Shown here: one piece after another, positions 1 to 64,000 of the stretch | Layout of the letters: each line of letters starts with the position of its first letter | Position numbering within the stretch: the stretch's first letter is position 1 | Assembly (NCBI GenBank): GCA_005400705.1 | Contig: GCA_005400705.1_4079.1 | DNA length: 64,000 nucleotides | Source of the DNA: Escherichia coli | Lineage (GTDB): Bacteria; Pseudomonadota; Gammaproteobacteria; Enterobacterales; Enterobacteriaceae | Strand: one strand, 5' to 3' | The notes under the pieces: generated by a model | What the model saw: only the letters and a program-made list of their open reading frames with translations | Told to the model about the DNA's origin: nothing | Databases searched by the model: none | Position numbers and translations under genes: made by a program

Positions 1-1570
1 GAACACCATCACCAGTAATTGGATGCCAATCTAGATAAGTTTCACGGTCAGCTTTATAGTACTGATATGTTCTATCAACTTCAATAACATATGCATACAT
101 ACCATCAACTGGTTCTTTAAAAACTTCCATATCATAAACAGTACTGAATACACGATACATATCAGTACGTTGGACTTGTGGAGTTTGTTTTACAAATTGT
201 TTAGAGTACTCTTCTGAACGAACCCAATCGGTTTGAAGATTCATTTCATTATTTTCATCAATAATGTTATAATAGTATAAACCATCAATTTCAACTTCTT
301 TCCCAAGATGGTCATAGGTATAACGTTGGGATTGTAAAAAGTTTTCATAAATGTAATAATTATAATCACCAAGTTCAATGTTATATCCATATACACTATC
401 AGTTGCATAGTTGTAATTTATTTTAAAACCAAACAACTCTGAACCTTTAAAGTTACTTGATGGATATGTAGTACTGTTGTCAAGTTTGATACCATTACGA
501 TCATAAAGTTGGAATTTAGGGAATATGTTAACACTAGTTTTTGATTGTGCACGAACCCACAAAGATCCATTCCAGTACATAGAACTATTACCATACTCAT
601 TACCTTTAGTGATTAGAACAACATCACCATCTTGAGGTTCACCACTTGGGCGTGATTCGGTTTCTTCTTCTGGATCTAGTGCTAAACCATAAACACGCGT
701 ACCATCTTGCATTTTTTTCACATATACATTATAAATTCTATTGTTTTCACCATTGTTACCAATACTGGTGAATAGAATACGCATTCCATCTTGCGGAATA
801 ATACCATCAATACGTATACCACTATTAATATCTTTTTGAACGATATCTTCAGGTTTAATAATATCAGAGAACAGATCAACAGTTCCACGGAATTTTGTAC
901 CGTAGTTCATTAGCTCAATATTTTTATTATATTCAATAATTGGTGCACGTGCACGAATAAAACGTGAATCTTGCATTAATTCTTCAGTTAATATTGAGCC
1001 ATCTTCTAATGTTTCACCTAAAGTATACCAAAAGTTTTGTAGTGACCATGTATTACCATTAAGTGCTCCACGTTCCATTACAATGTAATCAGGTGAAGTA
1101 ATATTATAAGAGTTTTTAGTATCCCAAAGATATGAGCTAAAATTGTTCATTTTATTTGGGTTAATAGCTGGAGTCCATGCATAAAACTTACCGTTGAACA
1201 AACGGCTTTCATTATCGGTTAGTGCTCCATAATGATTCATGTATCCAACTAGATCATCATAAAATTGAATTGAACGAATTGTCGAATCATCATTTTTTGA
1301 GACGTAAGCAGTGGACAACTGATAAAGTTGACGTGCTACAGTACTTTCATGTAAGAAGATATTACCAGCAGCGGCAGGAGAACCCATATCACCAATATAG
1401 CCGTCAACTAATTCGTTTTCAGCCGGATTAAACCATTGTTGAATAACATCATCACTGACTTTTTGAATATCTTCTAAGCCTTGCATCCACTCAGGCAATC
1501 TTTTAATAAAAAGCTTCTTCTGTACTGCTTCAGCCATCTGTGTAGGTTGAAACTTAAAATTATTAGTCAT
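1..1570 (-). CDS. virion structural protein of baseplate/tail module (partial; C-terminus lies beyond window start)
   Basis: Hand-translated open minus-strand frame from ATG at 1568-1570 to window edge without stop (MTNNFKFQPTQMAEAVQKKLF...); GGAG about 10 nt upstream; contiguous and co-oriented with baseplate genes; absent from ORF track because truncated. Confidence 0.6.
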   Translation of the reverse strand, partial: MTNNFKFQPTQMAEAVQKKLFIKRLPEWMQGLEDIQKVSDDVIQQWFNPAENELVDGYIGDMGSPAAAGNIFLHESTVARQLYQLSTAYVSKNDDSTIRSIQFYDDLVGYMNHYGALTDNESRLFNGKFYAWTPAINPNKMNNFSSYLWDTKNSYNITSPDYIVMERGALNGNTWSLQNFWYTLGETLEDGSILTEELMQDSRFIRARAPIIEYNKNIELMNYGTKFRGTVDLFSDIIKPEDIVQKDINSGIRIDGIIPQDGMRILFTSIGNNGENNRIYNVYVKKMQDGTRVYGLALDPEEETESRPSGEPQDGDVVLITKGNEYGNSSMYWNGSLWVRAQSKTSVNIFPKFQLYDRNGIKLDNSTTYPSSNFKGSELFGFKINYNYATDSVYGYNIELGDYNYYIYENFLQSQRYTYDHLGKEVEIDGLYYYNIIDENNEMNLQTDWVRSEEYSKQFVKQTPQVQRTDMYRVFSTVYDMEVFKEPVDGMYAYVIEVDRTYQYYKADRETYLDWHPITGDGV

Positions 1571-1616
1571 TTTTGGACTCCATATAATTCGTTCATTCAT
1601 TTGATTTATTTATGAT

Positions 1617-1643
1617 ATAAAAAAGGCGTTCCGAAGAACGCCC
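1617..1643 (-). terminator. rho-independent terminator after the 1153-aa baseplate gene
   Basis: GGCGTTC-cgaa-GAACGCC hairpin followed on minus strand by T-run (plus-strand A-run 1619-1624). Confidence 0.6.
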
Positions 1644-1649
1644 GTTATA

Positions 1650-4600
1650 TTAAGAACCGATATTAATATTACTTTTAGCTAGTGAGTTAACAATTTGAAC
1701 ATTTTCAACAGATGCAGTACTCAAAAATATTTGGTCTGAACGTGAAGGGATTTCAAATAGAGAGCCAAATTTTGAATTTGGATTTTGTGCAACTATAACA
1801 ATGGTACTAATATGTCTACCTAACTGTGAGTGTATGTAAGTACACAAATCAGTATAATAGAAACTTTCACCGAAATCCCAGTTATCAACATTGAAGTATT
1901 CATTAGTTAATGCTATAACATTTTGACGAATTTCATCGTCACTCATTGTGCTGTTTGGTAATTTCACTACTTTAAAATCAGCTTTGTAATCTTCAGCAGC
2001 ACTGTTGCCAAATAAAGGTAAGTACTCAGCACTATGCCAAATAATACTATCACTAATGACTATTTTTTGTTCAACATCTTTGAACATATCTTTCAATTCA
2101 ACCGATGTAGGTGGTTTAGGAATACTACCAACAGCATTATTTTTCAACCAAACGTCAACTTCAGTTTTATATGAATTGGTTAATACATACATATCAATTA
2201 AGTTTGTTCTACTAGGATCAATGCGATTGTCGTCAGGTGCATAGTGTTTCCAATGGAAGTCTATACTAGTACGTGCATTAGTTTTAACAGTGTACTGTGA
2301 AGTAACATCTTTGTATCCATAATAATCTAGCTTCTGATTCTCGTCAGCATTAGTTCCCATGTTATTAATTGCACGATAAAAAGCCAATTCAGGACTAACA
2401 GTGCCAGTATCATCGGAATAAGTTAAATTACTAATTAGCTGTCCTAAACGATCATTGTTATTACCAACTGTTTGTTCAATAAAATAATATTTACCATCAT
2501 AGTTAAAACCAACTAAAAATCCAGAACCTTTACTATATAATCCACTCAATGTGGTTGAACGAATTGCGTTATTTCTAACAAATTCAGTTCTTTTATATGC
2601 ATTCGGCTCTGCCAAGGCTTGTTCCATTGTATAAGACCACGATGAATCAAGAAGTGTGAAGGTATCATTTGGTAACGACAGTACTGATATAGTGAAATCA
2701 CTATTTTCCTGAAATACCAAAATACCACCATATTTTAATGCATCGGTTCCAGTCCAAGTAGGAACAATTTCTTTAAATTGGTTTGGTTCCAATGGTATAC
2801 CATTACTATCTACTTTCCTAGATGTAACAATAACACGAGAACCATCTAGATAGCCATTCTCTTGTTGAATTGTGTCATAAATTTGAAAATCTATATTACT
2901 TGTCAATCCTGAATTACTACTACTAGTAGTGTTAGATGATAAAATTTCAATCTTATCACTTTGAACTGTACCAGTACTAATATCAGTAATTTTTTTAGAT
3001 GATACAAAGTAAAATCTTACTTTTTCTCCACCCACAAAAATATATTCAATACCGTTAGCATCAAATTCCCAAGTTTCTGCTGTATATTTTACATTAATTA
3101 TAATTAAAACTTCATTTCCATTATATACAATAGTATCATCATTGGTACTTACTTCAATAGGAACCCATGATGTCGTTTCTTTGTCATGTACAATAACAAA
3201 ATCAGTTTTTTTATCTAGCATAGCAGAAATTGCTTGAACTTCAACCGAGTTAAATCTAGTTCTATATGGTAAAATGTACTCTATGGCTTGCATTCCACTT
3301 GGAACCGATGTACTCAGTACATAAAATCCATTATCCAATACACTAACTACACTAGCCCATATAGTAGTTCCAGAATTAGAAAATTTAATTAGAGTACCAA
3401 CCTGATATGAACCATAAACTGTACCAGATGAACCCAAAATTCTACCATATGTGTTAGTTGTATAATTTGAATTGTATACCGGAGTCCATGCTTGTTGTAT
3501 TTCAATACCAATTGTATTTGATGGAAACGCTTGGTAACGTTGTATTACCGCATTTTCACCAATCAATGGTTGAATATTGTCAATAACAATACTAGCATTT
3601 GTTTTTGTAGTTGGTAGCAATAATGATCTATTAAATTGTGTGTTTTCTTGATATAATGCACCATCATCACTAAAAACATCGGTATTTTGATACTTACCAG
3701 TAGGATCATTAATATCAATAAATCTTGATTGTCCACTATAAATTCTATTAATAGCTTTAGATTTAAGTACAGTATTGCCTAAACTAAGTGGTGCAATATT
3801 ATAATCTTCACCATTGACAAAACGGTTTTGTGTATAGTACATTTGTGGTGCACGTGCTTTAATCTGCTCAATAGTCTCTGCACTTTGTGCACGGTCGGAC
3901 TCATATTGTAATGAAAAACGTATATCCAATGTACTAGATTCATAACTTGACTGTGTTTTTGTACGATATGTATATTTTACGCTTTTATTTTGAATTTCAG
4001 AAGTTTTAATGTTATATGTTTTACCATTACTAACACGATACCATACACGGAACGTCCCACGGGGAACAACACCACTTCTTGAGTCTGGGTACTTAATTGT
4101 TATTTGGTCTTTATCACGAGTAGTAACAGCAAAAATTGTTTTTAATTGACGATTAACAGTGTTATATGCAATACTTTCCATTGATGGAACTTTTGTCCAT
4201 TTGGTACGAACAATACCATCTTCATTTATTTCTTGAACCCATACATCAGTTTCGTTGATATTATCAACGTTAATATCTTGTATACGGTTCTCTTCACGGA
4301 TAGCATATTGATAATCTTGATATGTCAATGTACCTTGTACGAAATATACAAAAAACCCAGTATTTGGTGAGCTAAATCCATTACCATCATTTTGATAAAC
4401 AATATATTTTTGCTCTTGTGGTTCTGGATGTCGTTCTTCAACACCAACAGACGTAATATCAGGATTCACTACTTCAAATGTCATAGATTCACCATTGACA
4501 GTTGCAACAAATGGAATACTGGGTGCTGTCATTGGGATGGTGTTCATTCGATATAGTTGGCGGGAGACACCATTAACATCAATACGCTTGACTGGATTAC

Positions 4601-5111
4601 CAAATTGGTTAGTACTGACAAATGAACTGTTCATTACTAGAATAAAGTTTTCATACCAGTTAGCATCCATCGGGTCATTCCAACGAATGATTTTATCTTT
4701 TAATGATTCATTAAAACTATTACGAACATCTTGGTTTGTTTTAATTTCGGTTAATTTAGCAACTGCACGACCTGGATATGAGCGGCGTGGTGAGTAAGAA
4801 ATCATTTTAGCTAGTTTTAGTACTGATGCACGACGAGTTGCAGTATCTAAAAAGTTTTCACGTGTGTTCAAATCCATACGAAATGCCAAGTTCTGACCTA
4901 GCATAGAAATCGTATCTAAAATAAAAATAAACTGGTCGTTTTCGATCCAGTCGTTGAATGAGTCTGGGTAAGTTGCACGTAGATAATCAATCATACTCTG
5001 ACGGATAGTATCGAAATCATAAGCTGTTAGATTGATTTTATAAAAACTTTCATATACTTGAGTCCAATCCTCACCACTATATAAATTAGACTGTCTTTTT
5101 TGTTGTGACAT
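1650..5111 (-). CDS. large baseplate wedge-like structural protein (gp6/gp7 class by size and position next to gp25-like gene)
   Basis: 1153-aa ORF directly downstream of gp25-like gene in late minus-strand cluster; product assignment is positional inference. Confidence 0.55.
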   Translation of the reverse strand: MSQQKRQSNLYSGEDWTQVYESFYKINLTAYDFDTIRQSMIDYLRATYPDSFNDWIENDQFIFILDTISMLGQNLAFRMDLNTRENFLDTATRRASVLKLAKMISYSPRRSYPGRAVAKLTEIKTNQDVRNSFNESLKDKIIRWNDPMDANWYENFILVMNSSFVSTNQFGNPVKRIDVNGVSRQLYRMNTIPMTAPSIPFVATVNGESMTFEVVNPDITSVGVEERHPEPQEQKYIVYQNDGNGFSSPNTGFFVYFVQGTLTYQDYQYAIREENRIQDINVDNINETDVWVQEINEDGIVRTKWTKVPSMESIAYNTVNRQLKTIFAVTTRDKDQITIKYPDSRSGVVPRGTFRVWYRVSNGKTYNIKTSEIQNKSVKYTYRTKTQSSYESSTLDIRFSLQYESDRAQSAETIEQIKARAPQMYYTQNRFVNGEDYNIAPLSLGNTVLKSKAINRIYSGQSRFIDINDPTGKYQNTDVFSDDGALYQENTQFNRSLLLPTTKTNASIVIDNIQPLIGENAVIQRYQAFPSNTIGIEIQQAWTPVYNSNYTTNTYGRILGSSGTVYGSYQVGTLIKFSNSGTTIWASVVSVLDNGFYVLSTSVPSGMQAIEYILPYRTRFNSVEVQAISAMLDKKTDFVIVHDKETTSWVPIEVSTNDDTIVYNGNEVLIIINVKYTAETWEFDANGIEYIFVGGEKVRFYFVSSKKITDISTGTVQSDKIEILSSNTTSSSNSGLTSNIDFQIYDTIQQENGYLDGSRVIVTSRKVDSNGIPLEPNQFKEIVPTWTGTDALKYGGILVFQENSDFTISVLSLPNDTFTLLDSSWSYTMEQALAEPNAYKRTEFVRNNAIRSTTLSGLYSKGSGFLVGFNYDGKYYFIEQTVGNNNDRLGQLISNLTYSDDTGTVSPELAFYRAINNMGTNADENQKLDYYGYKDVTSQYTVKTNARTSIDFHWKHYAPDDNRIDPSRTNLIDMYVLTNSYKTEVDVWLKNNAVGSIPKPPTSVELKDMFKDVEQKIVISDSIIWHSAEYLPLFGNSAAEDYKADFKVVKLPNSTMSDDEIRQNVIALTNEYFNVDNWDFGESFYYTDLCTYIHSQLGRHISTIVIVAQNPNSKFGSLFEIPSRSDQIFLSTASVENVQIVNSLAKSNINIGS

Positions 5112-5185
5112 AATTTATTCCTTTAAATCAGTAAAGTACTAGATCAGTACTGGGAATTATATATAGAAATATTTATTCAAAAAGA

Positions 5186-5207
5186 AAAGCACTCCGAAGA
5201 GTGCTTT
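5186..5207. terminator. hairpin terminator (likely bidirectional) between gp25-like and large wedge genes
   Basis: AAAGCACTC-cgaa-GAGTGCTTT hairpin; T-rich tracts on both sides. Confidence 0.5.
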
Positions 5208-5212
5208 TATAA

Positions 5213-5608
5213 TTATAAAGACGAAACTGAATATGTTGCCATTCGATTATTACTTCTTGCATCAAATACTATAGTAAGTTCTTCTAATGCGTCCAATACT
5301 ACGTACTGTAATACAATATTCATTTGGTATCCATATTCTATTCTTGAAATTTGTAATTTTTTAAGATTTAAACGTGGGTCTAAGCTAATTATTCTACGGG
5401 CATCTGCTTCTAAAAGGTTGATAGTATTATAACCTTCCAATTCAAATAGCAAATCCCATGCAATAAACCCATAGTCAGCATCAAATGCTCGTTCACCTTT
5501 TTTTGTATTGAAATGATTCATTAAATCTTGGCGAACCAATTCACTATCATACAATGTTTCAGTTCTACCAACTACAGGGGTAGAAAACCCTTTAAAAACA
5601 ACTGCCAT
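5213..5608 (-). CDS. gp25: baseplate wedge protein, gp25/GPW family
   Basis: 131 aa, similar in size to T4 gp25 (recalled as about 132 aa); motif pattern ...KGERAFDADYGF...LFE... resembles gp25/P2 gpW family; located between lysozyme and large wedge gene. Confidence 0.65.
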   Translation of the reverse strand: MAVVFKGFSTPVVGRTETLYDSELVRQDLMNHFNTKKGERAFDADYGFIAWDLLFELEGYNTINLLEADARRIISLDPRLNLKKLQISRIEYGYQMNIVLQYVVLDALEELTIVFDARSNNRMATYSVSSL

Positions 5609-5623
5609 TGTCTATTTCCTTTA

Positions 5624-6112
5624 TTATACGGATTCAACGATACGTGCCATCTTTTCCGCTCGTGAAGTGGTTTGTTTATACCATGTACTATCACGCAATT
5701 CTTTACCAGCAGTTTTGTAATCAGCTTTACCTAATGCGGTCATTGCTTTTTTAAATTTCAAAACTTTGGTTTTTCCCATTTGGAATACCATTAACCATAA
5801 TACACGTTGTACCTGTACTGGTGCAGTCATACCGAATTGTTCATAAATTGATTTTGCATCATTGTACGCAGTTTGAGCATCTTTGAGAAGAAGTTGGTCA
5901 GCTTGAGCTTCGGTCAAACCATTCTTGAAATTTTCACCAGGAAGAACTAGATGACCATAACCAATAGTATCAAGACCTAAACTGTCTTTATATACCCAAA
6001 ACTTATCATTTTTAAAATAACCAAGTTTTTTCTGATAAGCAATAGTTCCTTCAAATTCTTTAATTTCCTTAAAAAATTGCTCATCTGTATTTTTAATTTC
6101 CCATTTACTCAT
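5624..6112 (-). CDS. T4-type lysozyme (glycoside hydrolase family 24), probable endolysin
   Basis: 162 aa; catalytic-region motif EFEGT...YKDSLGLDTIGYGH, MVFQMG, WYKQT..RAEK match T4 lysozyme E/D/T triad layout; RBS GAGGA. Confidence 0.85.
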   Translation of the reverse strand: MSKWEIKNTDEQFFKEIKEFEGTIAYQKKLGYFKNDKFWVYKDSLGLDTIGYGHLVLPGENFKNGLTEAQADQLLLKDAQTAYNDAKSIYEQFGMTAPVQVQRVLWLMVFQMGKTKVLKFKKAMTALGKADYKTAGKELRDSTWYKQTTSRAEKMARIVESV

Positions 6113-6128
6113 AAAGATATCCTCGTTT

Positions 6129-6136
6129 TATTTATA
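6129..6136 (-). promoter_or_regulatory. T4-type late promoter element TATAAATA upstream of lysozyme gene
   Basis: plus-strand tatttata = minus-strand TATAAATA, located between gp5-like stop and lysozyme start. Confidence 0.5.
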
Positions 6137-6148
6137 GTGCTAAAATAT

Positions 6149-8812
6149 TTATTGACATGCCTCCAAACGACGAGCCATTAACTCCGCACGGCGTGTGGTT
6201 TGGCGATACCAAGCAGAATTACGGATTTGTGCCGCTGCTTGTTTGTAATTACCTTTTGCCATTTCTGATAACATAGTTTTAAATTTCAATACACCACCTT
6301 TACCCATCTGAAATACCATTTGGCATAGTACTTGTTGAGCAAGATAAGGAGTTTTCATGTTATATGATGCATAAATTGATTTGGCATCATAAATTGCTTT
6401 ACTACTATCACGAACTAACATATCGTTGGCTTGCTGTTCAGTTATTCCATCTGAAAAGTTTTCACCACTAATAATCAAGTGACCATAACCAATAGTTGGA
6501 TACCCACGACTATCCAAATAACGCCAGAATTTACCATTACGATAATATCCTTTTGCTTGTTGGTATTGTAATGTACCTTCATATTCTTTTAATTCAGAAA
6601 TAAACTGTGCATCACCTGGAACAACTTTCCAATCGATTGCAGTTTTATCAACATTTCCAATATTATAGGTAGGTTGCTCCACCGGAGTTGTTGAAGCTCC
6701 ACTTCTCTGTGTTCTTCTCCTACGAGGCACATGACGAGAACCACGTTGAGAATATCCAGTACCTATCGTTTTGATTTTTGTTGTAACTACCAATTCATCA
6801 CTATCAACTGAAGGTTGTACAACTGCTTTTGGAGCAGATTGATTAGTTGCTTGACCACCAATTAATGTTTTATTCGCCGCATCAGACCCTGTTCCTGTTT
6901 GTGAAGCATAAAATAATCCTGGGTCAACAGAACCACTGAATCCAAGAACATTTGCTGATGTAACACGAATTTCAAACTGTATGACACCATTTGCTTTTCC
7001 AACAACTTGACCTTTTTGAACAACATCTTTGTTTAATAAATCAGATTGAATATTATAAAAAATAGATTTATATCCAGACTTATGTTGTATTAAAAGAGCA
7101 CCATTAGTAATTACTACCACACCACCATCTGGTGCAACTACATCACCTTTACATTGTATTTCCCAACCTGAACGGTCTGCCTTTCCTCCACTTTGTGTTG
7201 GAACACCTTTCCCCCAGTAACCATATTGTCGAATAGTACCGCTACATGGCATTAACATATGTAAACCTTCATATGTAATACTATATCCAGTCATCCCAGG
7301 ATCAGATGTCATCAAATCTTGTGATTGAACTTGTTCAGTTTCTGATGTATAGTTAACAAACTGAACAGCTTCAGTGTCTTGTGCTACGGGTAATTCTGGT
7401 GATACATCATTTGCTGGTTGTGGTTGTACTGGTGATTCACTAGAACCACTTCCACCACCTTGTCTTGGTGGTTCAACATAACTACCATGATTTTCAGCGT
7501 TAACCCATGCAGCAATATCATGAATGTGTTCATTAAGACCAGCAGATGGTGTTCTAAAGTTTGGTGCAGTAAATTCAGCAGTACCGCTATTACCACCACT
7601 ATTAACTGTTAATGTTTGACCACCACCACTAATAATTGCTGATGATGATCCAATTAGGTTTGCAGATGTTGCGGCAGAAATAGAAGCATTTGAACCAGCC
7701 GTAATATCAGTACTGCTACCACTTTGCATACGTAATGATGCAGCAGTAACTAAACGAAGGTCTGCCCCAGAATTAACAACAACTTGACCACCAACTTTTG
7801 CATCAAGAGCACCAATTAGATCTAATTTAGTATTTGCACCAACTCGTGCATTGAAATCTTGTCCGGTTTCAATATTATATGAACGTCCAGCAGTAATATT
7901 AATATCTTGACCAGCACGAATATTAATATTCTTATCACAGTGCATGTCAATATCACCTTCACCAGTGAATTTTATACGTGCAGTGCCATCACGGTTAATT
8001 AAAAGAACATCACCAGTAGCTTCTGATAAAAGAAGTTGTGCACCACTACGTGTTTTTATTACGACACCTTCATTTTTACGAGAACCAACACGTGTATCGT
8101 TTACTGGGTTATTAAATTGTGTATCTTGATATCCATCTGGGTCTTGATCCCACGTTGGTGCTGTTAATTCCTCTTCAGTATATCCATCATCAATAATAAA
8201 ACTATTACCACGTGGCGAAGACATACCATATACAGTACTGGTGGTTTGACGAGTACTACTACGATTCGCCAACCCAGCTTCTTCGTCATATAAAAGGTTT
8301 TGCTTTTTAAGACCTGCGATAATTGGAACGTTAGCATATTTGTCTTGCATATCGGTAGTGATAGTGTTACGATCATAGTCAGTAACAGGAAGTGGCATAT
8401 CAGTTCCACCATAATTACTTACTTCAGTTGCCATACCAGGAACCATAGTATTCATACGCTGGTCATATACACAACCAATCCAATATGCTTGGAATGTACG
8501 GGCTTGTGCAAAAATTACAACAACTGTACACCCTACATCTGGTGGTACTGCCCAAAAACCATATCCTTTTGGATATTGACCATATGCATCAGCACTTGGA
8601 ATACCTGGTGTTTTGCCAGCAAAAGGAGACATGTAAGATGCTTCTATCCATGATTCTTTTGAGTTTTTATCACTTTGAGAACCTTGTATCCAAACTTTCA
8701 GTTTTCCTGATTTAGTTGGATCTCTGTTATCCATAACAGTTGCTAACTGCGGATAAGATGGGTCAAAACGACCCAACTGCTGTTGTGCATACTTTTTACT
8801 TGTATCTGCCAT
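6149..8812 (-). CDS. gp5: baseplate central spike/hub protein (gp5-like) with beta-helix repeats, M23-like region and C-terminal T4-type lysozyme domain
   Basis: 887 aa; N-terminus resembles gp5 OB-fold region; central repetitive V/G/S/T-rich beta-helix-like repeats; C-terminal 150 aa paralogous to adjacent free lysozyme (EYEGT...PTIGYGH, MVFQMG, WYRQT). Confidence 0.8.
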   Translation of the reverse strand: MADTSKKYAQQQLGRFDPSYPQLATVMDNRDPTKSGKLKVWIQGSQSDKNSKESWIEASYMSPFAGKTPGIPSADAYGQYPKGYGFWAVPPDVGCTVVVIFAQARTFQAYWIGCVYDQRMNTMVPGMATEVSNYGGTDMPLPVTDYDRNTITTDMQDKYANVPIIAGLKKQNLLYDEEAGLANRSSTRQTTSTVYGMSSPRGNSFIIDDGYTEEELTAPTWDQDPDGYQDTQFNNPVNDTRVGSRKNEGVVIKTRSGAQLLLSEATGDVLLINRDGTARIKFTGEGDIDMHCDKNINIRAGQDINITAGRSYNIETGQDFNARVGANTKLDLIGALDAKVGGQVVVNSGADLRLVTAASLRMQSGSSTDITAGSNASISAATSANLIGSSSAIISGGGQTLTVNSGGNSGTAEFTAPNFRTPSAGLNEHIHDIAAWVNAENHGSYVEPPRQGGGSGSSESPVQPQPANDVSPELPVAQDTEAVQFVNYTSETEQVQSQDLMTSDPGMTGYSITYEGLHMLMPCSGTIRQYGYWGKGVPTQSGGKADRSGWEIQCKGDVVAPDGGVVVITNGALLIQHKSGYKSIFYNIQSDLLNKDVVQKGQVVGKANGVIQFEIRVTSANVLGFSGSVDPGLFYASQTGTGSDAANKTLIGGQATNQSAPKAVVQPSVDSDELVVTTKIKTIGTGYSQRGSRHVPRRRRTQRSGASTTPVEQPTYNIGNVDKTAIDWKVVPGDAQFISELKEYEGTLQYQQAKGYYRNGKFWRYLDSRGYPTIGYGHLIISGENFSDGITEQQANDMLVRDSSKAIYDAKSIYASYNMKTPYLAQQVLCQMVFQMGKGGVLKFKTMLSEMAKGNYKQAAAQIRNSAWYRQTTRRAELMARRLEACQ

Positions 8813-8825
8813 AATATTTTATTCC

Positions 8826-11075
8826 TTAATCAACTATACTATCGTGACGTTTGAGTGCACGAATTACAATTGCAGCTTGAATTTGTTGTGTAAAAGAACC
8901 ACCTGCACCAAAATCATGAACAATTTTATTAACACGATAAATTGTTTGGTTAAATGTGGTTGGTGTATTAATATCCAAAACACCAGTGTTATCATTTATT
9001 GATATTACTGGTTGTAATTTCAGTAATAGATACGCTTCAGATGTTATATAATTTGCTACATGATAATCATCTGGGTTAATTTCCATATCTTCACCATTAA
9101 TTACTTGTTCTAGATATTGTAAGTAAGAGTAATCACTCCACCCTAACCAGTACGGGTCGCCTACTACACGCATATCGAGTTTACACAAAAAAGGTCTATT
9201 GTAATAGTTGTCACGTATTTTACGTCTATCCATTTCATATGTGCTGCTGTTATCGTTTAACGAAGCGGATAAAGTTGTTTCATTGTTAGTTGCTTCGGTT
9301 GGCATTGTGAACACTTCACCATAACGGTGACCAACACCATCAGTACCGCCATCGTTTTCTTCATAAGTGGTTACATAATCCTCAATATATTGAGGTAAAA
9401 CATTGACTTGATAGTTATTATAACGGTCTTGTTCTTCTGCGTTACCAACCTGCATTTGATTTTTTGCTAAAGTTTCAACTTCAGTTAACAATTGTTGTTG
9501 GGCTTGTGTTAACATCCCTCCTAAATCACGAGTTACACGTAAATCACTTGTTTTTGCCCATGCGTCTGGTATACTATTGTATTGTACACCTTGAATATTG
9601 AGTTCTTGGGATGTATGTGTACCTGCATGGTTCGCTACATCTTGTATCGGACCAGGGTTACGTGTAGTGGCTACGAAAAATTGCTGATCGAATTTCAAAT
9701 CCAAATCAAGTATCTCACTATTAAGCCCACTAAATTGATAATTATAAGTTTTCATGTTTATTTTTGGTTTTTGATCATTAGGATCTACGTATTTTTCTGC
9801 GTTCTCGAAAAAGTACTCAAATGTGAAATTTTCAGGTTGTAAATCCGATTCATGAACAATATCACCTATTTTAAATCTAACAATATAAAAAATTACTTTA
9901 TAAACAGAAGTATTACGATAATTATCAAAACCAACGTATTGTTTAACTGGTATAATGTTTACAAATTGACGCACACTAGTACTATCATCGGCTTGTACAG
10001 TACATGTATCAATAACGTCATCAATAATTCGAGATATAGGAGTACTTGGGTTCCATGAAAAGTTTTTAGAACCTTGTGCACCACTTTTAGTTGTTCCGGC
10101 CTCTGCCATTTGTTTAGAATCATAGTTTATAAACAAATCTTGCAAATCAGGTGCTACTTTAAATTCGAAAAATTTACCTTCGGATAATTCACCAAATTTA
10201 TATCTAAGATAACCATATTGTTGGTCAGCCATCTGATTTAATTTATCTTCTAAATCAAAGCAGAAGTCACCAAAGTTTTCAGCAGTACAATTGAATGGTT
10301 CTTTTAAGGTCCATTCAATGTTATCAACTAAAGCTGCTCTATTATGAACTAAGTTCATAGTATACATCATAGTACTACCACTTTGTGAAGCACTTGCAGT
10401 AACACTATTAATTTTAACTGACCAGCGTCTTGTTGTTTCTGGGATAATTTCAGGTATTCCATTTTTATTAAAGCCAATAAACTTTAATTCCAAGATCAAT
10501 GGCAAGTCCATAAATTTATGATATCTAAGTTTGTTACTTAACGAAATTAATTCATCATAAAGACTCATACTATTATTTTCAGACATATTAAGTACTGCTG
10601 TATTAAAACAATAGTTTGTTGTCATTCCTGGTGTTGAAGGTCCAGCTTGTGTCATTTGTACACTAGTGATATTATATTTGCCAGTAACACCACTTTCTGA
10701 TATCACATGTCGTTGCACTTCTGCATCTGGGTAAAGCCAAAAGTTTTTAAAATCATCTTTATCTAAGGCAAATAAACAAAAGTGCCATGTTGGATTATCA
10801 TATTTCAATAATTTATTGTCATACGGTATTACAAACTGACTTAAATCTAGATCTTCATAAACTTGATCAACACTAGCACTTTGTTTTGGTAATGATACTA
10901 CATTACTTACATTTGCTTTGTAATTATTTTTTGTAATAGTTTTTACATCATTTTGTAATGTATTTGCTGTAGCTTTCAAACTATCAAGTGCATTAGATGT
11001 GGTGGTTTTAGCCTTACCAGTAATACTTGTAATATCATTTTGAAAATTATCAACTGTACTTCGTAAATCTGCCAT
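8826..11075 (-). CDS. baseplate/tail structural protein (function unknown; hub-associated by position)
   Basis: 749-aa ORF immediately upstream of gp5-like gene, GGAG RBS; no diagnostic motif recognised. Confidence 0.55.
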   Translation of the reverse strand: MADLRSTVDNFQNDITSITGKAKTTTSNALDSLKATANTLQNDVKTITKNNYKANVSNVVSLPKQSASVDQVYEDLDLSQFVIPYDNKLLKYDNPTWHFCLFALDKDDFKNFWLYPDAEVQRHVISESGVTGKYNITSVQMTQAGPSTPGMTTNYCFNTAVLNMSENNSMSLYDELISLSNKLRYHKFMDLPLILELKFIGFNKNGIPEIIPETTRRWSVKINSVTASASQSGSTMMYTMNLVHNRAALVDNIEWTLKEPFNCTAENFGDFCFDLEDKLNQMADQQYGYLRYKFGELSEGKFFEFKVAPDLQDLFINYDSKQMAEAGTTKSGAQGSKNFSWNPSTPISRIIDDVIDTCTVQADDSTSVRQFVNIIPVKQYVGFDNYRNTSVYKVIFYIVRFKIGDIVHESDLQPENFTFEYFFENAEKYVDPNDQKPKINMKTYNYQFSGLNSEILDLDLKFDQQFFVATTRNPGPIQDVANHAGTHTSQELNIQGVQYNSIPDAWAKTSDLRVTRDLGGMLTQAQQQLLTEVETLAKNQMQVGNAEEQDRYNNYQVNVLPQYIEDYVTTYEENDGGTDGVGHRYGEVFTMPTEATNNETTLSASLNDNSSTYEMDRRKIRDNYYNRPFLCKLDMRVVGDPYWLGWSDYSYLQYLEQVINGEDMEINPDDYHVANYITSEAYLLLKLQPVISINDNTGVLDINTPTTFNQTIYRVNKIVHDFGAGGSFTQQIQAAIVIRALKRHDSIVD

Positions 11076-11086
11076 ACGTTACTCCA

Positions 11087-11401
11087 TTAGCCTATGTTTC
11101 GAGTACCATTAAGATAATTTTGTACTCTTTGATTTGCTGGTATTCTAATTGTTACTCCACTTTTAAAATTATATATAGGATCTTCTCCTAGTATGTCTGG
11201 ATTTAACAATGCGAAAATATAATATAAGCGTTCATTACCATACATTTCGTATGCTAAACGCCAAGGTTGATATTCATATTTCAATGGGATCTCATAAAAA
11301 TCATCAGTATCAGCCGGAACAATATCACGTGGTAAATTATACCCAAGATACCATGTTTGTTTCACCTTAGCGTAAGGTGAGTATTGACTATAGTTGGACA
11401 T
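11087..11401 (-). CDS. LysM-like / tail protein X-like domain protein (baseplate-associated)
   Basis: 104 aa; RLAYEMYGNERLYYIFALLNP...GVTIRIP pattern resembles P2 gpX/LysM-like fold; GGAGGA RBS. Confidence 0.5.
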   Translation of the reverse strand: MSNYSQYSPYAKVKQTWYLGYNLPRDIVPADTDDFYEIPLKYEYQPWRLAYEMYGNERLYYIFALLNPDILGEDPIYNFKSGVTIRIPANQRVQNYLNGTRNIG

Positions 11402-12132
11402 TAAATGAATCCTCCTTTACGTAATAGTTCACCACGTTTGAATGCATTGAGGTTGAACGTTTTAGTCATATAATCCGATGTTGGTTGTTCTTCAAGTTGT
11501 AACATAACTGAGATTTTTTGTGGAACCCAAACTTCATCTTGTGGGTTCATATATCCAGTACTTCTAAGTTGTTCGAAGAATTTTCTACTATCCATGTCGG
11601 ATAAATTAAAAGTACTATCGCTACTATTCAACGGAACTTGAATATAAGAAACATCATTTGGGTAAGTAAAATTATAAGATTTTAAAATAACAGGAATATC
11701 ATTATATGTATAACGACCATATCCACTTAGAAGTAAGATTGGTGGTGGTGCACCTGCAATTGCGAGTTCGGGGTTATTAGCCGAAGCAGCTTGTCTACCA
11801 AAATCCATCAACGAAACAGAACGTATAAAATGAACACATGCCAACGCATACATAGCTTCTGCTGCTGTATTCGCATAAAATTCACCCTGAATCGTGAAAA
11901 CTGTATTAGTAGTGTTCTTATAGTTGTTATAGTTACTGTTAGTATGTATAGGGGACTGTGTTTCATACTGAATTGACCTTTGTTCAGTAATTGTTGGTGT
12001 TACAGTCCAAACCAACCCATTAGTTGGACGCAGAAACGAAAGTAGAGTTGGTTCGGAGCTATCTCCAAAATCACCATATACATAGTTAGCACCTGCGGCT
12101 TTAGGTCGTAATCGAATTCTACGATCAATCAT
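11401..12132 (-). CDS. baseplate module protein (hypothetical)
   Basis: Track ORF 11401-12222; start trimmed to ATG at 12132 preceded by GGAGAA RBS and TATAAATA element; 1-nt overlap with downstream gene. Confidence 0.5.
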   Translation of the reverse strand: MIDRRIRLRPKAAGANYVYGDFGDSSEPTLLSFLRPTNGLVWTVTPTITEQRSIQYETQSPIHTNSNYNNYKNTTNTVFTIQGEFYANTAAEAMYALACVHFIRSVSLMDFGRQAASANNPELAIAGAPPPILLLSGYGRYTYNDIPVILKSYNFTYPNDVSYIQVPLNSSDSTFNLSDMDSRKFFEQLRSTGYMNPQDEVWVPQKISVMLQLEEQPTSDYMTKTFNLNAFKRGELLRKGGFI

Positions 12133-12167
12133 CTTTTTGATTCTCCATAATAAGGGAACATTTGATG

Positions 12168-12175
12168 TATTTATA
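12168..12175 (-). promoter_or_regulatory. T4-type late promoter TATAAATA driving minus-strand baseplate cluster
   Basis: plus tatttata; about 36 nt upstream of ATG at 12132. Confidence 0.55.
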
Positions 12176-12263
12176 CGTGGGACAAACTGCTTTTTGGTGC
12201 TATAATAACATTGATGGTACAAGGATTGTACCTATTGGATTTAAACATGGAGAGTAAAATACA

Positions 12264-13103
12264 ATGACAAATAGACCAAAGCGTAAAAAGTATCTCAATA
12301 ATGCTGATTTACTGCGTGAAATACAAAAAAGTAAAATTTCATATTGCTGGTTATTAGACAAATCATATAGTATGTATGATTATATTGTTTTTCATGAGTC
12401 AGAAATTACTGCTGAGTTACTAGAAAAAGCTAAGGCAGCCCGAATTAAACGACTGAACAATGAAATGCTTGATAGTATTCGTGAAAAGGAAAATATGAGT
12501 GCTAAAAAAGCTAAAGAATATGCAGATGAACACAATTTAGTTATCACTGACGTTCCAATTGATGAAGTTGTTATTCGTGTTATTACAGATGAACATATTC
12601 CACCAGATACTAGAGTTAACTTTGAACCATTCAAGCATTATATTGTAGATAATGAAGGTATTCTCTATGAAGTTTGTCGTTCTCACTGGAAAGGCGACCT
12701 TGAAACTGGTGAATTCAGTACTGTTCATGGTAAAATTACAAATGAACTTGGGAAGATGTTCATTAAACTTGCAGAGGAAATCTCACACAAATCTAATTAC
12801 AGAAACTATACATACTTAGATGAAATGATGGGTGATGCAAGAATACAATTAGTTAAAAACGCACTTCTCTTTAAAGAGAGCATTCTTTATAAAAAAGATA
12901 AACCAGCAGTTCAGCTAAATCCTTTCTCTTACTATACATCATTCGTAAACAATAGTTTTCGTTCTATATTGAATAGTGAGAAAAATGTTCGAAATATACG
13001 TGATGATTTACTTGAAATGCATGGCTTTACGCCATCACATACACGTCAAATTGAAATTGAATTGAACATGATTGAAAGGAAAAATGAAGATGGCTCTGTT
13101 TGA
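12264..13103 (+). CDS. gp55: late-transcription sigma factor (gp55-like), extended C-terminus
   Basis: N-terminal KYLNNADLLREIQKSK resembles gp55 N-terminus as recalled; T4-like synteny 55-47-46; GGAGAG RBS. Confidence 0.6.
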   Translation: MTNRPKRKKYLNNADLLREIQKSKISYCWLLDKSYSMYDYIVFHESEITAELLEKAKAARIKRLNNEMLDSIREKENMSAKKAKEYADEHNLVITDVPIDEVVIRVITDEHIPPDTRVNFEPFKHYIVDNEGILYEVCRSHWKGDLETGEFSTVHGKITNELGKMFIKLAEEISHKSNYRNYTYLDEMMGDARIQLVKNALLFKESILYKKDKPAVQLNPFSYYTSFVNNSFRSILNSEKNVRNIRDDLLEMHGFTPSHTRQIEIELNMIERKNEDGSV

Positions 13104-14121
13104 TAAAGCAATTACATTCACTGATATTCACTTAGGTTTAAAGAATAACAGCAAGCAACACAATGAAGATTGTTTAAACTTCATTAAATTCATGATTGAT
13201 GTAGCTAAAAAAAATAATATCAAAGTTTGTGTTTTTATGGGAGATTATTTTCATAATAGAAGTAATATCAATATCCAAACACTAAACTATGGTTTACAAA
13301 TTCTTCAATTATTAAATGATAATTTTGAAAAAGTATATTTTTTAGTAGGCAACCATGATATGTATCATAAAAACAAACGTGATATAACAAGTATCAATAT
13401 GGCTCAAGTTTATGAAAATATAGAATTCATTAATGAAATTACAACATTTGATGATTGTACTTTCATTCCATTTATGATTGAAGATGAATATAAGTTGTTA
13501 CCTCAACTAAAAAGTAAGTATGTTTTTGGTCACTTAGAGTTACCAGGTTACTTGCTTAACAAGATGGTAGAAATGCCTGATCATGGAAAAGAAACAGAAG
13601 GTTCTTTTGGTGGTTGTGAGTATGTTTTTAGTGGGCATTTTCATAAAAGGCAGTCAAAAACAACTTCAAAAGGAACTCGTGTAGTTTATACTGGTAATTG
13701 TTTTCCACATAATTTTTCCGATACATGGGATGATGCAAGAGGTGTGATGATTCTTGAACATGGTAAAGAACCTATTTTCAAGTCATGGGATAATGCACCA
13801 AAATATAGAACATTCACACTTTCTGAATTGTTGACTGATCCAAGCTATTATCTACAAGATAACACAATATCAAAAGTTCAAGTTGATATATCAATAACAA
13901 CTGATGAGATTAGTTTTATTCGTGATACATTTACTAAACTTTATAACATTAGGGAGTTTAATGTTGTAACTAGCAAGCAAAGTATTTCAGAATTAATCGA
14001 AGATGGTGTTAGTTTTGAAAGTACTGAATCAGTTGATGAGATAGTTTTACAGCAAATTATGGAAATTGATTCACCAATGTTTGATAAAAATCTTCTAATC
14101 CAAATTTACAGATCGTTATAA
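13084..14121 (+). CDS. gp47: recombination endonuclease subunit gp47 (Mre11/SbcD-like phosphoesterase)
   Basis: Motifs FTDIHLG, GDYFH, LVGNHD, GHLE, SGHFH typical of calcineurin-like phosphoesterase; start moved from TTG 13072 to ATG 13084 with AGGA RBS. Confidence 0.8.
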   Translation: MKMALFDKAITFTDIHLGLKNNSKQHNEDCLNFIKFMIDVAKKNNIKVCVFMGDYFHNRSNINIQTLNYGLQILQLLNDNFEKVYFLVGNHDMYHKNKRDITSINMAQVYENIEFINEITTFDDCTFIPFMIEDEYKLLPQLKSKYVFGHLELPGYLLNKMVEMPDHGKETEGSFGGCEYVFSGHFHKRQSKTTSKGTRVVYTGNCFPHNFSDTWDDARGVMILEHGKEPIFKSWDNAPKYRTFTLSELLTDPSYYLQDNTISKVQVDISITTDEISFIRDTFTKLYNIREFNVVTSKQSISELIEDGVSFESTESVDEIVLQQIMEIDSPMFDKNLLIQIYRSL

Positions 14122-14129
14122 GGGACTAT

Positions 14130-16277
14130 ATGCTAAACATTACACGTATATCTATGAGGAACTTCTTTTCATTTGGTAATGCACCACAATCAATTGATTT
14201 GAATGGTTCCGACATTTCATTAGTACTGGGTCAAAATAATGATGCAGTTATTGAAGGTGGTGACAGTACCGGACGTCGAAATGGTGTAGGGAAAAGTGCT
14301 ATTATTCAAGGATTAGTTTTTGGATTATTTGGTAAAAGTATTGGTAATGATATTAAAATTCCGAACCTAGTCAATAAAACTAATGGCAAAAATTGTGAAG
14401 TAGTTGTAGAGTTTGAAAAAGATGGTGTACAATATCTGGTTGAACGTGGGAGAAGTCCCACGTATTTCAATTTTGTTACTTTAGGGAAAGATAATAAAAT
14501 TGAAGATGAATCAAGGGGAGAAAAGAAAGACACACAAGAAGATTTGAATGAAATTCTTGGTATATCTCAATTATTATTTGAACATATTGTAGTACTGAAT
14601 GCTAACGTTGAACCTTTCTTAGCTTTATCCACACAAAAACAACGTGATATGATAGAAGAACTTCTTGGAATAACACAGTTGACGGAAAAAGCTGAAATGC
14701 TAAAGGAGATGTATAAGGATACTAAACGTTTAGCCGAACAAGAAAAGTTCAAAAATGAAACTGTAGCTGCAAGTAATGAACGTATTCAAAAAAGTATTGA
14801 GACACTACAAGAACAGGCAAACCAGTTTGAAATTGATAAAAATAATAGAGTATCTAAGTTAAATGAAGAGTTGAATATATATAAAACTTTAGACTTTAAT
14901 GACCTCTATGAAGCTGCTGATATAAAAGAGAAAGCTCTTATTCATAACGCAAAGCGTGGGGAAATCGAACGCCGTGTACAAGAGTTGGCTTTAAAATTTG
15001 ATGCATATGACCGTGAACTTGAAAGATCTAAAAGAGAATTAAATCTAAGCATTGATAAGCTAAAAACTATTGATATTAGTGCAGAATTGGAAAATCATAA
15101 TGAGTTGGAGATATGGAAACAGTTAGAGGGTATTCTAAAAGAGAATAATAACCAAAAACGTTTCAAAGAACAAAAACTAAACTCACTAAAAATAGCTTTA
15201 AAAGGATATGAATGTTCAATTAATGCTGAAATTGACAAATTATCAACAGTTGAAAACAGCAAATGTCCACTTTGTATGTCTGAATTAGAACATAACGAAC
15301 ATACTTCTTCAATTAAAGACAAAATCCAAAGTACTATTAATGATCTTCAAGCTAAAATTGATAGTTCTTCTTCTGAAATTGAAACATTACTTCAAGAAAT
15401 TGATAGTATTGAGATTTTTGATATGCCACCTAAGCCTGTGACATATTATAATACACTTTCAGAAGCACAAATGCATGAACATAAGCTTCAAGAATTGGTC
15501 AGAAAGAGTGAAGAAGAACAAATAAACATCTATGCAAATGAACTTATGTCATCATATGATGAACTTAACTCATATGAACTAATGGAAGTTCCAGATACAT
15601 TAAACAAATATGAAGTTAAAGAGTTAGAAATGACTGTAAATTCATTATCACAGCAATTAGATCGTGAATTGAAGACTACTAACACATTTATTAGCCAAAT
15701 TAATACCCTGAAGACTGATTCTTTAGTACCAATCGATTATAGCGACTATAATAATCTTGATAAAATGTCAAATCACCAAGATTTCTTGGTTAAATTACTT
15801 TTAAACAAGGATTCTTATGTCCGTAAACGTATTATTGAGCAAAATATCTCATATTTGAATACACGACTTCAGTACTATATCGATATGTGCGGTTCTGAGC
15901 ATAATGTTGTGTTTTTGAATGATTTGAGTGTTGAAATTGAGAAGAGTGGACAGTACTTTGACTATAAACAGCTTAGTAGAGGTGAGCGTACAAGGGTAAA
16001 CATCGCATTATCTTGTGCTTTCCGTGATACATATGAGTCATTATACCAAAGTATTAATATTCTTATCATTGATGAGATGATTGACCAAGGTCTTGACTCA
16101 AGTGGTGTTCTACGTGTGTGGTCTATCTTCCAAGATATGGCTGCTGTACGTGGTAAGAACGTTTATGCTATTTCCCACAGAGAAGAGTTACTATCTAAGA
16201 CTGAAAAAATCCTCAAAGTTGTTAAAGAGGACGGTTTCAGTACTGTTGAATATGCAACCCTTGACGATGTTTTCTAA
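14130..16277 (+). CDS. gp46: recombination endonuclease subunit gp46 (Rad50/SbcC-like ATPase)
   Basis: Walker A RNGVGKSA; long coiled-coil middle with CPLC zinc-hook-like motif; C-terminal signature LSRGERTRVNIALS and Walker B ILIIDE. Confidence 0.8.
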   Translation: MLNITRISMRNFFSFGNAPQSIDLNGSDISLVLGQNNDAVIEGGDSTGRRNGVGKSAIIQGLVFGLFGKSIGNDIKIPNLVNKTNGKNCEVVVEFEKDGVQYLVERGRSPTYFNFVTLGKDNKIEDESRGEKKDTQEDLNEILGISQLLFEHIVVLNANVEPFLALSTQKQRDMIEELLGITQLTEKAEMLKEMYKDTKRLAEQEKFKNETVAASNERIQKSIETLQEQANQFEIDKNNRVSKLNEELNIYKTLDFNDLYEAADIKEKALIHNAKRGEIERRVQELALKFDAYDRELERSKRELNLSIDKLKTIDISAELENHNELEIWKQLEGILKENNNQKRFKEQKLNSLKIALKGYECSINAEIDKLSTVENSKCPLCMSELEHNEHTSSIKDKIQSTINDLQAKIDSSSSEIETLLQEIDSIEIFDMPPKPVTYYNTLSEAQMHEHKLQELVRKSEEEQINIYANELMSSYDELNSYELMEVPDTLNKYEVKELEMTVNSLSQQLDRELKTTNTFISQINTLKTDSLVPIDYSDYNNLDKMSNHQDFLVKLLLNKDSYVRKRIIEQNISYLNTRLQYYIDMCGSEHNVVFLNDLSVEIEKSGQYFDYKQLSRGERTRVNIALSCAFRDTYESLYQSINILIIDEMIDQGLDSSGVLRVWSIFQDMAAVRGKNVYAISHREELLSKTEKILKVVKEDGFSTVEYATLDDVF

Positions 16278-16288
16278 TTAAAGATAAA

Positions 16289-16311
16289 GGGAGCCTTAGC
16301 TCCCTTTTTTT
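16289..16311. terminator. bidirectional rho-independent terminator between gp46 and EndoVII-like gene
   Basis: GGGAGC-ctta-GCTCCC hairpin followed by TTTTTTT; overlaps minus-gene stop. Confidence 0.6.
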
Positions 16312-16787
16312 ATATCAACCATATTTAATTTACCGTCCTTAATCAGCTTTCTAGCTTGCTTTACACGAGCAGTAGTGTTACTACCAGGGACAACTCCTAA
16401 CCCTTCCAGAATCGCGTTTTGCTGTGTTGCTGGAAGCCTTTTAAACTTATTAACATCCACAGTTAGTGCTGTGTGATGTATGACTTGCTCTTCAGGTGGA
16501 ATGTTATTGTTCTTTTCAAGATAATCTGCCAGATTTCTTAGTACTTCATGAAGAGGTTTATCAGTTAAATGGCCCAGACAGCGTTTAAATGAATTTGCGA
16601 CCCTTCCTTCCCATCCATTCACCTCATTTTGAAGAACCTGTCTACAATGTTGATTTCCACCATGATAGTGGTCAAGTACTGGTTTAGTTATTTTTATTCC
16701 TATAATGGGGTCAATACCATTTTGTTTTTTTAGTAGTTCTTTTCTGTAAGCTGCTGCTTCATTGGGATTTTTCAATCTCTTTTTCAT
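16296..16787 (-). CDS. HNH-type nuclease, endonuclease VII-like
   Basis: 163 aa; LDHYHGGNQHCRQVLQNEVNGWEG resembles EndoVII/HNH motif pattern LDHDH...N...EG; antisense to flanking genes. Confidence 0.55.
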   Translation of the reverse strand: MKKRLKNPNEAAAYRKELLKKQNGIDPIIGIKITKPVLDHYHGGNQHCRQVLQNEVNGWEGRVANSFKRCLGHLTDKPLHEVLRNLADYLEKNNNIPPEEQVIHHTALTVDVNKFKRLPATQQNAILEGLGVVPGSNTTARVKQARKLIKDGKLNMVDIKKGS

Positions 16788-16847
16788 AGCGTTTTGTCCT
16801 GTTTCTGTAAATAATGTATATTAAAAAGTTTTGTGAGGTACACAAGA

Positions 16848-17804
16848 ATGGCTAAAATTACACAACAACAATTCATAGATAAATCAATGAATATTCATGG
16901 TAGTATTTACACATACAATAAAACAATATATGTCAATGCACACCATCCAATAACTGTTACGTGTAACATTCACGGTGACTTCACAGTAGTTCCTAATAAA
17001 CACATTTCTGCAAAACAAGGTTGTCCAGTTTGTTCTGATATTGCAAAGAAAGAACGAAAGTCTAAAAAATCTCTGGGGTCATTCTTCACTGAAGCTACCG
17101 AAGTTCATGGTGATAAGTATGATTACTCAAAAGTGTTTTTTAACATTCGTTCAGAAAAGATTACTATTATATGCAAAGAAAAAGGTCATGGTGAATTTAA
17201 TCAAGTAGTTAGTAATCATCTATCTGGACAAGGTTGCCCTGAATGTGCCAAAATTCAAAATGGATTAAAGAAGAGAACTCCAGAAGATGTGTTCTTTGAA
17301 GATTGTAAGTTCATACACATGGATAATTATGATTACTCTAATACAAAATATAATGGCATGTATGAAACCATTACACCATTATGTAAGAGACATGGGGAAT
17401 TCACCGTACTAGCTACTAAGCATTATCATAGAAAACAAGGGTGTCCAGTTTGTTCAGACCAAGAACTAAAATCAAAACCTGTTATTGAAATTCAGAATTT
17501 TTTAAAAACGTGTGATATAATGTTTGAAATGGAAAAGAAATTTGATAGTTGTAAAAACATCAATCATTTACCATTTGATTTTTATATTCCTGAACTTAAT
17601 CTACTAATAGAATATGATGGTATCCAACACTTCAAACCAATAGAATACTTCGGTGGAGAAGAAGGTTTAGCTGAACAACAACGAAATGATGAAATTAAGA
17701 ATAAGTATTGTTATGATAATAATATTACTTTACTTAGAATAAAGTATTCAGATGACCACATTAAAATTATAAAAGACTTCATATCAAAAAATATAAATTA
17801 TTGA
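16848..17804 (+). CDS. homing-endonuclease-like protein: N-terminal Zn-ribbon repeats plus C-terminal Vsr/DUF559-like PD-(D/E)XK nuclease domain
   Basis: Three repeats of HGxF...H...QGCPxC module; C-terminus LPFDFYIPELNLLIEYDGIQH typical of DUF559/Vsr-like fold; track start GTG 16833 trimmed to ATG 16848 with GAGG RBS. Confidence 0.6.
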   Translation: MAKITQQQFIDKSMNIHGSIYTYNKTIYVNAHHPITVTCNIHGDFTVVPNKHISAKQGCPVCSDIAKKERKSKKSLGSFFTEATEVHGDKYDYSKVFFNIRSEKITIICKEKGHGEFNQVVSNHLSGQGCPECAKIQNGLKKRTPEDVFFEDCKFIHMDNYDYSNTKYNGMYETITPLCKRHGEFTVLATKHYHRKQGCPVCSDQELKSKPVIEIQNFLKTCDIMFEMEKKFDSCKNINHLPFDFYIPELNLLIEYDGIQHFKPIEYFGGEEGLAEQQRNDEIKNKYCYDNNITLLRIKYSDDHIKIIKDFISKNINY

Positions 17805-17816
17805 ATAGTTTTTATG

Positions 17817-17851
17817 AACCAAGTAATGTTTTGTTACTTGGTTTTTTTATA
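17817..17851 (+). terminator. rho-independent terminator after homing-endonuclease-like gene
   Basis: AACCAAGTAA-tgttttg-TTACTTGGTT perfect 10-bp stem followed by TTTTTTTAT; second GTACT-a-AGTAC hairpin plus T-run at 17862-17887. Confidence 0.7.
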
Positions 17852-17896
17852 CTTCAAAAATGTACTAAGTACTTTTTTATTTTTTTATGATATTAG

Positions 17897-17925
17897 TGGG
17901 AAGATTTTAAAAATGGTGCTATAAT
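17897..17925 (+). promoter_or_regulatory. promoter, TGGGAA-N17-TATAAT class with TG extended -10
   Basis: TGGGAA 17897-17902, 17-nt spacer, TATAAT 17920-17925 preceded by GTGC; same architecture recurs at 7 other sites. Confidence 0.5.
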
Positions 17926-17931
17926 GTTTGT

Positions 17932-18387
17932 TGTAGTAATGACAATCCTGTTGAATGCAGAAATGCATATAAATTAGAACCTGATCCTATCGAAAATGTA
18001 GATGGCAGATGAGCAGTTCAACAGTGCGATGAGCAAAAGAAACCCGTTAGATGTGGGCATAGTTTGAACCCCTCACGGCAATGCGGCTCAATAAAGAACT
18101 CCGATAAGCATACAGAGAGTTCCTAGATAGACATATAAGGATCGCACCTTACCAGATTTGCTAAGGGAGTTTATTAAGTGATTTTAATAAACAGCCTGAA
18201 GTTTGATTGTATAGACTTTCAGGTGAGTGTCAGGATGATTAAGACTGACGACCGTTGCACATGACTGCGATAGAGAGAAACAGAGCAACCCGCTTTCGTT
18301 CTTAATATATTTTTAAGAAATTCGCAATACAATAAATGCTGAAACCATCAGCGTCAAGAAATAGAGACTTCATTGTCTCTTTTTTAT
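17932..18387 (+). ncRNA. candidate structured non-coding RNA (unknown family)
   Basis: About 455 nt between promoter and terminator with no ORF over 21 codons and no RBS; multiple hairpins incl. ATGCA-GAAA-TGCAT (GNRA loop), 9-bp GTTTATTAA/TTAATAAAC, CCTGAAG/CTTTCAGG, GTCAG/CTGAC; long-range complement GTGCGAT (18024-18030)/ATCGCAC (18141-18147). Confidence 0.3.
18363..18387 (+). terminator. rho-independent terminator closing the candidate ncRNA
   Basis: AGAGAC-ttcatt-GTCTCT hairpin followed by TTTTTT. Confidence 0.6.
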
Positions 18388-18603
18388 TGTCTTCATTCCC
18401 CTGCGGGGGGATGAAAATGTCCTCAACAAATCCCGTCAAGTATTAAATCTTTTAAAGTTCTTTATAATTAATTTAATTAAATGAATATGAGTTACGTAGT
18501 AACGAATATTCTTCAGCTAACGAATGAAATGAGTTAGATGAATCTAATAATATTAAAATTAATCCTTTCATAATTCAATTCAAATAATTCTGTAGTTTAA
18601 AAC

Positions 18604-18629
18604 CAAAAAAACCAGCAACAATGTGCTGG
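18604..18629 (-). terminator. rho-independent terminator after minus-strand late genes
   Basis: CCAGCA-acaatg-TGCTGG hairpin; plus-strand A-run = minus-strand T-run downstream of stop at 18641. Confidence 0.6.
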
Positions 18630-18640
18630 CTATATGAAAA

Positions 18641-18850
18641 TTAGTGCTTCTCGTTTTGTTTTTTAATTTTTTTATTAAAAGACTTAACTAATAAGTCTCT
18701 ATCTATTAATGGCATATTAAGGAGTGTTCCATAGTCAATGTTATCCATATATACAGAACATTCCATTAGTGCATTTTTGATTTCTGACTTATTCAGTTCT
18801 ATCTCCTTCAGTACTTCTTGTATTTCTTCAGGAGATGACTGGAGAAGCAT
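18641..18850 (-). CDS. hypothetical small late protein
   Basis: 69-aa ORF overlapping upstream gene stop by 1 nt (translational coupling). Confidence 0.45.
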   Translation of the reverse strand: MLLQSSPEEIQEVLKEIELNKSEIKNALMECSVYMDNIDYGTLLNMPLIDRDLLVKSFNKKIKKQNEKH

Positions 18851-19686
18851 TACTCGAAAAAATGACTAGGATCATATTTTAGTCCATCAATTTCCCATTG
18901 ATGATTACATCCATCACATTCTACTTCCATACTATGAGATACACCAATTTCAAGTACTTCATCCATTTTTTCACGAATTAGTTTAAGTACTCCCTTCGAT
19001 TGTTGTCCAAGCCATTCATTAATAAATTCTTTTTCAACTACTTCATCACCATCTGGTGTTATAATTTTTGCAATAACTCCACCAATCATATCGAAGTTAA
19101 GTTGAGCCATGTTTTCAAATACTTCAGAAAATATTTTTACTTTTTCATCTTTATCAATATCAGCAGTTTCAAGAAACTTAGTCTTCTGCTGCTCACTGAA
19201 CATGCGTTCAGCAAACGATGAATATTCTTTCCATGTCAGTGGTCTAAATTCTAAACGTAGTCCATTATCTAAATCAATTGATGGGATTTCTTCAAATGCT
19301 TGTGCAGTTTCAAGAAGATATGATAGATTACGTTCAAATCGACCTTCTTTTTCACATTCAGGACATACAACGTTAATATCATATGTTTCTTCTTTAGAAG
19401 CAACTTTAATAGCAATAAGAAGCATTTCAACGTCATTTACATACAACTCATCAGCGTCAATTACATTAGGAACACAGTTTTCAATAACACGGGATACTGC
19501 ATCTCCGTTTAGTAACATATCGGGGGTATTAAGTGTCATTTCATCACGTGCACTACGTGCACAAACTCCACATTTGACACCTTTTGGACCTAGAACTCCT
19601 TCTTTATAAGGAATAACGCCGTTTGTAACTAACTTAGTACTGATCTCTTCAATTTTAGTGTACTTAGCAAGTGGATTCATAGCCAT
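18850..19686 (-). CDS. hypothetical Cys-rich (putative zinc-binding) late protein
   Basis: 278 aa with CGVC, CPEC, CDGC motifs; GGAGA RBS; late-promoter element upstream. Confidence 0.55.
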   Translation of the reverse strand: MAMNPLAKYTKIEEISTKLVTNGVIPYKEGVLGPKGVKCGVCARSARDEMTLNTPDMLLNGDAVSRVIENCVPNVIDADELYVNDVEMLLIAIKVASKEETYDINVVCPECEKEGRFERNLSYLLETAQAFEEIPSIDLDNGLRLEFRPLTWKEYSSFAERMFSEQQKTKFLETADIDKDEKVKIFSEVFENMAQLNFDMIGGVIAKIITPDGDEVVEKEFINEWLGQQSKGVLKLIREKMDEVLEIGVSHSMEVECDGCNHQWEIDGLKYDPSHFFE

Positions 19687-19720
19687 TTTATTAAATCTCC
19701 ATGTAATAAATGTGTTTTAG

Positions 19721-19728
19721 TATTTATA
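19721..19728 (-). promoter_or_regulatory. T4-type late promoter TATAAATA for minus-strand gene starting at 19686
   Basis: plus tatttata in divergent intergenic region. Confidence 0.5.
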
Positions 19729-19816
19729 AGACTAAAAAAGATTAAATTAAACTAATTTTTATATTCTCTATAGTTTCATAAATATTTCTATAATACATCT
19801 ATTAAAAGGGAATGTT

Positions 19817-22021
19817 ATGGCTGGAAATACAAGTGATTACCTACTCCAGCAGTTGGTTAATCAAACTAAAGATAACAACGATAGTTTGAGTGCTATTCGT
19901 GAGTTATTGGCTGAAAATATAAAAAATGATAGAAAGAAATCCGGTTCTAAAAGTGGAAAACGTAATGGAAGTAATTCATCAAGTACTGGAAACCGTGGCT
20001 CTCGAACAAATAACAAAGCTGATGATGGTAAAGAATTTGGAAAAATATTCAAATCATTATCATCTGAAGTATCGAATGTCGGCAAAACTATGATGAGTAC
20101 GTCTGCAAACGTTAGCAATGTTGTAAACTCACTAGGAATGAGTGCATCTTCATTTGCTGGTTCATTAGCAATGATCCCAGGTCCAGTTGGTGCAGCAGCA
20201 TCTGCATTCAAATTGGTTGCTGACGCTGGTTTAGCAGTTTATAATGTGTTAAATGCACAGCTTGAAGTTTATAATAGAATAAACAGTGCTGGTGTCGCTC
20301 TATCTGAAGGTTACGGCTCCATATTAAAAGGTGCTGGTGCATCAATGATGAGTATTGATGCATTTGGTGAAGCATTACAAACTCATAGTGCCGTTGTTGC
20401 ACAATTAGATGGTGCATATGGTGATGGTGTTTCTACATTTGGTAAATTATTGGGTACTGTGCAACAAGCACAAAATCAATTAGGTTTATATGGTGTTTCT
20501 CAAAAAACATTAACTGATTTAACTGCACGTAATATTAAATTCCAAAAGCAATTTGGTGGAAGAGAAATGTTACGTAGTATGGATCAAGCAAAAAGTACTG
20601 AACAGTTTATCATGAGTATGACTAAGTTTAGTAAAAGTATGGGTGAGTCAGTTGATGCACTATTAAATAAAACACAAAACTTAGATAAATCATTAGACAC
20701 ACGTTCAATGCAAATCGCATTACAAAACTATTCTGGATTATCTAGTAAAGCAGCAGTTGCAACATCAAAAGCATTTAACGAAGCTGCTGCCAGTATGGGT
20801 GATGCTGGTGCAGATTTTCTACGTTTAATTTCACATCGTTTAACTATTGGTGGAGTACCAGATGATTTATTGACTCCAGTACTGAACCAATTTGCTGATT
20901 TAGGTGAGAACTTGGTACGTAGTGGTGTTACTGATTCACAAGAAATTCGCCGTCAACAATTGGAATTTGTTAAAAAGAACAAAGAACTAATAAAGCAAGA
21001 TTTATTAAATCAGATACAATTAGGAAACACTACGGCAGCAACCTTCAACCAACAACTACTTGATATGGAAGCTGCGATTAATGATCCTAAGAGTCAACCA
21101 GCAGATAAACTAACACAATTCACTGATAGATTCAATAGATGGATTAGTAAAGAATTTACTGAACCATTTAATAAAATGTATGCAGATACACAAAATTCTA
21201 TTGCGGATTACCTTACTGATATTGCAGACCGTACTGATGGTGCATGGGAATTCATCGGAGAGTTAGCACTTGATGGTTTTGGTTTGGTTCCTATTGCGAA
21301 AGATGCAGTTGCGTATTTGGATAGGATTGGTGGTGAGTTTGAGCAGTGGTTAGAAGGGTTAGGTACTGAAATTTTTGGTAGTGGATATAATAAAGTTTCA
21401 GAAGCATTTGATAGCTTTATGAATAACCTAATGGATCTTCCTGGTAAACTTTGGGATTCTGTTAAAGGTTGGTTTGGTGGTTCAGACGACAAAGTAAAAG
21501 TAGAAAACAATTCTGTTACCGATGGTGCAGAAAAAGTTAATAATTATTTTGAAGAAAAAATGAATTCATTTGGTGATTATATTTCTAGTTCATTTGATGG
21601 TTTTTTAAAATGGAATTCAAGTAGAAACTTTAAACAACCAAAACCCCTTGATGAATCAGTTGCTGAAAAACTTATTAGTAGTGGTCTTGAAAATAAGCCA
21701 AGAGCAACTGCGAGAATCGAAAAATCTGAACATGTTGCACCATATGTTACCATAACTCCAAAAACTTTTGATAAATCAGCATGGGGTCCAAATGAACCAC
21801 CAATTCAAGCTGAACCGGACGATTATGAGGCCATGAAAGCGATGATAAATAGTGGTAGTAGTATGGCAAATGCTAATAATAATGCCACAATATCAGAAGA
21901 CATGAAAGAGTTACTTAAAAAACTTGCTGATGTTAATGAGCAATCTCTATCTGCTGTGCAACAGACAAATAACTATCTAAGAACTATCTCTGAAAACACT
22001 CAAGGTGAGAGAAACAGTTAA
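19817..22021 (+). CDS. large hypothetical protein with N-terminal basic Gly/Ser/Asn-rich low-complexity segment; possible virion protein
   Basis: 734-aa ORF immediately upstream of portal gene; TATAAT at about 19789-19794; no catalytic motif recognised. Confidence 0.55.
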   Translation: MAGNTSDYLLQQLVNQTKDNNDSLSAIRELLAENIKNDRKKSGSKSGKRNGSNSSSTGNRGSRTNNKADDGKEFGKIFKSLSSEVSNVGKTMMSTSANVSNVVNSLGMSASSFAGSLAMIPGPVGAAASAFKLVADAGLAVYNVLNAQLEVYNRINSAGVALSEGYGSILKGAGASMMSIDAFGEALQTHSAVVAQLDGAYGDGVSTFGKLLGTVQQAQNQLGLYGVSQKTLTDLTARNIKFQKQFGGREMLRSMDQAKSTEQFIMSMTKFSKSMGESVDALLNKTQNLDKSLDTRSMQIALQNYSGLSSKAAVATSKAFNEAAASMGDAGADFLRLISHRLTIGGVPDDLLTPVLNQFADLGENLVRSGVTDSQEIRRQQLEFVKKNKELIKQDLLNQIQLGNTTAATFNQQLLDMEAAINDPKSQPADKLTQFTDRFNRWISKEFTEPFNKMYADTQNSIADYLTDIADRTDGAWEFIGELALDGFGLVPIAKDAVAYLDRIGGEFEQWLEGLGTEIFGSGYNKVSEAFDSFMNNLMDLPGKLWDSVKGWFGGSDDKVKVENNSVTDGAEKVNNYFEEKMNSFGDYISSSFDGFLKWNSSRNFKQPKPLDESVAEKLISSGLENKPRATARIEKSEHVAPYVTITPKTFDKSAWGPNEPPIQAEPDDYEAMKAMINSGSSMANANNNATISEDMKELLKKLADVNEQSLSAVQQTNNYLRTISENTQGERNS

Positions 22022-22032
22022 GGACGAAAATA

Positions 22033-23772
22033 ATGAGTTGGAAACGACATATGACAGTGGGAAGGTCTAAACTATCGACCATCCCAAATCAGTCCAGTAA
22101 TAGCAATAAATCAACAGGAACGAAAACAAATTTCGCTTCCTATCTTCCTGTTGTATATAATGGATTGGCAAACCGTACTGAGCGTTATAGTCAGTATGAG
22201 CAAATGGACCAAGATCCTGAAATTAGAACTGCATTGAATATAATTGCTGACTTTTGTACCCAAAGTACTGAAGATTTTGGTTTACCATATAAAATCAAAT
22301 ATAAAGATGATATTGGTGATACTGAAGTAACGACTATTGAAGATCGTTTAGATGCATGGACTGAACAAAATGATTTTAAAACACGAATGTATGAAATTGT
22401 GCGTGGTCTTCTGAAATATGGTGATCAATTTTTCATTCGAGATCCAGAAACATTCGATTGGTATTGGGTAAGTCCCAAAAATGTTGAGCAAGTATTTGTT
22501 AACGAAGCCACTGGTAAAACACCAGTAATTTATTATATACGTGACGTATCATTAAATTTGAAAGATAAAGTTTTTAGTAACCTTCAAGTAGGATTTGATA
22601 AAACCGCTTATCCAGGAGCTATTCCGACAACAATGGGTGGTGGTGGTTCAGTAGCTGCGGGTGGTGCATCTGGTTTTACAAGTCAAGGAAATACTGCTGA
22701 TCCATTCAGTACTAACGGTCAATTAGACGTTATTCCTGTTGGTGCAGAACACGTAATTCATCTAACGCTAAATACAGGACAAGATGGGGTATGGCCTTTT
22801 GGTACTAGTATACTTGAGGACGTATTTAAAGTCTATAAGCAAAAAGAACTTCTGGAAGATAGTATCATAATTTATCGTGTACAACGTGCACCTGAGCGTC
22901 GTGTATTTAAAATTGATGTTGGTGATATGCAAGCACACCAAGCAATGGCTTATGTTGAAAGATTTAAAAATGAAATCCACCAGCGTAGAATACCTTCAAA
23001 CAAAGGTGGAAGTACTTCATTAATGGATGCAGCATATAATCCATTAAGCATTTTAGAAGACTACTTTTTCCCACAAACTTCTGAAGGTCGTGGTTCAGAT
23101 GTTCAAACATTACCAGGCGGTGATAACTTAGGACAAATTGATGACTTACGTTATTTCAATAATAAATTGATTCGTGGTCTTCAAATACCAGCTTCTTATC
23201 TACCACAAGGTCCAGATGATGGTGGTGTTTCATTATTTGGTGATGGTGCTACACAAGCTATGGCAAGTGAATTGCGATTCAATAATCAATGTATGCGTTA
23301 TCAACGTTTAGTTGCAAAACATTTTGATGCTGAATTCAAAAGATTTATGGTTAAAAATGGATATAACATTAGTACTTCATCTTTTGAAGTTATTATGAAT
23401 CCACCTATTAACTTAGCTTCTTATCGTAAAGCTGAACTAGATGCTAAACTAATTAATACATATCTTCCTCTTAATGACTTGCCTTATATGGCGAAACAAA
23501 CAATTCTTGAAAAAATGGGCTTTTCTAAAGCTGATATTGTTAAGAATGAACAAATGTGGTTACAAGAGAATCCACAAGATGGTTCCCAACCTTCTGGTGG
23601 TGAAGAAGATTCCGCAGGATTACAGTCTGTTGGTATTGATGCTCCAAATGATCCTGGAATGGATCTTGGTATTGATGGAGAAGGTAATTTGGAAAGTGCT
23701 GATGCCGAATACCAAGAGCAACAGAGTGGAAGTGGTGGTTTCAACCCTAATAATTTAGGCAATTCTTTTTAA
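22033..23772 (+). CDS. gp20: portal protein (gp20-like)
   Basis: 579 aa; IIYRVQRAPERRVFKIDVGDM resembles recalled T4 gp20 core motif; upstream of protease/scaffold/MCP. Confidence 0.85.
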   Translation: MSWKRHMTVGRSKLSTIPNQSSNSNKSTGTKTNFASYLPVVYNGLANRTERYSQYEQMDQDPEIRTALNIIADFCTQSTEDFGLPYKIKYKDDIGDTEVTTIEDRLDAWTEQNDFKTRMYEIVRGLLKYGDQFFIRDPETFDWYWVSPKNVEQVFVNEATGKTPVIYYIRDVSLNLKDKVFSNLQVGFDKTAYPGAIPTTMGGGGSVAAGGASGFTSQGNTADPFSTNGQLDVIPVGAEHVIHLTLNTGQDGVWPFGTSILEDVFKVYKQKELLEDSIIIYRVQRAPERRVFKIDVGDMQAHQAMAYVERFKNEIHQRRIPSNKGGSTSLMDAAYNPLSILEDYFFPQTSEGRGSDVQTLPGGDNLGQIDDLRYFNNKLIRGLQIPASYLPQGPDDGGVSLFGDGATQAMASELRFNNQCMRYQRLVAKHFDAEFKRFMVKNGYNISTSSFEVIMNPPINLASYRKAELDAKLINTYLPLNDLPYMAKQTILEKMGFSKADIVKNEQMWLQENPQDGSQPSGGEEDSAGLQSVGIDAPNDPGMDLGIDGEGNLESADAEYQEQQSGSGGFNPNNLGNSF

Positions 23773-23845
23773 ACATAAATAACAGTGTATAAGAATGAGG
23801 GTTTATTTTTACCCTCATTTATAATGCATATTTCAAGGAGATCAA

Positions 23846-24073
23846 ATGTTAAAGGACATCTTTGAATCTAGCAGTGATTCAATGTACGACCCTGAAGATG
23901 ATCAGAACGTATATAAAATTACTGATTCCAGAAAACCGAAACTAACATTACAAGTATTAAACAACTTAAGAAAGTACCGTGAATTTAAAGCACATGAAGA
24001 ACAACGCCGCAAAAATGTGGTTGCAGTTGTTTATGCCGCTGCACCAACAGGTGACGGTTCTGGGTTAATGTAA
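23846..24073 (+). CDS. hypothetical small protein
   Basis: 75-aa ORF with AAGGAG RBS between portal and acidic protein genes. Confidence 0.4.
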   Translation: MLKDIFESSSDSMYDPEDDQNVYKITDSRKPKLTLQVLNNLRKYREFKAHEEQRRKNVVAVVYAAAPTGDGSGLM

Positions 24074-24174
24074 ATCAAAAATCGCACTTTTTAAAGCTTT
24101 TAAAAAAGGCGATTTTATTCAGTACTAAATAATATCATACTTTATACGAATGTAATATATCTATGGAGGATATA

Positions 24175-25011
24175 ATGGCGAATTTAAAACTACTACAAGA
24201 AGCAATTGCGGCGTTTGCAAATGGCGAACAAGATATTGCTGATAAAAAAATGCGTAAGTATTTCGTTGAGCAAGCTCAAGAAATTAACAAACAACTAGAA
24301 GAAAGCATGGAAGATGAAGATTGTGAAGTCGAAGTTAAAGTCAAAGATGAAGAAAAGCTTGACGAAGATTTTGATGTACAACCAGACGAAGGTCTAAATG
24401 CTGAAATCGAATACACCCTTGGTGAAGAAGATGAAAGTGCAGAAGAAGAAGTTGAATTCTCTGCTGATGAAGATGGTGACGGTGAAGACGATGTTGACGT
24501 TGAAGTGAAAGCTGATGCTGATGTTCCTTCCGAAGACCAATGGGAATCAATCCAAGATGCTTTCCGTGGCCTACAACAAATGTTTGATGAAATCGGTGAC
24601 GGTGAAGTTGATCTAGATTCTGAAGAAGAAGTAGAAGATAGCGAAGAAGAAGTTGGCGTTGACGGTGACGACGAATTTGCTGATGTTGAATTCGGTGATG
24701 AAAAATTCGGTGAATCCTTCAAACTAGAAAAAGTTGCTCCAGTTGATAAGAAAGAAAAAGCTGGCACTCATTCCAAATCTCCAGTAGCACCAGAAGCTAA
24801 ATCTCCAGTAGCAGGAGCAGAGCCAGTTAAATTCGCTAAGAAAACTGACCAAGCACCACTACTAGACCTAGATGATAAATCTGTTCTACCAAAAGATAGT
24901 CTAGATCTTGGTAAAAATGCTCGCGGTGAAATGAAAGATGTTAAAGCACCAAAAACTACTGCATCTAATTCTAAATCACCACTAAGCAAAGCACAACCTA
25001 AACTAAAATAA
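24175..25011 (+). CDS. highly acidic protein, possible prohead core/internal protein
   Basis: Asp/Glu-rich repeats; start set at ATG 24175 after GGAGGA; position between portal and prohead protease. Confidence 0.5.
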   Translation: MANLKLLQEAIAAFANGEQDIADKKMRKYFVEQAQEINKQLEESMEDEDCEVEVKVKDEEKLDEDFDVQPDEGLNAEIEYTLGEEDESAEEEVEFSADEDGDGEDDVDVEVKADADVPSEDQWESIQDAFRGLQQMFDEIGDGEVDLDSEEEVEDSEEEVGVDGDDEFADVEFGDEKFGESFKLEKVAPVDKKEKAGTHSKSPVAPEAKSPVAGAEPVKFAKKTDQAPLLDLDDKSVLPKDSLDLGKNARGEMKDVKAPKTTASNSKSPLSKAQPKLK

Positions 25012-25031
25012 ATATCTGAAAGGAGATCATT

Positions 25032-25655
25032 ATGAGTAGTATGATTCGTGAATGGTCTTCATTCAATGATTCTAAAGTTGTTTTGGAACATCGTGATAAT
25101 GGATTTGGTGGGCGTGACTGCTATCTTCGTGGTATTGCTATTCAAGCCGACCAACGAAATTTGAACGAGAGAATTTACCCTTTATCTGAAATTACAAGGG
25201 CAGTAAATAACATGAACCAGCGTTTAGCTAAAGGTGAAAGCATTCTTGTTGAATGTGACCATCCAGAAACACTAACTATTAACCTAGACCGAGTAGCAGC
25301 AATGATTACTAAGGTTTGGATGGAAGGTGCTAATGGTATGGCAGAAATCAAACTACTTGATACTGCACATGGTCAAAATATCCGTAAAATGCTAGAGGCT
25401 GGTGTAAAACTTGGTGTAAGTTCTCGCGGTTCCGGTAACGTTGATTATAATGGAATAGTTTCTGATTTTGAAATTATCACTATTGATATTGTTGCTCAAC
25501 CTAGTGCTCCAGAAGCATACCCAACAGCGGTATTTGAATCTCTGATGAGTAAGTACGGATCACCTTGTAATAGTTCTAAAAAAATCACTGAATCTAAAAA
25601 AGTAAATAATTTAGATTCTGAAATATACGATTTTTTCAAGAAATTAAAAGGTTAA
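25032..25655 (+). CDS. gp21: prohead core protease (gp21-like)
   Basis: 207 aa; NERIYP and GVSSRGSGN resemble recalled T4 gp21 motifs; AGGAG RBS. Confidence 0.8.
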   Translation: MSSMIREWSSFNDSKVVLEHRDNGFGGRDCYLRGIAIQADQRNLNERIYPLSEITRAVNNMNQRLAKGESILVECDHPETLTINLDRVAAMITKVWMEGANGMAEIKLLDTAHGQNIRKMLEAGVKLGVSSRGSGNVDYNGIVSDFEIITIDIVAQPSAPEAYPTAVFESLMSKYGSPCNSSKKITESKKVNNLDSEIYDFFKKLKG

Positions 25656-25721
25656 CATTTTAAAAATATAAATATCTGTATGTTGAAGTACAGATATTTC
25701 AGTACTTAAAGGAGAGAACGA

Positions 25722-26837
25722 ATGTCTAAATTAGAAAAGCTTCTAAAAGAATCATCTCTTTCTGATGAGGCAAAACAGCTAATTCAGGAAGCATGGAATG
25801 AAGAAAAGAATACACTAGCCGCAGAGATGCGTGAAGAAATGAAAGGCCGTTATCAGCAAGATTTGGCTGAACTAACCGAAGGTTTGAACACTATGGTTAC
25901 TCAAGTCATTGCTGAAGAAATGGGTGCTGTATATGAAGAGAAAAAACGTCTCGTTGAAGATCGTGTAACTCTACGTAAAACACTAAGCAATTTCTCTGCG
26001 TTTTCAAACTCTGTTTTGGCTGAAGAAGTTAAACAAATGCGTAAAGAACGTAAGCATCTTCATGAATGCATGGGTAAATTCGTTAATTTTTCTAACGGTA
26101 TCCTAGCAGAAGAGCTAAAAGAATTCCACACTGAAAAACGTCAACTAGTTGAAACTCGCGTTAAACTACTTGCTGAAGGTTCACGTCAAATTGCTGAAGC
26201 TCGTAATAACTTCATCAAACGTACATCTGAAAGTGCTGCTAAATATATTGCAGAAACCACTCAGAAGAATCTATATGCGTTGAAACAAGATCTAGTGGAA
26301 GCAAAACAAAATATGTTTGGTCGTAAAATCTTTGAAGCATTTGCTCAAGAGTTTAATGTCAAACAATTTAATGAAAACTCATTGCTACGTTCCCTAACTG
26401 AATCAATTAAATCTAAAGAAGATGAAATTGCTCAAGTTAAGCAAGAACTACATGAAACTGCTAATGCGGTTAAAGCTGCTAAAACCAAACTACGTATTAT
26501 GGAAGATGCACAAGCACGTAATGCGATTATGTCTGAACTAGTAAAACCACTAACTGCACAGCAAAAACAAATTATGGAATCTCTTCTAGCTACTTCACCT
26601 ACTGAAAAGCTTAAAGAAGATTTCAGCAAGTACCATAAGTCAGTACTTAACGGTACTAAAGTAAATGAATCTGCTACCACTCGTCAAGCAGTTCAGTCTT
26701 CCGCTAAGAAAACTCTTGCAGAAGGTAAAGTAATCACTGGCAACCGTCAGGCTATTGTTGAAAGCGAAGAAATGACCGCTGACGATATGGCATTCCTAAA
26801 AGAACTCGATGTTCTTTCAGGTATCAATAAAAAATAA
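25722..26837 (+). CDS. gp22: prohead scaffolding protein (gp22-like), coiled-coil rich
   Basis: 371 aa, heptad-rich E/K/L/A composition; TATAAATA at 25667-25674; position protease-scaffold-MCP. Confidence 0.65.
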   Translation: MSKLEKLLKESSLSDEAKQLIQEAWNEEKNTLAAEMREEMKGRYQQDLAELTEGLNTMVTQVIAEEMGAVYEEKKRLVEDRVTLRKTLSNFSAFSNSVLAEEVKQMRKERKHLHECMGKFVNFSNGILAEELKEFHTEKRQLVETRVKLLAEGSRQIAEARNNFIKRTSESAAKYIAETTQKNLYALKQDLVEAKQNMFGRKIFEAFAQEFNVKQFNENSLLRSLTESIKSKEDEIAQVKQELHETANAVKAAKTKLRIMEDAQARNAIMSELVKPLTAQQKQIMESLLATSPTEKLKEDFSKYHKSVLNGTKVNESATTRQAVQSSAKKTLAEGKVITGNRQAIVESEEMTADDMAFLKELDVLSGINKK

Positions 26838-26928
26838 ACATTTTAAAGCATTTTAATAATCAAATTTTTCAGTTCTATAAATAATATCATACTGAAAAAC
26901 GAATATAACATCTTTAAGGAGATATATA

Positions 26929-28104
26929 ATGTCACAACTACTAAATGAATCCAAATGGGTAGCAGTAAAAGAGAAACTAGTTGAAGGTCTACAGGGTACT
27001 CGTAAGTCTGTAATGGAAACTGTTCTTGATAACCATCGTAAAGTTATGCTAACTGAATCCGCAACTTCTGGTGCAACTACCGCTGGTAACATCGCTACTC
27101 TAAACAAAGTGATTCTACCAATTATGCGTCGTGTAATGCCAACCGTTATTGCTAACGAAATCATCGGTGTTCAACCTATGACTGGTCCAGTTGGTCAGAT
27201 CCACACCCTACGTGTACAATATGCTGATAACGCACCTGGTGTAATCGCTGGTGAAGAAATGCTTTCTCCATACAAAATCGCTAAATCTTACTCTGGTGAT
27301 CTAAATGCGGATAATAGCAACCCACAAGCTGCTCCTACTAGCCAACTAGAAGGTACTATGGGTCGTCGCGTTAACATCCGTATTCTACGTGAAACTGTTG
27401 AAGCGAAATCTCGTCGTCTATCTGCACGTTGGACTGTTGAATCTGCACAAGATGCTCAATCCCAACATGGTGTTGACGTTGAAGCAGAACTAATGGCTGC
27501 AATCGCTCAAGAAGTTACTGTAGAAATCGACCAAGAGCTACTAAGCCGTCTACGTGCACTACCTGGTGCTGCTGCTGTAACTTATGACCAATCTAAAGTT
27601 ACTGGTGTTGCAACCTTCGTTGGTGATGAGCACGCTGCTCTAGCTACTCTAATTAACCGTCAAGCAAACGAAGTTGCTCGTCGTACTAAGCGTGGTGCTG
27701 CAAACTGGGCTGTTGTTTCCCCAACTGCACTAACCATTCTACAATCTGCTACTACTTCTAGCTTTGCACGTACCACTGAAGGTACTTTTGAAGCACCAAC
27801 TAACGTTAAGTTTGTAGGTACTCTAAACAGCACTATGCGTATTTTCGTTGATACCTATGCTAGTGATGCAGAAGATATTCTAATTGGTTATAAAGGTAAT
27901 GCGGAAACTGATGCTGGTGTATTCTATTGCCCATACATCCCACTAATGGCTTCTGGTACTGTAATGGACCCTAACACTGGTGAACTCGTGACCACATTTT
28001 TAACACGCTATGGCTACGTTCAGCTAACCGACAGTACTTCATCTCTTGGTAACGCTGCTGACTACTACAGCAAAATCGCTATCAAAAACGTTACTTTCAT
28101 GTAA
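26929..28104 (+). CDS. gp23: major capsid protein (gp23/gp24 family)
   Basis: 391 aa; IANEIIGVQPMTGPVGQIHTLR, RETVEAKSRRLSA, DAGVFYCPYIPL resemble conserved gp23 segments as recalled; TATAAATA at 26876-26883, AAGGAG RBS. Confidence 0.85.
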   Translation: MSQLLNESKWVAVKEKLVEGLQGTRKSVMETVLDNHRKVMLTESATSGATTAGNIATLNKVILPIMRRVMPTVIANEIIGVQPMTGPVGQIHTLRVQYADNAPGVIAGEEMLSPYKIAKSYSGDLNADNSNPQAAPTSQLEGTMGRRVNIRILRETVEAKSRRLSARWTVESAQDAQSQHGVDVEAELMAAIAQEVTVEIDQELLSRLRALPGAAAVTYDQSKVTGVATFVGDEHAALATLINRQANEVARRTKRGAANWAVVSPTALTILQSATTSSFARTTEGTFEAPTNVKFVGTLNSTMRIFVDTYASDAEDILIGYKGNAETDAGVFYCPYIPLMASGTVMDPNTGELVTTFLTRYGYVQLTDSTSSLGNAADYYSKIAIKNVTFM

Positions 28105-28148
28105 TTATAAACGATTTAAAAGATTTAATCAAGAATATAAAAACAATA

Positions 28149-28176
28149 GGGACTCTTCGGAGTCCCTTTTCTTTTG
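28149..28176 (+). terminator. rho-independent terminator after major capsid gene
   Basis: GGGACTC-ttcg-GAGTCCC followed by TTTTCTTTTG. Confidence 0.7.
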
Positions 28177-28190
28177 TGTTAAAAAAATGC

Positions 28191-28219
28191 TTGACAGAAT
28201 ATTTTTAATTATATATAAT
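28191..28219 (+). promoter_or_regulatory. consensus sigma70-type promoter (TTGACA-N17-TATAAT)
   Basis: TTGACA 28191-28196, 17-nt spacer, TATAAT 28214-28219; lies inside the track ORF 28046-29341, so the real start must be downstream. Confidence 0.65.
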
Positions 28220-28252
28220 TATCAAATCGAAACCAAGTTGAGTAAATTGAAA

Positions 28253-29341
28253 ATGTTAATTGAAAATTTCAAAAAGAAAATGAATGAAAAATATGGAATG
28301 TATGGTGAGTTTGATTTTAATTCGATGATTTTTAAATCTAGCAAAACTACCTTGAAATGTAACAAATGTGGTATTGAAAATACAAAGTCTGCAATTCGTC
28401 ATATCTCATGTACTTGCTCTAACTGTTATAGTAACATGTCCCAGCGTTCCAATAATGATGATTTCATTTTAAAAGTTGAAAAGAAATTCGGGACTGAAAA
28501 ATTTAAATTTGATAAATTGGTTTATGTTAATGCAAAAACTCCAGTTACAATATTCTGCACTAAACATAATGGTTATTTTCACATAACACCAAATAAGTTA
28601 TTAACTGGTGCTGGATGTAACGTTTGTAATATTAATGTAGTGCATACGAATAATGAATTTATAAAAATTGTTAAACGTAATTATGGTGATAAATTTAGTT
28701 TCCAAAAAACCAACTATATTAACAGAACAACAAAAGTCACAGTGCATTGCAATGAAGGAAATCATGATTGGGAAGTTGATCCAAAAACATTGATACTTGG
28801 GAAGTCAGGATGTGGTATATGTTCAGGTAAAGGTGGGAGAACAACCGAGCAATTTATTGCAGAAGCTGTAAAAGTTCATAACAATAATTATGATTACTCA
28901 TCTGTTATGTATGAGCATAGTGAAAAAATGGTCGAGATAAAATGCAACAATTGTAAAAATATTTTTCATCAGCAACCTAAAGCACATTTGACAGGTCGTG
29001 GTTGTCCAAAATGCGGTAAGTATGGTTATCAGACTTCCAAGCCTGGATATTTTTATGTACAGAAACTAACTAATAAAGATAAAACCGTTTACAAATATGG
29101 AATCACTGGTGATATGAAACGTAGAGTGAACGAACAGAGTCGTGATTCTGAATTCGTCCATGAAGTACTAGTAGAACGTTTCTTCGAAGATGGTAATAAA
29201 CCCCTCTTACTGGAAAAGTTTATCAAGCAGTACATTGAAAGTGGAGTAGTAAGTACTGAAGAGTTGCCGTCAGGATTTACTGAAACGTTTGATGAAAAGT
29301 ATCTAAAATCTGTACTGGAAATTGTAAATACCTTTAAGTAA
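28253..29341 (+). CDS. homing-endonuclease-like protein: Zn-ribbon repeats plus C-terminal GIY-YIG/T5orf172-like domain
   Basis: Repeats of Cx2C...H...GCxxC module similar to 16848-17804 gene; C-terminal GYFYVQK...VYKYGITGDMKRRVNEQ; start chosen at first ATG after promoter (28253; 28280 also possible). Confidence 0.6.
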   Translation: MLIENFKKKMNEKYGMYGEFDFNSMIFKSSKTTLKCNKCGIENTKSAIRHISCTCSNCYSNMSQRSNNDDFILKVEKKFGTEKFKFDKLVYVNAKTPVTIFCTKHNGYFHITPNKLLTGAGCNVCNINVVHTNNEFIKIVKRNYGDKFSFQKTNYINRTTKVTVHCNEGNHDWEVDPKTLILGKSGCGICSGKGGRTTEQFIAEAVKVHNNNYDYSSVMYEHSEKMVEIKCNNCKNIFHQQPKAHLTGRGCPKCGKYGYQTSKPGYFYVQKLTNKDKTVYKYGITGDMKRRVNEQSRDSEFVHEVLVERFFEDGNKPLLLEKFIKQYIESGVVSTEELPSGFTETFDEKYLKSVLEIVNTFK

Positions 29342-29364
29342 ACAATCTAAAGGAGTTGACACGG

Positions 29365-29715
29365 ATGTTAACTGTATACAAATTTAAAAGAGAAGAGTAC
29401 TTAAAGAGCCAGTACTCAAATATAGAAATAAATGTTCCTTATGGTACGTTAGTTGGATACGATGAAGCCACTGAAACATTGTATTATAATGATGATAGAT
29501 TAGATTATAGTTTAGATTCTTTCATAGAAGATATACTTAATACACATACTGAAGATATGTTGTATGAAGAATACATCGATCATTATAGAGAACGTATGTC
29601 GCTGCTGCATTCTGATGCTCCTGTGCTAAACATTGCACAAGAACCCTCGGAATTTCAGCCACATAATCCTTTTCAACGTTTAATTGATATTGGTTTAAAA
29701 TTCACTATTAATTGA
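29365..29715 (+). CDS. hypothetical protein
   Basis: ATG 29365 with AGGAG 9 nt upstream (track start TTG 29356). Confidence 0.45.
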   Translation: MLTVYKFKREEYLKSQYSNIEINVPYGTLVGYDEATETLYYNDDRLDYSLDSFIEDILNTHTEDMLYEEYIDHYRERMSLLHSDAPVLNIAQEPSEFQPHNPFQRLIDIGLKFTIN

Positions 29716-29754
29716 TAGATAAATATCTCCATATTAATGATGGAGATTGAATCT

Positions 29755-30063
29755 ATGTCACAGATATGTTATGTTATAATAAACTCTGCATGGCCTGACT
29801 ATGTTAAGATTGGTTTCACTTCTAAATCTGAAATGACAGAGCGTTTGAGAACGTATCAGACAGCTACCCCGTTTCGTGATTTTGAAGTTTATCATGAAGT
29901 TCACTTTGAAGACGCACGTTTAGCTGAAAAAGAGATACATAAAAGGCTTAAACAAATGAATGCAACTAGACAACCAAACACGGAGTGGTTTAAAATGTCT
30001 AAAAAGATAGCAGCAAACATCATTGATTCTGTGTGGGATGATATGGATAACGACTTGCTATAG
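29755..30063 (+). CDS. small GIY-YIG/T5orf172-like domain protein
   Basis: N-terminal CYVIINSAWPDYVKIGFTS...RL pattern; start trimmed to ATG 29755 with GGAG RBS; ATCTCCAT/ATGGAGAT hairpin spans 29729-29751. Confidence 0.5.
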   Translation: MSQICYVIINSAWPDYVKIGFTSKSEMTERLRTYQTATPFRDFEVYHEVHFEDARLAEKEIHKRLKQMNATRQPNTEWFKMSKKIAANIIDSVWDDMDNDLL

Positions 30064-30103
30064 GAATAAATATAGTATATATTAATCATAAAGGGATTTA
30101 TAC

Positions 30104-31729
30104 ATGAGCATAAGTTTTAATAACCCATTGGATACAATGACCAGTACTGGTGCTAATGGATCTTTAGAACTAATAGTGCTTGGTGGTACACCAACTAACC
30201 CAAGACCTATTCGTTTTAATTCGTCATCAGTTATTATACCAGTACAAACTTTACCTACTGGTGAACAAGGTGCAATGGTTTTTGATCGAAGCGAATTAGT
30301 TTTGAAGTATCATAACGGTACAAGTTGGGTTGCAGTATATGATACTGATACTATTTTGGAACCAATTAGAATTTCATTAGATGAAGTAAACCGAAAATTA
30401 AATTTAAAAGTAGAAAGTGTAACATACAGTAGTAGTACTGTTCCTAGTGCAAGTATTAGTGGAACAACCTTAAACATTGTATTCCCTACTGCTTCTAGTG
30501 GTGGTTCTGGTCCAACTGGTCTTTACACTTCACTTAAACCTGGTGCTATTACACAATATTCATTGACTTCTGGACAAACTGTTGCTAGTATTCGTGAACA
30601 GATGTCTGGAGTAACTAATGGTCAAAGTGGTCGTAATGGTTCACAAGGTTCTCCGTGGAAAACTTCTGATGGTTGGTGTTTTGCTGATGGTATGTGGTGG
30701 CAATGGGAGGGGGAAAATGGTACAATCACTAAACAAGTTCCAAATCTTAACCAAGAAGCATACTTGAAAGGCATTACCACATCAGGCGTAACTAAAACTG
30801 ATAGTGTGATTGCAAGTAGTGCATCAATTAGTGGTACTGCGATATCAATTGCTCAACTTCCACCGCACTCATTTAGTTTCAGTGGAACTACTGGTGCTGC
30901 TGGTCGTCATGGTCATAGCCAAGCACTAAGAGGTATGGACAGAAGTGGTCTTAATGCGTTAACATCCAGTAACGACAACGGAATCCCAACTGTAATTAAT
31001 AACATTAACGAAGCACCTGATCACGTGCATAGTTTCAGTGGTTCAACCAATACCGTTGGTAGTGGACAAGCACATACCCACGGAATTAGCAATATTGACG
31101 TACCACACTTTAATGTGGCATACTTATATAACATTGCTGAGTCTAACGTTGCATTGAGTGAAAAAGTTGCAAACACCCGTTATGTACTTAAAACTGGTGA
31201 TGTAATGACTGGTTCATTGACTATTGCTAACAGTGCTTCTATACGTTCAAATGACACTTCATTAGTACTTTACTTCCGTAACGCTACTAATGGTGAACGT
31301 GCAGCAATTTATCATAATTCATCTAACAATACATTACGTTTGAGAAGTAATGGTGGTTCGGAAGTTACAATTAACTCTTCTGGTGTACTTTATGCCCCAT
31401 CAGTTACTGGTGCATCATTGTCTATTTCTGGAAACACTGCAACTGTTGCCAGTAAAAACATCGTAAGATCTATTAACGGTAACAACGCTGATGTAAACGG
31501 TAACGTAACTTTAACACTAGGTGCTGTACAAGATGTTCGTTTAAGTAAAAGAACAACTACGCGACATGTTCCTGATTCTTCTTGGAACTATGTACCTGAA
31601 GGTGCTACACTTGATGGGTTGTTTATTTCAGTAAATGGTAGTTCAGGTACACACGTTGAAGGTTTGAGTTGGAGATATACACAAAAACTTGTAAATGGTG
31701 TATGGACTAACGTAGTAGTGGAGTCTTAA
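30104..31729 (+). CDS. tail fibre protein with His-rich HxH metal-binding-like C-terminal region
   Basis: 541 aa; Gly/Ser/Thr-rich; HGHSQ, DHVHSF, AHTHGIS motifs as in T4 fibre tips (gp12/gp37 type). Confidence 0.65.
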   Translation: MSISFNNPLDTMTSTGANGSLELIVLGGTPTNPRPIRFNSSSVIIPVQTLPTGEQGAMVFDRSELVLKYHNGTSWVAVYDTDTILEPIRISLDEVNRKLNLKVESVTYSSSTVPSASISGTTLNIVFPTASSGGSGPTGLYTSLKPGAITQYSLTSGQTVASIREQMSGVTNGQSGRNGSQGSPWKTSDGWCFADGMWWQWEGENGTITKQVPNLNQEAYLKGITTSGVTKTDSVIASSASISGTAISIAQLPPHSFSFSGTTGAAGRHGHSQALRGMDRSGLNALTSSNDNGIPTVINNINEAPDHVHSFSGSTNTVGSGQAHTHGISNIDVPHFNVAYLYNIAESNVALSEKVANTRYVLKTGDVMTGSLTIANSASIRSNDTSLVLYFRNATNGERAAIYHNSSNNTLRLRSNGGSEVTINSSGVLYAPSVTGASLSISGNTATVASKNIVRSINGNNADVNGNVTLTLGAVQDVRLSKRTTTRHVPDSSWNYVPEGATLDGLFISVNGSSGTHVEGLSWRYTQKLVNGVWTNVVVES

Positions 31730-31730
31730 T

Positions 31731-32249
31731 ATGAAAACGTATACAAATTTCAAAAAATATATACCAGTAGAAAAAAAACATGGAGATAATGTTCTTTATC
31801 TATTGTCAGATGAGGGTATTGACTGGTATGATTGTCAAACCGAATTCAGACAAGATACTTTAAAAGTTCAGTACTCTGACGATGGTTATATTGCACAAGC
31901 ATCATATGATGTAACATTGTTAGTACCGTATGGATACAGTGTTTCTGAGTTGGAGCATGATGGAGATGAAGATGAAGTAGTTGGTAAAATCTATGATGGA
32001 AGTAAAATTTCTGATTATGTTGAATCTACTGATGAAAAGATCAAACGTCTATCATCTGAGCACCAAGAATTAAGAACTGTAGCAATTAATGAGTTGAATA
32101 ACATTAAGATGGCGATAGATCTTGAGGTAGCAACTGATTATGAAATAGAACTGTTTCCTAAGTTGAAAGCATATGTTCTTGAGCTATCATCTCTAACAAC
32201 ATCTGAATTTAGTAAGAAGAAGTTTTCGTTCCCTGTTAAACCTGTTTAA
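31731..32249 (+). CDS. putative tail fibre assembly protein/chaperone
   Basis: 172-aa ORF coupled directly downstream of fibre gene; assignment positional. Confidence 0.45.
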   Translation: MKTYTNFKKYIPVEKKHGDNVLYLLSDEGIDWYDCQTEFRQDTLKVQYSDDGYIAQASYDVTLLVPYGYSVSELEHDGDEDEVVGKIYDGSKISDYVESTDEKIKRLSSEHQELRTVAINELNNIKMAIDLEVATDYEIELFPKLKAYVLELSSLTTSEFSKKKFSFPVKPV

Positions 32250-32294
32250 AAGTTTTTTGGAACAAAATCGTAAGTAGTGATACAATGTAGTCAT

Positions 32295-32325
32295 CTCACC
32301 GATTGTGGTGAGGTGACATTTTTTT
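32295..32325 (+). terminator. putative terminator hairpin
   Basis: CTCACC-gattgt-GGTGAG followed by gtgacaTTTTTTT. Confidence 0.45.
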
Positions 32326-32350
32326 GAAAACACACATGGAGAAATACAAA

Positions 32351-32653
32351 ATGGCTAAATCTAAAAAAGAAGTTAAAGTTGAAATTCGTGATCTAAACGA
32401 TGAACAACGTAAACGTCTCGGTGACGCACTTAACAACATTGTTGTACAACTAACTTTCATTGATGATACCAAAGCATCCTTATCTGATTTTGTTTCTAGT
32501 GTTTCTGATGAACTTGGTATCGATGCATCTGATATCAAACAAGCTGCACAACGTATGTACAAAGGTGATTACTTTGACAAACAAAATAAACTCGATAATA
32601 TCGAAACTATTCTTAGTGTTACTAATAATCTTCCACAAGCAGATGATTACTAA
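32351..32653 (+). CDS. hypothetical protein
   Basis: Start placed at ATG 32351 after GGAG (track start TTG 32324). Confidence 0.45.
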   Translation: MAKSKKEVKVEIRDLNDEQRKRLGDALNNIVVQLTFIDDTKASLSDFVSSVSDELGIDASDIKQAAQRMYKGDYFDKQNKLDNIETILSVTNNLPQADDY

Positions 32654-32675
32654 TTAGTACTAAAATATATTAAAT

Positions 32676-32704
32676 AGCCTCCAATGACGGAGGCTTTCTT
32701 TTTA
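32676..32704 (+). terminator. rho-independent terminator
   Basis: AGCCTCC-aatgac-GGAGGCT followed by TTCTTTTT. Confidence 0.65.
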
Positions 32705-32732
32705 ACTTAATAAACGTAAGGGAATACAAACG

Positions 32733-35700
32733 ATGTATATCGATGCTTATATGGAACGTAAACGTACTGGTGATATTCTTCATGTAGTTGAACGTAAGAA
32801 TGGTAAACGTATTCTACGCGAATTAGAACCAGTATATGAATATTATGTTGAATCCCCACAAGGAACACATAAAACTGTTTATGGTACAATGGCTAAACAT
32901 TTTGAGTTTCAAACTCAAGCTCAAATGAATAAAAGTGTAGAGCAACACAAAAGTGAAGGTCTACGTATTTTTGAAAGTGATTGTAACATTACATTTAAAA
33001 CATTAGCTAAAGAATATATGGGAAAAGGTTCACCCGATTTGAACATCGTGTTCTTCGATATCGAGACTGATTTCCATAAGAAATTTGGTTATGCTCCACC
33101 ATCAGACCCGTTTAACCGAGTAACCGCTATTTCTCTATATCAATCATGGACTGGAAAGGATTATGTACTTACTTTACCACCTGCTGATATGGAAATTTAT
33201 GAAGCACAAGATATTGTTCGCCAACTAAATGAAGAAACAAACGATCCTAACAGTACTGTAATTTTATATACAGACGAAAAGGAAATGTTTATGGAATTCT
33301 TTAGTTTAATTGATGATTCTGATGTTATTTCAGGATGGAATAGTGAATTCTTTGATATTCCATATATGATCAATCGAACTAAAAAAATCTTCAATGAAGC
33401 AACAACTGCTCGTTGGTGTTTATGGAATAAAAAACCAAATTCACGTGAAGCAGACAACTTTGGTAAAACTGTTCAAACATATGATCTGGTAGGTCGCGTC
33501 CATCTTGATTATTTGGCTTTGTATAAGAAACATGCTGGTCAAGTTGAACAATCTTATAAACTAGATTATATTGCTGAAAAAGTAACTAAAGAAAATAAAG
33601 TATCATATGAAGGTTCATTGGATAAACTTTACAGAGAGGATTACATTACTTTCTTGCGTTATTCTAAACAGGATAGTATTCTTCTTAAAAAGATTGATGC
33701 TAAATGTGACTATATCAACCTACACAATCGACTTGCACACAAAGAATGTGTACTTATCAGTACAACAATGGGTTCAGTAGCACTAATCGACACTGCTATT
33801 ATCAACTTAGCACATACTCGTGGTGAAGTTGTTTTCAACAAAGCACCGAAAGATGATCTTGAGTTTGATCCAGAAATGGAATATTATGGTGAAGATGGTG
33901 AAGATGAAGATGAGAAAATTAGTGCAAAAGCAGCAGGTGCATGGGTACAAGATCCAGTACTAGGACTTGTAAGTGACCTTGGGTGTACTGACTTTAACTC
34001 TCTTTACCCTACTGTTCTACGTACTTTGGGTATGAGTACTGAATGTATTCTTGGTCAATTACGTCAAGATTACACCGATGCGTATCTTGCAGCTAAAATC
34101 CAAGAACAGAAGAACAAATCTAAATCTAAATCATTTGAACCAGATTGGACTGCGGCATGGCATGGTTTATTTGCTGCTGTTGAATTTACAATGGTTCATG
34201 AAAAGTCAGAAGAAACATTGATTGTTGATTTAGAAGATGGGAGTTCTTTTAAAGCAACGGGCAAAGAGCTATATGATATTATTTTTGCAGAAGATAGTAC
34301 TATTGTACTTAGTGCAAACGGAACACTTTTTGATAAGTCTAAGTCTGGTGTAATTCCTGACATTCTAACTCAATGGTATTCTGAACGTAAAGCACAGCAA
34401 AAAATGGTCATTGACTACAAACATATGTATACTGATGGTTGGGAGTTTAATGGCTATGAAAAAGTCGAACCACTACTATCAAACTATACCCCTGGTACAA
34501 TGTTTAGAACTAATATTCATGATAATGATCCTGTATACTTACTTCGTAAAGAAATTGGTAAAGGACAGTGGGATGAAGTTGCTAAGTTGATTGTAGAAAA
34601 CGGATTAGTACTAAAAGATGGTCGTATTTTCTGTCCTAAAGAAGAAAAAGATTACTTCAAACAACGTAGTGCTTTCTGGAAACAGAACCAACAGATTCGT
34701 AAGATTCTTCTAAACAGTCTATATGGTGCACTATTGAACAAAGGTTCTCGTTTTTTTGACAAACGTTTAGGTCAATCCGTAACATTAACTGGACGTTCTA
34801 TGACCAAACATATGGCAAGTCGTATCAATGAAATTACTACTGGTGTATATAACCACCAAGGTGGTTCAGTAATTTATGGTGATACTGACTCAGTTTACTT
34901 TAGTGTAACTCATTATCTGAAAGAACAAGGTATTCCATATAATCTATCTAAAGAAGAGATTGTTGATATGTATATTAAAATTGGTGAAGAAGTTGGTGAA
35001 TCTTTCCCATCATTTATGCATGAGATGTTCAACACTGGTATTGAAAAAGGTAAGATTGTTGGTGCAGACCTTGAGATGGTTGGTTCGCGTGGCCTATTCT
35101 TGAAGAAAAAACGTTATGCAATTCTGAAGTACTGGGAAGATGGGTTCCGTAAAGATATTGATGGTAAACCAGGTGAAATCAAAGCGATGGGTCTTGAAAT
35201 TAAACGCTCAGACACGCCAAAATACATCCAGAACTTCCTAGAAGAGACTCTAATCGCATTACTGGTAGGTGAGAGTGAACAACAGCTAAAACAGCGTGTA
35301 CGTGAGTTTAAGGACGTATTTAAGGATATGCCTGTACATGAAAAAGGTTCACCAAAAACTGTAAAAAACTACACTAATTTAGAGGCTGAATATCAGCTAA
35401 CTGGTAAGTGTAAAGTTGGTCACGTTCTTGCTGGTATCCAATGGAACCGTCTACGTGAAGTTTATGATGATAAATCTGTTCCAGAAGTAACAGATGGAAC
35501 AAAAGTAATTGTCTGTAACTTAAAAGATAATCCTATGGGAATTAAAGCAGTTGGTTATCCAATTGACTGTGTTGAGTATCTTCCAGAATGGTTCTTGGAA
35601 CTACCATTTGATACTGAAAAAATGGAAGAGATTGTTCTAACTAAAAAATTAGAGAATATTTTTGGTATTTTGGATATGGATATTGGTATTCATGAAAAAA

Positions 35701-35738
35701 GTACTGCGTCAGTAAACAATGGATTCTTCACTTGGTAA
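32733..35738 (+). CDS. gp43: DNA polymerase, family B (gp43-like)
   Basis: 1001 aa; exonuclease motif FFDIETD; polymerase motifs DFNSLYPT and YGDTDS. Confidence 0.9.
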   Translation: MYIDAYMERKRTGDILHVVERKNGKRILRELEPVYEYYVESPQGTHKTVYGTMAKHFEFQTQAQMNKSVEQHKSEGLRIFESDCNITFKTLAKEYMGKGSPDLNIVFFDIETDFHKKFGYAPPSDPFNRVTAISLYQSWTGKDYVLTLPPADMEIYEAQDIVRQLNEETNDPNSTVILYTDEKEMFMEFFSLIDDSDVISGWNSEFFDIPYMINRTKKIFNEATTARWCLWNKKPNSREADNFGKTVQTYDLVGRVHLDYLALYKKHAGQVEQSYKLDYIAEKVTKENKVSYEGSLDKLYREDYITFLRYSKQDSILLKKIDAKCDYINLHNRLAHKECVLISTTMGSVALIDTAIINLAHTRGEVVFNKAPKDDLEFDPEMEYYGEDGEDEDEKISAKAAGAWVQDPVLGLVSDLGCTDFNSLYPTVLRTLGMSTECILGQLRQDYTDAYLAAKIQEQKNKSKSKSFEPDWTAAWHGLFAAVEFTMVHEKSEETLIVDLEDGSSFKATGKELYDIIFAEDSTIVLSANGTLFDKSKSGVIPDILTQWYSERKAQQKMVIDYKHMYTDGWEFNGYEKVEPLLSNYTPGTMFRTNIHDNDPVYLLRKEIGKGQWDEVAKLIVENGLVLKDGRIFCPKEEKDYFKQRSAFWKQNQQIRKILLNSLYGALLNKGSRFFDKRLGQSVTLTGRSMTKHMASRINEITTGVYNHQGGSVIYGDTDSVYFSVTHYLKEQGIPYNLSKEEIVDMYIKIGEEVGESFPSFMHEMFNTGIEKGKIVGADLEMVGSRGLFLKKKRYAILKYWEDGFRKDIDGKPGEIKAMGLEIKRSDTPKYIQNFLEETLIALLVGESEQQLKQRVREFKDVFKDMPVHEKGSPKTVKNYTNLEAEYQLTGKCKVGHVLAGIQWNRLREVYDDKSVPEVTDGTKVIVCNLKDNPMGIKAVGYPIDCVEYLPEWFLELPFDTEKMEEIVLTKKLENIFGILDMDIGIHEKSTASVNNGFFTW

Positions 35739-35749
35739 GGAGTAATAAT

Positions 35750-35899
35750 ATGGTTATTGTAAATGAAATTGAACTAAACTATGACGAAGTAAACGATACT
35801 TTCACTAATGAGATGTTGAATCTTACTGAAGAAAGTGTAAATGAGGCATGGGAAAAATATGTAGAATGGACTTCATTACAAGGTAAAAATGATGAGTAA
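35750..35899 (+). CDS. small hypothetical ORF (49 aa)
   Basis: Hand-found ORF below track cutoff; AGGAG 7 nt upstream. Confidence 0.3.
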   Translation: MVIVNEIELNYDEVNDTFTNEMLNLTEESVNEAWEKYVEWTSLQGKNDE

Positions 35900-36188
35900 T
35901 ATATATAAGCGTATTGGTGAAGTATTAGAAGGCAATGGTATCATTAATTCTGTACTAGCATATGATAATGATGAAGAAGTAGTTCTAATTGGTGCGGGTT
36001 TTACTCGCACTGGTTCAGTGGAAGTTGACGGAGAGATTGCTGATGTTTACACTCTTGTGAAAAAGCGTAAAGTTGTTTTTGTCGATGATGTACATACATT
36101 AAAAGACTTGAAAAAATTACGAGATAAAATTGGCATGAGTTCTACAATTGATAAGCCTTATCTTCAACGTTGGAATACAAAATACTGA
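35889..36188 (+). CDS. hypothetical protein
   Basis: 99-aa track ORF. Confidence 0.4.
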   Translation: MMSNIYKRIGEVLEGNGIINSVLAYDNDEEVVLIGAGFTRTGSVEVDGEIADVYTLVKKRKVVFVDDVHTLKDLKKLRDKIGMSSTIDKPYLQRWNTKY

Positions 36189-36196
36189 TAAAAAAT

Positions 36197-36225
36197 TGAG
36201 ACAAGCATCATTTTTGAGATATAAT
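36197..36225 (+). promoter_or_regulatory. promoter, TGAGAC-N17-TATAAT class
   Basis: TGAGAC 36197-36202, 17-nt spacer, TATAAT 36220-36225. Confidence 0.5.
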
Positions 36226-36289
36226 GGTGCTTGTAGTAATCTTACATAAAAACATTTTTTGATTAACAAATAAAACGGAGAATTATATA

Positions 36290-37021
36290 ATGGATCTACG
36301 CAACGTACTACGTGACCTCGTAAACACAACCAGTGGTATTGACTTCTCTTGTATTGCAGTAAGCAGTGAAGACCGTGGTGAAGGACAACGTGTATATCTA
36401 GAAGCGTACACAGATGACCGAACTCTTGTAATGCGAGCATATACTAAAGAAGATGTTCCTGAAGTTCAGGGTCGTTTTGGCTTAGGTAATCTAGGTCTTC
36501 TTCAGGGTCTAATGTCTCTAAAAACATACAGTACCGAAGGAACCACAATCACATCAAATGTTAAAGATGGTTCAGTTAAAAGTCTGGCATTTAAATCTGA
36601 AGATGCAAGCACTACATTTATGGTACAAGCTGAAAAACTTATTCCAGTTCAACCACGTTTTCATGAACAACCATATGACGTACAGGTTATTCCTAGTGCA
36701 GCAAAAGTTCAGGAACTAAAGAGTTTTTCTGGTGTATTTAAATCTTTTAGTTCTCTTGTAACTCCGTATACTGAAGGCGACACCCTATACTTTCACGTTG
36801 GTGAGAAAAACAAAAGTAACCACGTTGGTTCTCTAGCTTTTTCTAAAACTGAAGGTGAATTAGGTCTTGGTTTTGGTTATAATATTGATCGCGTACTTCA
36901 AGCATTATCTCGCGTATCTAATGCCGAATCAGTATCACTTGGTATTACTAAAACTGGTATGCTAAATGTAACACTAGATACTGGAATTGCAGTATACAAA
37001 TTTTACGTAACAGGCTGCTAA
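36290..37021 (+). CDS. putative sliding clamp (gp45-like)
   Basis: 243 aa, size and weak N-terminal resemblance (VNTTSGI vs T4 ATINSGI as recalled); low-confidence product. Confidence 0.45.
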   Translation: MDLRNVLRDLVNTTSGIDFSCIAVSSEDRGEGQRVYLEAYTDDRTLVMRAYTKEDVPEVQGRFGLGNLGLLQGLMSLKTYSTEGTTITSNVKDGSVKSLAFKSEDASTTFMVQAEKLIPVQPRFHEQPYDVQVIPSAAKVQELKSFSGVFKSFSSLVTPYTEGDTLYFHVGEKNKSNHVGSLAFSKTEGELGLGFGYNIDRVLQALSRVSNAESVSLGITKTGMLNVTLDTGIAVYKFYVTGC

Positions 37022-37022
37022 T

Positions 37023-37030
37023 ATAAATAA
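37023..37030 (+). promoter_or_regulatory. late-promoter-like TATAAATA element followed by hairpin
   Basis: TATAAATA then GGGGAACA-cta-TGTTCCCC hairpin 37032-37050. Confidence 0.35.
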
Positions 37031-37085
37031 CGGGGAACACTATGTTCCCCAAATTAGTTTGATTTAAAAAGTAAAGGAATACAAA

Positions 37086-37292
37086 ATGCCATTATATACA
37101 TATCGTTGTGAAAAAGAAGAATGCAAACATAGCATGGAAAAAATTGTTAAAATTGCAAATCGTGATGAACCTCATGATTGTCCTAAATGTAATGGTGAAA
37201 AAACTATGAAGTTGGAAGTGTTCACTCCAGGTGATAAGGGTGCTAATCTTTATTTCCGTGGAAAATGGTTTGCAAATACTGGAGGTTACTGA
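37086..37292 (+). CDS. FmdB-family zinc-ribbon protein
   Basis: MPLYTYRCEKEECKH...DCPKCNG matches MPIYEY-C-x2-C...C-P-x-C-G zinc-ribbon pattern. Confidence 0.55.
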   Translation: MPLYTYRCEKEECKHSMEKIVKIANRDEPHDCPKCNGEKTMKLEVFTPGDKGANLYFRGKWFANTGGY

Positions 37293-37293
37293 T

Positions 37294-37593
37294 ATGAAAA
37301 TTAAAATGATTAATGATTACGTTCTTGTTCGACAAATTGAAGCACAGAATAAAAGTACTGGTGGTATTATTCTAGGTAATGTTGAACCACCATGTATTGG
37401 GATGGTAATTTCCGTTGGTCCAGGTAAAATTCTTCCGAACGGACAACTTGCAGAACATAATATTAAAGAAGGTGATATGGTTGTGTTTGGTCGTTCATCT
37501 TTGAACACACCACTGACTGAAGATCTTGGTGGCGGTGAAGATACATATTATGTAATGAAAATCGAAGAGATTTTTGGTAAGAAAAATGGCTAA
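37294..37593 (+). CDS. GroES-like co-chaperonin (Cpn10 family; functional analogue of T4 gp31)
   Basis: 99 aa; YVLVRQIEAQNKSTGGIILGN mobile-loop signature, GMVISVGPG, IKEGDMVVF; GGAGG RBS 37281-37285; track start at 37231 is an upstream extension. Confidence 0.75.
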   Translation: MKIKMINDYVLVRQIEAQNKSTGGIILGNVEPPCIGMVISVGPGKILPNGQLAEHNIKEGDMVVFGRSSLNTPLTEDLGGGEDTYYVMKIEEIFGKKNG

Positions 37594-38311
37594 AAAGAAA
37601 TTTATTCCATTTTGGATGGTCCCTGCTCACTGGGGACTTTCTGGAAAGGCAAAAGAGATAGCTAAAGCATACTACTACAATGATGATTATGAAGCTGATA
37701 TGAAAGTTGCTGAATTGACATATCTAACTCCATATGAAGTTGAAGTGGCCCAATTGGATATTAAAAAGAAATATAGCGTAATTGGAGATTTGGAATATCT
37801 AATTGCTGCACTTGATGTTGAACTAAAATATTCTAAAATTACTCGTGAACAGTATGATGTTAAAGTTCTTGATGCAAAACTAAGTATTGGAGTTATTACA
37901 GAAAAAGAATATGATATGGAAATCATTGAGTTAATGCCAGAAGGTGATGAAAAAAGGCTTAAGGCTATTGAATTTGCATATCGTTACGATGAAATCACAC
38001 AAAGTGAATATTCTAAGGAAATATACACACTTCGTAAAGAACCTTGGATTGATTTGGATGTTGTTCTTGATCCTGAAACTAATGAAGTTGAGTTTGTATT
38101 TGACTATAATGAATATTTCTGGAAAAAGTTGAAAGCTGAAGGTCATCCAGGAAATGATGAAGAAGAAATTATCGATAACTTTGTGAGAGACTTGGGGCGT
38201 AAACTTGCTACGGATGATTTCAGTGATGATTACGACACAAAGCTGGTGAGTGCGAACGAAGGATTAGACAAGCTACCTGGTTTGCCTGAAGGATTTCGTT
38301 CATATAGATAA
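37586..38311 (+). CDS. hypothetical protein
   Basis: Track ORF from TTG 37574, ATG at 37586. Confidence 0.5.
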   Translation: MAKKKFIPFWMVPAHWGLSGKAKEIAKAYYYNDDYEADMKVAELTYLTPYEVEVAQLDIKKKYSVIGDLEYLIAALDVELKYSKITREQYDVKVLDAKLSIGVITEKEYDMEIIELMPEGDEKRLKAIEFAYRYDEITQSEYSKEIYTLRKEPWIDLDVVLDPETNEVEFVFDYNEYFWKKLKAEGHPGNDEEEIIDNFVRDLGRKLATDDFSDDYDTKLVSANEGLDKLPGLPEGFRSYR

Positions 38312-38323
38312 CATATAAAAAAA

Positions 38324-38350
38324 GGAGAGCAAATGCTCTCCTTTTCTTTT
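38324..38350. terminator. bidirectional rho-independent terminator
   Basis: GGAGAGC-aaat-GCTCTCC with TTTTCTTTT downstream on plus and T-run on minus. Confidence 0.65.
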
Positions 38351-38358
38351 GAAAAATA

Positions 38359-39048
38359 TTAAACCAATGCTGGGATGTATTGGAAAAGTTTAACACCGAA
38401 ATCACCTGCTGCATCAGCAGATTGGGAACGTAGGTAAACTTCGGTAACACCATCTTTAGCAAGTAGTGGAACACCAGTTAGATCATCAATTAGTAGACGG
38501 CCTTCTTCGGATTCAGTACTTGGTACACCTTGTGGTGATTTAAGATCTTTGTTAAAGACACCCGCACGTTCAACTAGGAAGGTAACAACAGAAGCATCAG
38601 CAATACTAACTGAACCTGCACTCAATACACCATCAGGTGCGTTGGTGAAACCAGTAACTGGAAATACTTCAAGACCATTACCTGCGATGTTAGAGGTAGC
38701 GATGATAACCGCACGTTGTTGAACAACATCGACAATACGTTTAACGTTAGTTTGTGCTGCATAAGATGCATTGTAATCAGCTTCTAGTGTGCCAAGAACA
38801 AATGCAGTTCCATCAATACGTTTGATACCTTTATCATTTAGATATGCTAGAATTTCTTCTGGAATATCAGTGTTTAGAAAACGTTGTAGACCAGCATAAG
38901 AAGAAACTGCACCAGTAACTAGAACGTTTACGTCTCCTAGCTTACTGATAGCAATGGATGCTAGGGCGTTAGTGCCACAAAAGTAACCTAGAATACGTTC
39001 AAAGGAATAACCATTGATACGTTCAAAAGAAGTATTAGTATATGACAT
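38359..39048 (-). CDS. putative virion structural protein, paralogue A of tandem pair
   Basis: 229 aa, A/G/V/T/S-rich; shares QQRAV(I/L)..TS...FxNAxP...TF(L/I)xER.xVFNK with the adjacent gene. Confidence 0.55.
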   Translation of the reverse strand: MSYTNTSFERINGYSFERILGYFCGTNALASIAISKLGDVNVLVTGAVSSYAGLQRFLNTDIPEEILAYLNDKGIKRIDGTAFVLGTLEADYNASYAAQTNVKRIVDVVQQRAVIIATSNIAGNGLEVFPVTGFTNAPDGVLSAGSVSIADASVVTFLVERAGVFNKDLKSPQGVPSTESEEGRLLIDDLTGVPLLAKDGVTEVYLRSQSADAAGDFGVKLFQYIPALV

Positions 39049-39062
39049 AATCTATCCTCCTA

Positions 39063-39662
39063 TTATAGTTGAACAGGAAGAGCAGCACGTACTTTAATTG
39101 CTACAGCAGTAGATGCACCTGCATCACCAACACCATCAGTACCTTGACTTACGAAAGTTTTGGTACGGAAAACTTTAGCTTGAGCGATAGACTTAGCTAG
39201 GTCAACAGTTGGATCAACTGGAGCAGGACATGCTGAACCAGGACGAACTTCTTGCTTGTTAAATACGTCTTGACGTTCACAGATGAAAGTCAATGCAACA
39301 GAATTAGCACCACCTGCTACATCAGCACCACTAGTGCCGAACGCAACTACGTTTGGATTAGCATTTTTGAAATCAGCAGGAATAACAACTTCTGAATCAA
39401 GAGCTAGTAGAGAGGTAGTAACTAGAACTGCACGTTGTTGTAGTAGTTGGGTAACCATGAATAGGTTATATTGAGCATTACTTAGAGCAGTTTGATACGC
39501 TTCAGCTTGAACATCAGAACCGTCAGAAGTAACTTTGGTAGTACCTAGTTCAACATCAGTTGGTAGATCGATTACGATGGTAACGAAACCGTTATTACCA
39601 CCCCACCATTCGCGAGCAACGCTAGACATACCATAGTTACGGTTAAAAGAATTAAGACTCAT
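39063..39662 (-). CDS. putative virion structural protein, paralogue B of tandem pair
   Basis: 199 aa; AAGGAGA RBS; TTTGATAAATAA repeats upstream on minus strand. Confidence 0.55.
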   Translation of the reverse strand: MSLNSFNRNYGMSSVAREWWGGNNGFVTIVIDLPTDVELGTTKVTSDGSDVQAEAYQTALSNAQYNLFMVTQLLQQRAVLVTTSLLALDSEVVIPADFKNANPNVVAFGTSGADVAGGANSVALTFICERQDVFNKQEVRPGSACPAPVDPTVDLAKSIAQAKVFRTKTFVSQGTDGVGDAGASTAVAIKVRAALPVQL

Positions 39663-39785
39663 GAAAATCTCCTTGTCAAATTTTGTGCAGGTATATCCTG
39701 CTTAAAGTTATTTATCAAAAAATATCACTAGCATTTAAATTTACTGAGATATTTAATGAATTTCTATGATATTATTTATCAAATC

Positions 39786-39814
39786 TGGGAAAGTGATTCA
39801 AGATGTGCTATAAT
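39786..39814 (+). promoter_or_regulatory. promoter, TGGGAA-N17-TATAAT class with TGTGC extended -10
   Basis: TGGGAA 39786-39791, TATAAT 39809-39814. Confidence 0.5.
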
Positions 39815-39823
39815 TATCAATGA

Positions 39824-45081
<5,258 letters not shown>

Positions 45082-45091
45082 TTAAAAAATA

Positions 45092-45120
45092 TGGGACAGT
45101 ATAAAAACCTGTGCTATAAT
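45092..45120 (+). promoter_or_regulatory. promoter, TGGGAC-N17-TATAAT class with TGTGC extended -10
   Basis: TGGGAC 45092-45097, TATAAT 45115-45120; second tandem copy upstream of SSB gene. Confidence 0.5.
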
Positions 45121-45207
45121 GTAAAACGTTGAAGGAACAATGAAGTTTCTGAAACATTGAAGCCAATTAACAAATAACAAAGAAACCCAAAATCAAGGAA
45201 GATATAT

Positions 45208-46260
45208 ATGAAATCTCTAGCTGAAATTCGTGCACACCTAAAAGCAGAACAAGAAAAAGCAGAAGCTCAAAAGAATGGTACATTTACTGGCGAGCGTAAA
45301 GCTGATTCGTTCTTAGCTTTCTGGAACGTACCTTATAACGAACCACTAAACCTACGTTTTCTACCAGATGCAGATGAGTCTAACCCATTCTTCTGGCGTG
45401 AACGTGACATGATTAACCTAACTTTCAATGGTGTAGTCGGTATGCACACTGATAAAGTTACCGTTCAAGTACCTTGTAACGAAATGTGGGTTCCTAAATC
45501 CTGTCCGGTTCTGAAAGAAGTACGTCAATGGTTCCAAAGTGCGAATGAAACAGGGAACGAAGAACTAAAAGCAATGGCTGGTCGTTACTGGAAGAAGAAA
45601 ACCTATCTAATGCAATGTTTTATTGCTCCTGATAGCGTTGCAGTAAAAGACGACATTGCACCAGAAAATCCAATTCGTCGTATTCTGGCTAACAAAGATA
45701 TCTTTGATAAAGTTAAATCCATCCTGCTAAACCCAGGCATCAAAGAGTCTCCAACTCACTACGTTCAAGGTCGTGATTTTGGTATTGTTAAAACTAAGAA
45801 TGGTGGTGGTTATAATAGCTACGACATGTCTCAATTCTCCATGTCTGAGCGTCCACTAAACGAAGAAGAACTAGCAGCAATTGAAAAATATGGCCTATAC
45901 AATCTAAATGATTTTATGCCAAAACAACCAACTCCAGAAGAGTTGAAAGCAATTGAAGAAATGTTCGAAGCATCAGTAAATGGTGAAGCATATGATCCAG
46001 CACGTTGGGCATTTGCATATCGTCCAGCAGGTGTACCAAAACCTAACTCTGGAACTGTTACTGAATCAAAACCAACTCCTGCTCCAGTACAACAAGAGTC
46101 AGCACCTGCACCAGTAGCACCTACTGCTCCAGTTACACCAGCCCAACAAGCTGCTCCAGTAACTCCAGTCGCTACCCCAGCAGCAACCACTCCTGAAGCA
46201 CCAAAAGAACAACTATCTGCATCTGCACTAGTTGCTCGTTTGAAACAACAAGGTAAGTAA
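45208..46260 (+). CDS. gp32: single-stranded DNA-binding protein (gp32-like)
   Basis: LRFLPDADESNPFF resembles gp32 RFLP motif region as recalled; low-complexity Pro/Ala/Thr-rich C-terminal tail. Confidence 0.65.
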   Translation: MKSLAEIRAHLKAEQEKAEAQKNGTFTGERKADSFLAFWNVPYNEPLNLRFLPDADESNPFFWRERDMINLTFNGVVGMHTDKVTVQVPCNEMWVPKSCPVLKEVRQWFQSANETGNEELKAMAGRYWKKKTYLMQCFIAPDSVAVKDDIAPENPIRRILANKDIFDKVKSILLNPGIKESPTHYVQGRDFGIVKTKNGGGYNSYDMSQFSMSERPLNEEELAAIEKYGLYNLNDFMPKQPTPEELKAIEEMFEASVNGEAYDPARWAFAYRPAGVPKPNSGTVTESKPTPAPVQQESAPAPVAPTAPVTPAQQAAPVTPVATPAATTPEAPKEQLSASALVARLKQQGK

Positions 46261-46278
46261 TAGTTTTTGAAAAGTTAA

Positions 46279-46308
46279 GGGGCAACGGAGTTTGCCCCGT
46301 TTTATTTC
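46279..46308 (+). terminator. rho-independent terminator after gp32-like gene
   Basis: GGGGCAA-cggagt-TTGCCCC followed by GTTTTATTT. Confidence 0.7.
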
Positions 46309-46329
46309 ATAAAATTCAAGGAGCGAATT

Positions 46330-47448
46330 ATGAAAATGACAAGTGGTTTTGCGAACATTCTTAAAAACAGTACTGGTAGTGTTAAAAAGAATACTGGTGT
46401 TAGTGTTGGTTTTCATGATCCAGATACATGGGTTAGTACTGGTAACTATGCACTAAATTATCGCATCAGTGGCTATTTTGACCGTGGTATCCCACTAGGC
46501 AAAGTAACGATGTTTGCTGGTGAATCAGGTAGTGGTAAATCTTTTATCGTATCTGGTAATATTGCACGTGAAGCTCAAAAACAAGGCATCTTTGTTGTTA
46601 TGATTGACTCAGAGAACGCATTGGATTCAGATTGGCTTCAAGCACTTGGTGTTGACACTTCTGAAGAAAAACTTTTGAAAGTCAATATGGGTATGATTGG
46701 TGACGTTGCAAAATTCACCTATGAGTTCATTGAAGGATATCGTAAAGAATACGAAAATACACCTAAAGATGAACGTCAAAAAGTATTGTTTATTATTGAT
46801 TCAATTGGTATGCTAAACACTGAAGTAGCCAATGATCAAATGAAAGCGGGTAACCTTAAAGGTGACATGGGTCATAAACCCAAACAGCTTAAAGCATATA
46901 TCACAAACTGTGTAAACTCTATTGGTTCATTGAACATTGGTATGGTTTGCGTTAACCACAGTTATGAATCTCAGGACATGTTTAACCCAGATCCTAAAGT
47001 TTCAGGTGGTAGTGGTTTGATTTATGCTTCATCTATGGTTATCGCAATGGGTAAATTAAAACTTAAAGAAGATGAAGACGGAAATAAAACTTCCGAAGTA
47101 AATGGTATTCGTGCTAAATGTAAAGTCATGAAGACTCGTTACAACAAGCCGTTTGAAGATGTAGAAATTAAAATTCCTTGGGATAAAGGTATGGACCCAC
47201 GTAGTGGTCTACTAGATATGTTTGAAAAATACGGTCTAATCACTAAATCAGGTAACCGTCTATTGTATGTTGATATTGTAACTGGCGAACAGATTCTAAA
47301 ATATCGCAAAGAGTGGATGCGTAATGAAGATTCATGTCTTGATTTGGTAATGCATCAATTTAAAAATCATCCTTTGATTGAAGAAGTTAAAGAAGAAGAA
47401 AAAGGTGATGAAACTTTTGGTACTGATGTGGATATTAGTGAGGAATAA
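46330..47448 (+). CDS. uvsX: recombinase UvsX (RecA-like)
   Basis: Walker A GESGSGKS; KGMDPRSGLLDMFEKYGLITK closely resembles T4 UvsX C-terminal motif. Confidence 0.85.
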   Translation: MKMTSGFANILKNSTGSVKKNTGVSVGFHDPDTWVSTGNYALNYRISGYFDRGIPLGKVTMFAGESGSGKSFIVSGNIAREAQKQGIFVVMIDSENALDSDWLQALGVDTSEEKLLKVNMGMIGDVAKFTYEFIEGYRKEYENTPKDERQKVLFIIDSIGMLNTEVANDQMKAGNLKGDMGHKPKQLKAYITNCVNSIGSLNIGMVCVNHSYESQDMFNPDPKVSGGSGLIYASSMVIAMGKLKLKEDEDGNKTSEVNGIRAKCKVMKTRYNKPFEDVEIKIPWDKGMDPRSGLLDMFEKYGLITKSGNRLLYVDIVTGEQILKYRKEWMRNEDSCLDLVMHQFKNHPLIEEVKEEEKGDETFGTDVDISEE

Positions 47449-47909
47449 TGAAACCTTGGCATTGGATTATCAAAGATGATAAATCTAAAATTATTGAAAT
47501 GATTGAGTTCTTTAACAAAGAAGTTGAAGAAGCTCGTCGTGAAGTAAAGAAGATTGGCATCATTGAAAAAATTGCTCAAGAGATTCCTGGCTGGCATGAG
47601 ACGCGTCTAAGCCAGCTTCAAGAACTTGAAGCAGTATTGGAAATGTTAGAAATTGAAATGCGTCAGGTACAAGCCGAGAAGTTCAAATACTTTCTCGAAG
47701 GATACCGCCGTGCACTATCTTCATCTGACTGTAAAAAGTATGTTGAAGGTGATAAAGATGTTTGTGAGTTAGCAGAACTTATAAACGAGGTATCTTATAT
47801 AAGAAATACATATTCAAGTATTGTTAAATCCTTAGAGATGAAAGCTTTTCAGTTAAACAATATTGTGAGACTACGTGCCGCTGGTATTGAGGATGCACGT
47901 TTAGAATAA
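47448..47909 (+). CDS. hypothetical protein (possible recombination accessory protein by position)
   Basis: 153-aa ORF coupled to uvsX stop. Confidence 0.45.
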   Translation: MKPWHWIIKDDKSKIIEMIEFFNKEVEEARREVKKIGIIEKIAQEIPGWHETRLSQLQELEAVLEMLEIEMRQVQAEKFKYFLEGYRRALSSSDCKKYVEGDKDVCELAELINEVSYIRNTYSSIVKSLEMKAFQLNNIVRLRAAGIEDARLE

Positions 47910-47917
47910 TTATCATT

Positions 47918-47944
47918 AAGGACGCATATCGCGTCCTTTTTCTA
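47918..47944 (+). terminator. rho-independent terminator
   Basis: AAGGACGC-atat-GCGTCCTT followed by TTT. Confidence 0.6.
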
Positions 47945-47956
47945 TGCGAGAATAAA

Positions 47957-48775
47957 ATGACAAAATTAAATGAGTTTTTATCAAATGTAGCAGTTCTAGA
48001 TACTGAAACTACTGGGGTTGAGAGTGAAGATGATATTATTGAATTTAGTATCTCGTATCCACATACTTCACATGAAAACATTGATACTATTGATAACTAT
48101 ACATTGAGATACAAACCCTTGAAAGATATTCCACCAGAGGCATCTGCTGTGCACTTTATCAGTACTGAGGATGTAGCTAATTGTGTTGGGTATAAAGATG
48201 ATTTAGATAACATTGATGCACTTATGGGCTGCCGTAAGTATTTTGTTGGTCATAATGTACAATTTGACCGTAGAATGATGGTAGATAACGAATATAAATA
48301 TCGTAACTCAATTTCACAGTACTTACTTGATGAAAATAAATGGATTTGTACCCTTCGTCTTGCTAAGAAAATGTTCGCAGAAGATATTGAATTTAAAAAC
48401 TTAACTCTAAGTTATTTGTGGTATAAGTTTGGATGTTATCGTGATGTTCATCGACCTGTTAATGCACACGCAGCAAAAGACGATGTGTTTATGTGTTATC
48501 AGGTTCTAATCAAATTAGTTGAAATTGCAATCGAACGTGGATATATCGAACCTAATGGTGATATTGGTGAGCAAATTGTAACTTTCTGCAACACACCAAT
48601 GCGTTATCAATTCATGCCATTTGGTAAACACAAAGGTGAGCCAATGAGTACAGTTCCATTGAATTACATTGAATGGATGATTACTAATAGTGACATTTTA
48701 GATGCAAGTAACCCTAACTGTGATAAAGATTTAGTATATACATTTGAGTACGAATATAATACTCGAACTAATTAA
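47957..48775 (+). CDS. DEDDh-family 3'-5' exonuclease (DnaQ-like; possibly dexA-like)
   Basis: Exo I motif VLDTETTG near N-terminus; later H and D residues in DnaQ-like order. Confidence 0.6.
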   Translation: MTKLNEFLSNVAVLDTETTGVESEDDIIEFSISYPHTSHENIDTIDNYTLRYKPLKDIPPEASAVHFISTEDVANCVGYKDDLDNIDALMGCRKYFVGHNVQFDRRMMVDNEYKYRNSISQYLLDENKWICTLRLAKKMFAEDIEFKNLTLSYLWYKFGCYRDVHRPVNAHAAKDDVFMCYQVLIKLVEIAIERGYIEPNGDIGEQIVTFCNTPMRYQFMPFGKHKGEPMSTVPLNYIEWMITNSDILDASNPNCDKDLVYTFEYEYNTRTN

Positions 48776-48790
48776 TAAAGGTAATCATGG

Positions 48791-50275
48791 ATGAAAACTT
48801 GTAAGTTAACCTTATTGGATGAGGTGAATTGTAAATTTGAGGGACTTGATCCCTCAATTAGACAAAAGATGATTCGTGCAACTGAATATGTGTTACCATA
48901 TGCAAAGTTCACACCAGCAGGACGTATTGGACGTTGGGATGGTAAAGTTCAGTTTATGAATTTAGGCGGGACAACTTATTATCATATGTTAGATAAGTTA
49001 TTGCCTATTCTTGATGAAGCTAAGATTGACATTGAATTAGTAGATCATAGGGTAGATTATGGATTTAAATTTGACCCCATTGATGAAGATATTTTTAGTG
49101 ATGTTGTATTCGGTGCAGGACACCACATGGAAGGTAAATCCATAAAACTACGTGAACATCAAGTTAATGCGGTTAATGCATGTTTGGCTAATCCACACGG
49201 ACTACTATTGGCAGCTACTGGTGCAGGTAAAACTCTCATTACTGCTGCATTGTCAAAGAAAGTGCAAGAGTATGGACGTTCTGTTATAATAGTACCAAGT
49301 ACTGACTTAGTACAACAAACATATGATGACTACATTATGTGTGGGTTGGATACTGGCATGTTCTATGGTTCACAAAAAGATTTTGGTCACCAACATACTA
49401 TTACGACTTGGCAATCATTTAACTCTCTATGGAAGAAAACCAAGAAAGGTGAAATTGAATTAACTGAACAAGACGTGAATGATTTTATCGATGGAGTAGT
49501 TTGTGTTATCGTTGATGAGTGTCAAGGTGCAGGCGGTGACGCATTAGTTCAAGTACTTTCTAAAGTTATGAATAACGTACCATTACGTTGGGGTCTTACT
49601 GGAACAATTCCTAAAGATCCGGTAGTTGCCGCGAAAATCAAATGTAATGTTGGTGATGTTATATTTAAAATAACTGCAAAGGAATTACAAGATAAACAAA
49701 TACTAAGTACATGTAATGTGAATTGCATCAAACTAAAAAGTAGTATGAAGTTTGCATCATATGCTGAAGAGTTGAAATACTTAGTAACTGACAGAGATAG
49801 GATGGCATATGTAGCGTCATTGATATCTGCGTTATCTGAATCAGGAAACACTTTAGTTTTAGTAGATAGACTTGAAGCAGGTGAGTTGCTATGTGAATTT
49901 TTAGGCATTCCCAAATCAGAATTCGTTCGTGGAGAAACTAAAAAGAAAGATCGAGAATCATCTTATGGTGAAATTCGTTGGGCTGATAATAAAATACTTA
50001 TTGCGACATACGGCGTTGCCAGTACTGGTATTAGTATTTCAAGGTTATATAATGTAGTATTGATTGAGCCAGGAAAAAGTTTTGTAAGAACTATACAGTC
50101 AATTGGACGTGGATTACGCCGAGCAGAAGATAAAGACCACGTAGAAATATATGATATTAGTGGTTCTAATAAGTATAGTGCCAAGCATTTACGAGAACGT
50201 TTAGCTTACTATAAGGAAGCACAATATCCTCATAGTATAATAGATGTTAAAGATTGGGAAAACACAGCGGGATAA
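48791..50275 (+). CDS. uvsW: UvsW-like SF2 helicase
   Basis: RIGRWDGKVQFMN resembles UvsW N-terminal motif; Walker A ATGAGKT, DEAH-like VDECQ, C-terminal QSIGRGLRR. Confidence 0.8.
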   Translation: MKTCKLTLLDEVNCKFEGLDPSIRQKMIRATEYVLPYAKFTPAGRIGRWDGKVQFMNLGGTTYYHMLDKLLPILDEAKIDIELVDHRVDYGFKFDPIDEDIFSDVVFGAGHHMEGKSIKLREHQVNAVNACLANPHGLLLAATGAGKTLITAALSKKVQEYGRSVIIVPSTDLVQQTYDDYIMCGLDTGMFYGSQKDFGHQHTITTWQSFNSLWKKTKKGEIELTEQDVNDFIDGVVCVIVDECQGAGGDALVQVLSKVMNNVPLRWGLTGTIPKDPVVAAKIKCNVGDVIFKITAKELQDKQILSTCNVNCIKLKSSMKFASYAEELKYLVTDRDRMAYVASLISALSESGNTLVLVDRLEAGELLCEFLGIPKSEFVRGETKKKDRESSYGEIRWADNKILIATYGVASTGISISRLYNVVLIEPGKSFVRTIQSIGRGLRRAEDKDHVEIYDISGSNKYSAKHLRERLAYYKEAQYPHSIIDVKDWENTAG

Positions 50276-50296
50276 ACCCGCTGTTTGTGATATAAT
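50268..50296 (+). promoter_or_regulatory. promoter, CGGGAT-N17-TATAAT class (weaker -35), overlapping CAGCGGG/CCCGCTG hairpin
   Basis: TATAAT 50291-50296 preceded by TGTGA; hairpin 50265-50283 overlaps uvsW stop. Confidence 0.4.
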
Positions 50297-50330
50297 GTGT
50301 CATATGACAACAACAAGGATGTAAAATAAA

Positions 50331-50759
50331 ATGGAATTGAGATCTAGTATTGCTTTTATTTGTGACCAAGAAACTTTAGAAGTTATGGATGTATTGTTGA
50401 ACGATGATGGTATTATGGATGACATGGTATCTTCTCTTGACTATATACCTGAGCTAGAAACGGATGATACTAACGTATGGAGATGTAATATTGATAGTGA
50501 TTCTTGGATTAATATCTATGAATTACAGACACGAATTGATTCTAAAGTAGAATCATTGAAATATGATATCATCTATGCAAGTACTGACACGAAAACTTTT
50601 ATTGATGTAGTAAGTCTAAGTGGTAATTTTGATTCATATCTGGATACTGATGTAGATAAAATTCAAGAGATGTGTGAAACTTATGGACTTGAATTTTATG
50701 GGGTAGAAGACCAAGATGATGAAGAATATTATGATGACGAAGAAGATTCGCAGTACTAA
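50331..50759 (+). CDS. highly acidic hypothetical protein
   Basis: 142 aa, Asp/Glu-rich with DDEEYYDDEEDSQY tail. Confidence 0.5.
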   Translation: MELRSSIAFICDQETLEVMDVLLNDDGIMDDMVSSLDYIPELETDDTNVWRCNIDSDSWINIYELQTRIDSKVESLKYDIIYASTDTKTFIDVVSLSGNFDSYLDTDVDKIQEMCETYGLEFYGVEDQDDEEYYDDEEDSQY

Positions 50760-50768
50760 GGAGATGAC

Positions 50769-51266
50769 ATGAACGTATTAACACCTGAAAATAATTCTTT
50801 TGACATGGATTTAGTAACAGAACATATCCCTGAAGAAATGTATTGTGTTTTGGATCTAAGCCCAAATGGTGAATCTGATTTTTATTTTAGACATATTCTA
50901 AACACCGTATCATTTAATAGTATTAGTGCTGATCTTCAAATTGGTGAAAAGATTATTCAAGTGCCTCTAGGATGGCAAATTATGTTAGGTGATGAAGAAA
51001 CTGGTATGGTTGAGATGTGTACAATTGAAAACATTCTTAACATGAAAGAACCAAAAGCTTTTGTTTACAATCCTATCCGTTCAATGTATCCTAAGTTTGA
51101 ACCAGTCAAAGTACTACGTGTATTTGCATTAACTACAAAGTGGCAGATACCAATGTTACCTAAAAAGAATTTACTATGCGTCCCACTACATAGTGGTGAA
51201 AATCCACCATGTGTGTACTTTGCAGATGAAAACGAAAAAATTCAAGATTTGTATCTAGGAGTATAA
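50769..51266 (+). CDS. hypothetical protein
   Basis: 165-aa track ORF. Confidence 0.5.
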   Translation: MNVLTPENNSFDMDLVTEHIPEEMYCVLDLSPNGESDFYFRHILNTVSFNSISADLQIGEKIIQVPLGWQIMLGDEETGMVEMCTIENILNMKEPKAFVYNPIRSMYPKFEPVKVLRVFALTTKWQIPMLPKKNLLCVPLHSGENPPCVYFADENEKIQDLYLGV

Positions 51267-51270
51267 AATA

Positions 51271-52116
51271 GTGTTTGATTTCAGTGATATTAAAAATAAG
51301 TCGGTCGATGATGATGAAAAACCAACACAGCATTCTTTTTCTATTGCTGAATTTCTAAAACACATTGACCGTGCTGATTATAAGTACTATAATGACATGA
51401 CCGAAAAAGAACGAAAAGAGTTTACTCCATATACTGTTTTGCGATGGGTAAGCTCTTTAGATGATTCGTTACAAGTAACCTACCCTAGTAGTAAAGTTGA
51501 AAGTGTATTTGGAAAATGGAAATCTGGTGGTAAAGAAGCACTGACTGAACTAGTTACTGAATTAAAGTCTTCAGGGACAAATGTTTCATCAGTAACTAAG
51601 TACTGTCATAGTGATTATGATTGGCGTATTAAATTTGCAGTCCAATCAAAAGATGACGCACAAAAATTAATATCATCAATGGTCGAATTTGGTGTATCAG
51701 GTTCCGAAATTGTTTCATTGGTAGATACTGAAGTTGTCAAATACCAACTTATTATGCTAAATGATATGGTTAATGATGGATTTTGGGATATGAAAGAACA
51801 TCCAGAATTAGTATATCAGCTTATGTGTTCAGTGCATGATATGATTGGTGGACAAGAAATGCCACGTAACTGGTTAAACTTTTCTAAGAATTTCAAAAAA
51901 GCAAATAATGAATTATTTGAGTTAATTAAAAGCTCACAACCTGATACTATATCTACTCAAATGAATGAAGATGAGTACAAAATTGTTCTATTACAGTATG
52001 ATAAAAAAACATTTGAGACATTTCTTGACAATAATGGTTTTCAAGATAATGAAAAGAAATCTATGATGAAATTGTTTAAAGAAGAATGTAAAAAATATGG
52101 CAAAGAAATCAAGTAA
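51271..52116 (+). CDS. hypothetical protein
   Basis: GTG start with AGGAG 11 nt upstream. Confidence 0.45.
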   Translation: MFDFSDIKNKSVDDDEKPTQHSFSIAEFLKHIDRADYKYYNDMTEKERKEFTPYTVLRWVSSLDDSLQVTYPSSKVESVFGKWKSGGKEALTELVTELKSSGTNVSSVTKYCHSDYDWRIKFAVQSKDDAQKLISSMVEFGVSGSEIVSLVDTEVVKYQLIMLNDMVNDGFWDMKEHPELVYQLMCSVHDMIGGQEMPRNWLNFSKNFKKANNELFELIKSSQPDTISTQMNEDEYKIVLLQYDKKTFETFLDNNGFQDNEKKSMMKLFKEECKKYGKEIK

Positions 52117-52807
52117 CCAAGTATATACCTGTAGATTTTGTGATCGTGAATTTAAACGTGAAGAAACTGTAAACACACATAAATGTATAAAACGTGACCG
52201 ATACGAAGATCGCCAAAGCCGCCAGATGATGGAGGCTTTTCGTATATATATGCAATTTATGGAATTGAATAAGTTCCCATTTAAAAAAGGCGTAGAGCCT
52301 TTTATTGCTTTTATAAAGTCAAAGTACTTTAATGATTTTTATAATTTTGCCCAATACTATTTGAATAATAGAGATATTATTAATGTGGACGAGTTTGTAA
52401 AGTACTTGATTATCAATAACAAACCAATCACGGAATGGAGTACATATAAAGCAAAAGATGAATGGATATTAAAAACGATTCGTGCCGAGCACCCAAAAGA
52501 AGCAATTGCAAGAAGTGTTATCTCACTGGTTGAATGGGCTGAAAATTTGAATGTACAATGGAATACTTTCTTTGAAAATGTAAGTTCTGCTCGTGCAATT
52601 GCATGGATAGAGAGTGGTAAAATTTCACCTTGGATTATCTGGCTTGCTCCTAAAAAAAGTACTAATAAGTTTTTTAAAAAACTATCAAACTCAGAAATTG
52701 AATATATACTTAAATACATCGATCCAAGTTATTTTGAAATCAAAACTATAAAATACAAAAAGGATTGTGATGAAATTAAGATTATGCTATGTGAGGCAGG
52801 ATTATGA
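52097..52807 (+). CDS. hypothetical protein with N-terminal C2H2-like zinc-finger motif
   Basis: CRFCDREFKREETVNTHKC. Confidence 0.45.
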   Translation: MAKKSSNQVYTCRFCDREFKREETVNTHKCIKRDRYEDRQSRQMMEAFRIYMQFMELNKFPFKKGVEPFIAFIKSKYFNDFYNFAQYYLNNRDIINVDEFVKYLIINNKPITEWSTYKAKDEWILKTIRAEHPKEAIARSVISLVEWAENLNVQWNTFFENVSSARAIAWIESGKISPWIIWLAPKKSTNKFFKKLSNSEIEYILKYIDPSYFEIKTIKYKKDCDEIKIMLCEAGL

Positions 52808-53133
52808 ATGGAAAAAGTATATATAATAAAATACCAGAAGGGTATGTACCTGTACCTAAAGAACAAAAATCAAAACAAATATCTCTACTTAGACAAGGAT
52901 CTATTACTGAAATAACTTTAGATGGTAAAACATTTCAAGTTCATGATCCTGCTCGTATTGAAAAAATTATTTCTTTGGTAGAAAGACACGAAGAACGATT
53001 TTTCAGTTTAAGTCAAGAGTTGGCAAAGACAAAACAAAATTGTAGACTATTAGAGAATCAAATATCAACTTTGACTAATACAGTTAAACAGTTACAGGAG
53101 CAAATAAAAAATGCAGGATTCGACCGATTCTAA
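52804..53133 (+). CDS. hypothetical protein
   Basis: 109-aa ORF, overlapping coupled starts. Confidence 0.45.
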   Translation: MNGKSIYNKIPEGYVPVPKEQKSKQISLLRQGSITEITLDGKTFQVHDPARIEKIISLVERHEERFFSLSQELAKTKQNCRLLENQISTLTNTVKQLQEQIKNAGFDRF

Positions 53134-53749
53134 ACATTATAGAAAAGCCCGAACTGATATTGACATTGACTTCAAGGATAGTAAAAGCGTAATTGCAAAA
53201 CTTCCTTGCGTGCGAAGTACTGAAAAAATTACGGAGGATGGTTTAATCCCCCATAATAGTGGTGTTCATTTTGATAATATACCAATTGATCCAATAACCG
53301 GATTGGCAAGTATACAATATAAAGAAGCTGAAAGTCTAGGATATCAAAAAGTTGATATTCTTTCACAGTCAGCTTACATGTATGTTCGTGATAGAGAGCA
53401 TTTAAAAGAACTAATGAATCAGGAACCAAATTGGGATCTATTATTAGAACCGGAAATTGTAGAACATCTTTCGCAAATTAAAAAACATGTAACTTTATTA
53501 AATGTATGGAAACCTAAATCCATAGACGAACTTGCAATGTTTATTGCAATGATACGCCCTGGAAAAAGGCAGTGCCAAAGTATGAACACATGGGACGAAG
53601 TTAAAGCCACCATATGGGATTATAGTACTATCGGCACTGACCAAGCAGGAAATAAATTACGATATTTCAAAAAGCCACATGCTTATGCATATAGCTTAAT
53701 GATTGTTGTACAACTAAATGCTTTAGTTGAACATCTTACTTCTTCTTAA
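53111..53749 (+). CDS. hypothetical protein
   Basis: 212-aa track ORF. Confidence 0.45.
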   Translation: MQDSTDSKHYRKARTDIDIDFKDSKSVIAKLPCVRSTEKITEDGLIPHNSGVHFDNIPIDPITGLASIQYKEAESLGYQKVDILSQSAYMYVRDREHLKELMNQEPNWDLLLEPEIVEHLSQIKKHVTLLNVWKPKSIDELAMFIAMIRPGKRQCQSMNTWDEVKATIWDYSTIGTDQAGNKLRYFKKPHAYAYSLMIVVQLNALVEHLTSS

Positions 53750-54089
53750 GAGCCACATTACGACGCTTGATGCGTTTTTGTGGCAAATTGCTTAAAGAAA
53801 CTACTGGACCACATACGAAATTCACCGACGGTGTATCGAATCTCTGTGTGTACGGTTCAAATTTCTCCATCTCTTCTTGAAAGAATAGACAAACTGGAAT
53901 GGTTCTATTACTTTGCCACCACCAATCGTGTGCTATACCTAACAATTCGTCTTGCATTGAATCATCCATATCATCGAAACAGTAAAGAGTTGTATACTGT
54001 TTGCTTTTGATTTTGATGATACCAACAAACGTTTTACCATCATACTGGATTACAGTAATGAATGGTGGAATAGTGTTATATTGATTCAT
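53736..54089 (-). CDS. hypothetical protein with basic C-terminus, antisense to surrounding genes
   Basis: 117 aa; only minus-strand ORF in 40-64 kb block; convergent 14-nt overlap; palindromic TATAAATTTATA upstream. Confidence 0.45.
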   Translation of the reverse strand: MNQYNTIPPFITVIQYDGKTFVGIIKIKSKQYTTLYCFDDMDDSMQDELLGIAHDWWWQSNRTIPVCLFFQEEMEKFEPYTQRFDTPSVNFVCGPVVSLSNLPQKRIKRRNVALKKK

Positions 54090-54109
54090 ATTAGTTCCAT
54101 AAATATTAG

Positions 54110-54121
54110 TATAAATTTATA
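54110..54121. promoter_or_regulatory. palindromic late-promoter-like element TATAAATTTATA (reads TATAAATT on both strands)
   Basis: Lies between divergent starts 54089 (minus) and 54147 (plus). Confidence 0.4.
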
Positions 54122-54146
54122 CCTATTATTTATGGAAGGAAAAACT

Positions 54147-55124
54147 ATGGCTCATCACGGCGTGTTTATGTACCCTTATAATCAGGAAGTATCATTGGGC
54201 AATTTTAATATGCCATATAGCAATGAAAAACTAACTATATATAGAGGGGCAAATAATAATTTATCTTTTACTGTTCACAACGCTGATGGAAAATATACTT
54301 TATTGAAAGATAATGAATATCTTACATTTATGATTTTTGATGCACGAAATAATACTAAACTATTTGATGTTGTATTAGAAAAACAAGAACCCAGTTGGTT
54401 ATCAGAAAGTGGACAAGCAAGACAAACATTAGGAAATAAAAAGAAAGTATATTATGGATGTATTGTTCCAGCAGGAGTTATTCAAGATACCAGTCCTGGT
54501 TCAAAATATAGATGGAGCATTACTAAAGTAACAATGGATGGTTCACTTATAGAACCAACACAATATCTATACACAGGGATGAACTTTGAGGCATCAGCAG
54601 AGCTAATAATTTCAGACCAAGCAGCACCTGTATTTGTCCCCAGTACTGAAATATCAGTTAATAAAAATCCAGCATGGACAACTATAAAGCGTTTATATCA
54701 TGAACCAATTGGAAATGGTATGATTGGTGAATATGATATTCTCGCATCAACTCCACTACCAGCACAAATGCAGTTTGGATTAGTAGATGGATTAAGTAGT
54801 ATTGCAATCTATTTTGATAAATTTATTGGTAGAATACAGCTACAAGGGTGCTTGTGTAACAACGTACCTAATGATAATGAAAACTATAAATGGTTTATTA
54901 TTAAATTAGATGGAAAGGATTATATTGAAAATGGAATTGATTCAGAAGGTTTTCCAAAAGAACTTGACGGAATACAAGCATTTAATTTTAAAGGAAATTA
55001 TATGTGGTTACGTTTGGTGGTTGCTATTCATCCCAAAATTGTTCCAGTACCATATGACTATGCTGCTGTCCGAAAAGTGTATGACCCTTTCCTAACAGTA
55101 CCTAAAATTTTGATACGTAGATGA
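54147..55124 (+). CDS. hypothetical protein (possibly structural)
   Basis: Start trimmed to ATG 54147 with GGAAGGA RBS; track start 54081 overlaps divergent gene. Confidence 0.5.
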   Translation: MAHHGVFMYPYNQEVSLGNFNMPYSNEKLTIYRGANNNLSFTVHNADGKYTLLKDNEYLTFMIFDARNNTKLFDVVLEKQEPSWLSESGQARQTLGNKKKVYYGCIVPAGVIQDTSPGSKYRWSITKVTMDGSLIEPTQYLYTGMNFEASAELIISDQAAPVFVPSTEISVNKNPAWTTIKRLYHEPIGNGMIGEYDILASTPLPAQMQFGLVDGLSSIAIYFDKFIGRIQLQGCLCNNVPNDNENYKWFIIKLDGKDYIENGIDSEGFPKELDGIQAFNFKGNYMWLRLVVAIHPKIVPVPYDYAAVRKVYDPFLTVPKILIRR

Positions 55125-55150
55125 GACAAAACTAGAAGGTGTGCTATAAT
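55122..55150 (+). promoter_or_regulatory. promoter, TGAGAC-N17-TATAAT class with TGTGC extended -10
   Basis: TGAGAC 55122-55127, TATAAT 55145-55150. Confidence 0.5.
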
Positions 55151-55179
55151 CATTTGTAAGAAAAGACAAGGATTAACTT

Positions 55180-56235
55180 ATGAACGCTGTACAAAACATA
55201 ATGGCACAAATTATGAATGATCCAGTACCTGCGATTGGTACATGGTCACGACACAACTGTCCAGCTTGTGTGTTCAGAGGACATTCAAGGCCGGATACAA
55301 AGCACCGTGGTAATCATATGTTCAATGCAGATGGTTCCGTTTCATATAACTGCTTTAACTGTAGTTTAAAAACTGGTTGGCAACCAGGAAAATATATGAG
55401 CAAAGATATGGAGTCTTTGCTCATTTCTTTTGGTGCACAAGATAAAGAAATAGAATTAGTTAAGTTTTATATTAAAGAAATGGTTGACAGCGGTGATTTT
55501 GCTGCACAAGAAACTGTTGCATCAAAATTGTATGACCGAGTAACAGTACGTGATTTGCCATCAAATGCAAAAACATTTTGGGAATGGGCTTCTTTACCTG
55601 AAGATAAAATTCCACAAGAATTTATAAGTGTTTTGCATAATGTCAATGAAAGAAACCCATATCTGTTAGACTTAGAATTATATTGGTCACCTAATAAAGA
55701 ACATAAAATGTATGACAGATTTATTATTCCATATTTCATGAATGGTAAAATTATTGGTTATACTGCACGACATAAATTAAAAGATCCTGGAAGTACATAC
55801 AGGTTCATAAATCAAGTAAGTACTAATATACTATATAACTATGATTTATTAAAAGATGAACGAATAAAAACAATTTTAGTATGTGAGGGTCCGTTAGACG
55901 CAGCATTAATGGGTGGTGTATCTGCTAATAACTTTAAATTATCAAACGTACAGATTGATGTATTAAAAGATGCACAGCAAAAAGGTAAAAAAATAGTTAT
56001 TGTTCCAGATAGAGATAAAGATGGATTAATAACTATAGATCAAGCACTTGAAAATGGATTCAGTGTTTCCTTCCCAGACTTTGGTGCTGTAAGAGAAGGT
56101 AGTACAATACGTCATATCAAGGACTTTGAAGAAGCTTGTGCACGATTTGGTAGGTTATTTTGTTTACAATTAATACATGATAGTATAGTAGATGAGCCAT
56201 TTTATATTAAAGCTCAAACGGATAAATGGATGTAA
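55180..56235 (+). CDS. gp61: DNA primase (gp61/DnaG-like; zinc-binding plus TOPRIM)
   Basis: CPACVF...CFNCS zinc ribbon; TOPRIM-like ILVCEGPLDA and IVIVPDRDKDG. Confidence 0.75.
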   Translation: MNAVQNIMAQIMNDPVPAIGTWSRHNCPACVFRGHSRPDTKHRGNHMFNADGSVSYNCFNCSLKTGWQPGKYMSKDMESLLISFGAQDKEIELVKFYIKEMVDSGDFAAQETVASKLYDRVTVRDLPSNAKTFWEWASLPEDKIPQEFISVLHNVNERNPYLLDLELYWSPNKEHKMYDRFIIPYFMNGKIIGYTARHKLKDPGSTYRFINQVSTNILYNYDLLKDERIKTILVCEGPLDAALMGGVSANNFKLSNVQIDVLKDAQQKGKKIVIVPDRDKDGLITIDQALENGFSVSFPDFGAVREGSTIRHIKDFEEACARFGRLFCLQLIHDSIVDEPFYIKAQTDKWM

Positions 56236-56257
56236 TACATATAATGAGGGAACATAG

Positions 56258-57778
56258 ATGATTCAAAGCACAGTGGATGTGAAACAATATGGGATTAATG
56301 CACAACAATACTTATTATCTCAGATTTTCAGTAATCCTGATTTATATGTACGTTGTAAAAATATCCTTAAACCAGAATATTTTGATAAAACATTTCATGA
56401 AAGTATTCAATACGTGCATGATTATGCTGCAAAATATAGTTCATCACCTACTTTAAAAGATATTGAAGTTAAAGGTGGTTATCAATACGATCAATATGAA
56501 GTTCAAGAATTACATAAACAATCAGTACTTGATACATGTGGTGAATTTTGTCGCCATAAAGCATTAGCTTTAGCCGTTGAAAAAGGAATGGAACTTGTCC
56601 ATCAGAAAAAATATGGTGGAATCGAAGAACTAATCCGAGAAGCAATGTTGGTAACGGTACAGAATGAGTTAGGTTTGGATATTTTTGAAAACCCTGAAGA
56701 TACAATCCGCTCACTCAGTACAATGCAAGGGTCATTTAAGAGTGGTTGGGAAACTCTTGATTACAAACTTTTCGGTGGATTTGGGCGTAGAGAGTTAGAG
56801 ATCTTTGCTGCTGCATCAGGTGGTGGTAAATCAGTAGTACTGCAAAATTTAGCAGTTAACTTTGCGAAAGCTGGTATGAATGGTGCATACATTTCACTTG
56901 AACTAGCTGAAGAGTTGGTTGCTGTTCGTATCTATGGTATGATGACTGAATCAAAACTCAGTAACGTAAAAAATGAAGCTGAAAAGATTGGATTTGCTGT
57001 TAAAGTTGAAGGTAAAAACAGTGGTATGTTGCGTATTAAACGCTTACCTGAATCTGTAACAACCACTGACGATATTGAAAGTTATCTACGTGAATTACAA
57101 ATTAAGATGGAAATCAAACTTGATTATGTATGCGTGGACTATTTGGATCTATTAACTTCTAATCGTCTTGGACCAAATGATAAATCCAATACATTTACTA
57201 AAGATAAGTTTGTATCAGAAGAATTACGTGCACTTGCAACCAAAATGGATTTAACTGTTTTCACTGCATCTCAGTTTAACCGTAGTGGTATGGACGAAGA
57301 TAAGAAAAGTCAAAGTCAGATTGCTGGTGGTATTTCGAAAATTTATACTGCTGATAACGTAATTTATATTGAGGCACGAAAAGAAACTGGCGAACTATGG
57401 TTTGATTTCCAAAAAACACGTAACAGTAGTGCAGTAGGTTCCCGTTTGCGTATGTCATATGATATTGATTCATTGAGAGTTCTTGACCACGCAACTACAG
57501 TACAACAAATGGAAACCGAAGGTAATGGATTCCGTCACAGCGGTGTTTCTAAGATTGGTGGAGGGAATATGGCGTTACCACCCAGCACTATGCAAACATT
57601 ACGTCATACGCTTTCTGGTGCAGCTAAATCACCATCTGTGCAACCTGACAATACAGTAACACTAAATACTGATAGTGCTCCTAACTCTACGACACAAAAC
57701 GAAATACAGAATCCACAGACACATGCTGGTACTGATCGTGTTCATGCAATGAAGCAATGGTTAAATCAAAGGAAATGA
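56258..57778 (+). CDS. gp41: replicative DNA helicase (gp41/DnaB-like)
   Basis: Walker A AASGGGKS; RecA-like core with Walker B DYVCVDYLD; 506 aa. Confidence 0.8.
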   Translation: MIQSTVDVKQYGINAQQYLLSQIFSNPDLYVRCKNILKPEYFDKTFHESIQYVHDYAAKYSSSPTLKDIEVKGGYQYDQYEVQELHKQSVLDTCGEFCRHKALALAVEKGMELVHQKKYGGIEELIREAMLVTVQNELGLDIFENPEDTIRSLSTMQGSFKSGWETLDYKLFGGFGRRELEIFAAASGGGKSVVLQNLAVNFAKAGMNGAYISLELAEELVAVRIYGMMTESKLSNVKNEAEKIGFAVKVEGKNSGMLRIKRLPESVTTTDDIESYLRELQIKMEIKLDYVCVDYLDLLTSNRLGPNDKSNTFTKDKFVSEELRALATKMDLTVFTASQFNRSGMDEDKKSQSQIAGGISKIYTADNVIYIEARKETGELWFDFQKTRNSSAVGSRLRMSYDIDSLRVLDHATTVQQMETEGNGFRHSGVSKIGGGNMALPPSTMQTLRHTLSGAAKSPSVQPDNTVTLNTDSAPNSTTQNEIQNPQTHAGTDRVHAMKQWLNQRK

Positions 57779-57781
57779 TAA

Positions 57782-58054
57782 ATGTCTAGTAAATCCAATA
57801 AAAAGAATCTACTTGATAGTATAGTTGACTATACGCCAGAGAAAGATACATTACAGAGTTTTAGTAATCGTGCAGACCACGCAATAAACTCTGTGATTCA
57901 TTTATTGGAGAGCATTGAAGATGAGTTTAACCAAACTGATGCTGAAGATTTAAAAAAACGCTTATTTCTAAGTATAAAAAACCGAGATTATAAAAAGTTT
58001 CAAAAAGGGTTAGAGAATATAGCACTTGATGAAAAACGTAATAAAGGAAATTAA
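57782..58054 (+). CDS. hypothetical protein
   Basis: 90-aa track ORF. Confidence 0.4.
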   Translation: MSSKSNKKNLLDSIVDYTPEKDTLQSFSNRADHAINSVIHLLESIEDEFNQTDAEDLKKRLFLSIKNRDYKKFQKGLENIALDEKRNKGN

Positions 58055-58055
58055 T

Positions 58056-58220
58056 ATGAAGAAAAAGAATATCAAAGAAAATGCATCTTCTGGAGCTACT
58101 TCAGCAGGTGCTATTGCATCAGTCAGTACTGGTTTACATTATCCATTACATCGTAGATTGCCTCCTACTAACTTCTTTGGATACAAAGTCGTAGAGAAAA
58201 AAGATAAGGACAAAGAATGA
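58056..58220 (+). CDS. small hypothetical protein
   Basis: Internal ATG 58056 with AAAGGAAA upstream (track 58026-58220). Confidence 0.35.
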   Translation: MKKKNIKENASSGATSAGAIASVSTGLHYPLHRRLPPTNFFGYKVVEKKDKDKE

Positions 58221-58609
58221 AACCATATACATTCTACACAATTCACACTGTAGTAGATATTGGTGATGGTAAAACCCCAACAATCATAGATTCTAAGTTC
58301 ACTGGTGCTATGAACTTGTCTAGGTTGTTGGAAGCTATTATGGTATATGACTATCCAATGATGGTAAGCGTTGTTAAAAATGAAGTCGATTTATATAAAG
58401 ATAATAATTCATCTTTTTATAACATGCCAATTTCTTGGGGAAAATGTACCATAAGCACATTCAAATTCGCATTACCAATGGATGTCGAACTTCGTTTGAA
58501 TGGTATACCATTGGTTCTACCAACCGAATTAAATGGAAAACGAATAACAAAATTTATCACATCTGGTGATGATATTAACATTAGCATCAGCAAACAGACC
58601 TTTTCTTAA
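58217..58609 (+). CDS. hypothetical protein
   Basis: 130-aa track ORF. Confidence 0.45.
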   Translation: MKPYTFYTIHTVVDIGDGKTPTIIDSKFTGAMNLSRLLEAIMVYDYPMMVSVVKNEVDLYKDNNSSFYNMPISWGKCTISTFKFALPMDVELRLNGIPLVLPTELNGKRITKFITSGDDINISISKQTFS

Positions 58610-58630
58610 TTGTGATAAATATCATAAAGC

Positions 58631-58654
58631 AAGACAGAGGTCTTTTTATTTTAT
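58631..58654 (+). terminator. weak hairpin plus T-run
   Basis: AAGAC-agag-GTCTT followed by TTTTATTTT. Confidence 0.35.
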
Positions 58655-58665
58655 ATGGAGAAAAT

Positions 58666-59610
58666 ATGGATATAAACCAAACAGCAACTGAACTTCAAAA
58701 GTTCGCAGATGCACATAATTTGAATGTTGATGTTTCTGTTATTCTTGATAATATGGATGCAGGTGATTTTATCACTTTAAATTCTGCGATTGATAATTCT
58801 GACAATCGTGAAATATTCCAAATTTTACAAAAATACAAAGCACAGATGAGTGAATGTTATAATTATTTTAGTACTAAAAATGTTAACAAACATATTAATG
58901 AAAGTACTGAACTTCATAGTATTGTTGATTCAATGTCACTAAAGCAATTAGCAGAAGAGTATCATAAAAATTATACATATTCAGATATAACAAAACTAAC
59001 CACACAAGAATTAAAAGCAATTGTATTTGAAGATTTACAAAATCAAGCCACACAAATGCAAGCAAAACAAATTGCTAAAATGAATGTTTCTCAGGGTCAA
59101 CAACAAGTCAATCCACAAACTCAAGCTAAAATGAAACAAGCTGAGTTGCAAAGAAATGCTAATAATATGAAAGTTAGTGTTCCTGGTACACAAAGCGGGA
59201 CAGATTCGGTTGAACCTGTAGTTGGTGTTGACCCAGGTCAAACACCGGAGCAATCATTAGTTATTACTAAAAGCGGGACCAAGCCAAATGAGTTGAACGT
59301 TTTTCCTTTGAGTGATGTTAATCCTATTGATAATCAAAATAATCCAATTCGTGAAGAAAAATCTCCACAAGAAATTAACAGTGAACTTATGGCTAATTCC
59401 AGTTTAGAGCCTGATAGTAATCCTGATACACCATCACCATTGTCACATCATGCACCAGGTATGGGCGAAATGATACATGCAATTTCTGATATTGAAAAAG
59501 AAGATGATATCTATGGTGATGAAAGTGTTATGGCAAACACATCACAATCTGATAATGATGACATGGTAGACCAAATTATCGATTTCTGTCATCGTATGCG
59601 AGGTCGTTAA
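58666..59610 (+). CDS. hypothetical Gln/Asn-rich protein
   Basis: Start trimmed to ATG 58666 after GGAG (track start 58612 overlaps hairpin). Confidence 0.5.
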   Translation: MDINQTATELQKFADAHNLNVDVSVILDNMDAGDFITLNSAIDNSDNREIFQILQKYKAQMSECYNYFSTKNVNKHINESTELHSIVDSMSLKQLAEEYHKNYTYSDITKLTTQELKAIVFEDLQNQATQMQAKQIAKMNVSQGQQQVNPQTQAKMKQAELQRNANNMKVSVPGTQSGTDSVEPVVGVDPGQTPEQSLVITKSGTKPNELNVFPLSDVNPIDNQNNPIREEKSPQEINSELMANSSLEPDSNPDTPSPLSHHAPGMGEMIHAISDIEKEDDIYGDESVMANTSQSDNDDMVDQIIDFCHRMRGR

Positions 59611-59828
59611 TGAGAACAGTACTAAATGTGCATGGTCACAATACAATGGTTTCTAATGAAGAATATAAACTATTACAAAAGATAAAAGCACGCGGTACTG
59701 TTCCAGTTGAAAAGGTAAATGAATATTATCAGGAATTAGCTGATAAGATGGTATCACGTGGTGTTCTAAATAAAATAGAAAATGATGACGGTACTGAATC
59801 TTACCAAACAGTTAGGAGTAGTAAATGA
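59610..59828 (+). CDS. hypothetical small protein
   Basis: 72-aa track ORF. Confidence 0.4.
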   Translation: MRTVLNVHGHNTMVSNEEYKLLQKIKARGTVPVEKVNEYYQELADKMVSRGVLNKIENDDGTESYQTVRSSK

Positions 59829-60496
59829 ATTACGAATATGATCAACAATCAGTTAATCAGATGGCTGATTTGTTAAGTGGATTGAATGACATTGAAGCTG
59901 GTGAAACACATAACGCATCGGGGGTTCCATATAAAACTGGTGGTGATATCGGTGCTATGGCTTCTATTTTAACTTCATTAAATGAAGCAGGTATGGATTA
60001 TGGTGAACCACAACATCCACATATGGTTCAATACAATTCTCCGTATAATGAACATTTATCAGGGAATTCACCAGTACCTTCGCCACGACCATCACAAGCA
60101 CCTATTAAACCAAAAACTAATTGGAGTTTAGTGGAAGAAAAAGTACAAGGTACTAAATCTACTAAAGTTTATAGCATTAAGTGTAATCATAGTTCACAAA
60201 TTATCATGAATAATATTATGATGTATGAAGCAGCACTTACATTAGTTAATCTTCTCAATGAAGGAAGAATGTTGACAGATGCAAAAGTACTTGGTATAAT
60301 CAGTTCGGGTCTTCAATACACGAATGTGATTAGTGAAGCATTGAAAGCAGCCCAGAAACGTCAACGCGTACTTAATGAATCGAAGTATGATGAAGCAAAA
60401 GATTTAGATATAATTATTGCAGAAAAGAAAGCTGAAGCGTATAAATTAAAAGAGCGTGTATTAAACTTTCTAAAAGGCGAAGGTTATATAAAGTAA
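59825..60496 (+). CDS. hypothetical protein
   Basis: 223-aa ORF overlapping upstream stop. Confidence 0.45.
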   Translation: MNYEYDQQSVNQMADLLSGLNDIEAGETHNASGVPYKTGGDIGAMASILTSLNEAGMDYGEPQHPHMVQYNSPYNEHLSGNSPVPSPRPSQAPIKPKTNWSLVEEKVQGTKSTKVYSIKCNHSSQIIMNNIMMYEAALTLVNLLNEGRMLTDAKVLGIISSGLQYTNVISEALKAAQKRQRVLNESKYDEAKDLDIIIAEKKAEAYKLKERVLNFLKGEGYIK

Positions 60497-60528
60497 ATAA
60501 ATGAGTGATATTTTATAAGGAAATACAA

Positions 60529-61161
60529 ATGTCAAAATATAAAAAACTAATGGAAGCAGCTTCTCGTGCAGAAGCTATGAAGTTTATTCAACTAAATGAA
60601 TCTAATATTGAAAAAGCAGAAATTGTTCTTTCAGTAAAAGGTGAGATTGTTGATAAACTCCAACGTCAATCTGAGGTTATTAACAACATGGGTGTTGACG
60701 TACTAGGCCCACTACTTGACCGTATTAAAGCCGAGCAAGGTCTAGATGCTGCACAAAATTTTAGTGATAATGTTCGTCATCTACTACAACATGCAGTTAC
60801 TACCTTAATGGATGTAAAAGACAAAATCAGTACTGAAACACTTAAACTAACTGGTGATATCACTGATGGTCCAGATGTTTCTGATATTGGAAGTGAAGAT
60901 GTTGATATTGATATTGCAGCAGATACCCCAACTTTTGATATGGATGCAGACGCAGACTTTGAAGAAGACATTATCTCTGAGCCAGTACCAACTGAACGTG
61001 AAATGAAAGAATCTGTTAAACCAAGTAAAGTTGGTGTAAAAATGGAAAGTATTCGCGGAACTGTGGGTACTAAATACTTTAGTTCAAAAGAAGAAATGAA
61101 AACATGGCTTTCTGAGAATGAAAAGAAAGTTAAACGTGTTCTAGGATACGTTAAAAAATAA
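60529..61161 (+). CDS. acidic hypothetical protein
   Basis: Start at ATG 60529 after AAGGAAA; Asp/Glu-rich central region. Confidence 0.5.
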   Translation: MSKYKKLMEAASRAEAMKFIQLNESNIEKAEIVLSVKGEIVDKLQRQSEVINNMGVDVLGPLLDRIKAEQGLDAAQNFSDNVRHLLQHAVTTLMDVKDKISTETLKLTGDITDGPDVSDIGSEDVDIDIAADTPTFDMDADADFEEDIISEPVPTEREMKESVKPSKVGVKMESIRGTVGTKYFSSKEEMKTWLSENEKKVKRVLGYVKK

Positions 61162-61177
61162 TTAAGGACAATTCTAC

Positions 61178-61513
61178 ATGAGATTTCGTGATCTTACTGA
61201 AGAGGCTCCTGGTAAAGATATACGCAATATGATTACTACTATTGCGTTGTCTTTAGTGTCCACGGGTCGAGAAGAAGTAAATGTTCAATCTTTGATTTCT
61301 GAAATTAAAAAGAGAACCAACATCGATGTTCCATACAATGTAATGATGGACATTTTGAATTCCCTTCCTTTTGTACAGGATGCTAATTCTGATGTTGTAA
61401 CTTTTGCAGGAAATTCAGCAGAAGGTTCAGAAGAAGTCGAGCAAGATTCTGAAGAGCAAGTTGAAGATTGGGCCACAAAAGCTGCTGTGACAGCAAATAA
61501 ACAAAAAAACTGA
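61178..61513 (+). CDS. hypothetical acidic protein
   Basis: 111-aa track ORF. Confidence 0.45.
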   Translation: MRFRDLTEEAPGKDIRNMITTIALSLVSTGREEVNVQSLISEIKKRTNIDVPYNVMMDILNSLPFVQDANSDVVTFAGNSAEGSEEVEQDSEEQVEDWATKAAVTANKQKN

Positions 61514-61539
61514 GACAAATTAAAATATAATGCTATAAT
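61511..61539 (+). promoter_or_regulatory. promoter, TGAGAC-N17-TATAAT class
   Basis: TGAGAC 61511-61516, TATAAT 61534-61539 preceded by TGC. Confidence 0.5.
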
Positions 61540-61552
61540 TAGGAGTACACGG

Positions 61553-62272
61553 ATGTACACACCACCAATTGTTAGCAGATATACATATGTTGGTTACAAT
61601 AGAATTGAAGGCGGCCCAGAAGGTCGCCTTTATTCAACTCCAACAGGTAATCTGCCGTCAGTAACAACAATTCTAAGTGCGACCTCGAATGACGAAGGTT
61701 TAAAGAAATGGAGAGAATTTGTTGGTGAAGAAAAGGCTAATGAGATTACATTAGAAGCATGTACAGTTGGTACTTTTATGCATGAGAACTTGGAATTTAG
61801 ATTGGAAGGAAAGCCAGACCATGAAGGTGGTATGCCAATTCGAGTTCTTGCACGTAGAATGGCTGACAAAATTCAGCAAGAAGCATGGCCTAGAATTAAT
61901 GAAGTATGGGGACAGGAAGTCCCATTGTACTATGAAGGTTTATGGGCCGGAACAACTGATTTAGTAGGTGTTCATGATGGAATCCCAACCATTATGGATT
62001 ATAAAAATTCCCGTAAAGTTAAGAAGTGGGGACAAATAGAAAATTATCGTATGCAAATTGCAGCATATGCATTAGCCCATAATCAAATGTTTGGAACTAA
62101 TATAGAACGTGGTGTGATTTTCATCTGTGTAAGAAAAGATCCTAACAATCTACAATATCAAGAGTTTGTCATAGAAGGACAAGACTTCAAAGATGCAGTC
62201 AATATGTGGATTGAACGTGTAGAACAATACTATATTTTACGTGGAGAAATTGAATCAAATGGAGCAGCATAA
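61553..62272 (+). CDS. PD-(D/E)XK family nuclease (RecB-nuclease/lambda-Exo-like fold)
   Basis: GTTDLVGV...IMDYK (D...D-x-K) and QIAAYA (QxxxY) in canonical order; AGGAG RBS; lacks Cas4-type Cys cluster. Confidence 0.6.
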   Translation: MYTPPIVSRYTYVGYNRIEGGPEGRLYSTPTGNLPSVTTILSATSNDEGLKKWREFVGEEKANEITLEACTVGTFMHENLEFRLEGKPDHEGGMPIRVLARRMADKIQQEAWPRINEVWGQEVPLYYEGLWAGTTDLVGVHDGIPTIMDYKNSRKVKKWGQIENYRMQIAAYALAHNQMFGTNIERGVIFICVRKDPNNLQYQEFVIEGQDFKDAVNMWIERVEQYYILRGEIESNGAA

Positions 62273-62813
62273 AAAAATGAAACAAGATCTATATACAATT
62301 CGTGCACTAGTAAGTAAAGGTTATGATTTAGAAGAAGTAATTAAACTTAGTGAAGAAGAGATTGATAAACTGGATTTGTCAAATAAGCTAATTCTAAATA
62401 TCAAAGATTATAAACAACGTGGTGCTAAACCTGTTGAAGAAATTAAAGAACAAATTGCACAAGATATTAGTGTTGATGAAGTATCACGCAATGTACCACC
62501 AGAAGTTATTCAAGAGTATGTTGTTGATAGTGAAGAACAAGTTAAAGTTTCTGAAGAAGTAGAAATTATTGCAGAAGAACTTGCTCCTGAATTGGAAGAA
62601 GATGAAGTTGTTATTGAGCGTGTTGTTTCATCTAAAGAAGATTTGGACATTATCAAAGAAGCATTGCAAACTAAAGAATTAAAAAGTGTTTCCAATTATG
62701 TTAAACATTTAAAATCTTTAGTACCAGAACAAATTCTATCTTCTGTAGATAGCTCAGTTGTATCTCAACTAATTAATGAGCGTATTGCGGAAGTTAAAGA
62801 AAAAGCTAAATAA
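62241..62813 (+). CDS. hypothetical Glu/Lys-rich protein (start uncertain)
   Basis: Track ORF overlapping upstream gene; several in-frame ATGs. Confidence 0.4.
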   Translation: MEKLNQMEQHKKMKQDLYTIRALVSKGYDLEEVIKLSEEEIDKLDLSNKLILNIKDYKQRGAKPVEEIKEQIAQDISVDEVSRNVPPEVIQEYVVDSEEQVKVSEEVEIIAEELAPELEEDEVVIERVVSSKEDLDIIKEALQTKELKSVSNYVKHLKSLVPEQILSSVDSSVVSQLINERIAEVKEKAK

Positions 62814-62841
62814 TCCTATAATACTATAGGAGATAGTTTTT

Positions 62842-63423
62842 ATGGCACAACAACAAATTGCTTTACAACAAGTAAGAACTGGTAAACAGAGAGACTTACC
62901 TGATGCATTAGAAAAAGGTCAGATAGGATTCAGTACTGATGTGGGTCGTGTTTTTATTGGCCTTCCATCATCATCTGACCCAGCCAGCTTAGTCGCTGGA
63001 AGAACTTGGACTACTGATCCAAATTCAGGTAAAGAAAACGTAGAAATAATTACAGAATTTTCACCGTGGAGAACGGTATCAAAAATAATTAATAGACCGT
63101 TTAAAGTTGATCTTCCACAAAATCAAGAAAGTATAGAAGTTATTCTTGAAAGTGAAAGTAGAGTATTCATCGATTATATTGCATATGATGATACAGAAAC
63201 GGTTTTAGAATCAGGAACTATTCAACTAGTAGCCGCTGGTTCAAACACAATGATTGCACAGTCTAATAACACAAATCGTACTGATGCAATTATATCTATC
63301 TCATTTGAAGATCCTGCATATGATTCAATAACTGGAAATATGCAATTTAACATAGTTAACTCGGATTATTTAAATTCAGGATATCATATAGAATTTGTAT
63401 ATCGTGGGTGGGACAAACCTTAA
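62842..63423 (+). CDS. hypothetical protein
   Basis: 193-aa ORF followed by terminator. Confidence 0.5.
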   Translation: MAQQQIALQQVRTGKQRDLPDALEKGQIGFSTDVGRVFIGLPSSSDPASLVAGRTWTTDPNSGKENVEIITEFSPWRTVSKIINRPFKVDLPQNQESIEVILESESRVFIDYIAYDDTETVLESGTIQLVAAGSNTMIAQSNNTNRTDAIISISFEDPAYDSITGNMQFNIVNSDYLNSGYHIEFVYRGWDKP

Positions 63424-63446
63424 AAGGCGTCCCGCCTTTTTCTTCC
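63424..63446 (+). terminator. rho-independent terminator
   Basis: AAGGCG-tcc-CGCCTT followed by TTTTC. Confidence 0.5.
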
Positions 63447-63486
63447 ACTAAAAAAAGAAATTTATATCAATAAACAAGGATGACAC

Positions 63487-64000
63487 ATGATTAACGTAAC
63501 CAAGCGTAATGGAATGAAAGAGCCGTTATCATTGGATAAGATCCATCAAATTTTATTTTTCGCTGCTGAAGGGTTAAGTGGTATTTCCGTTTCTGAAATT
63601 GAAATCCGTGCACAGCTTCAGTTTTATGAAGGTATTGAAACCAGTACTATTCATGATATTCTAATAAAAGCAGCAGCAGAACTTATTTCTGAAGATACGC
63701 CTAACTATCAATACGTTGCTGGAAGATTATTAAACTATAGTATTCGTAAGCAAGTATATGGACAGTATGACCCAATTAAGTATACTGCTCATCTTCAAGA
63801 AATGGTAGATACTAAAATATATGATCCTGAAATTTTGGAGAAATATACTCTTCAAGAAATTGAAGAGCTTGGACGTTACATCAAACATAAACGTGATGAT
63901 AAATTCACTTATGTTGCTATGCGTCAGTGGGAAGGAAAGTATCTATATAAGAATCGCGTAACTAAGAAAATCTACGAAACTCCACAAATGGCATATATGA
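63487..64000 (+). CDS. nrdA: ribonucleotide reductase large subunit NrdA, N-terminal ATP-cone (3' partial)
   Basis: Hand-translated MINVTKRNGMKEPLSLDKIHQIL...VAMRQWEGKYLYKNRVTKKIYETPQ closely parallels E. coli NrdA N-terminus; AAGGA RBS; runs off window end. Confidence 0.85.
   Translation, partial: MINVTKRNGMKEPLSLDKIHQILFFAAEGLSGISVSEIEIRAQLQFYEGIETSTIHDILIKAAAELISEDTPNYQYVAGRLLNYSIRKQVYGQYDPIKYTAHLQEMVDTKIYDPEILEKYTLQEIEELGRYIKHKRDDKFTYVAMRQWEGKYLYKNRVTKKIYETPQMAYM

Follow-up and report, generated by a model that had tools for sequence, protein, structure and literature searches.

The stretch of DNA analysed here (the window; 64 000 nucleotides of the Escherichia coli assembly GCA_005400705.1) belongs to an Asteriusvirus jumbo coliphage of the 121Q/PBECO4 type, the Asteriusvirus phages being jumbo myoviruses. 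It matches Escherichia phage ECO103 4-12-1 (OR844650.1) with 100% identity over the query, and the Asteriusvirus phages 121Q, PBECO4, phAPEC6 and G17 with 97–99% identity. Between an endonuclease VII gene with an adjoining 323-aa ORF on one side, and a convergent 69-aa ORF beside a T4-type baseplate gene on the other, there is an ORF-free gap, and in this gap sits an element whose core spans positions 17977–18439 (Table 1). The element is flanked upstream by a promoter, which itself has a terminator upstream of it, and downstream by an AT-rich trailer and the convergent gene; SbcCD and endonuclease VII genes adjoin it in the window. Nothing is annotated under the element in curated genome records, and automatic annotation pipelines have placed three to five tiny 'hypothetical proteins' over it. 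The genome papers on RaK2, CBB, Sharanji and fEgEco12 and a jumbo-phage survey do not mention it, and our literature search for a transcriptome or RNA-seq study of RaK2-like phages found none.

Table 1. Features of the element and its surroundings (positions are those of the window unless another sequence is named; + is the strand as presented)
Feature	Position	Strand	Basis or remark
Endonuclease VII gene	16296–16787	−	Flanks the gap
323-aa ORF	16833–17804	+	Adjoins endonuclease VII gene
Predicted promoter: TGGGAA −35-like box (17897–17902), 17-nt spacer, extended −10 TGcTATAAT (17917–17925)	17897–17925	+	Sequence and conservation
Leader: AAYCCUG-UUGA motif (17944–17954), then hairpin AUGCA-GAAA-UGCAU (17955–17968)	17944–17968	+	Nearly all 48 copies
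Core fold	17977–18333	+	RNAalifold and 48-member alignment
H1	17981–91/18001–08	+	Core fold
H2	18013–17/18023–27	+	Core fold
H3a	18030–34/18086–90	+	Core fold
H3b	18044–47/18075–78	+	Core fold
H4	18096–101/18117–22	+	Core fold
H5	18136–39/18148–51	+	Core fold
H7	18194–204/18213–23	+	Core fold
H8	18228–31/18247–50	+	Core fold
H10	18266–70/18322–26	+	Core fold
H9	18273–77/18293–97	+	Core fold
H11	18300–03/18315–18	+	Core fold
PK1: GUUGC (18254–58) with GCAAC (18285–89) inside the H9 loop	18254–18289	+	48 sequences
PK2: H7 loop AUUGUAU (18206–12) with AUACAAU (18327–33) just 3' of H10	18206–18333	+	48 sequences
H13, GCUGA (18338–42)/UCAGC (18348–52), and first direct-repeat copy AUCAGCGUCAAG (18347–58)	18338–18358	+	Alignment
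Intrinsic-terminator-like hairpin (18363–68/18375–80) and U-run	18363–18387	+	Terminator scan
3' extension: G/C hairpin UUCAUUCCCC-UGC-GGGGGGAUGAA (18392–18415), then CCUCAACAA, second direct-repeat copy AUCCCGUCAAG (18430–40)	18392–18440	+	Alignment
Trailer: AT-rich linker, hairpin GUUAC-GUA-GUAAC (18491–18503), AAUAUUCUU, hairpin (18512–18542) with GAAUGAAAUGA loop	18441–18545	+	Homologous modules
Bidirectional terminator, common with the convergent 69-aa gene	18610–18631	.	Terminator scan; annotated in G17; conserved at P1-type loci
69-aa ORF, convergent	18641–18850	−	Other flank of the gap
T4-type baseplate gene	18850–19686	−	Beside 69-aa ORF
Four copies of the element	OR844650.1, ~18.3, ~128.3, ~208.1 and ~261.5 kb of the 352-kb genome	One orientation	BLAST/nhmmer
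Four copies of the element	121Q, 90328, 326609, 247509 and 192839	Same strand	BLAST/nhmmer

A TGGGAA-N17-TATAAT promoter had been proposed in an earlier note on this DNA, and it is indeed present, with TATAAT at 17920–17925 and TGc immediately before it; transcription would start at approximately 17930–17933. A generic sigma-70 scan did not list this site. Equivalent boxes (TGGRAC or TGAAAC with TGnTATAAT) lie 50–95 nt upstream of the core in almost all of 29 copies, and a loose regular expression for the promoter motif gave 22 matches in the complete genome on the strand of the RNA and none on the other. The CBB genome paper describes, for CBB and GAP32, a 'divergent RpoD-like' promoter class with a TGAAACG −35 box and a TATA-type −10 box, mostly in front of DNA-synthesis genes (PMC5259590), and the predicted promoter of the window, TGGGAA-N17-TGcTATAAT, fits this class by sequence match. 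Downstream of the promoter the leader motif AAYCCUG-UUGR is conserved, and the hairpin after it, which carries the previously noted GAAA loop in the window, varies in sequence and is fixed in position in nearly all copies. In P2-type copies a hairpin and a T-run lie between the promoter and the core.

BLAST and nhmmer searches of the full genome revealed four paralogous copies, all on one strand, of which one is in the window. The element is contained in 72 phage records, at four or five places in each; the Klebsiella RaK2-type genomes mostly have two copies detectable with BLAST (at least two in RaK2). Phages with four or five places per genome include those of Salmonella (Munch, 7t3), Erwinia, Serratia (BF), Yersinia (fHe-Yen9-04), Pectobacterium (CBB), Cronobacter (GAP32) and Xanthomonas (XbC2, XaC1). 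Further members were sought by pattern scans of IMG/VR, JGI metagenomes and GTDB genomes with confirmation by nhmmer, and the final set recovered with nhmmer comprises 48 distinct full-length members. All IMG/VR members are on contigs of RaK2-like jumbo phages, and others are on metagenome contigs. Of the 120 loci returned by a loosely defined pattern scan of bacterial genomes, 119 were chance matches, and the sole bacterial-genome match in the GTDB scan is on a 185-kb contig of a Silvania assembly. The element, of about 0.5 kb, is confined to RaK2-like jumbo phages, with four paralogs in the present genome.

The syntenic site is specific to each paralog type and is retained from genus to genus: copies of the P1 type are found between endonuclease VII and the baseplate hub, and those of the P2 type always upstream of genes for a hypothetical protein, a dam methyltransferase and a cytidylyltransferase. 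The four or five paralogs have a common core and differ in their peripheral hairpins; taken together with the separate syntenic sites, this suggests that their roles are related but non-redundant. Homing-endonuclease-like genes are close to three of the four copies. No shared protein partner was found among the neighbours of the four copies.

The alignments point to an elaborate fold. RNAalifold applied to 29 sequences predicted 74 base pairs, 45 of them with compensatory double changes, and a scan for covarying stacked helices added two long-range pseudoknots, PK1 and PK2. In the 48-member alignment, 94.5% of the cells of an 83-pair model that includes both pseudoknots are standard pairs, compared with 76.2% in shuffled controls (none of 500 as high) and 39–44% when the partners are slid by one to three columns. 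Two-sided changes occur in 60 of the 83 pairs (692 such cells, against 198 after shuffling), and the covariation score is 0.486, against 0.170 for shuffled and 0.07–0.09 for slid alignments. PK1 is paired in 100% of the 48 sequences, and three of its five pairs covary (GUCAU/AUGAC, GUUAC/GUAAC, GUUGU/ACAAC); PK2 is 99.1% paired, with double changes in six of seven pairs. Covariation across homologous phages, which the earlier note had named as a check, is very strong, and together with the conserved promoters it bears out the proposal of a promoter-driven, structured non-coding RNA locus. The sequence variation is such that at least 13 predicted helices and two long-range pseudoknots are kept on the + strand.

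The alignment contains 272 G·U cells and only 57 A·C cells, so the folded strand appears to be the + strand; folded single-stranded DNA, however, would tolerate G·T pairs too. The folding energy of the single sequence improves modestly on that of shuffled sequences (z = −2.68 on the + strand and −1.69 on the − strand), and the case for more structure than expected by chance is accordingly founded on covariation and not on folding energy. Some 80 columns do not vary, and many of these lie in junctions; examples of invariant segments are AGAUGAG, CACGGCAAUGCGGC, GAUAGACAUAUAAGG, CUAAGGGAG, GACCGU and GAGAGAAACAGAGCAACCCGCUUUCG. A hairpin module with a UACAAUAUAG-type loop occurs at two different insertion places among the paralogs. 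Two sequence features to which attention had been drawn before are not shared by the family: the direct repeat GATGAGCA is present in the window, but homologues do not keep the second copy, in place of which GAAGUGCA is usual, and the complementary segments GTGCGAT and ATCGCAC are paired in 57% of the cells across homologues with zero compensation.

Three further readings, namely a degenerate remnant of a group I intron or of another known ribozyme, a repeat at the level of DNA, and a small protein gene missed by annotation, are hardly credible in the light of the following data, which largely refute them. No ORF in the + frames of the core is open for more than 37 codons, and no positionally conserved ORF is present in more than 15 of the 48 homologues; a small protein gene is rejected because no ORF is conserved. 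A 36-codon ORF with GGGGGGAUGAAAAUG (18336–18446) is broken by 1–2-nt indels in relatives. A duplex-DNA repeat accords poorly with the strand-asymmetric excess of G·U and the compensatory changes. Among the 4227 families of Rfam 15, none matched the window at its gathering score, nothing was found at E≤10 in 17700–18700, and in ten homologous loci nothing was found at the element at E≤1; apart from terminator-like noise outside the core, permissive searches returned nothing. This excludes the element as a detectable member of the group I or II introns, RNase P, tmRNA, GOLLD, ROOL, OLE, HEARO or raiA. Of the outcomes that the earlier note had considered contrary to its own reading, a covariance-model match to a known family and a conserved small protein in homologues were looked for and not found.

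Group I introns resemble the RaK2-like RNA in their length of a few hundred nucleotides, their pseudoknots and the nearby homing-endonuclease-like genes, and the presence of such genes near three of four copies speaks for an intron remnant. Some short words also loosely resemble RNase P or intron cores. A likeness of short words to E. coli RNase P RNA and the sarcin-ricin loop had no support from searches, and is not claimed here. Against an intron, there are no flanking exons, the helix topology is different, and the pairing that had been likened to group I R/S (P7) elements does not covary. The group I arrangement of a P3/P7 pseudoknot, in which P8 stands between P3' and P7' and P4-P6 between P3 and P7, was not found: the 3' strand of PK1 lies within the H9 loop, CCG alone separates it from the 3' strand of H9, and no P8-like hairpin is present; the order PK1-5', H10-5', H9-5', PK1-3', H9-3' differs from the P3-P7-P3'-P8-P7' of a group I core.

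The limits of the locus given previously (17897–18390) proved too narrow at the 3' end, since conservation across the paralogs extends from 17977 to 18440 and past, beyond the terminator at 18363–18387. This terminator, previously described as strong and as the end of the element, is real, and its hairpin covaries in five of six pairs where it is present. However, 'strong' was an overstatement for a 6-bp stem with three G-C pairs (with a 6-nt loop, followed by TTTTTTATTGT, at which termination is predicted), and the hairpin does not mark the end of the element. It behaves as an insertion-like module, with which the P1 and P4 types are equipped and which the P2 and P3 types lack. A short form of the RNA, of about 455 nt, is likely to end here. 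The 3' extension beyond it is near-invariant in 48 of 48 members, including those without the terminator, and its CCCC/GGGG segments are paired in 97%.

Two 11-nt direct-repeat motifs, AUCAGCGUCAAG and AUCCCGUCAAG, bracket the terminator module and change in parallel across lineages: they read AUCAUCGUCAG and AUCUCGUCAG in CBB, and ACGAGCUUCAAG and ACGCCUUCAAG in RaK2. Enrichment of this motif elsewhere in the genome, as for a DNA-binding site, was not found. In most paralogs and genera the trailer has the order GAAUUGAG, a hairpin with a ACGAAGUGA-type loop, AACGAAAAUUCUU, and a hairpin UGACAUUCG-AAG-AAUGGCAA, the last of which shows compensatory variants by eye. In several paralogs the trailer is succeeded by an RBS and a start codon, which belong to various co-directional genes, and in the P1 type by the bidirectional terminator of the convergent gene; in the window a read-through form of about 700 nt might have its distal 3' end at the latter (18610–18631).

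The position of several paralogs suggests a second explanation, namely that the element is a cis-acting leader or transcription-control element. The folded RNA, while it remains attached to RNA polymerase or the nascent transcript, would control read-through of the internal terminator (by processive antitermination like that of the HK022 put RNA, or as in the lambda pR'-tR' 6S transcript), or else the translation or processing of the gene after the trailer. We consider this unlikely overall, while giving it appreciable weight: most paralog types have an intrinsic terminator after their promoter-proximal structured domain, the conserved trailer hairpin is directly upstream of a co-directional RBS and ATG in several, and the P2 type always precedes the same hypothetical protein, dam methyltransferase and cytidylyltransferase genes. 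The HK022 put RNA and lambda 6S systems likewise combine a promoter, a structured RNA, an intrinsic terminator and downstream genes, as several of the paralogs do. In contrast, what follows the P1 type, which is the best-conserved paralog, is in most genera a bidirectional terminator with convergent genes, and the downstream genes differ among paralogs. As regards the features expected of a riboswitch or leader, a place in the 5'-UTR of a co-directional gene is seen in some paralogs and not in P1, and an antiterminator alternative covarying with the terminator arm was not seen. The RaK2-like RNA is also five to six times larger than the put and 6S RNAs, its domain of about 400 nt far exceeding what is generally known of put and EAR elements.

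A third explanation is that the copies are replication origins with a primer RNA: in each of the four or five dispersed units the transcript would fold, form a persistent RNA-DNA hybrid and be processed into a leading-strand primer. Precedents for such primers are ColE1 RNA II and the T4 oriF/oriG middle-promoter transcripts, which are structured or promoter-defined and of similar length; the distance from the start to the end of the core here is about 510 nt, like RNA II. In keeping with these systems the RaK2-like RNA has a promoter of a replication-phase class, several dispersed sites and a G-run near its 3' part. The copies are dispersed round the 352-kb genome in one orientation, downstream of the core there are a G6/C4 segment and an AT-rich stretch, these phages encode RNase H, and the promoter class is tied to DNA-synthesis genes (PMC5259590). 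However, cumulative GC skew gives the copies no support as origins, its inflections being off three of the four, and neither iterons nor initiator-binding repeats were found, the sole repeated motif being confined to the RNA. Two pseudoknots and many invariant junction bases make a tertiary structure far more elaborate than in ColE1 or T4, and surpass what hybrid formation should need. The ColE1 and T4 parallels are analogies, and we judge an origin primer improbable.

Still less can be said for a small regulatory RNA that acts by base pairing, or for control of the neighbouring genes for recombination nucleases (endonuclease VII and SbcCD), and we regard either as very improbable. Its own promoter and terminator and its place beside the two nuclease genes in the window would agree with such a role. 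The link to neighbouring nuclease genes that had been suggested from the window does not hold elsewhere in the genome, where the other three paralogs are beside unrelated genes and not near nucleases; moreover, the RNA is about 0.5 kb long and conserved chiefly as structure, and no conserved stretch that is single-stranded and could act as a seed against neighbouring genes was identified. Nor does the element correspond to a small, T4-like stable RNA near tRNA genes, as had also been proposed. ARAGORN found neither tRNA nor tmRNA in the window, in agreement with the earlier failure to fit a tRNA cloverleaf, and no copy in the genome is closer than 12 kb to a tRNA cluster.

Among known RNAs, the closest in character are GOLLD and ROOL, which are large, multi-helix, pseudoknotted, stand-alone non-coding RNAs borne by phages, with strong covariation and many invariant unpaired bases, like the RaK2-like family. 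GOLLD and ROOL are frequently adjacent to tRNA genes. The RaK2-like RNA, in contrast, is not beside tRNA genes, is smaller (core about 460 nt), is not matched by the Rfam models RF01998 and RF03087, occurs as four or five diverged paralogs per genome, and is limited to one clade of jumbo myoviruses. In the wider RaK2-related group, RNA-seq of PA5oct revealed ORF-free transcribed regions of 236–619 nt, ncRNA001–004 (PMC7318152). We rejected these as family members, as they share no sequence similarity (nhmmer --max), no signature motifs and no synteny with the RaK2-like RNA.

The RNA described here represents a previously undescribed family of large structured RNA of RaK2-like jumbo phages. On balance, we think that the locus is a gene for a stand-alone structured RNA which acts through its tertiary fold, as a scaffold, a ligand binder or a catalyst. 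Three features of the family favour this: the best-conserved paralog, P1, has no downstream gene, and where only convergent genes follow it, as in most genera, a leader role is impossible; the neighbours of the four copies have nothing in common; and invariant junctions with variable peripheral hairpins are the pattern of a ribozyme or RNP core. Transcription would begin near 17932 at the phage-specific promoter TGGGAA-N17-TGcTATAAT, and the modest internal terminator would yield the form of about 455 nt. Read-through would add the G/C hairpin, the second copy of the 11-nt motif and the trailer, giving an end near 18545 or at 18610–18631. PK1 and PK2 would clamp the 3' domain of a compact tertiary fold, and the approximately 80 invariant, mostly unpaired junction nucleotides may form a binding surface or an active site. 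The RNA would then either be catalytic or serve as a scaffold that binds a protein or ligand, and it would be neither an antisense regulator nor the leader of one gene.

Some observations are less easily accommodated by a stand-alone gene. In several paralogs the trailer runs directly into an RBS and start codon, which is compatible with a leader, and the hairpin and T-run between promoter and core of the P2 type are odd for a simple gene. The parallel change of the two direct-repeat motifs has no explanation in this account. A bolder and more tentative possibility is that the family constitutes a class of large RNA that is new and has a biochemical activity of its own, perhaps as a ribozyme or as RNA or RNP that assembles itself into a particle, and whose four or five specialised paralogs are expressed with the replication genes; the two covarying repeats and paired 5' motifs might then mark sites of processing or ligation, or shared binding sites.

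Only about a dozen classes of bacterial or phage RNAs longer than 400 nt with complex tertiary structure are known, and all have been ribozymes or RNP cores, or else lasting puzzles (OLE, GOLLD, ROOL). The present family stands out for its unusually clean covariation and its two long-range pseudoknots, and it is atypical of the known large-RNA classes to have several paralogs in one genome, each with a syntenic site of its own. Its phages include culturable ones of E. coli, Salmonella and Klebsiella, some of which are in phage-therapy study, so that knock-outs, antisense knock-down, structure probing and cryo-EM are directly feasible. Approximately 3 kb of seemingly 'empty' intergenic DNA in each of these genomes, which automatic annotation has filled with spurious small 'hypothetical proteins', thus appears to be functional.

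The RNA is preceded in the window by a predicted promoter (17897-17925) that matches the pattern TGRRAM-N12-17-TGNTAYAAT. Over the whole OR844650.1 genome (sequences L011-L017), this pattern has 22 matches on one strand versus zero on the other and is a phage-wide promoter class, to which the promoters of three of the four RNA copies in OR844650.1 belong. Inside the inserted 323-aa ORF, a related segment, AAAAACGTGTGATATAATGTTTG, could be another promoter of this class.

Positions of the sequence features in and beside the RNA (window coordinates unless stated)
Feature	Position	Strand	Description
323-aa ORF	16833-17804	+	directly 5' of the RNA promoter; domains DUF723, treble-clef zinc finger and DUF2726 (nuclease-like)
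AAAAACGTGTGATATAATGTTTG	17500-17526	+	within the 323-aa ORF; 27 nt, 89% identity to the RNA's own promoter region
36-codon ORF	18336-18446	+	strong SD-like GGGGGG, then AUGAAAAUG
Direct repeats AUC(A)NCGUCAAG	18347-18358 and 18430-18440		two copies
Optional hairpin module	columns ~255-300 and ~440-470 of alignment A2		e.g. L007:1700-1760; L015 (P4 copy)

The arrangement of the 5' region differs among the paralogs. In P2-type copies (XbC2, L009:1380-1500; L016) the order is promoter, hairpin with a T-run, AAUUGAG and core, and the predicted transcript would therefore carry a terminator-like hairpin at its extreme 5' end. The same terminator-AAUUGAG block occurs in another paralog type, where it is located upstream of the promoter. 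An optional hairpin module, GCGAUNGA...UACAAUAUAGAUCCGUC, has two alternative insertion points that differ by paralog, namely 3' of CUAAGGGAG and at the tip of helix H11. Its loop, UACAAU, is similar to the 3' strand of the pseudoknot PK2, and no covariation between this loop and the H7 loop was found in alignment A2 of the family members. The two AUC(A)NCGUCAAG repeats have undergone parallel substitution in both copies across lineages, with three such parallel changes in RaK2; no pairing partner common to both repeats was found. The 36-codon ORF was rejected as a coding sequence, because 1-2-nt indels disrupt its frame in close relatives; a conserved hairpin has this ORF's SD-like GGGGGG run as its 3' arm.

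A full-length family member was also found at 7771-8274 of a 185-kb contig (NZ_JAMGZK010000045.1) in the Silvania hatchlandensis assembly, and this contig is probably a RaK2-like jumbo phage, either co-assembled or carried.

The absence of the 323-aa ORF from G17 and 121Q suggests that it is a mobile gene, similar in kind to homing-endonuclease genes; Salmonella phage Munch has an ORF with 47% identity to it at the equivalent site. In 121Q, two other RNA copies also have HNH endonuclease genes nearby. On the 3' side, Yersinia phage fHe-Yen9-04 has an adenine methyltransferase gene inserted behind the trailer of the P1-type copy, the trailer being the conserved module that follows the core. In one paralog type (L020:6764-6900, L269 and L237, from metagenomes and IMG/VR), the gene immediately 3' of the trailer starts MSNNLDRSIGALVGLAVGDALG and, by eye, looks like an ADP-ribosylglycohydrolase. 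Accessory genes seem to use the RNA unit as a landing site.

Follow-up and report, generated by a model that had tools for sequence, protein, structure and literature searches.

The window analysed here, a 64-kb stretch of DNA, belongs to Asteriusvirus of the Escherichia phage 121Q/PBECO4 type (99.4% identity to 121Q), that is, to a jumbo phage of the 121Q/RaK2 type. Its head-morphogenesis module has the same gene order as in 121Q, namely portal, a small gene encoding 75 aa (23846–24073), an acidic structural protein, protease, scaffold and major capsid protein (MCP), and all the features of known position described below lie on the + strand. The acidic gene (24175–25011), corresponding to 121Q gene 600 and assigned to phrog_15696 (‘virion structural protein’), starts at the ATG 24175 behind the Shine-Dalgarno (SD) sequence GGAGG at 24165–24169, and not at 24163 as given by the ORF-finder. 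An orthologue of the acidic protein has been found in phAPEC6 virions (PMC7247149), and its gene takes the place in the module that a prohead-core gene has in T4, as a positional analogue. The head-gene transcription unit is closed after the MCP gene by a GC-rich bidirectional intrinsic terminator (28148–28177), with an 8-bp stem containing 5 GC pairs and a T-run on both strands.

At some distance from the module, the window carries the gene of a gp55-type late sigma factor of 279 aa (12264–13103). The protein matches phrog_12791 (E = 3e-154; ‘sigma factor for late transcription’) and phrog_234 (E = 8e-18; ‘late sigma transcription factor’), in agreement with the 121Q annotation of this gene as a sigma factor for late transcription, while a Pfam search gave no match. 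Its product is presumed to be the reader of the ATAAATA boxes described in the following sections.

The repeated 16-mer and the late-promoter box

The 16-mer TAAATAATATCATACT is found exactly at 24126–24141 and 26878–26893, ahead of the acidic virion-protein gene and of the MCP gene, at the same coordinates reported by a first-pass annotation of this DNA. It starts 49 and 51 nt, and ends 33 and 35 nt, upstream of the ATG codons 24175 and 26929, respectively, so that the distance of about 45 nt given in that annotation was approximate. There are exactly two copies in the window and likewise exactly two in the complete 348.5-kb genome of 121Q, and the next-best matches in the window have 2–3 mismatches. 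Exact direct repeats of 16 nt are not rare in the window (10 pairs vs. about 1.5 in Markov-1 simulations) and, therefore, the significance of this one comes from its context and not from its length; in fact, it is the sole pair of the 10 that occupies equivalent intergenic sites before two genes of one module.

In T4, the late promoter TATAAATA is read by gp55 together with gp33 and the gp45 clamp, in dependence on replication, and its box is placed about one helical turn ahead of the start of transcription. Following the T4 numbering, in which TATAAATA occupies positions –13 to –6, both copies of the 16-mer span the predicted positions –11 to +5, and are made up of 6 nt of a –10-type box, a 5-nt spacer that would be melted and a last stretch of 5 nt (ATACT) predicted to be transcribed. 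The MCP copy overlaps the consensus TATAAATA, as had been noticed, since the box of this promoter (P_MCP) lies at 26876–26883; its ATAAATA is invariant in 12/12 aligned relatives. The box of the acidic-gene promoter (P_acidic, 24124–24131, T4 positions –13 to –6) is ACTAAATA, a variant that departs from the consensus with AC at –13/–12. The start sites, A24137 and A26889, are predicted from the T4 geometry together with the presence of an A at the 6th nucleotide after the box.

In the genome of 121Q, ATAAATA occurs 55 times on both strands vs. 230–294 expected, a 4–5-fold depletion, and 34 of these copies lie 8–80 nt upstream of a same-strand gene start, concentrated 25–50 nt ahead of virion genes; by a manual tally, about 26 of the 34 precede annotated virion/morphogenesis genes, on both strands. 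In a position table of 58 sites, the first four nucleotides past the box are 63–76% A+T, and a conserved –35 element is lacking, the only upstream feature being a T-richness due to terminator tails. T4 late promoters carry a T at –13, and the DNA that follows their box is AT-rich (PMC2988020). The similarities are several: an identical 8-bp box, with perfect copies ahead of the MCP and scaffold genes; the A/T-rich stretch just after it without a conserved –35; sites on both strands before virion genes and a phage-encoded sigma of the gp55 family; and a gene order matching 20-67-68-21-22-23, with promoters directly ahead of the scaffold and capsid genes. Unlike in T4, the invariant core here is ATAAATA/TAAATA, with position –13 (and –12) freer, and the start region favours Y-A-Y-A, with A-N3-CATAC conserved at two of the genes. 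Moreover, homologues of gp33 and gp45 are reported as unrecognisable in relatives, CBB included (PMC5259590), and thus the activation mechanism may differ from that of T4.

The late promoters of Aeromonas phage Aeh1 show an a/gC variant at –13/–12 (PMC2988020), which the AC of the Asteriusvirus P_acidic resembles. However, in Aeh1 the variant is the genome-wide consensus, whereas here it is limited to single promoters, and relatives from other genera carry TATAAATA, not ACTAAATA, at the orthologous site. In the same clade, a ‘promoter 3’ with the same motif (ATAAATA followed by A/T-rich DNA) has been predicted for Pectobacterium phage CBB and Cronobacter phage GAP32, and the CBB list includes the site orthologous to P_scaffold as Porf_256 (ATAAATATCTTTAC, Table S7; PMC5259590). 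The section of the CBB list with Porf_251, Porf_256 and Porf_260 does not include orthologues of the acidic-gene and MCP promoters, and that account describes neither start-region conservation nor a cassette duplication or hairpin (PMC5259590). A literature search for mapped late starts in RaK2-, 121Q- and PA5oct-type phages returned only sigma-70-type motifs in PA5oct and the in silico motifs of CBB and GAP32.

We consider it likely that the repeated 16-mer represents the core, together with the start site, of a T4-style late promoter of the acidic gene and of a related one of the MCP gene; this estimate refers to the explanation as a whole, including the paralogous cassettes and the two further promoters discussed below. 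That the motifs are late promoters had been proposed in the first-pass annotation, and the (T)ATAAATA box in all four motifs, the clustering before virion genes and the gp55-type sigma lend support to that proposal. Late in infection, the host RNA polymerase core with the gp55-like sigma would bind the (T)ATAAATA box at –13 to –6, the A/T-rich spacer would be melted, and transcription would initiate at the A of a pyrimidine-A-pyrimidine-A context, A24137 or A26889, producing mRNAs with unstructured A/U-rich leaders of 38–40 nt and strong SD sites. Such leaders, with strong SD sites, fit the genes of very abundant head proteins. The positions of the motifs, their distribution over the genome and conservation, the likeness of the spacers, the sigma gene and the lack of leader structure are observations, from which we infer the start sites, late timing, promoter strength and the history of the duplication.

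Conservation of the start region

Downstream of the box, an A is present at the 6th nucleotide in 23/34 sites vs. 58/166 of the other TAAATA copies (p = 5e-4), and a YATA starting at the 4th–6th nucleotide in 24/58 sites vs. about 14–16/166 (p ~ 1e-7). At the acidic and MCP loci this region reads A-N3-CATAC (predicted –5 and –1 to +4), which is retained across genera: box and A-N3-CATAC are present at both loci in Turkey3, A4, 7t3, Hallingskeid, CBB, GAP32, XbC2, Yen9-03, XaC1 and IMG/VR relatives. The pooled 4-fold-site identity to the phages that keep it is just 0.59–0.68. Within 121Q, CATAC at this offset is found only at these two promoters, most of the other late promoters having TATA(A/T). 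The first-pass annotation had held that its motifs should recur before other late genes and be conserved in related phages: the outcome is mixed, since the box does occur before many late genes, while the 10-nt extension is unique within the genome to the acidic gene and the MCP gene, yet conserved before both of them in related phages.

One might suppose that only ATAAATA matters and that the 10 bases following TAAATA are functionless, being a neutral leftover of duplication or a chance A/T-rich repeat. This would agree with the recurrence of exact 16-mers in the window, with the free variation of the three bases between A and CATAC among relatives (TAT, TAA, TGA, TCA, AAG, GGA), and with the finding that the 10/10 identity after TAAATA is limited to 121Q/Turkey3-type phages; in phage A4 (84%-identical) the two loci match at 9/10 positions, so that the exact match in 121Q-type phages would need just one added substitution. 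We regard this explanation as unlikely, given that A-N3-CATAC is maintained at both loci in about 10 lineages despite a 4-fold-site identity of about 60%, that all 10 bases are identical in only 2 of the 1648 pairs of gene-upstream TAAATA sites of 121Q, that the start-region signal is present genome-wide, and that the downstream bases of the small-gene promoter of the same module are not retained among relatives.

The conserved bases could instead mark promoters of the host sigma-70, in which CATACT would serve as the –10 hexamer and TAAATA would be an incidental neighbour. Such promoters have a TTGACA-like –35 and a TATAAT-like –10 separated by 16–18 nt. CATACT matches TATAAT at 4/6 positions, and a TATAAT-like hexamer lies 4–5 nt after the box at many late sites. 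Yet a promoter scan gave no + strand site at either locus, no match to a –35 was found, and the last base of the hexamer, which should be the most conserved T of a –10, varies among T, C and A in relatives, the invariant part being TAAATA and not the hexamer; in addition, a start 7 nt past the hexamer would cut away much of the leader and, elsewhere, the SD itself. The identification of CATACT as a sigma-70 element was rejected on the missing + strand site and the variable last base, and this origin of the motif seems to us extremely improbable.

A further question is whether A-N3-CATAC is recognised in its own right. There is a small chance that it constitutes a second, separately recognised element of very strong head-gene late promoters, with the two copies co-evolving in each lineage and not just sharing ancestry; its reader would be the enlarged gp55-like sigma or a co-factor. 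The lineage versions of such an element are CATAC in enteric phages, TTATATAAA in the Vibrio phage and GTACAA in the IMG/VR contig L033. In a related proposal, which we judge quite improbable, the sequence (–5 to +5) binds an extra phage factor or an extra domain of the gp55-like sigma, defining a special subclass of head-gene late promoters instead of being only a favourable start site. The specificity of CATAC at its offset to the two head genes in 121Q is in line with this proposal, as are the likeness, in other sequences, between the two promoters of the Vibrio phage (both with AGTTATATAAA) and between those of contig L033 (both with ACTAAATAA..GTACAA), and the length of the sigma, about 95 aa more than T4 gp55 (185 aa). 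On the other hand, there is no operator-like repeat, inverted or direct, the independent lineages are only three or four, the common ancestry of the cassettes accounts for the resemblance without an added factor, and C(–1)A(+1) is no more than the start context that bacterial RNA polymerase generally prefers.

The first-pass annotation also described a conserved downstream leader, and it is true that the leaders themselves are similar, but of the 16-mer just the final 5 nt, ATACT, would enter the transcript. The predicted leader of the acidic virion-protein mRNA (24137–24174, 38 nt) contains TGTATATCTnTTGGAGGATATAATG, conserved in relatives, and the A-rich one of the MCP mRNA (26889–26928, 40 nt, SD AAGGAG at 26916–26921) contains GAAAAnCnAA...ATCTTTTAAGGAGATnATAATG, conserved across genera. 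This conservation of leaders and SD regions, together with a weak stem, ATATC/GATAT, that can put the SD in a loop, would be expected if the sequence worked as RNA, in the form of a structured leader, a riboswitch-like element or a translational operator. The short transcribed part of the 16-mer argues against such a role, as do the leaders, which fold no better than shuffled sequences: the MCP leader is predicted to be unstructured (–1.8 kcal/mol, z = +0.6) and the acidic one weakly structured (–4.6 kcal/mol, z = –0.1). RNAalifold gave no consensus pairs in either spacer alignment, in part because MAFFT misaligned the upstream hairpin, and the best E-value of an Rfam scan of 23500–28400 was 0.22, far below gathering scores. 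A function at the RNA level is thus, in our opinion, highly improbable.

Further promoters and hairpins of the module

Upstream of the 75-aa small gene, an ATAAATA box (23775–23781), kept in 10 relatives, is the predicted late promoter, and its leader contains a hairpin (23794–23819; –18.4 kcal/mol, z = –3.3) whose stem sequences differ in relatives. Between the small gene and P_acidic there is a long A/U-rich, terminator-like hairpin (24078–24116), flanked by an A-run and a T-run, the stem of which includes an internal loop (–12.4 kcal/mol, z = –4.3), whereas intrinsic terminators usually have a stable G+C-rich stem before a U-run. Across 9 lineages the corresponding hairpin is built from other stem sequences (z from –3.3 to –6.0), and a simple consensus terminator scan did not call the one in the window. 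The hexamer ACGAAT, common to several late leaders, was dropped as a candidate element because it is not conserved in relatives.

A second repeated sequence, ATAAATATCTG, is exact at 25008–25018 and 25668–25678, ahead of the protease and scaffold genes. It had been taken for a shared element, a reading that does not hold: 7/561 pairs of ATAAATA sites share the next 4 nt, which is the chance level, and ATAAATATCTG is instead two further predicted late promoters followed by four coincidental bases. In fact, the TCTG after the protease promoter is kept in no relative, not even in the 89%-identical Turkey3, and that after the scaffold promoter owes its conservation to the 5′ arm of a hairpin, to which it belongs. 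P_protease, the least certain of the promoters, has the box AATAAATA over the stop codon of the acidic gene (25007–25014) and a predicted start at A25020, which would give a leader of only 12 nt beginning at the SD. TAAATA/ATAAATA is present at this site only in Asteriusvirus, 7t3 and Hallingskeid, and the box is absent from CBB, GAP32, XbC2, Yen9-03, XaC1, the Vibrio phage and PA5oct; in RaK2 the sole copy in the region overlaps the ATG.

P_scaffold has the box TATAAATA (25667–25674), invariant in 10 relatives, and a predicted start at A25680. The hairpin noted after this motif in the first-pass annotation is confirmed and extended to 12 bp (AAATATCTGTAT/GTACAGATATTT, 25670–25699): 25670–25681 pairs with 25688–25699 (–13.2 kcal/mol, z = –3.7), over the predicted positions –10 to +20 of P_scaffold. 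In 10 phages, 92.7% of cells are paired vs. 18–65% in slid controls, and every one-sided change yields a G-U pair; covariation in the same 10 phages is not significant, as 327/500 shuffles reach the observed score. The support for the hairpin from sequence comparison consists of conservation and G-U-compatible changes. Several T4 late promoters (genes e, 49, soc and I-TevI) are located inside hairpins, and their late transcripts start in the stem, freeing the ribosome-binding site. Similarly, the P_scaffold box and predicted start fall within the 5′ arm of the hairpin. Transcripts from P_scaffold would therefore lack this arm, and the hairpin could form in those reading through the site. Unlike in T4 e, 49 and soc, the 3′ arm of the scaffold hairpin ends at 25699 and leaves the SD (25708–25713) and the AUG (25722) uncovered; the logic of a translational switch, therefore, does not apply here.

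Probable duplication of the promoter-leader cassette

The similarity ascribed in the first-pass annotation to the leaders in fact spans entire intergenic regions, for which no cassette duplication had been proposed there. The spacers of the acidic and MCP genes are alike over their whole length, with z = 10 in the window and 2.7–5.7 in other lineages; of the other five pairs of promoter-bearing spacers of the module, four have z of about 0 and the scaffold-MCP pair has z = 3.1. The upstream part of the MCP spacer (26838–26875), by alignment, appears to be a degenerate copy of the acidic spacer (TTTTAAAGC-TTTTAA ... TTTTTCAGT) that has lost the hairpin (folding energy 0 kcal/mol) and is common to the MCP spacer of RaK2. 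In distant relatives (about 65% MCP identity), a single promoter, TGTAAATA, precedes the acidic gene and the MCP gene lacks one; the spacers ahead of the protease, scaffold and MCP genes measure just 10–30 nt.

The best reading of these comparisons is that an ancient duplication of a terminator/promoter/leader/SD cassette explains the identical promoters. The paralogous cassettes would measure about 90–100 nt and comprise a T-run, the box, the A-N3-CATAC initiation region, the leader and the SD with ATATAATG. The MCP cassette was most likely copied from that of the acidic gene in the ancestor of the RaK2-like clade, an event that would have coincided with the acquisition of its own promoter by the MCP gene, and box and start region would since then have been held by selection. 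The likeness of the spacers may also have arisen by convergence under shared constraint, and it is modest in the most divergent lineages (XaC1, z = 2.7; RaK2, z = 3.6). Concerted evolution or gene conversion between the spacers was considered and set aside for the enteric clade: in the matrix of spacer scores orthologues group by locus, and so an old duplication is enough for the enteric clade. Within-genome spacer pairs of the Vibrio phage and of contig L033 are no more than suggestive of gene conversion or concerted evolution.

The promoter signal is of an ordinary and largely anticipated kind, the promoter class itself having been predicted before, with the apparent duplication of the promoter-leader unit as one new detail. 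New are the retention of A-N3-CATAC across genera, the likeness of whole spacers and the single promoter of distant relatives. For annotation, the predictions provide testable boundaries of transcription units in the head-morphogenesis module of these jumbo coliphages, a widespread group, and add two predicted strong late promoters missed in the available part of the published motif list of a relative. In evolutionary terms, this would illustrate on a small scale the gain of a promoter inside an operon, through a copy of the operon's own promoter-leader cassette placed before the most highly needed gene. From a practical point of view, the cassettes may serve as candidate signals for strong late expression in the engineering of such phages, and the general picture of T4-type late transcription is unchanged.

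A predicted T4-type late promoter class in the head gene module

The 3.2-kb region under study is 99.2–99.5% identical to Escherichia phages 121Q, PBECO4, UB, phAPEC6 and to some 15 further members of Asteriusvirus, 84–90% identical to a second Asteriusvirus group and approximately 71–73% identical to RaK2-like jumbo phages of Salmonella, Klebsiella, Erwinia, Pectobacterium (CBB), Cronobacter (GAP32), Yersinia, Serratia and Xanthomonas. The gene order in 121Q is portal (598), small hypothetical (599), virion structural protein (600, the acidic gene), T4 gp21-like protease (601), scaffold (602) and gp23-like major head protein (603, MCP), and the module gene identities agree with PHROG and Pfam (Peptidase_S77, Gp23, phrog_15696 ‘virion structural protein’). 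The acidic gene actually starts with the ATG at 24175, preceded by GGAGG at 24165–24169. Elsewhere in the window, positions 12264–13103 encode a gp55-type late sigma factor (phrog_12791, E = 3e-154; phrog_234, E = 8e-18).

In T4 late promoters, a TATA box of 8 bp, its first T at –13, lies roughly one helical turn before the start and is followed directly by an AT-rich stretch, and the –35 region is not conserved; variants include A at –13 and, in Aeh1, a/gC at –13/–12 (PMC2988020). When all window genes with an upstream gap were listed, the box (T)ATAAATA was found approximately 25–50 nt upstream of some twenty, on both strands, mostly baseplate, head, tail-fibre and other virion genes. Genome-wide counts refer to the complete 121Q genome, assembled from its parts. 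ATAAATA occurs there 55 times on both strands vs. 230–294 expected from composition; 38 copies touch non-coding DNA (9.4% of the genome) and 34 lie 8–80 nt ahead of a same-strand start codon, approximately 26 of which, by manual reading of the annotation, precede virion or morphogenesis genes. At the sequence level, such a distribution is characteristic of T4-type late promoters. In CBB and GAP32, a class ‘ATAAATA with a concentration of A and T downstream’ was defined in silico (35 sites; PMC5259590), and the feature is a member of this well-known class, already predicted for this phage clade. In the accessible part of Table S7 of that paper, Porf_256, the orthologue of the scaffold promoter, stands consecutively with Porf_251 and Porf_260, and orthologues of the acidic and MCP promoters (P_acidic and P_MCP) are absent from it (PMC5259590). 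The first-pass annotation, which read the motifs as late promoters with conserved leaders, is right in kind but imprecise in detail.

Other candidate promoters were noticed in the window. An extended –10-type motif, TG(T/C)GCTATAAT or GTGATATAAT, lies ahead of the gene for the gp55-like sigma and of several replication genes, namely those for an exonuclease, an SSB-like protein and a primase (approximately at 12210–12225, 39820–39835, 45125–45140, 50300–50310 and 55140–55155); it matches CBB/GAP32 promoter class 2, ‘TGAAACG...TGnTATAAT’, and suggests that a middle-type promoter would drive the late sigma gene itself, in a cascade from middle to late transcription. Two pairs of late promoters are divergent: at 54099(+)/54133(–) (region 54099–54139), outward ATAAATA boxes surround a common palindrome, TATAAATTTATA, so that each leader holds the complement of the other promoter, and the pair at 19722–19784 lies in a 130-nt spacer between a baseplate-hub gene and a 734-aa virion gene. 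At the junction of the gp6-like and gp25-like baseplate genes, 121Q has an HNH endonuclease gene (314100–314864, annotated as group I intron-associated) where only 101 nt (5112–5212) separate the two baseplate genes in the window, a presence/absence polymorphism of a mobile gene; the ATAAATA-TTTCTATATA late promoter is the same in both, whichever gene comes next.

The predicted initiation region shared by the acidic and MCP genes

The 16-mer TAAATAATATCATACT is indeed exact at 24126–24141 and 26878–26893, other sites in the window having at least two mismatches, and a genome-wide search found exactly two copies in complete 121Q, ahead of the same two genes. It does precede both start codons, beginning 49 and 51 nt and ending 33 and 35 nt before the acidic and MCP ATG, respectively, rather than at a common distance of about 45 nt. 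Since the window holds 10 pairs of direct exact 16-mer repeats vs. approximately 1.5 in Markov-1 simulations, repeat length by itself is no proof, and context counts. The closest near-copy in the genome (two mismatches) is TAAATAATATCATAGA (39778–39763), one of three minus-strand TAAATA boxes in the 218-nt spacer 39663–39880 that precedes a virion structural gene (39063–39662, minus strand); it lies approximately 100 nt upstream of that gene's start codon.

On the plus strand, the P_acidic box ACTAAATA (24124–24131) and the P_MCP box (26876–26883) occupy –13 to –6 in T4 numbering. Both 16-mer copies would then span –11 to +5, with predicted starts at A24137 (acidic) and A26889 (MCP), and only ATACT would be transcribed. 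When 58 non-redundant TAAATA sites upstream of 121Q genes were tabulated base by base, A was the sixth base past the box in 23 of 34 ATAAATA sites vs. 58 of 166 other TAAATA copies (p = 5e-4), C never occupying this position in those 34, and YATA starts at the fourth to sixth base in 24/58 sites vs. approximately 14–16/166 (p about 1e-7). This start-region signal is real but modest, and it places the 16-mer within a general pattern of box, N4, Y(–1)A(+1)YA. In 121Q, only the acidic and MCP genes have CATAC at this offset; all ten bases after TAAATA are identical in only 2 of 1648 upstream site pairs, the second pair being a repeated early sigma-70-type promoter near tRNA genes.

The five spacers of the module were extracted from twelve relatives. 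The box followed by A-N3-CATAC is kept ahead of both genes in every enteric-type relative (in CBB, ATAAATAATGACATACC and ATAAATAAAAGCATACA; in XaC1, ATCACATACA and ATATCATACA), with the N3 positions free to vary, and also occurs in IMG/VR relatives having long MCP spacers; RaK2 has YATAT in place of CATAC, and a Vibrio phage carries TATAAATA[G/A]AGTTATATAAA ahead of each gene. Pooled identity between the window and these genera at 4-fold degenerate sites is only 0.59–0.68, and the A and the CATAC bases are therefore constrained; at the small-gene promoter of the same module, an internal control, the box is kept and the downstream bases are not. The leader and ribosome-binding region is conserved as TGTATATCTnTTGGAGGATATAATG in the acidic gene and as GAAAAnCnAA...ATCTTTTAAGGAGATnATAATG in the MCP gene. 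Almost no structure is predicted for either leader (–4.6 kcal/mol in the acidic gene and –1.8 kcal/mol in the MCP gene; z about 0), RNAalifold found no consensus base pairs in the acidic and MCP spacer alignments, and an Rfam search for a leader RNA family gave no match. The conserved putative initiation region of these two head-gene promoters is one addition of this analysis.

The second motif and the putative transcription units

The 11-mer ATAAATATCTG, proposed as a second shared element, is exact at 25008–25018 and 25668–25678 and has two copies in 121Q, but TCTG is not kept after the protease box even in Turkey3. The protease motif AATAAATA overlaps the acidic-gene stop codon, its predicted leader is only 12 nt long and starts at the Shine-Dalgarno sequence (SD), and TAAATA/ATAAATA is present at this site only in Asteriusvirus, 7t3 and Hallingskeid. 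At the scaffold gene, all ten relatives compared keep the promoter TATAAATA unchanged, and TCTG there is the beginning of a hairpin 5′ arm. This hairpin, already noticed in the first pass, is real (25670–25681 pairs with 25688–25699; –13.2 kcal/mol, z = –3.7) and conserved, with 92.7% of cells paired vs. 18–65% in slid controls; all 11 one-sided changes yield G-U pairs, which fits a sense-strand RNA, and covariation in this hairpin was not significant. Since the predicted start, A25680, lies within the 5′ arm, the hairpin could form only in read-through transcripts from upstream. A translational switch of the T4 gene e/49 type is ruled out, because the 3′ arm stops short of the SD (25708–25713); the hairpin could be a processing site, a stabiliser of upstream mRNA or a pause site.

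We infer the following transcription units: P_small (23775), the small gene and a hairpin (24078–24116); P_acidic (24124) and the acidic gene; P_protease (25007), weak or lineage-specific, and the protease gene; the scaffold hairpin with P_scaffold (25667) and the scaffold gene; and P_MCP (26876), the MCP gene and a strong bidirectional terminator (28148–28177). Between its ATAAATA box and its SD, the small gene (75 aa) has a stable hairpin in the predicted leader (23794–23819, AATGAGGGT/ACCCTCATT, –18.4 kcal/mol), with no T-run after it; relatives carry a hairpin at this position with wholly different stems (TTCACTTC/GAAGTGAA in 7t3; TTCGTTCA/TGAACGA in CBB). Directly past the MCP terminator, a perfect sigma-70 consensus (TTGACA-N17-TATAAT, 12/12; 28191–28219) opens an endonuclease-like ORF (28187–29341) with a DUF4379 treble-clef zinc finger. 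DUF4379 recurs, with DUF723 and DUF2726, in ORF 16848–17804, at whose position 121Q has no annotated gene and appears approximately 1 kb shorter; the two ORFs have an exact 16-mer in common (17323/28884), and PA5oct carries a ‘Hef-like homing endonuclease’ directly past its MCP gene. The DUF4379 ORFs look like free-standing homing-endonuclease insertions.

Origin of the MCP promoter

The acidic and MCP spacers are probably paralogous. The likeness between the two loci extends past the 16-mer, the entire acidic spacer aligning to the entire MCP spacer through the blocks CTTTTTAAAGC-TTTTAA, TTTTTCAGT, box, start region, ACGAAT, ATCT and GGAG-ATATAATG. Judged against dinucleotide-preserving shuffles, the local score of this pair reaches z = 10 in the window and A4, 5–6 in 7t3, Hallingskeid and CBB, and 2.7–4.7 in Yen9-03, RaK2, XaC1 and the Vibrio phage. 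The module's five other spacer pairs score lower, four with z about 0 and the scaffold-MCP pair with z = 3.1, although a late promoter and SD are present in every compared spacer. In the all-against-all score matrix, spacer orthologues group by locus, and the Asteriusvirus MCP spacer has its upstream part in common with the RaK2 MCP spacer. The upstream part of the acidic spacer holds a long hairpin between an A-run and a T-run, kept in nine lineages with differing stem sequences and therefore terminator-like; its counterpart in the MCP spacer no longer folds (0 kcal/mol). Among 71 distinct head modules surveyed from IMG/VR, distant PA5oct-like relatives (approximately 65% MCP identity) have a single TGTAAATA promoter, ahead of the acidic-gene homologue, and their protease, scaffold and MCP spacers are just 10–30 nt long, without a box.

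In the simplest history, the ancestral module was a single operon driven from the acidic-gene promoter, and an ancestor of the RaK2-like clade placed a copy of its terminator/promoter/leader/SD cassette ahead of the MCP gene, this copy losing the hairpin and keeping the box, start region and ribosome-binding region. Because A4 has ATAACATACT ahead of MCP, the 10/10 match of 121Q-type phages needs only one further substitution.

Beyond the window, 121Q has an array (118241–131286) of roughly a dozen paralogous RCC1-like genes; at least eight of them follow a near-identical terminator tail plus TAAATAtagTATAATgaataaaggaggg promoter-leader unit, a further instance in which such cassettes have multiplied along with genes or ahead of them. 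For the head module, the evidence for a duplicated promoter-leader cassette is the other addition of this analysis.

Follow-up and report, generated by a model that had tools for sequence, protein, structure and literature searches.

The closest described relatives of the protein studied here are the T5orf172 phage endonucleases, i.e., homing endonucleases of the ICP1 and T5 type and ICP1 Odn (Gp88), with which it shares the catalytic domain (E-value of 3e-13). For Odn, nuclease activity is proven and requires the glutamate equivalent to the one conserved here (PMC8263062). Like the genes of these relatives, the gene studied here lies beside a capsid gene. Known T5orf172 enzymes occur sporadically and rely for target recognition on N-terminal modules, namely CapR, DUF723 or DUF4379-type zinc-finger repeats, or a RepA_N domain. 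The family has also yielded a regulator, since the PLE-encoded CapR, a repressor of capsid genes, descends from a T5orf172 endonuclease (bioRxiv 10.1101/2020.11.28.402263, PMC10448857).

Other systems share less with this protein. Structure-specific GIY-YIG nucleases of the SLX1/URI type and the bacterial, stand-alone UPF0213 (YhbQ-like) proteins show only 14–20% identity to it, with no sequence-level PDB match. SLX1 requires a RING domain and its SLX4 partner, and the present phage has an endonuclease VII of its own. PDC-S57 and PD-Lambda-1, as defined in PADLOC, have the T5orf172 domain in common with it (E-values of 5.5e-17 and 5.9e-5, respectively), but are bacterial proteins of 212–496 aa with extra domains, while the small gene lies in the late cluster of a lytic phage. 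Membership of either system was rejected because the PADLOC matches cover the nuclease domain only.

At the level of expression, the closest precedents are the T4 genes e, soc, 49, I-TevI, I-TevII, I-TevIII and segB and the Aeh1 gene mobE, which have the same design of a late promoter placed in a hairpin around the ribosome binding site (T4 precedents reviewed in PMC2988022 and PMC3014915). Compared with these various systems, the locus analysed here encodes a T5orf172 domain that, in contrast to the known T5orf172 enzymes, is bare, fixed and syntenic across genera (dN/dS of 0.03–0.1).

Gene order around the small nuclease gene

The window, i.e., the whole stretch of 64,000 nucleotides that was analysed, belongs to an Asteriusvirus-type jumbo phage, and the genes at 29365–29715 and 29755–30063 are orthologues of gp605 and gp606 of phage 121Q, the latter of which already carries the public RefSeq label "GIY-YIG nuclease family protein". 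A preliminary description of this locus had singled out a small T5orf172-like gene, a 116-aa ORF and a hairpin, and these three elements are confirmed here with small corrections. The relevant features are as follows:

28148..28167, + strand: intrinsic terminator 3′ of the major capsid gene (GC-rich 8-bp stem, then a T run)
28191..28219, + strand: sigma-70 promoter of perfect consensus (TTGACA-17-TATAAT; 12/12 consensus positions matched)
28253..29341, + strand: free-standing, variably present gene of the homing-endonuclease type (zinc-finger repeats and a C-terminal T5orf172-like domain)
29365..29715, + strand: gene for a 116-aa acidic protein (orthologues 121Q gp605, RaK2 ORF096, GAP32_252, CBB gp258)
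29719..29725, + strand: ATAAATA box, T4-type late-promoter core (its final A is the first hairpin base)
29725..29747, + strand: hairpin ATCTCCAT / ATTAATG / ATGGAGAT (Shine-Dalgarno GGAG at 29742–29745 in the 3′ arm)
29755..30063, + strand: small nuclease gene, 102-aa stand-alone T5orf172 (GIY-YIG superfamily) domain (orthologues 121Q gp606, GAP32_253, CBB gp259)
30066..30072, + strand: next ATAAATA box (3 nt past the nuclease stop codon and 31 nt ahead of the tail-fibre start, 30104)

The terminator is also kept in PBECO4. Elsewhere, the window holds a gene for a gp55-like late sigma factor (12264–13103), and the phage also encodes endonuclease VII (16296–16787) and SbcCD-like nucleases. No mosaic recombination boundary was found at the nuclease gene. 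Since the breakpoints lie at ~30540 (within the tail-fibre gene) and ~32250, the idea that genetic exchange has its boundaries at nuclease genes fails here.

The small protein is a complete T5orf172 domain

The ORF at 29737–30063 is real, but its true start is almost certainly ATG 29755, yielding a protein of 102 aa, because GGAG is situated 9 nt upstream of this codon and orthologues begin with MSQICY or MQICY. The in-frame ATGs further upstream are missing in other genera. The Pfam T5orf172 profile (PF10544) covers residues 4–91 of the 102 (E-value of 3.1e-13; 50.5 bits vs. a cut-off of 20) and is itself matched over positions 2–98 of 101, i.e., a full-length family match, while MUG113 also matches (E-value of 8e-13). 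The HMM search thus found the T5orf172 similarity on which the preliminary description had relied, and its reading of a minimal, stand-alone T5orf172/GIY-YIG-type domain devoid of DNA-binding repeats is borne out, since the domain leaves no room for anything else. Among 1.84 billion representatives, a profile search found 2007 relatives at E-values up to 1e-3. NCBIfam gave no match for either the small nuclease or the 116-aa protein, and profile searches of PDB sequences gave nothing meaningful for either.

All residues that the family conserves are retained by the small protein. In 30 orthologues, Y6, K18-I19-G20-x-T22, R30, Y34 and E77-W78 are invariant, and among 49 distant relatives (28–57% identity) the same holds for G20, R30, P39, E77 and W78, with Y6, K18 and Y34 retained in at least 90%. 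Hence, the catalytic-type Arg, Glu and Tyr residues proposed for inspection at the outset are kept (Arg30, Glu77, Tyr6, Tyr34), including the Arg and Glu that are important in ICP1 Odn. The full T5orf172 motif set is present, i.e., the N-terminal Tyr strand, the (K)IG-x-T strand, the Arg and Tyr of helix 1, and the Glu-Trp pair that precedes the last strand. A three-stranded sheet with flanking helices, in the order beta-beta-alpha-beta-alpha-(beta)-alpha, was predicted, like in solved GIY-YIG domains; the active site was mapped by motif order and predicted secondary structure rather than by residue-level structural alignment. The protein has a near-neutral pI of 5.9 and ends in a conserved, acidic tail (DD-x-(D/E)-N-x-L-L). 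From these sequence comparisons, there is moderate support for the view that the protein would be an active metal-dependent endonuclease using Tyr6, Arg30, Tyr34, Glu77 and Asn88.

Alternatively, the T5orf172 domain might have been domesticated into a non-cleaving DNA-binding or regulatory factor, e.g., one that tunes the neighbouring capsid or tail-fibre genes. CapR sets a precedent for such domestication, T5orf172 was first viewed as a DNA-binding domain, the gene is located between capsid and tail-fibre genes, and the pI is unusual for a DNA enzyme. However, CapR binds DNA through a zinc-finger domain (PMC10448857) that the small protein lacks, and Arg30, Glu77, Tyr6, Tyr34 and Asn88 have stayed invariant over saturated synonymous divergence, whereas pure binders usually lose such residues. 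A conserved block on early translation (see below) also fits a harmful enzyme activity better, and a non-cleaving role therefore seems quite improbable to us.

Independence from the neighbouring genes

The presence of a neighbouring nuclease gene, as already noted in the preliminary description, is corroborated by a match of its product to phrog_681 ("endonuclease"; E-value of 9e-73), by DUF4379 zinc-finger repeats and by a weak CapR match, while the T5orf172 match at its C-terminus falls below threshold. As listed, the ORF of this large nuclease starts at TTG 28046, which makes it overlap the capsid gene; we infer ATG 28253 as its start. It is a variably present homing endonuclease, found in 121Q, EcMJ, RaK2, EJP2 and Munch, possibly surviving as a remnant in GAP32, and absent from PBECO4, pEa_SNUABM_12, Hallingskeid, XbC2 and CBB, with its presence differing even between the near-identical 121Q and PBECO4. 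The small nuclease is present in each of the five phages that lack the large one.

The 116-aa ORF is likewise real and conserved (phrog_15724, E-value of 2e-56; tblastn matches in 71 phage records), and its gene is kept across RaK2-like phages, while Pfam and NCBIfam searches assigned it to no family. The protein is acidic (pI 4.4, charge –13), contains neither Cys nor a zinc-finger motif, weakly suggests an SH3-like fold, and evolves about three times faster than the small nuclease.

Given that the genes are adjacent and that both nuclease domains are of the T5orf172 family, the small gene had been considered a possible regulatory or degenerate copy of the adjacent nuclease, or could form a two-part enzyme with the 116-aa ORF. 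Neither proposal is supported by the data. The small protein shows no significant similarity to the large nuclease, and its origin as a paralogue of the C-terminal domain of that enzyme was rejected on the same grounds (BLASTP E = 1). It is also present in relatives without the large nuclease, and its low dN/dS (0.03–0.1) and retained invariant residues are not those of a degenerate gene. A two-part enzyme is further contradicted by the composition and faster evolution of the 116-aa protein, and by the separate occurrence of the two genes: RaK2-type phages have the 116-aa gene without the nuclease gene, and three relatives (L013, L014, L024) have the nuclease gene without the 116-aa gene beside it. 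The 116-aa protein is thus not an obligate partner, contrary to its initial portrayal as an "unknown partner", and the small nuclease is no copy of the large endonuclease or the 116-aa gene and depends on neither. We consider the likelihood of a copy or two-part enzyme to be minimal. The idea of a decaying copy is accordingly replaced by that of a fixed, strongly constrained stand-alone nuclease domain found throughout a group of 350-kb phages.

Conservation and descent

Orthologues of the small nuclease were found in 63 phage records, and the gene occupies the same position in 16/16 of the inspected isolate genomes that carry it, spanning at least three genera. Carriers comprise Asteriusvirus, Eneladusvirus, Mimasvirus and some unclassified RaK2-like relatives, with the gene situated between the gp605-like and tail-fibre genes. 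RaK2, the sole Alcyoneusvirus genome examined, has an unrelated ORF at this site and was the only inspected genome without the gene.

The small nuclease shows a dN/dS of 0.03–0.1, with synonymous sites saturated between genera, and its dN follows that of the capsid gene (rho 0.77, p-value of 0.015). Identity to the Eneladusvirus and Mimasvirus orthologues is 68% for the nuclease, 70–72% for the scaffold, 90% for the capsid and 32% for gp605. Recent horizontal transfer had been suspected from the intergenus identity of the nuclease (68–75%) vs. that of the adjacent 116-aa protein (~30%), but was rejected because, judged by the scaffold and capsid values, the divergence of the nuclease is that of a conserved gene passed on vertically; the low identity of the 116-aa protein simply reflects its fast evolution. 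These data show that the small nuclease gene is strongly constrained and largely vertically inherited. In two metagenomic relatives (L013 and L014), nevertheless, the orthologue has other genes around it, so the gene has moved at least occasionally.

It could thus be argued that the gene is a selfish, minimal free-standing homing endonuclease that cleaves genomes without it (e.g., of the RaK2 type) and spreads by gene conversion, its hairpin and late promoter then being simply the T4-type control that is usual for genes of this kind. Indeed, T5orf172 genes count among the typical homing endonucleases of phages and cluster beside capsid genes (PMC10448857), I-TevI, I-TevII, I-TevIII, segB and mobE share this form of control, and the locus is a homing-endonuclease hot spot with an unrelated ORF at the RaK2 site. 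Moreover, the L013 and L014 orthologues retain box and hairpin despite lying elsewhere, as if a cassette had moved. The small protein, however, lacks a DNA-binding module, while 87% of T5orf172 homing endonucleases have zinc-finger repeats (PMC10448857), and its distribution is clade-wise (63 records and every non-Alcyoneusvirus relative inspected) instead of sporadic. In addition, its divergence tracks that of the capsid protein and its dN/dS is very low, whereas decay would be expected of a fixed homing endonuclease. A selfish homing gene is consequently an unlikely explanation, and vertical descent under constraint is the reading retained here.

A predicted late switch at the ribosome binding site

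The hairpin between the two small genes proved real, but is located at 29725–29747 and not at 29729–29751 as originally placed, with arms at 29725–29732 and 29740–29747 (8 bp, 7-nt loop). The preliminary description had it spanning upstream in-frame ATGs, yet more than spurious ATGs is involved, as a real Shine-Dalgarno lies within it and a late-promoter box abuts it. The energy of the hairpin is by itself unremarkable (z = –0.94), and it is held to be real because it is conserved in relatives with changed stem sequences. Of 22 orthologous leaders, 21 retain the design, their stems differing in sequence (at least 10 variants), and an arm-swap energy test yielded –9.97 kcal/mol for cognate vs. 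–5.74 kcal/mol for non-cognate arms (permutation p-value of ~5e-5). This test was used instead of structure-pair counts or RNAalifold because the MAFFT leader alignment was inconsistent with the structure.

The adjoining box is kept as well, with TAAATA invariant in 21 orthologous leaders. For CBB and GAP32, ATAAATA was put forward as the late promoter (PMC5259590). It occurs at 22 sites in the window vs. 37.7 expected, i.e., more rarely than by chance, and ~18 of these 22 sites are found some 15–65 nt upstream of a Shine-Dalgarno and start codon (contexts read by eye). On the + strand, the terminator scan revealed no terminator-like site from the 28191 promoter to 29755, and early read-through RNA over the endonuclease gene, the 116-aa gene and the nuclease leader probably originates from this promoter (28191..28219).

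The arrangement, in which the late-promoter box abuts the 5′ arm and the Shine-Dalgarno sits in the 3′ arm, would allow the two kinds of transcript to be told apart. Read-through RNAs from upstream (here from the sigma-70 promoter at 28191) would contain both arms and occlude the Shine-Dalgarno, while an RNA begun ~6 nt past the box, as extrapolated from T4 and RNA polymerase geometry, would lack the 5′ arm and leave the small nuclease translatable. In line with this, the predicted unpaired probability of the Shine-Dalgarno is 0.02 in the read-through RNA vs. 0.41 in the shorter RNA, the largest predicted fold-change in accessibility among the 18 box-preceded genes of the window. The comparative data give good support to the view that the small nuclease would be translated only late, via this hairpin switch. 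Early production would presumably be harmful, which would explain why the switch is conserved. In the most divergent orthologue (L012), which overlaps the upstream gene, box and hairpin are both missing, and the switch is therefore not indispensable.

In common with the T4-type switches, the box abuts the 5′ arm, the 3′ arm holds the Shine-Dalgarno, and earlier transcription units precede the gene. In contrast to T4, the host of the element is a distant RaK2-like jumbo phage, the box is ATAAATA instead of TATAAATA, and the evidence is comparative only (21 leaders with changed stems).

If late transcription were to start at or before 29725, the hairpin could instead be a constitutive translational throttle or an mRNA 5′-end stabiliser in all transcripts, or else a processing or termination signal of the upstream gene. 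Start sites in these phages are extrapolated rather than mapped, other ATAAATA boxes of the window also precede hairpins (25668, 23775 and 37023; these without the Shine-Dalgarno), and the terminator scan lists the stem solely as terminator-like on the minus strand. A –10-like box, however, must lie ~6–7 bp upstream of +1 for any sigma-dependent RNA polymerase, and here the box already contains the start of the 5′ arm. The Shine-Dalgarno, moreover, remains in the 3′ arm in all of the at least 10 stem variants, and the predicted change in accessibility, the largest among the box-preceded genes, likewise speaks against a throttle or stabiliser. Termination is further countered by the lack of a T run after the stem on the + strand and of a converging minus-strand gene. 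Such constitutive or processing roles are improbable in our opinion, and the late switch is the interpretation followed below.

Candidate roles and implications

The best explanation of the locus, to which we attach a probability of roughly 0.6, is that of a complete T5orf172-domain protein that is constrained and vertically inherited, switched on late, and active as an endonuclease. Because it has no sequence-reading module, the small nuclease probably acts on DNA structure, non-specifically, or aimed by a partner, and the acidic DD-x-(D/E)-N-x-L-L tail may serve in partner targeting. Candidate roles are to process or recombine DNA late in infection, to destroy the DNA of competitors or of the host, and residual homing, while a debranching role is not needed given that endonuclease VII and SbcCD-like nucleases are already encoded. 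The virion proteome of CBB includes gp256, gp257 and gp260, whereas gp258 and gp259 are absent from the list; the small nuclease (orthologous to CBB gp259) is not virion-associated. In the literature, we found no experiments on the small protein, any of its orthologues or stand-alone phage GIY-YIG proteins, and no Asteriusvirus transcriptome or proteome data.

A more specific version, which we put forward tentatively and hold to be less probable than not, is that a bare T5orf172 domain has been domesticated in RaK2-like jumbo phages, where it would serve as a conserved late enzyme and be aimed via a partner that recognises the acidic tail instead of via a fused DNA-binding domain. This version includes a genuine late phage function, for example the nicking or processing of replicated DNA ahead of packaging, or the destruction of DNA from competitors or the host.

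The practical value of these findings is modest, as the locus is a fairly ordinary example of known phage biology that is already annotated in public databases. Still, the region adjoining the capsid gene is an insertion hot spot for homing endonucleases, which is relevant to engineering or comparing therapeutic E. coli jumbo phages, and the predicted switch could be used for annotating late promoters and true start codons in these phages. It adds, from distant jumbo phages, a covariation-supported, comparative case of the T4 switch in which the late promoter lies within an RBS hairpin. Finally, if the housekeeping role is true, this would be a documented domestication in which the nuclease module of a homing endonuclease has turned into a housekeeping gene while retaining its ancestral hairpin and late-promoter control.

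Genomic setting of the small nuclease gene

Window positions 28000-32300 matched 57 phage records at 82-92% identity (megablast), the best matches being Asteriusvirus jumbo phages of E. coli (121Q, PBECO4, BF17 and vB_Ec-M-J, among others). The relevant features are as follows:

12264-13103: late sigma factor (gp55-like; phrog_12791, E 3e-154)
13072-16277: SbcCD-like genes, adjoining the endonuclease VII region on its upstream side
16296-16787, minus strand: endonuclease VII gene
16833-17804: zinc-finger/HNH-type homing endonuclease gene (phrog_559, E 1e-66), back to back with the endonuclease VII gene (16296-17804)
25722-26837, + strand: scaffold protein
26929-28104, + strand: gp23-type major capsid protein
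28148-28167, + strand: strong intrinsic terminator after the capsid gene
28191-28219, + strand: perfect sigma-70 promoter (TTGACA-17-TATAAT, 12/12), directly after the terminator and before the large endonuclease gene
about 28253-29341, + strand: large endonuclease gene
29365-29715, + strand: 116-aa ORF (orthologue of 121Q gp605)
29719-29725, + strand: ATAAATA heptamer, its final base being the first stem base
29725-29747, + strand: hairpin, i.e., ATCTCCAT (29725-29732), loop ATTAATG, ATGGAGAT (29740-29747)
29755-30063, + strand: 102-aa ORF, the small nuclease (orthologue of 121Q gp606)
30104-31729, + strand: tail fibre
31731-32249, + strand: tail-fibre assembly protein
between the assembly protein and the DNA polymerase, + strand: small putative regulator
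from 32733, + strand: DNA polymerase

Existing RefSeq entries name both 121Q gp606 and the corresponding PBECO4 protein "GIY-YIG nuclease family protein", and the records of GAP32_253 and CBB gp259 bear a note to T5orf172 (PF10544). Downstream, positions 30540-32250, covering three quarters of the tail-fibre gene (the C-terminal part) and the assembly-chaperone gene, form a mosaic module, 93-100% identical to vB_Ec-M-J over most of its length (81-88% around 31140-31290) and only 51-94% identical to 121Q and PBECO4, while both flanks are 96-100% identical to 121Q/PBECO4. The module is a host-range cassette swap with one breakpoint within the tail-fibre gene.

A constrained, domain-only T5orf172 protein

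The preliminary description of 29755-30063 as a T5orf172/GIY-YIG-like ORF with little beyond the domain was confirmed by profile searches: Pfam T5orf172 covers residues 4-91 of 102 (E 3.1e-13, 50.5 bits, cut-off 20), MUG113 also matches (E 8e-13), and phrog_15085 matches end to end (E 2e-58), with no space for a second domain. Stand-alone T5orf172 proteins of about 100 aa were common in the profile search. The start codon is almost certainly the ATG at 29755, since it follows a GGAG at a distance of 9 nt, every orthologue starts with MSQICY, MQICY or MSKQICY, and other genera lack the in-frame ATGs seen here at 29737 and 29740.

Among 30 aligned orthologues (63-93% identity, isolates and metagenomes, few gaps), Q3, I4, C5, Y6, N10, V17, K18, G20, T22, K24, R30, Y34, T36, P39, F40, R41, D42, E58, E60, E77, W78, K80, N88 and D91 were invariant. 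The comparison was widened to 49 much more remote T5orf172 proteins (28-57% identity), drawn from the 2007 cluster representatives returned by a profile search; here G20, R30, P39, E77 and W78 remained invariant, and Y6, N10, K18, Y34, Q35, R41 and E58 were conserved at ≥90%. Mapped by motif order and secondary structure rather than by residue-level superposition, Y6 would be the "GIY" tyrosine, Y/W16-V-K-I-G20 the "YIG" strand, R30 and Y34 the helix-1 Arg and Tyr/His, E77 the metal-binding Glu and N88 the helix-3 Asn. Odn/Gp88 of ICP1, a T5orf172 enzyme, has in vitro DNA cleavage activity that is lost when the equivalent Glu is mutated (PMC8263062). With this precedent and the residue set above, the domain seems capable of catalysis. 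The conserved C-terminal tail DD-x-(D/E)-N-x-L-(L/I) of the orthologues could, as a lead only, be a docking peptide.

Values of dN/dS were 0.03-0.04 against 121Q and vB_Ec-M-J and 0.06-0.11 against EJP2 and the metagenomic contig L012; between genera, 63-78% of residues are kept while synonymous sites are saturated. Judged by these substitution patterns, the gene is not degenerate.

Relation to the large endonuclease and the capsid-side site

The small protein had been proposed to be a degenerate or regulatory copy of the neighboring large endonuclease, which combines DUF4379, DUF723 and CapR-type zinc-finger repeats with a C-terminal T5orf172-like domain, the usual architecture of T5orf172 homing endonucleases (PMC10448857). 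This proposal was contradicted by the lack of similarity between the two proteins (BLASTP, E = 1), the low dN/dS and the opposite distribution of the genes. The large endonuclease is present in the window, 121Q, vB_Ec-M-J, RaK2, EJP2 and Munch, and in tandem duplicate in metagenomic contig L024 (which has no gp605-like gene), and is absent from PBECO4, pEa_SNUABM_12, Hallingskeid, XbC2 and CBB; at this site GAP32 has a possible remnant, an ORF of 77 aa. The large endonuclease is missing from PBECO4 even though the gp605-gp606 stretch of that phage matches the window at 98-100% identity.

By its gene content, the gap between the capsid and gp605-like genes (28105-29364; the same site in relatives' loci L001-L011, L016 and L024) is a homing-endonuclease hot spot, with zinc-finger/T5orf172-type endonuclease genes of 304-408 aa in some relatives and empty in others. 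Because PBECO4 keeps the terminator without the sigma-70 promoter, it seems that the endonuclease cassette arrived in the late-gene cluster with an early promoter of its own.

Distribution and descent

An orthologue of the small nuclease is held by 63 phage records. It lies between gp605-like and tail-fibre genes in all 16 inspected isolate genomes carrying it (121Q, PBECO4, vB_Ec-M-J, EJP2, JNE01, A4, PHA46, Munch, Hallingskeid, Kaldavass, pEa_SNUABM_12, fHe-Yen9-04, GAP32, CBB, XbC2 and XaC1, the last with one additional ORF on either side), and has the same position, adjoining a fibre-sized gene, in three of the metagenomic contigs long enough to judge (L012, L022 and L024). RaK2 (Alcyoneusvirus) lacks it; the site is not empty, being occupied by ORF097 (L005 4404-5138), an unrelated, N/I/K-rich ORF of 244 aa without a Pfam match.

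Identity between genera was 68-75% for the nuclease and only about 30% for gp605, which could suggest recent transfer. This reading was rejected in view of the scaffold and capsid proteins (70-72% and 90% identity in the same comparisons) and of the correlation of nuclease dN with capsid dN (Spearman 0.77, p 0.015). In metagenomic contigs L013 and L014, orthologues (67-70% identity; gene at 3001-3303) stand in another context, beside an S1-domain gene, indicating that relocation has occurred, if rarely. Both retain a CTAAATA box and an SD-sequestering hairpin, so the ORF seems to have moved at least once together with its promoter and hairpin, as a single unit. L013 also carries matches to tRNA regions of other phages and a DUF1353 gene. 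Overall, the comparisons point to a fixed, largely vertically inherited gene rather than a sporadic selfish one.

The 116-aa ORF

The upstream ORF, described as unknown, matched no Pfam or NCBIfam family but is conserved (phrog_15724, E 2e-56; 71 phage records). Its product is highly acidic (pI 4.4, net charge -13, no cysteines; family median pI 4.8) and evolves fast, at roughly three times the nuclease's dN. The suggestion that it is the nuclease's partner was not upheld, as the 71 records include RaK2-type phages without the nuclease; these distribution data argue against an obligate partnership. The CBB virion proteome contains neither orthologue, although the neighboring gp256, gp257 and gp260 are present.

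The annotation of Salmonella phage PHA46 (L007 2217-2472) splits the gp605-like gene into two short ORFs of 96 and 168 bp, although Munch, a near-identical phage, has an intact gene of 134 aa; the split would be either a frameshift, a sequencing error or gene loss in the isolate. The Eneladusvirus orthologue has its own sigma-70-like TGAAAC/TATAAT promoter, which makes it an early or middle gene in the midst of late structural ones. It is pure speculation that such a small, acidic, early protein recalls DNA mimics or anti-defence factors.

A proposed late promoter box followed by an SD-sequestering hairpin

ATAAATA is rarer in the window than expected by chance (22 sites vs. 37.7), and about 18 of the 22 sites, with contexts read by eye, precede an SD and start codon by some 15-65 nt, including those of the scaffold, capsid and tail fibre genes and several genes upstream of these. 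In CBB and GAP32, MEME recovered the same motif in front of structural genes, and a late-promoter function was proposed for it from the analogy with T4 TATAAATA; a gp55-like sigma factor is likewise encoded by CBB (PMC5259590). The large endonuclease is lacking in pEa_SNUABM_12, where the gp605 orthologue is preceded by a TGAAAC...TATAAT promoter of the type reported for CBB (PMC5259590).

The hairpin reported between the two ORFs is indeed present, slightly offset (29725-29747 instead of 29729-29751). Its folding energy alone is not unusual (z = -0.94). However, 21 of 22 orthologous leaders have a TAAATA box and, no more than 0-2 nt after it, a 5' arm pairing with an SD-containing 3' arm, a design kept even in the two non-syntenic contigs, while the stem sequences vary:

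Examples of leader stems (5' arm / 3' arm)
TCTCCAT / ATGGAGA
TCTTCAT / ATGGAGA, with a G-U pair
ACCCC / GGGGT
CTTCC / GGAGG
TCCCA.GAGTAC / GTACT.TGGGA
ACTTCCAT / ATGGAGGT
AACTCATC / GATGAGTT
CCTTCACT / AGTGGAGG
CTTCATCT / AGATGAGG
TCCCTGTA / TACAGGGA

In an arm-swap test, cognate arms paired at a mean of -9.97 kcal/mol vs. -5.74 for non-cognate arms; the cognate value was reached in 0 of 20,000 permutations. In the one exception, L012, the gene and the upstream ORF share 8 nt, and translation presumably depends on coupling.

If the box serves as a -10-like element, transcription would start some 6 nt downstream (~29731-29733, within the last bases of the 5' arm or within the loop), and the late RNA would be unable to form the stem. 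RNA entering from upstream, e.g., from the sigma-70 promoter at 28191-28219, from which no + strand terminator intervenes before 29755, could form it. By partition-function folding, the predicted probability that the SD is unpaired is 0.02 for the read-through and 0.41 for the late RNA; none of the window's 18 box-preceded genes shows a larger fold-change. The same arrangement has been reviewed for T4 e, soc, 49, I-TevI, I-TevII, I-TevIII and segB, and for Aeh1 mobE (PMC2988022, PMC3014915). We consider the comparative evidence decisive for reading the hairpin as a covariation-supported late switch, which would confine translation of the small nuclease to the late phase; its early expression is presumably harmful.

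Several other ATAAATA boxes stand directly before hairpins (25668-25722, 23775-23846, 37023-37086 and, on the minus strand, 12174-12132). The accessibility predicted for the SD increases from 0.21 to 0.61 in the case of the scaffold gene and from 0.00 to 0.23 for the minus-strand virion protein gene at 12132. On such folding predictions, the switch logic may extend to more box-preceded genes; at 23775 and 37023, a promoter-overlapping terminator seems the better description of the hairpin.

Possible role and significance

We take domain identity, the intact conserved-residue set, strong constraint, synteny and conserved leader architecture as established, and the protein would most plausibly be an active nuclease. 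Iyer et al. (PMC7824862) suggested that Uri/T5orf172 proteins conserved in T4-like jumbo phages may resemble Holliday-junction resolvases in action, and the best structural neighbors of the small nuclease are SLX1-type enzymes. Nevertheless, the phage already encodes endonuclease VII (16296-16787) and SbcCD-like nucleases, and a debranching role is therefore not required.

While the gene was already publicly annotated and the regulatory device is a T4 design, the present analysis adds that the small nuclease is fixed and constrained in this phage group, and that its hairpin would constitute a late switch supported by covariation.

Follow-up and report, generated by a model that had tools for sequence, protein, structure and literature searches.

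Only two precedents for a phage co-chaperonin of the kind considered here have been tested, T4 gp31 and RB49 CocO, and both proved to be productive co-chaperonins (PMC5649160). Earlier work in which phage co-chaperonins are reported to substitute for GroES is cited in PMC5259590 and PMC5649160 (Keppel 2002; Ang 2001). In both gp31 and CocO the roof hairpin of GroES is deleted, resulting in an enlarged folding cage, and viral GroES mobile loops are recognized by a conserved glycine that is followed by three small hydrophobic residues (PMC5649160). Genes for the small subunit, that is, the co-chaperonin, are carried by 165 of 2178 phage genomes (PMC5649160). The GroES genes of Rak2-like phages have been treated in PMC5259590, and GroES is counted among the conserved orthologues of this group (PMC5852040); in the literature on the GroES of Rak2-like phages, we found no experiments on the protein studied here or on other members of its clade.

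The window analyzed in this work is a stretch of 64,000 nucleotides from an Escherichia coli assembly (GCA_005400705.1) that belongs to an Asteriusvirus jumbo coliphage, with positions 36000-39000 being 100% identical to the phages phAPEC6, SP27 and E9.1. At the locus of interest, a gene for a small zinc-ribbon protein is followed by a gene for a GroES homologue. RefSeq already names the two products "zinc ribbon domain-containing protein" and "co-chaperonin GroES" (gp508 and gp507 of PBECO4, respectively). Given that both genes are annotated publicly and that GroES is known from the literature as one of the group's signature genes, the observation of the pair is correct but ordinary, and the window gene does not differ materially from the GroES genes of the clade in the databases. 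What is new here is the zinc-ribbon to GroES gene order in all 17 related viral contigs and the clamp-like fold of the 243-aa protein encoded upstream. Our preferred reading, to which we assign a probability of roughly 0.8, is that the GroES homologue is a divergent Cpn10 lid that docks on the host GroEL and is encoded by the middle cistron of a three-gene unit that is probably expressed late. The features that bear on this reading are the following:

36290..37021, plus strand: predicted PCNA-like sliding clamp, a 243-aa 'hypothetical protein' (AF2 model and Foldseek), outside the operon
37022..37029, plus strand: TATAAATA, candidate T4-type late promoter, exact match, 56 nt upstream of the zinc-ribbon start codon
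37032..37050, plus strand: hairpin with a perfect 8-bp stem and a 3-nt loop (GGGGAACA cta TGTTCCCC)
37074..37078, plus strand: Shine-Dalgarno AAGGA of the zinc-ribbon gene, 7 nt before the ATG, read from the sequence
37086..37292, plus strand: FmdB-family zinc ribbon, 68 aa (PF09723, TIGR02605, PHROG 13665)
37281..37285, plus strand: Shine-Dalgarno GGAGG of GroES, within the last zinc-ribbon codons, 8 nt before the ATG
37294..37593, plus strand: GroES/Cpn10 co-chaperonin homologue, 99 aa, ATG start (Pfam, PHROG and PDB-chain matches)
37586..38311, plus strand: virion-annotated protein, 241 aa (PHROG 13349 'virion structural protein', E 1e-119)
38317..38348, no strand assigned: strong bidirectional terminator, stem of 14 pairs and a T-run, a terminator in the annotation of phage G17

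Multiple comparisons place the 99-aa protein, by sequence, within the GroES (Cpn10) family as a genuine though divergent member. With the Pfam Cpn10 profile (PF00166), the protein reaches 61.8 bits, where the gathering score is 21.1 (E 6.5e-17), in an alignment that spans positions 1-92 of the 93 in the profile; failure to align with this family was what the initial annotation had named as grounds for abandoning its claim of a bacterial GroES signature with a mobile loop, and the profile search upholds that claim over nearly the full length of the domain. Furthermore, the protein matches PHROG 3188 'co-chaperonin GroES' (E 8e-28) and solved GroES chains in the PDB over residues 3-92 (E 5.7e-12 to 3e-9). 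Its mobile loop, NKSTGGIILGN, spans residues 19-29 (DNA positions 37348-37380), and G24-I25-I26-L27 aligns to G24-I25-V26-L27 of E. coli GroES, in agreement with the tripeptide expected for GroEL binding. Among 14 members of the clade, G24, I25 and L27 do not vary at all, and E31, P33 and C34 hardly do. The coordinates of the pair, 37086-37593, and the predicted lengths of 68 and 99 aa were likewise exact. By contrast with these matches, all 13 NCBIfam GroES models score below their cut-offs, the best being NF001527 with 54.9 bits against 120; hence the protein is a divergent family member that stands apart from typical bacterial orthologues, and it could have a different partner specificity.

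The same picture emerges from direct comparison with the host protein (PDB 1AON chain O). The phage protein shares 39% identity with E. coli GroES over residues 1-65, a common GGI(I/V)L mobile-loop core and a roof hairpin of equal length (residues 43-55, PGKILPNGQLAEH versus NGRILENGEVKPL in E. coli, gap-free, as judged from the alignment only), and the overall lengths are 99 and 97 aa. The differences lie in the mobile loop, which has 2 residues fewer than its counterparts in E. coli and Thermus GroES and leads into an E-P-P-C motif that is invariant in the clade, and in the C-terminal third, which has diverged and carries a 4-residue LGGG insertion in the Asteriusvirus genus. Since the phage protein is no closer to E. 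coli GroES than to Thermus GroES, it is not a recent capture from the host. The search for homologues recovered 24 clusters, all of them members of the clade. In this clade, the same gene, which databases label 'co-chaperonin GroES', is represented by PBECO4 gp507, 121Q gp615, phAPEC6 gp213c, RaK2 ORF104, GAP32_262 and CBB_268, with 100% identity to the window protein in 121Q, PBECO4, phAPEC6 and SP27, 74% in RaK2, and 54-57% in GAP32, CBB and Serratia phage BF.

The presumed job, a phage-made lid for the host GroEL, would be the same as that of gp31 and CocO, and the gene resides in a large myovirus, distantly T4-related, that lacks a GroEL of its own. However, the roof hairpin that is kept in the window protein is absent from gp31 and CocO (PMC5649160). 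The initial annotation had set the protein apart from T4 gp31, and this distinction holds: a BLASTP comparison with a gp31 sequence gave no alignment at E <= 100, and no family of the gp31 type is present among the PHROG matches. A different contrast is provided by a second GroES of some related jumbo phages, typified by CBB_131 of the Mimasvirus/Eneladusvirus branch. This protein is also of the Cpn10 family and shows 23% identity to the window GroES and 44% to Salmonella GroES; a deletion has removed approximately 9 residues from its roof hairpin, and no zinc-ribbon gene stands in front of it; none was found in the Asteriusvirus and RaK2-type records.

With respect to the partner of the phage GroES, a tblastn search with E. 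coli GroEL gave 252 phage records in which 'Escherichia' fell outside the ten commonest organism names (the tenth accounting for 7 records), in a collection that includes more than 30 Asteriusvirus records. Because no GroEL was found in Asteriusvirus phages, the partner is inferred to be the host GroEL. We propose that the phage protein most likely forms a heptameric lid whose GGIIL mobile loop docks onto host GroEL, and that this lid would sustain the folding of phage proteins by the chaperonin in the course of infection. The obvious candidate client is the 42-kDa major head protein (encoded at 26929-28104), of which about 1620 copies are required per capsid (PMC7247149). Given the retention of the roof hairpin, the folding cage should have the normal GroES size, unlike the cages closed by the roofless gp31 and CocO, and what the phage gains is thus more likely supply, or an altered affinity for GroEL, than an enlarged cavity. 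A GroES with a normal roof has no obvious advantage over that of the host.

The zinc-ribbon protein encoded immediately upstream had been assigned to the FmdB type, and it passes the cut-offs of both relevant models, namely Pfam Zn_ribbon_8 (PF09723; 41.7 bits versus 34.4) and TIGR02605 'FmdB family zinc ribbon protein' (44.4 bits versus 31.3), in addition to matching PHROG 13665 (E 5e-40). Four cysteines that are the putative zinc ligands of two knuckles (Cys8, Cys13, Cys32 and Cys35) are invariant in 10 sequences, with the first knuckle being CxxxxC rather than CxxC. The C-terminal tail is aromatic, conserved and predicted to be disordered. The AF2 model, which is based on a shallow alignment of 7 sequences, has pLDDT values of about 70 in residues 1-45 that drop under 50 in residues 48-68 (mean 61), and a Foldseek search of the PDB with this model returned nothing with E <0.3, the only matches being generic zinc-ribbon modules of MCM N-terminal domains. 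Profile comparison detects a homologous zinc-ribbon domain in T4 gp39.2 (hhalign probability 97.6%, E 2.7e-12), and gp39.2, the FmdB family and the clade proteins, all of 58-69 aa, have in common the pattern MPxYxYxC..C....EKI.K...R....C..C. The zinc ribbons of the Rak2 clade differ in having a conserved tail of their own, FTPGDKG..LYFRG.WF.NTG.Y, and in always preceding GroES, whereas the T4-type gp39.2 is encoded among early genes, in a cluster with 39, goF, cef and motB. The subfamily found in the window is confined to the clade, with 6 clusters among 5.8 billion proteins. Our search of the literature on FmdB in phages found no functional data. Most likely, the zinc ribbon is a small partner-binding or regulatory protein that would act via its conserved disordered aromatic tail; nothing beyond the invariant gene order ties it mechanistically to GroES.

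This gene order is strict. The zinc ribbon is located immediately upstream of GroES in all 17 IMG/VR loci, which are related viral contigs with GroES identities of 54-100%. The initial annotation regarded the pair as coupled, with the start of GroES overlapping the stop of the zinc-ribbon gene. The adjacency is real, and the overlap is not: the junction reads TGA(37290-92)-T-ATG(37294-96), with a gap of 1 nt, and among clade members the distance ranges from an overlap of 1 nt to a separation of 25 nt. An overlap arises only with the longer start that RefSeq gives for PBECO4, GTG-37258, located 36 nt earlier, a start that is without support from the alignment of the family. The placement of the GroES Shine-Dalgarno (GGGAG...TAAtATG) recurs in RaK2, Hallingskeid and several metagenomic relatives. 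On the downstream side, the first 8 nt of the gene for the 241-aa virion-annotated protein are also the last 8 nt of GroES (ATGGCTAA), and this overlap is conserved in PBECO4, RaK2, CBB and Hallingskeid. The 241-aa protein went undetected in phAPEC6 virion mass spectrometry. Neither GroES nor the zinc ribbon is part of the phAPEC6 virion proteome, which does include the neighboring gp210, gp211 and gp215c; the two proteins are not virion components. The terminator at 38317..38348 ends both the operon and the convergent virion genes on the minus strand. The zinc ribbon, GroES and the 241-aa protein form a compact unit of three genes with GroES as its central cistron, and the unit is bounded by the probable terminator hairpin of the PCNA-like clamp gene upstream and the strong bidirectional terminator downstream.

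The upstream boundary of this unit consists of a motif and a hairpin, both of which are present as the initial annotation had it. Instead of being part of a control element of GroES, the hairpin at 37032-37050 is most likely an intrinsic terminator or 3' stabilizer of the clamp gene. In the annotation of phage G17, it is a terminator (ARNOLD, -13.3 kcal/mol). In RaK2, CBB and Hallingskeid, too, a hairpin follows the clamp gene at this position, with a sequence that differs; in CBB and Hallingskeid it comes with clear T-runs. The octamer TATAAATA is not above chance in the window in its raw count (7 found, approximately 10 expected). The placement of the copies is non-random: with ORFs called on the window itself, six of the 7 are intergenic, compared with 2.05 +/- 1.4 in intergenic shuffles that keep the composition (at least 6 in 37 of 2000), and the shorter ATAAATA is intergenic in 16 of its 22 occurrences in the window, against 6.1 +/- 2.4 in composition-matched shuffles, of which 1 of 2000 reached 16. 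The intergenic enrichment of TATAAATA/ATAAATA over composition-matched shuffles is moderate. Moreover, 15 of the 16 intergenic ATAAATA copies lie 11-110 nt upstream of a gene on the same strand (13 within 64 nt), including a copy at 26877 that precedes the major head gene; the window encodes a late sigma of the gp55 type (12264-13103; PHROG 234, E 8e-18); and for the related phages CBB and GAP32 this motif has already been put forward as a late promoter (PMC5259590). With this moderate support, TATAAATA at 37022 is plausibly the late promoter of the operon, from which the three-gene unit would probably be transcribed late in Asteriusvirus. Outside this genus the case for a late promoter is weak: RaK2 has TATAAGTA at the equivalent spot, and the Mimasvirus/Eneladusvirus branch has no such motif, the pair there starting about 10 nt after a phosphoesterase gene. 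Also against a late promoter, the start site expected approximately 6-8 nt past TATAAATA would fall within the 5' arm of the hairpin.

The gene that precedes the hairpin encodes the 243-aa protein, for which the AF2 model has a pLDDT of 91.6 and a pTM of 0.88. Foldseek matches this model to yeast and human PCNA in the PDB with a probability of 1.00 (TM 0.72-0.74, E 7.7e-11), and on the strength of this predicted fold the protein appears to be the sliding clamp that the Rak2-like clade was reported to lack. Two sigma-70-like promoters, at 36196-36225 and 36263-36291, match 11 of 12 positions, and the transcription unit of the clamp gene appears to end at the hairpin 37032-37050.

Two alternatives concern the action and the expression of the phage GroES. 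Conceivably, TATAAATA and the hairpin are no control element of GroES at all, being simply the terminator of the clamp gene with a chance A/T-rich flank, in which case the unit would be expressed by partial read-through or from an unrecognized promoter. On the minus strand TATAAATA would then be the T-tract that follows the hairpin stem, and indeed the scan calls the hairpin on that strand too, with the tail TTATTTATAT; phage 121Q has the whole palindrome flipped and otherwise unchanged; and the position of the hairpin after the clamp gene is conserved while the octamer is not, which adds to the chance-level total count of the octamer and the G17 terminator call. Against this stand the presence of the late sigma gene, the location of motif copies 16-47 nt upstream of the genes for the major head protein, a scaffold-like protein, two baseplate hub proteins and one virion protein, and the status of ATAAATA as the commonest intergenic 7-mer of its composition (16 versus 6.1 expected); we consider the terminator-only explanation possible but doubtful. 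We hold it to be quite improbable that the phage protein is a GroES mimic that commandeers or throttles host GroEL instead of serving as a general folding aid. The shorter, and in that event stiffer, loop with its E-P-P-C could bind GroEL more tightly, so that phage clients are favored or host or defense functions blocked; the scores below all NCBIfam GroES cut-offs fit this idea, and the second, more host-like and roofless GroES of the CBB_131 type suggests that the two proteins have differing jobs in some relatives. However, the hallmarks of GroEL contact and the roof hairpin are all conserved, as expected for a working lid, inhibition is indicated by no data, and the productive activity of gp31 and CocO (PMC5649160) points the other way.

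The remaining alternatives concern the zinc ribbon, which might be an accessory or specificity factor of GroES, held at a fixed ratio by translational coupling in a two-component chaperone module. The order of the genes, which is invariant in four named genera in addition to the 17 related contigs, the clade-confined distribution of the subfamily, the GroES Shine-Dalgarno within the zinc-ribbon coding sequence, and stops and starts that are 1 nt apart or overlapping in several lineages (TGAtATG, TAAtATG and TAATG) are all compatible with such a module. However, the branch of CBB, GAP32 and Yersinia phages has a spacing of 15-25 nt and separate Shine-Dalgarno sequences, and the overlap that is universally conserved is that of GroES with the downstream virion-protein gene. 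Furthermore, both genes are present clade-wide, so their co-occurrence is inseparable from shared ancestry, and the homologue searches gave no independent lineages in which it could be assessed. A general association of zinc ribbon and GroES is contradicted by Vibrio phage D93, where GroES is preceded by a helix-turn-helix gene, and by the T4-type phages, in which the zinc ribbon is not beside the co-chaperonin gene and gp39.2 lies far from any such gene in its early cluster; these cases also speak against the module, which we rate as unlikely. Alternatively, the zinc ribbon could belong with the PCNA-like clamp, its aromatic tail being a clamp-binding peptide, for example, that of the missing gp33-like co-activator. 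This proposal is purely conjectural. It would fit with the clamp fold predicted for the product of the upstream gene, with the presence in the clade of a gp55-type late sigma without a recognized gp33 (PMC5259590), with the invariance of a tail that is nonetheless predicted to be disordered, and with the conserved GFFxW tail of similar character in which the DNA polymerase of the clade ends. However, the resemblance of the tails is loose (G-K/N-W-F...Y versus G-F-F-x-W), a phosphoesterase gene separates the clamp and the zinc ribbon in most of the clade, and the fold search with the zinc ribbon yielded nothing significant. Because the gp55-like sigma is without an aromatic C-terminus, no clamp-binding consensus is common to the zinc-ribbon tail, the polymerase tail and the late sigma. 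A role as a clamp partner seems very unlikely. In the broadest formulation, the zinc ribbon, whose gene always lies between those of the clamp and GroES, would be a dedicated adaptor that acts via its aromatic tail, either as a specificity factor for GroES/GroEL or as a gp33-like link between the clamp and the gp55-type sigma, a notion to which we give little credence. The divergent Cpn10 lid for host GroEL, encoded between the zinc ribbon and the virion-annotated protein, remains our favored interpretation of the locus.

As such, the finding of the GroES gene adds little, considering that phage GroES genes are common and that the window gene is covered in RefSeq and in the literature. The occurrence of a phage GroES with a normal roof, together with a second, roofless one in some relatives, could show why phages duplicate an abundant host function. 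The predicted clamp bears on how the T4-like late transcription of the clade works. Furthermore, the strict order of zinc ribbon and GroES offers a testable handle on an uncharacterized family of small proteins that includes T4 gp39.2; should the zinc ribbon turn out to be an adaptor, this would be the first function for gp39.2 and for the FmdB family in phages.

The 99-aa ORF of this locus encodes a co-chaperonin homologue of the GroES type, and the features that surround it, including a sigma gene located further away, are the following.

12264-13103, gp55-type late sigma gene
32733-35738, DNA polymerase, first in the local gene order and followed by two small ORFs that precede the 243-aa gene
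36196-36225 and 36263-36291, + strand, sigma-70-like promoters (11/12 positions matched) directly upstream of the 243-aa gene
36290-37021, + strand, 243-aa 'hypothetical protein'
37022-37029, TATAAATA, ahead of the hairpin
37032-37050, perfect 8-bp hairpin between the 243-aa gene and the zinc ribbon
37086-37292, + strand, zinc ribbon of the FmdB family, 68 aa
37294-37593, + strand, GroES, 99 aa, from ATG 37294
37586-38311, + strand, 241-aa protein (annotation: virion structural protein)
38317-38348, strong bidirectional terminator 3' of the 241-aa gene, with two convergent virion-protein genes beyond it

The Pfam Cpn10 profile aligns with the 99-aa protein in its entirety (61.8 bits, gathering score 21.1; E 6.5e-17), PHROG 3188 'co-chaperonin GroES' matches at E 8e-28, and solved GroES structures match with E values from 5.7e-12 (Thermus) to 3e-9 (E. 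coli 1AON). BLASTP yields 39% identity to E. coli GroES over residues 1-65, with GGIIL opposite GGIVL, and, in the mobile loop, residues G24, I25 and L27 do not vary across an alignment of 14 members of the clade of Rak2-like jumbo phages (57-100% identical to the window's protein) with E. coli GroES. The initial annotation, which had proposed both ORFs with these boundaries, a bacterial mobile-loop signature and a contrast with T4 gp31, is borne out on all these points; with the gp31 sequence used, no alignment was found. In the same clade alignment, the roof hairpin segment, which gp31 and CocO lack by the criterion of PMC5649160, aligns with E. coli GroES free of gaps, so that, in contrast to these two roofless proteins, the window's GroES appears to retain the cage-closing roof. 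Compared with bacterial GroES, the loop arm that follows GGIIL lacks 2 residues and leads into a nearly invariant E-P-P-C motif, a signature of the clade, and a 4-residue insertion near the C-terminus, LGGG, marks the Asteriusvirus/RaK2-type subgroup. The protein misses all NCBIfam GroES cut-offs (54.9 bits vs 120), and Thermus GroES is as close to it as enterobacterial GroES; its lineage is old and divergent, and it was not captured recently from the host.

The 3 kb around the locus recur with 100% identity in Escherichia phages vB_EcoM_phAPEC6, SP27 and E9.1, and with 97.7-99.9% identity in PBECO4, 121Q, slurp01 and other members of Asteriusvirus, a genus of jumbo myoviruses of ~350 kb in the Rak2-like group. 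The GroES reading is correct, yet already annotated and published: RefSeq NC_027364 (PBECO4) lists gp508 as 'zinc ribbon domain-containing protein' and gp507 as 'co-chaperonin GroES', and GroES is likewise annotated in 121Q, phAPEC6, RaK2 (ORF104), GAP32, CBB (CBB_268), Serratia phage BF, the Yersinia fHe-Yen9 phages and others. The GroES-like genes of the clade have been considered alongside T4 gp31 and RB49 CocO in the CBB paper (PMC5259590), 'GroES chaperonin' has been reported in the XacN1 paper as an orthologue conserved in the jumbo-phage group and missing from T4 (PMC5852040), and Marine et al. found a co-chaperonin gene in 165 of 2178 phage genomes (PMC5649160). The RefSeq start of PBECO4 GroES, GTG 37258 (111 aa), which makes the gene overlap the zinc ribbon, is an annotation error: we favour the 99-aa call because the family alignment begins at ATG 37294, GGAGG lies 8 nt upstream of this codon, and the Pfam Cpn10 match starts at profile position 1. 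The lengths of 107 and 114 aa given for GroES in UE-S1 and another cluster are also annotation errors.

The initial annotation of the 68-aa partner as an FmdB-type zinc ribbon also stands: the protein passes both Pfam Zn_ribbon_8 and TIGR02605 ('FmdB family zinc ribbon protein'), with C8, C13, C32 and C35 invariant. The exact subfamily was found in the clade only. By tblastn, hundreds of T4-type genomes show a weak but consistent match in a small ORF, gp39.2, annotated as 'FmdB-like transcriptional regulator', and profile-profile comparison of the two gives a probability of 97.6% (E 2.7e-12); in T4-type phages, gp39.2 belongs to an early cluster with genes 39, goF, cef and motB. Our search of the literature returned no report on the function of FmdB/gp39.2-type phage zinc ribbons. 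AlphaFold2 models residues 1-45 as a ribbon with modest confidence (pLDDT ~70) and the tail, residues 48-68, as disordered (pLDDT <50); a fold search with this model was uninformative. The tail is largely invariant (FT.GDKG...G.WF..TG.Y), and the combination of conservation, disorder and aromatic residues suggests a putative partner-binding peptide. In the 121Q and UB records the zinc ribbon is mislabelled 'type I antifreeze protein', and in Erwinia phage Hallingskeid (2290-2490 of its record) the ORF is present but unannotated, the GroES gene being over-extended instead.

The order zinc ribbon-GroES occurs in all 17 IMG/VR loci, with GroES identities of 54-100%, and it is clade-wide gene order only that links the two. 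The overlap of the GroES start with the zinc-ribbon stop is the one detail of the initial annotation that fails, the junction reading TGA-T-ATG, a 1-nt gap; otherwise the observation is real and its interpretation is supported. Across the 17 loci this junction varies between a 1-nt overlap (TAATG), a 1-nt gap and a spacing of 15-25 nt, the last with its own Shine-Dalgarno sequence. The 8-nt overlap of the GroES stop with the start of the 241-aa gene (ATGGCTAA) is kept in every genus examined (PBECO4, RaK2, CBB and Hallingskeid). The phAPEC6 virion proteome includes gp210, gp211 and gp215c, the 243-aa protein; gp212c to gp214c (241-aa protein, GroES and zinc ribbon) were not detected in it (PMC7247149), and the structural status of the 241-aa protein in Asteriusvirus is therefore uncertain.

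The 243-aa protein (PBECO4 gp509; PHROG 12062 'unknown') obtained no assignment from Pfam, NCBIfam or functional PHROGs. Its confident AlphaFold2 model (pLDDT 91.6, pTM 0.88) matches PCNA sliding clamps in Foldseek with probability 1.00 and TM 0.72-0.74 (yeast PCNA ~0.73) at ~12% identity, and with high confidence we predict a PCNA-like sliding clamp. The clade has been described as having no gp45 homologue (PMC5259590). The DNA polymerase ends (35700-35738) in a clade-conserved aromatic tail, ...N.GFFxW, which is a plausible candidate clamp-binding peptide and fits the predicted clamp. Mass spectrometry of phAPEC6 virions detected single-stranded DNA-binding and RecA-like proteins, as it did the predicted clamp.

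With respect to transcription, TATAAATA and a hairpin do precede the gene pair, as initially annotated, but the hairpin probably belongs to the upstream 243-aa gene, as argued by its label as a terminator in phage G17 and by a hairpin of other sequence at the same place after this gene in RaK2, CBB and Hallingskeid, with a clear T-run in the latter two. Most clade members have a phosphoesterase gene inserted behind this terminator, with the zinc ribbon ~10 nt beyond that gene and no motif; the equivalent site in RaK2 reads TATAAGTA. In 121Q the whole palindrome is flipped, GGGGAACATAGTGTTCCCC against GGGGAACACTATGTTCCCC: a minor inversion polymorphism in phages that are nearly identical elsewhere.

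That the motif is simply the A/T flank of the terminator appears to us the less likely reading. The raw count of TATAAATA in the window is at chance (7 vs ~10 expected). By ORFs called on the window itself, 6 of 7 copies of TATAAATA and 16 of 22 of ATAAATA are intergenic, a moderate enrichment over shuffles that preserve the A/T-rich intergenic composition (n=2000): 6.1 +/- 2.4 copies of ATAAATA are expected and 1/2000 shuffles reach 16, whereas for TATAAATA 2.05 are expected and 37/2000 reach 6. Fifteen of the 16 intergenic ATAAATA copies are followed on the same strand by a gene that starts 11-110 nt further on, the distance being no more than 64 nt for 13 of these copies; examples of (T)ATAAATA lie at 6129, 12168, 19721, 25667, 26876 and 37022, and the downstream genes include those for the major head, a scaffold-like protein, two baseplate hubs and a virion protein. 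About 6 of the 16 copies have a hairpin directly after them, a recurrent arrangement of stop codon, motif, hairpin and Shine-Dalgarno. The placement and enrichment of the motif, the gp55-type sigma gene and the proposal of the same motif as late promoter of CBB and GAP32 (PMC5259590) make it plausible, with a probability of roughly 0.6, that Asteriusvirus transcribes the three-gene unit late. The sigma-70-like promoters suggest that host RNA polymerase expresses the predicted clamp gene in the early or middle phase, and they fit an early/middle unit that ends at the hairpin and is followed by a late unit.

As for the chaperonin itself, E. coli GroEL retrieves 252 phage records by tblastn, chiefly from Vibrio, Flavobacterium, Staphylococcus and Pseudomonas phages; 'Escherichia' does not figure among the ten most frequent organism names, of which the tenth counts 7 records, despite >30 Asteriusvirus genomes in the collection, and therefore Asteriusvirus has no detectable GroEL and we infer host GroEL as the partner. 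A second GroES, the CBB_131 type, occurs in CBB (908-1189 of its record, adjoining a tyrosyl-tRNA synthetase gene), GAP32, Hallingskeid, and Yersinia, Erwinia and Serratia phages, and is missing from Asteriusvirus and RaK2-type records. This type, found in Mimasvirus/Eneladusvirus-type relatives, resembles host GroES more closely, with 44% identity to Salmonella GroES, and is roofless like gp31 and CocO, ~9 roof-hairpin residues being deleted. For Asteriusvirus, the best reading is that a divergent, normal-roofed phage GroES would cap host GroEL in late infection.
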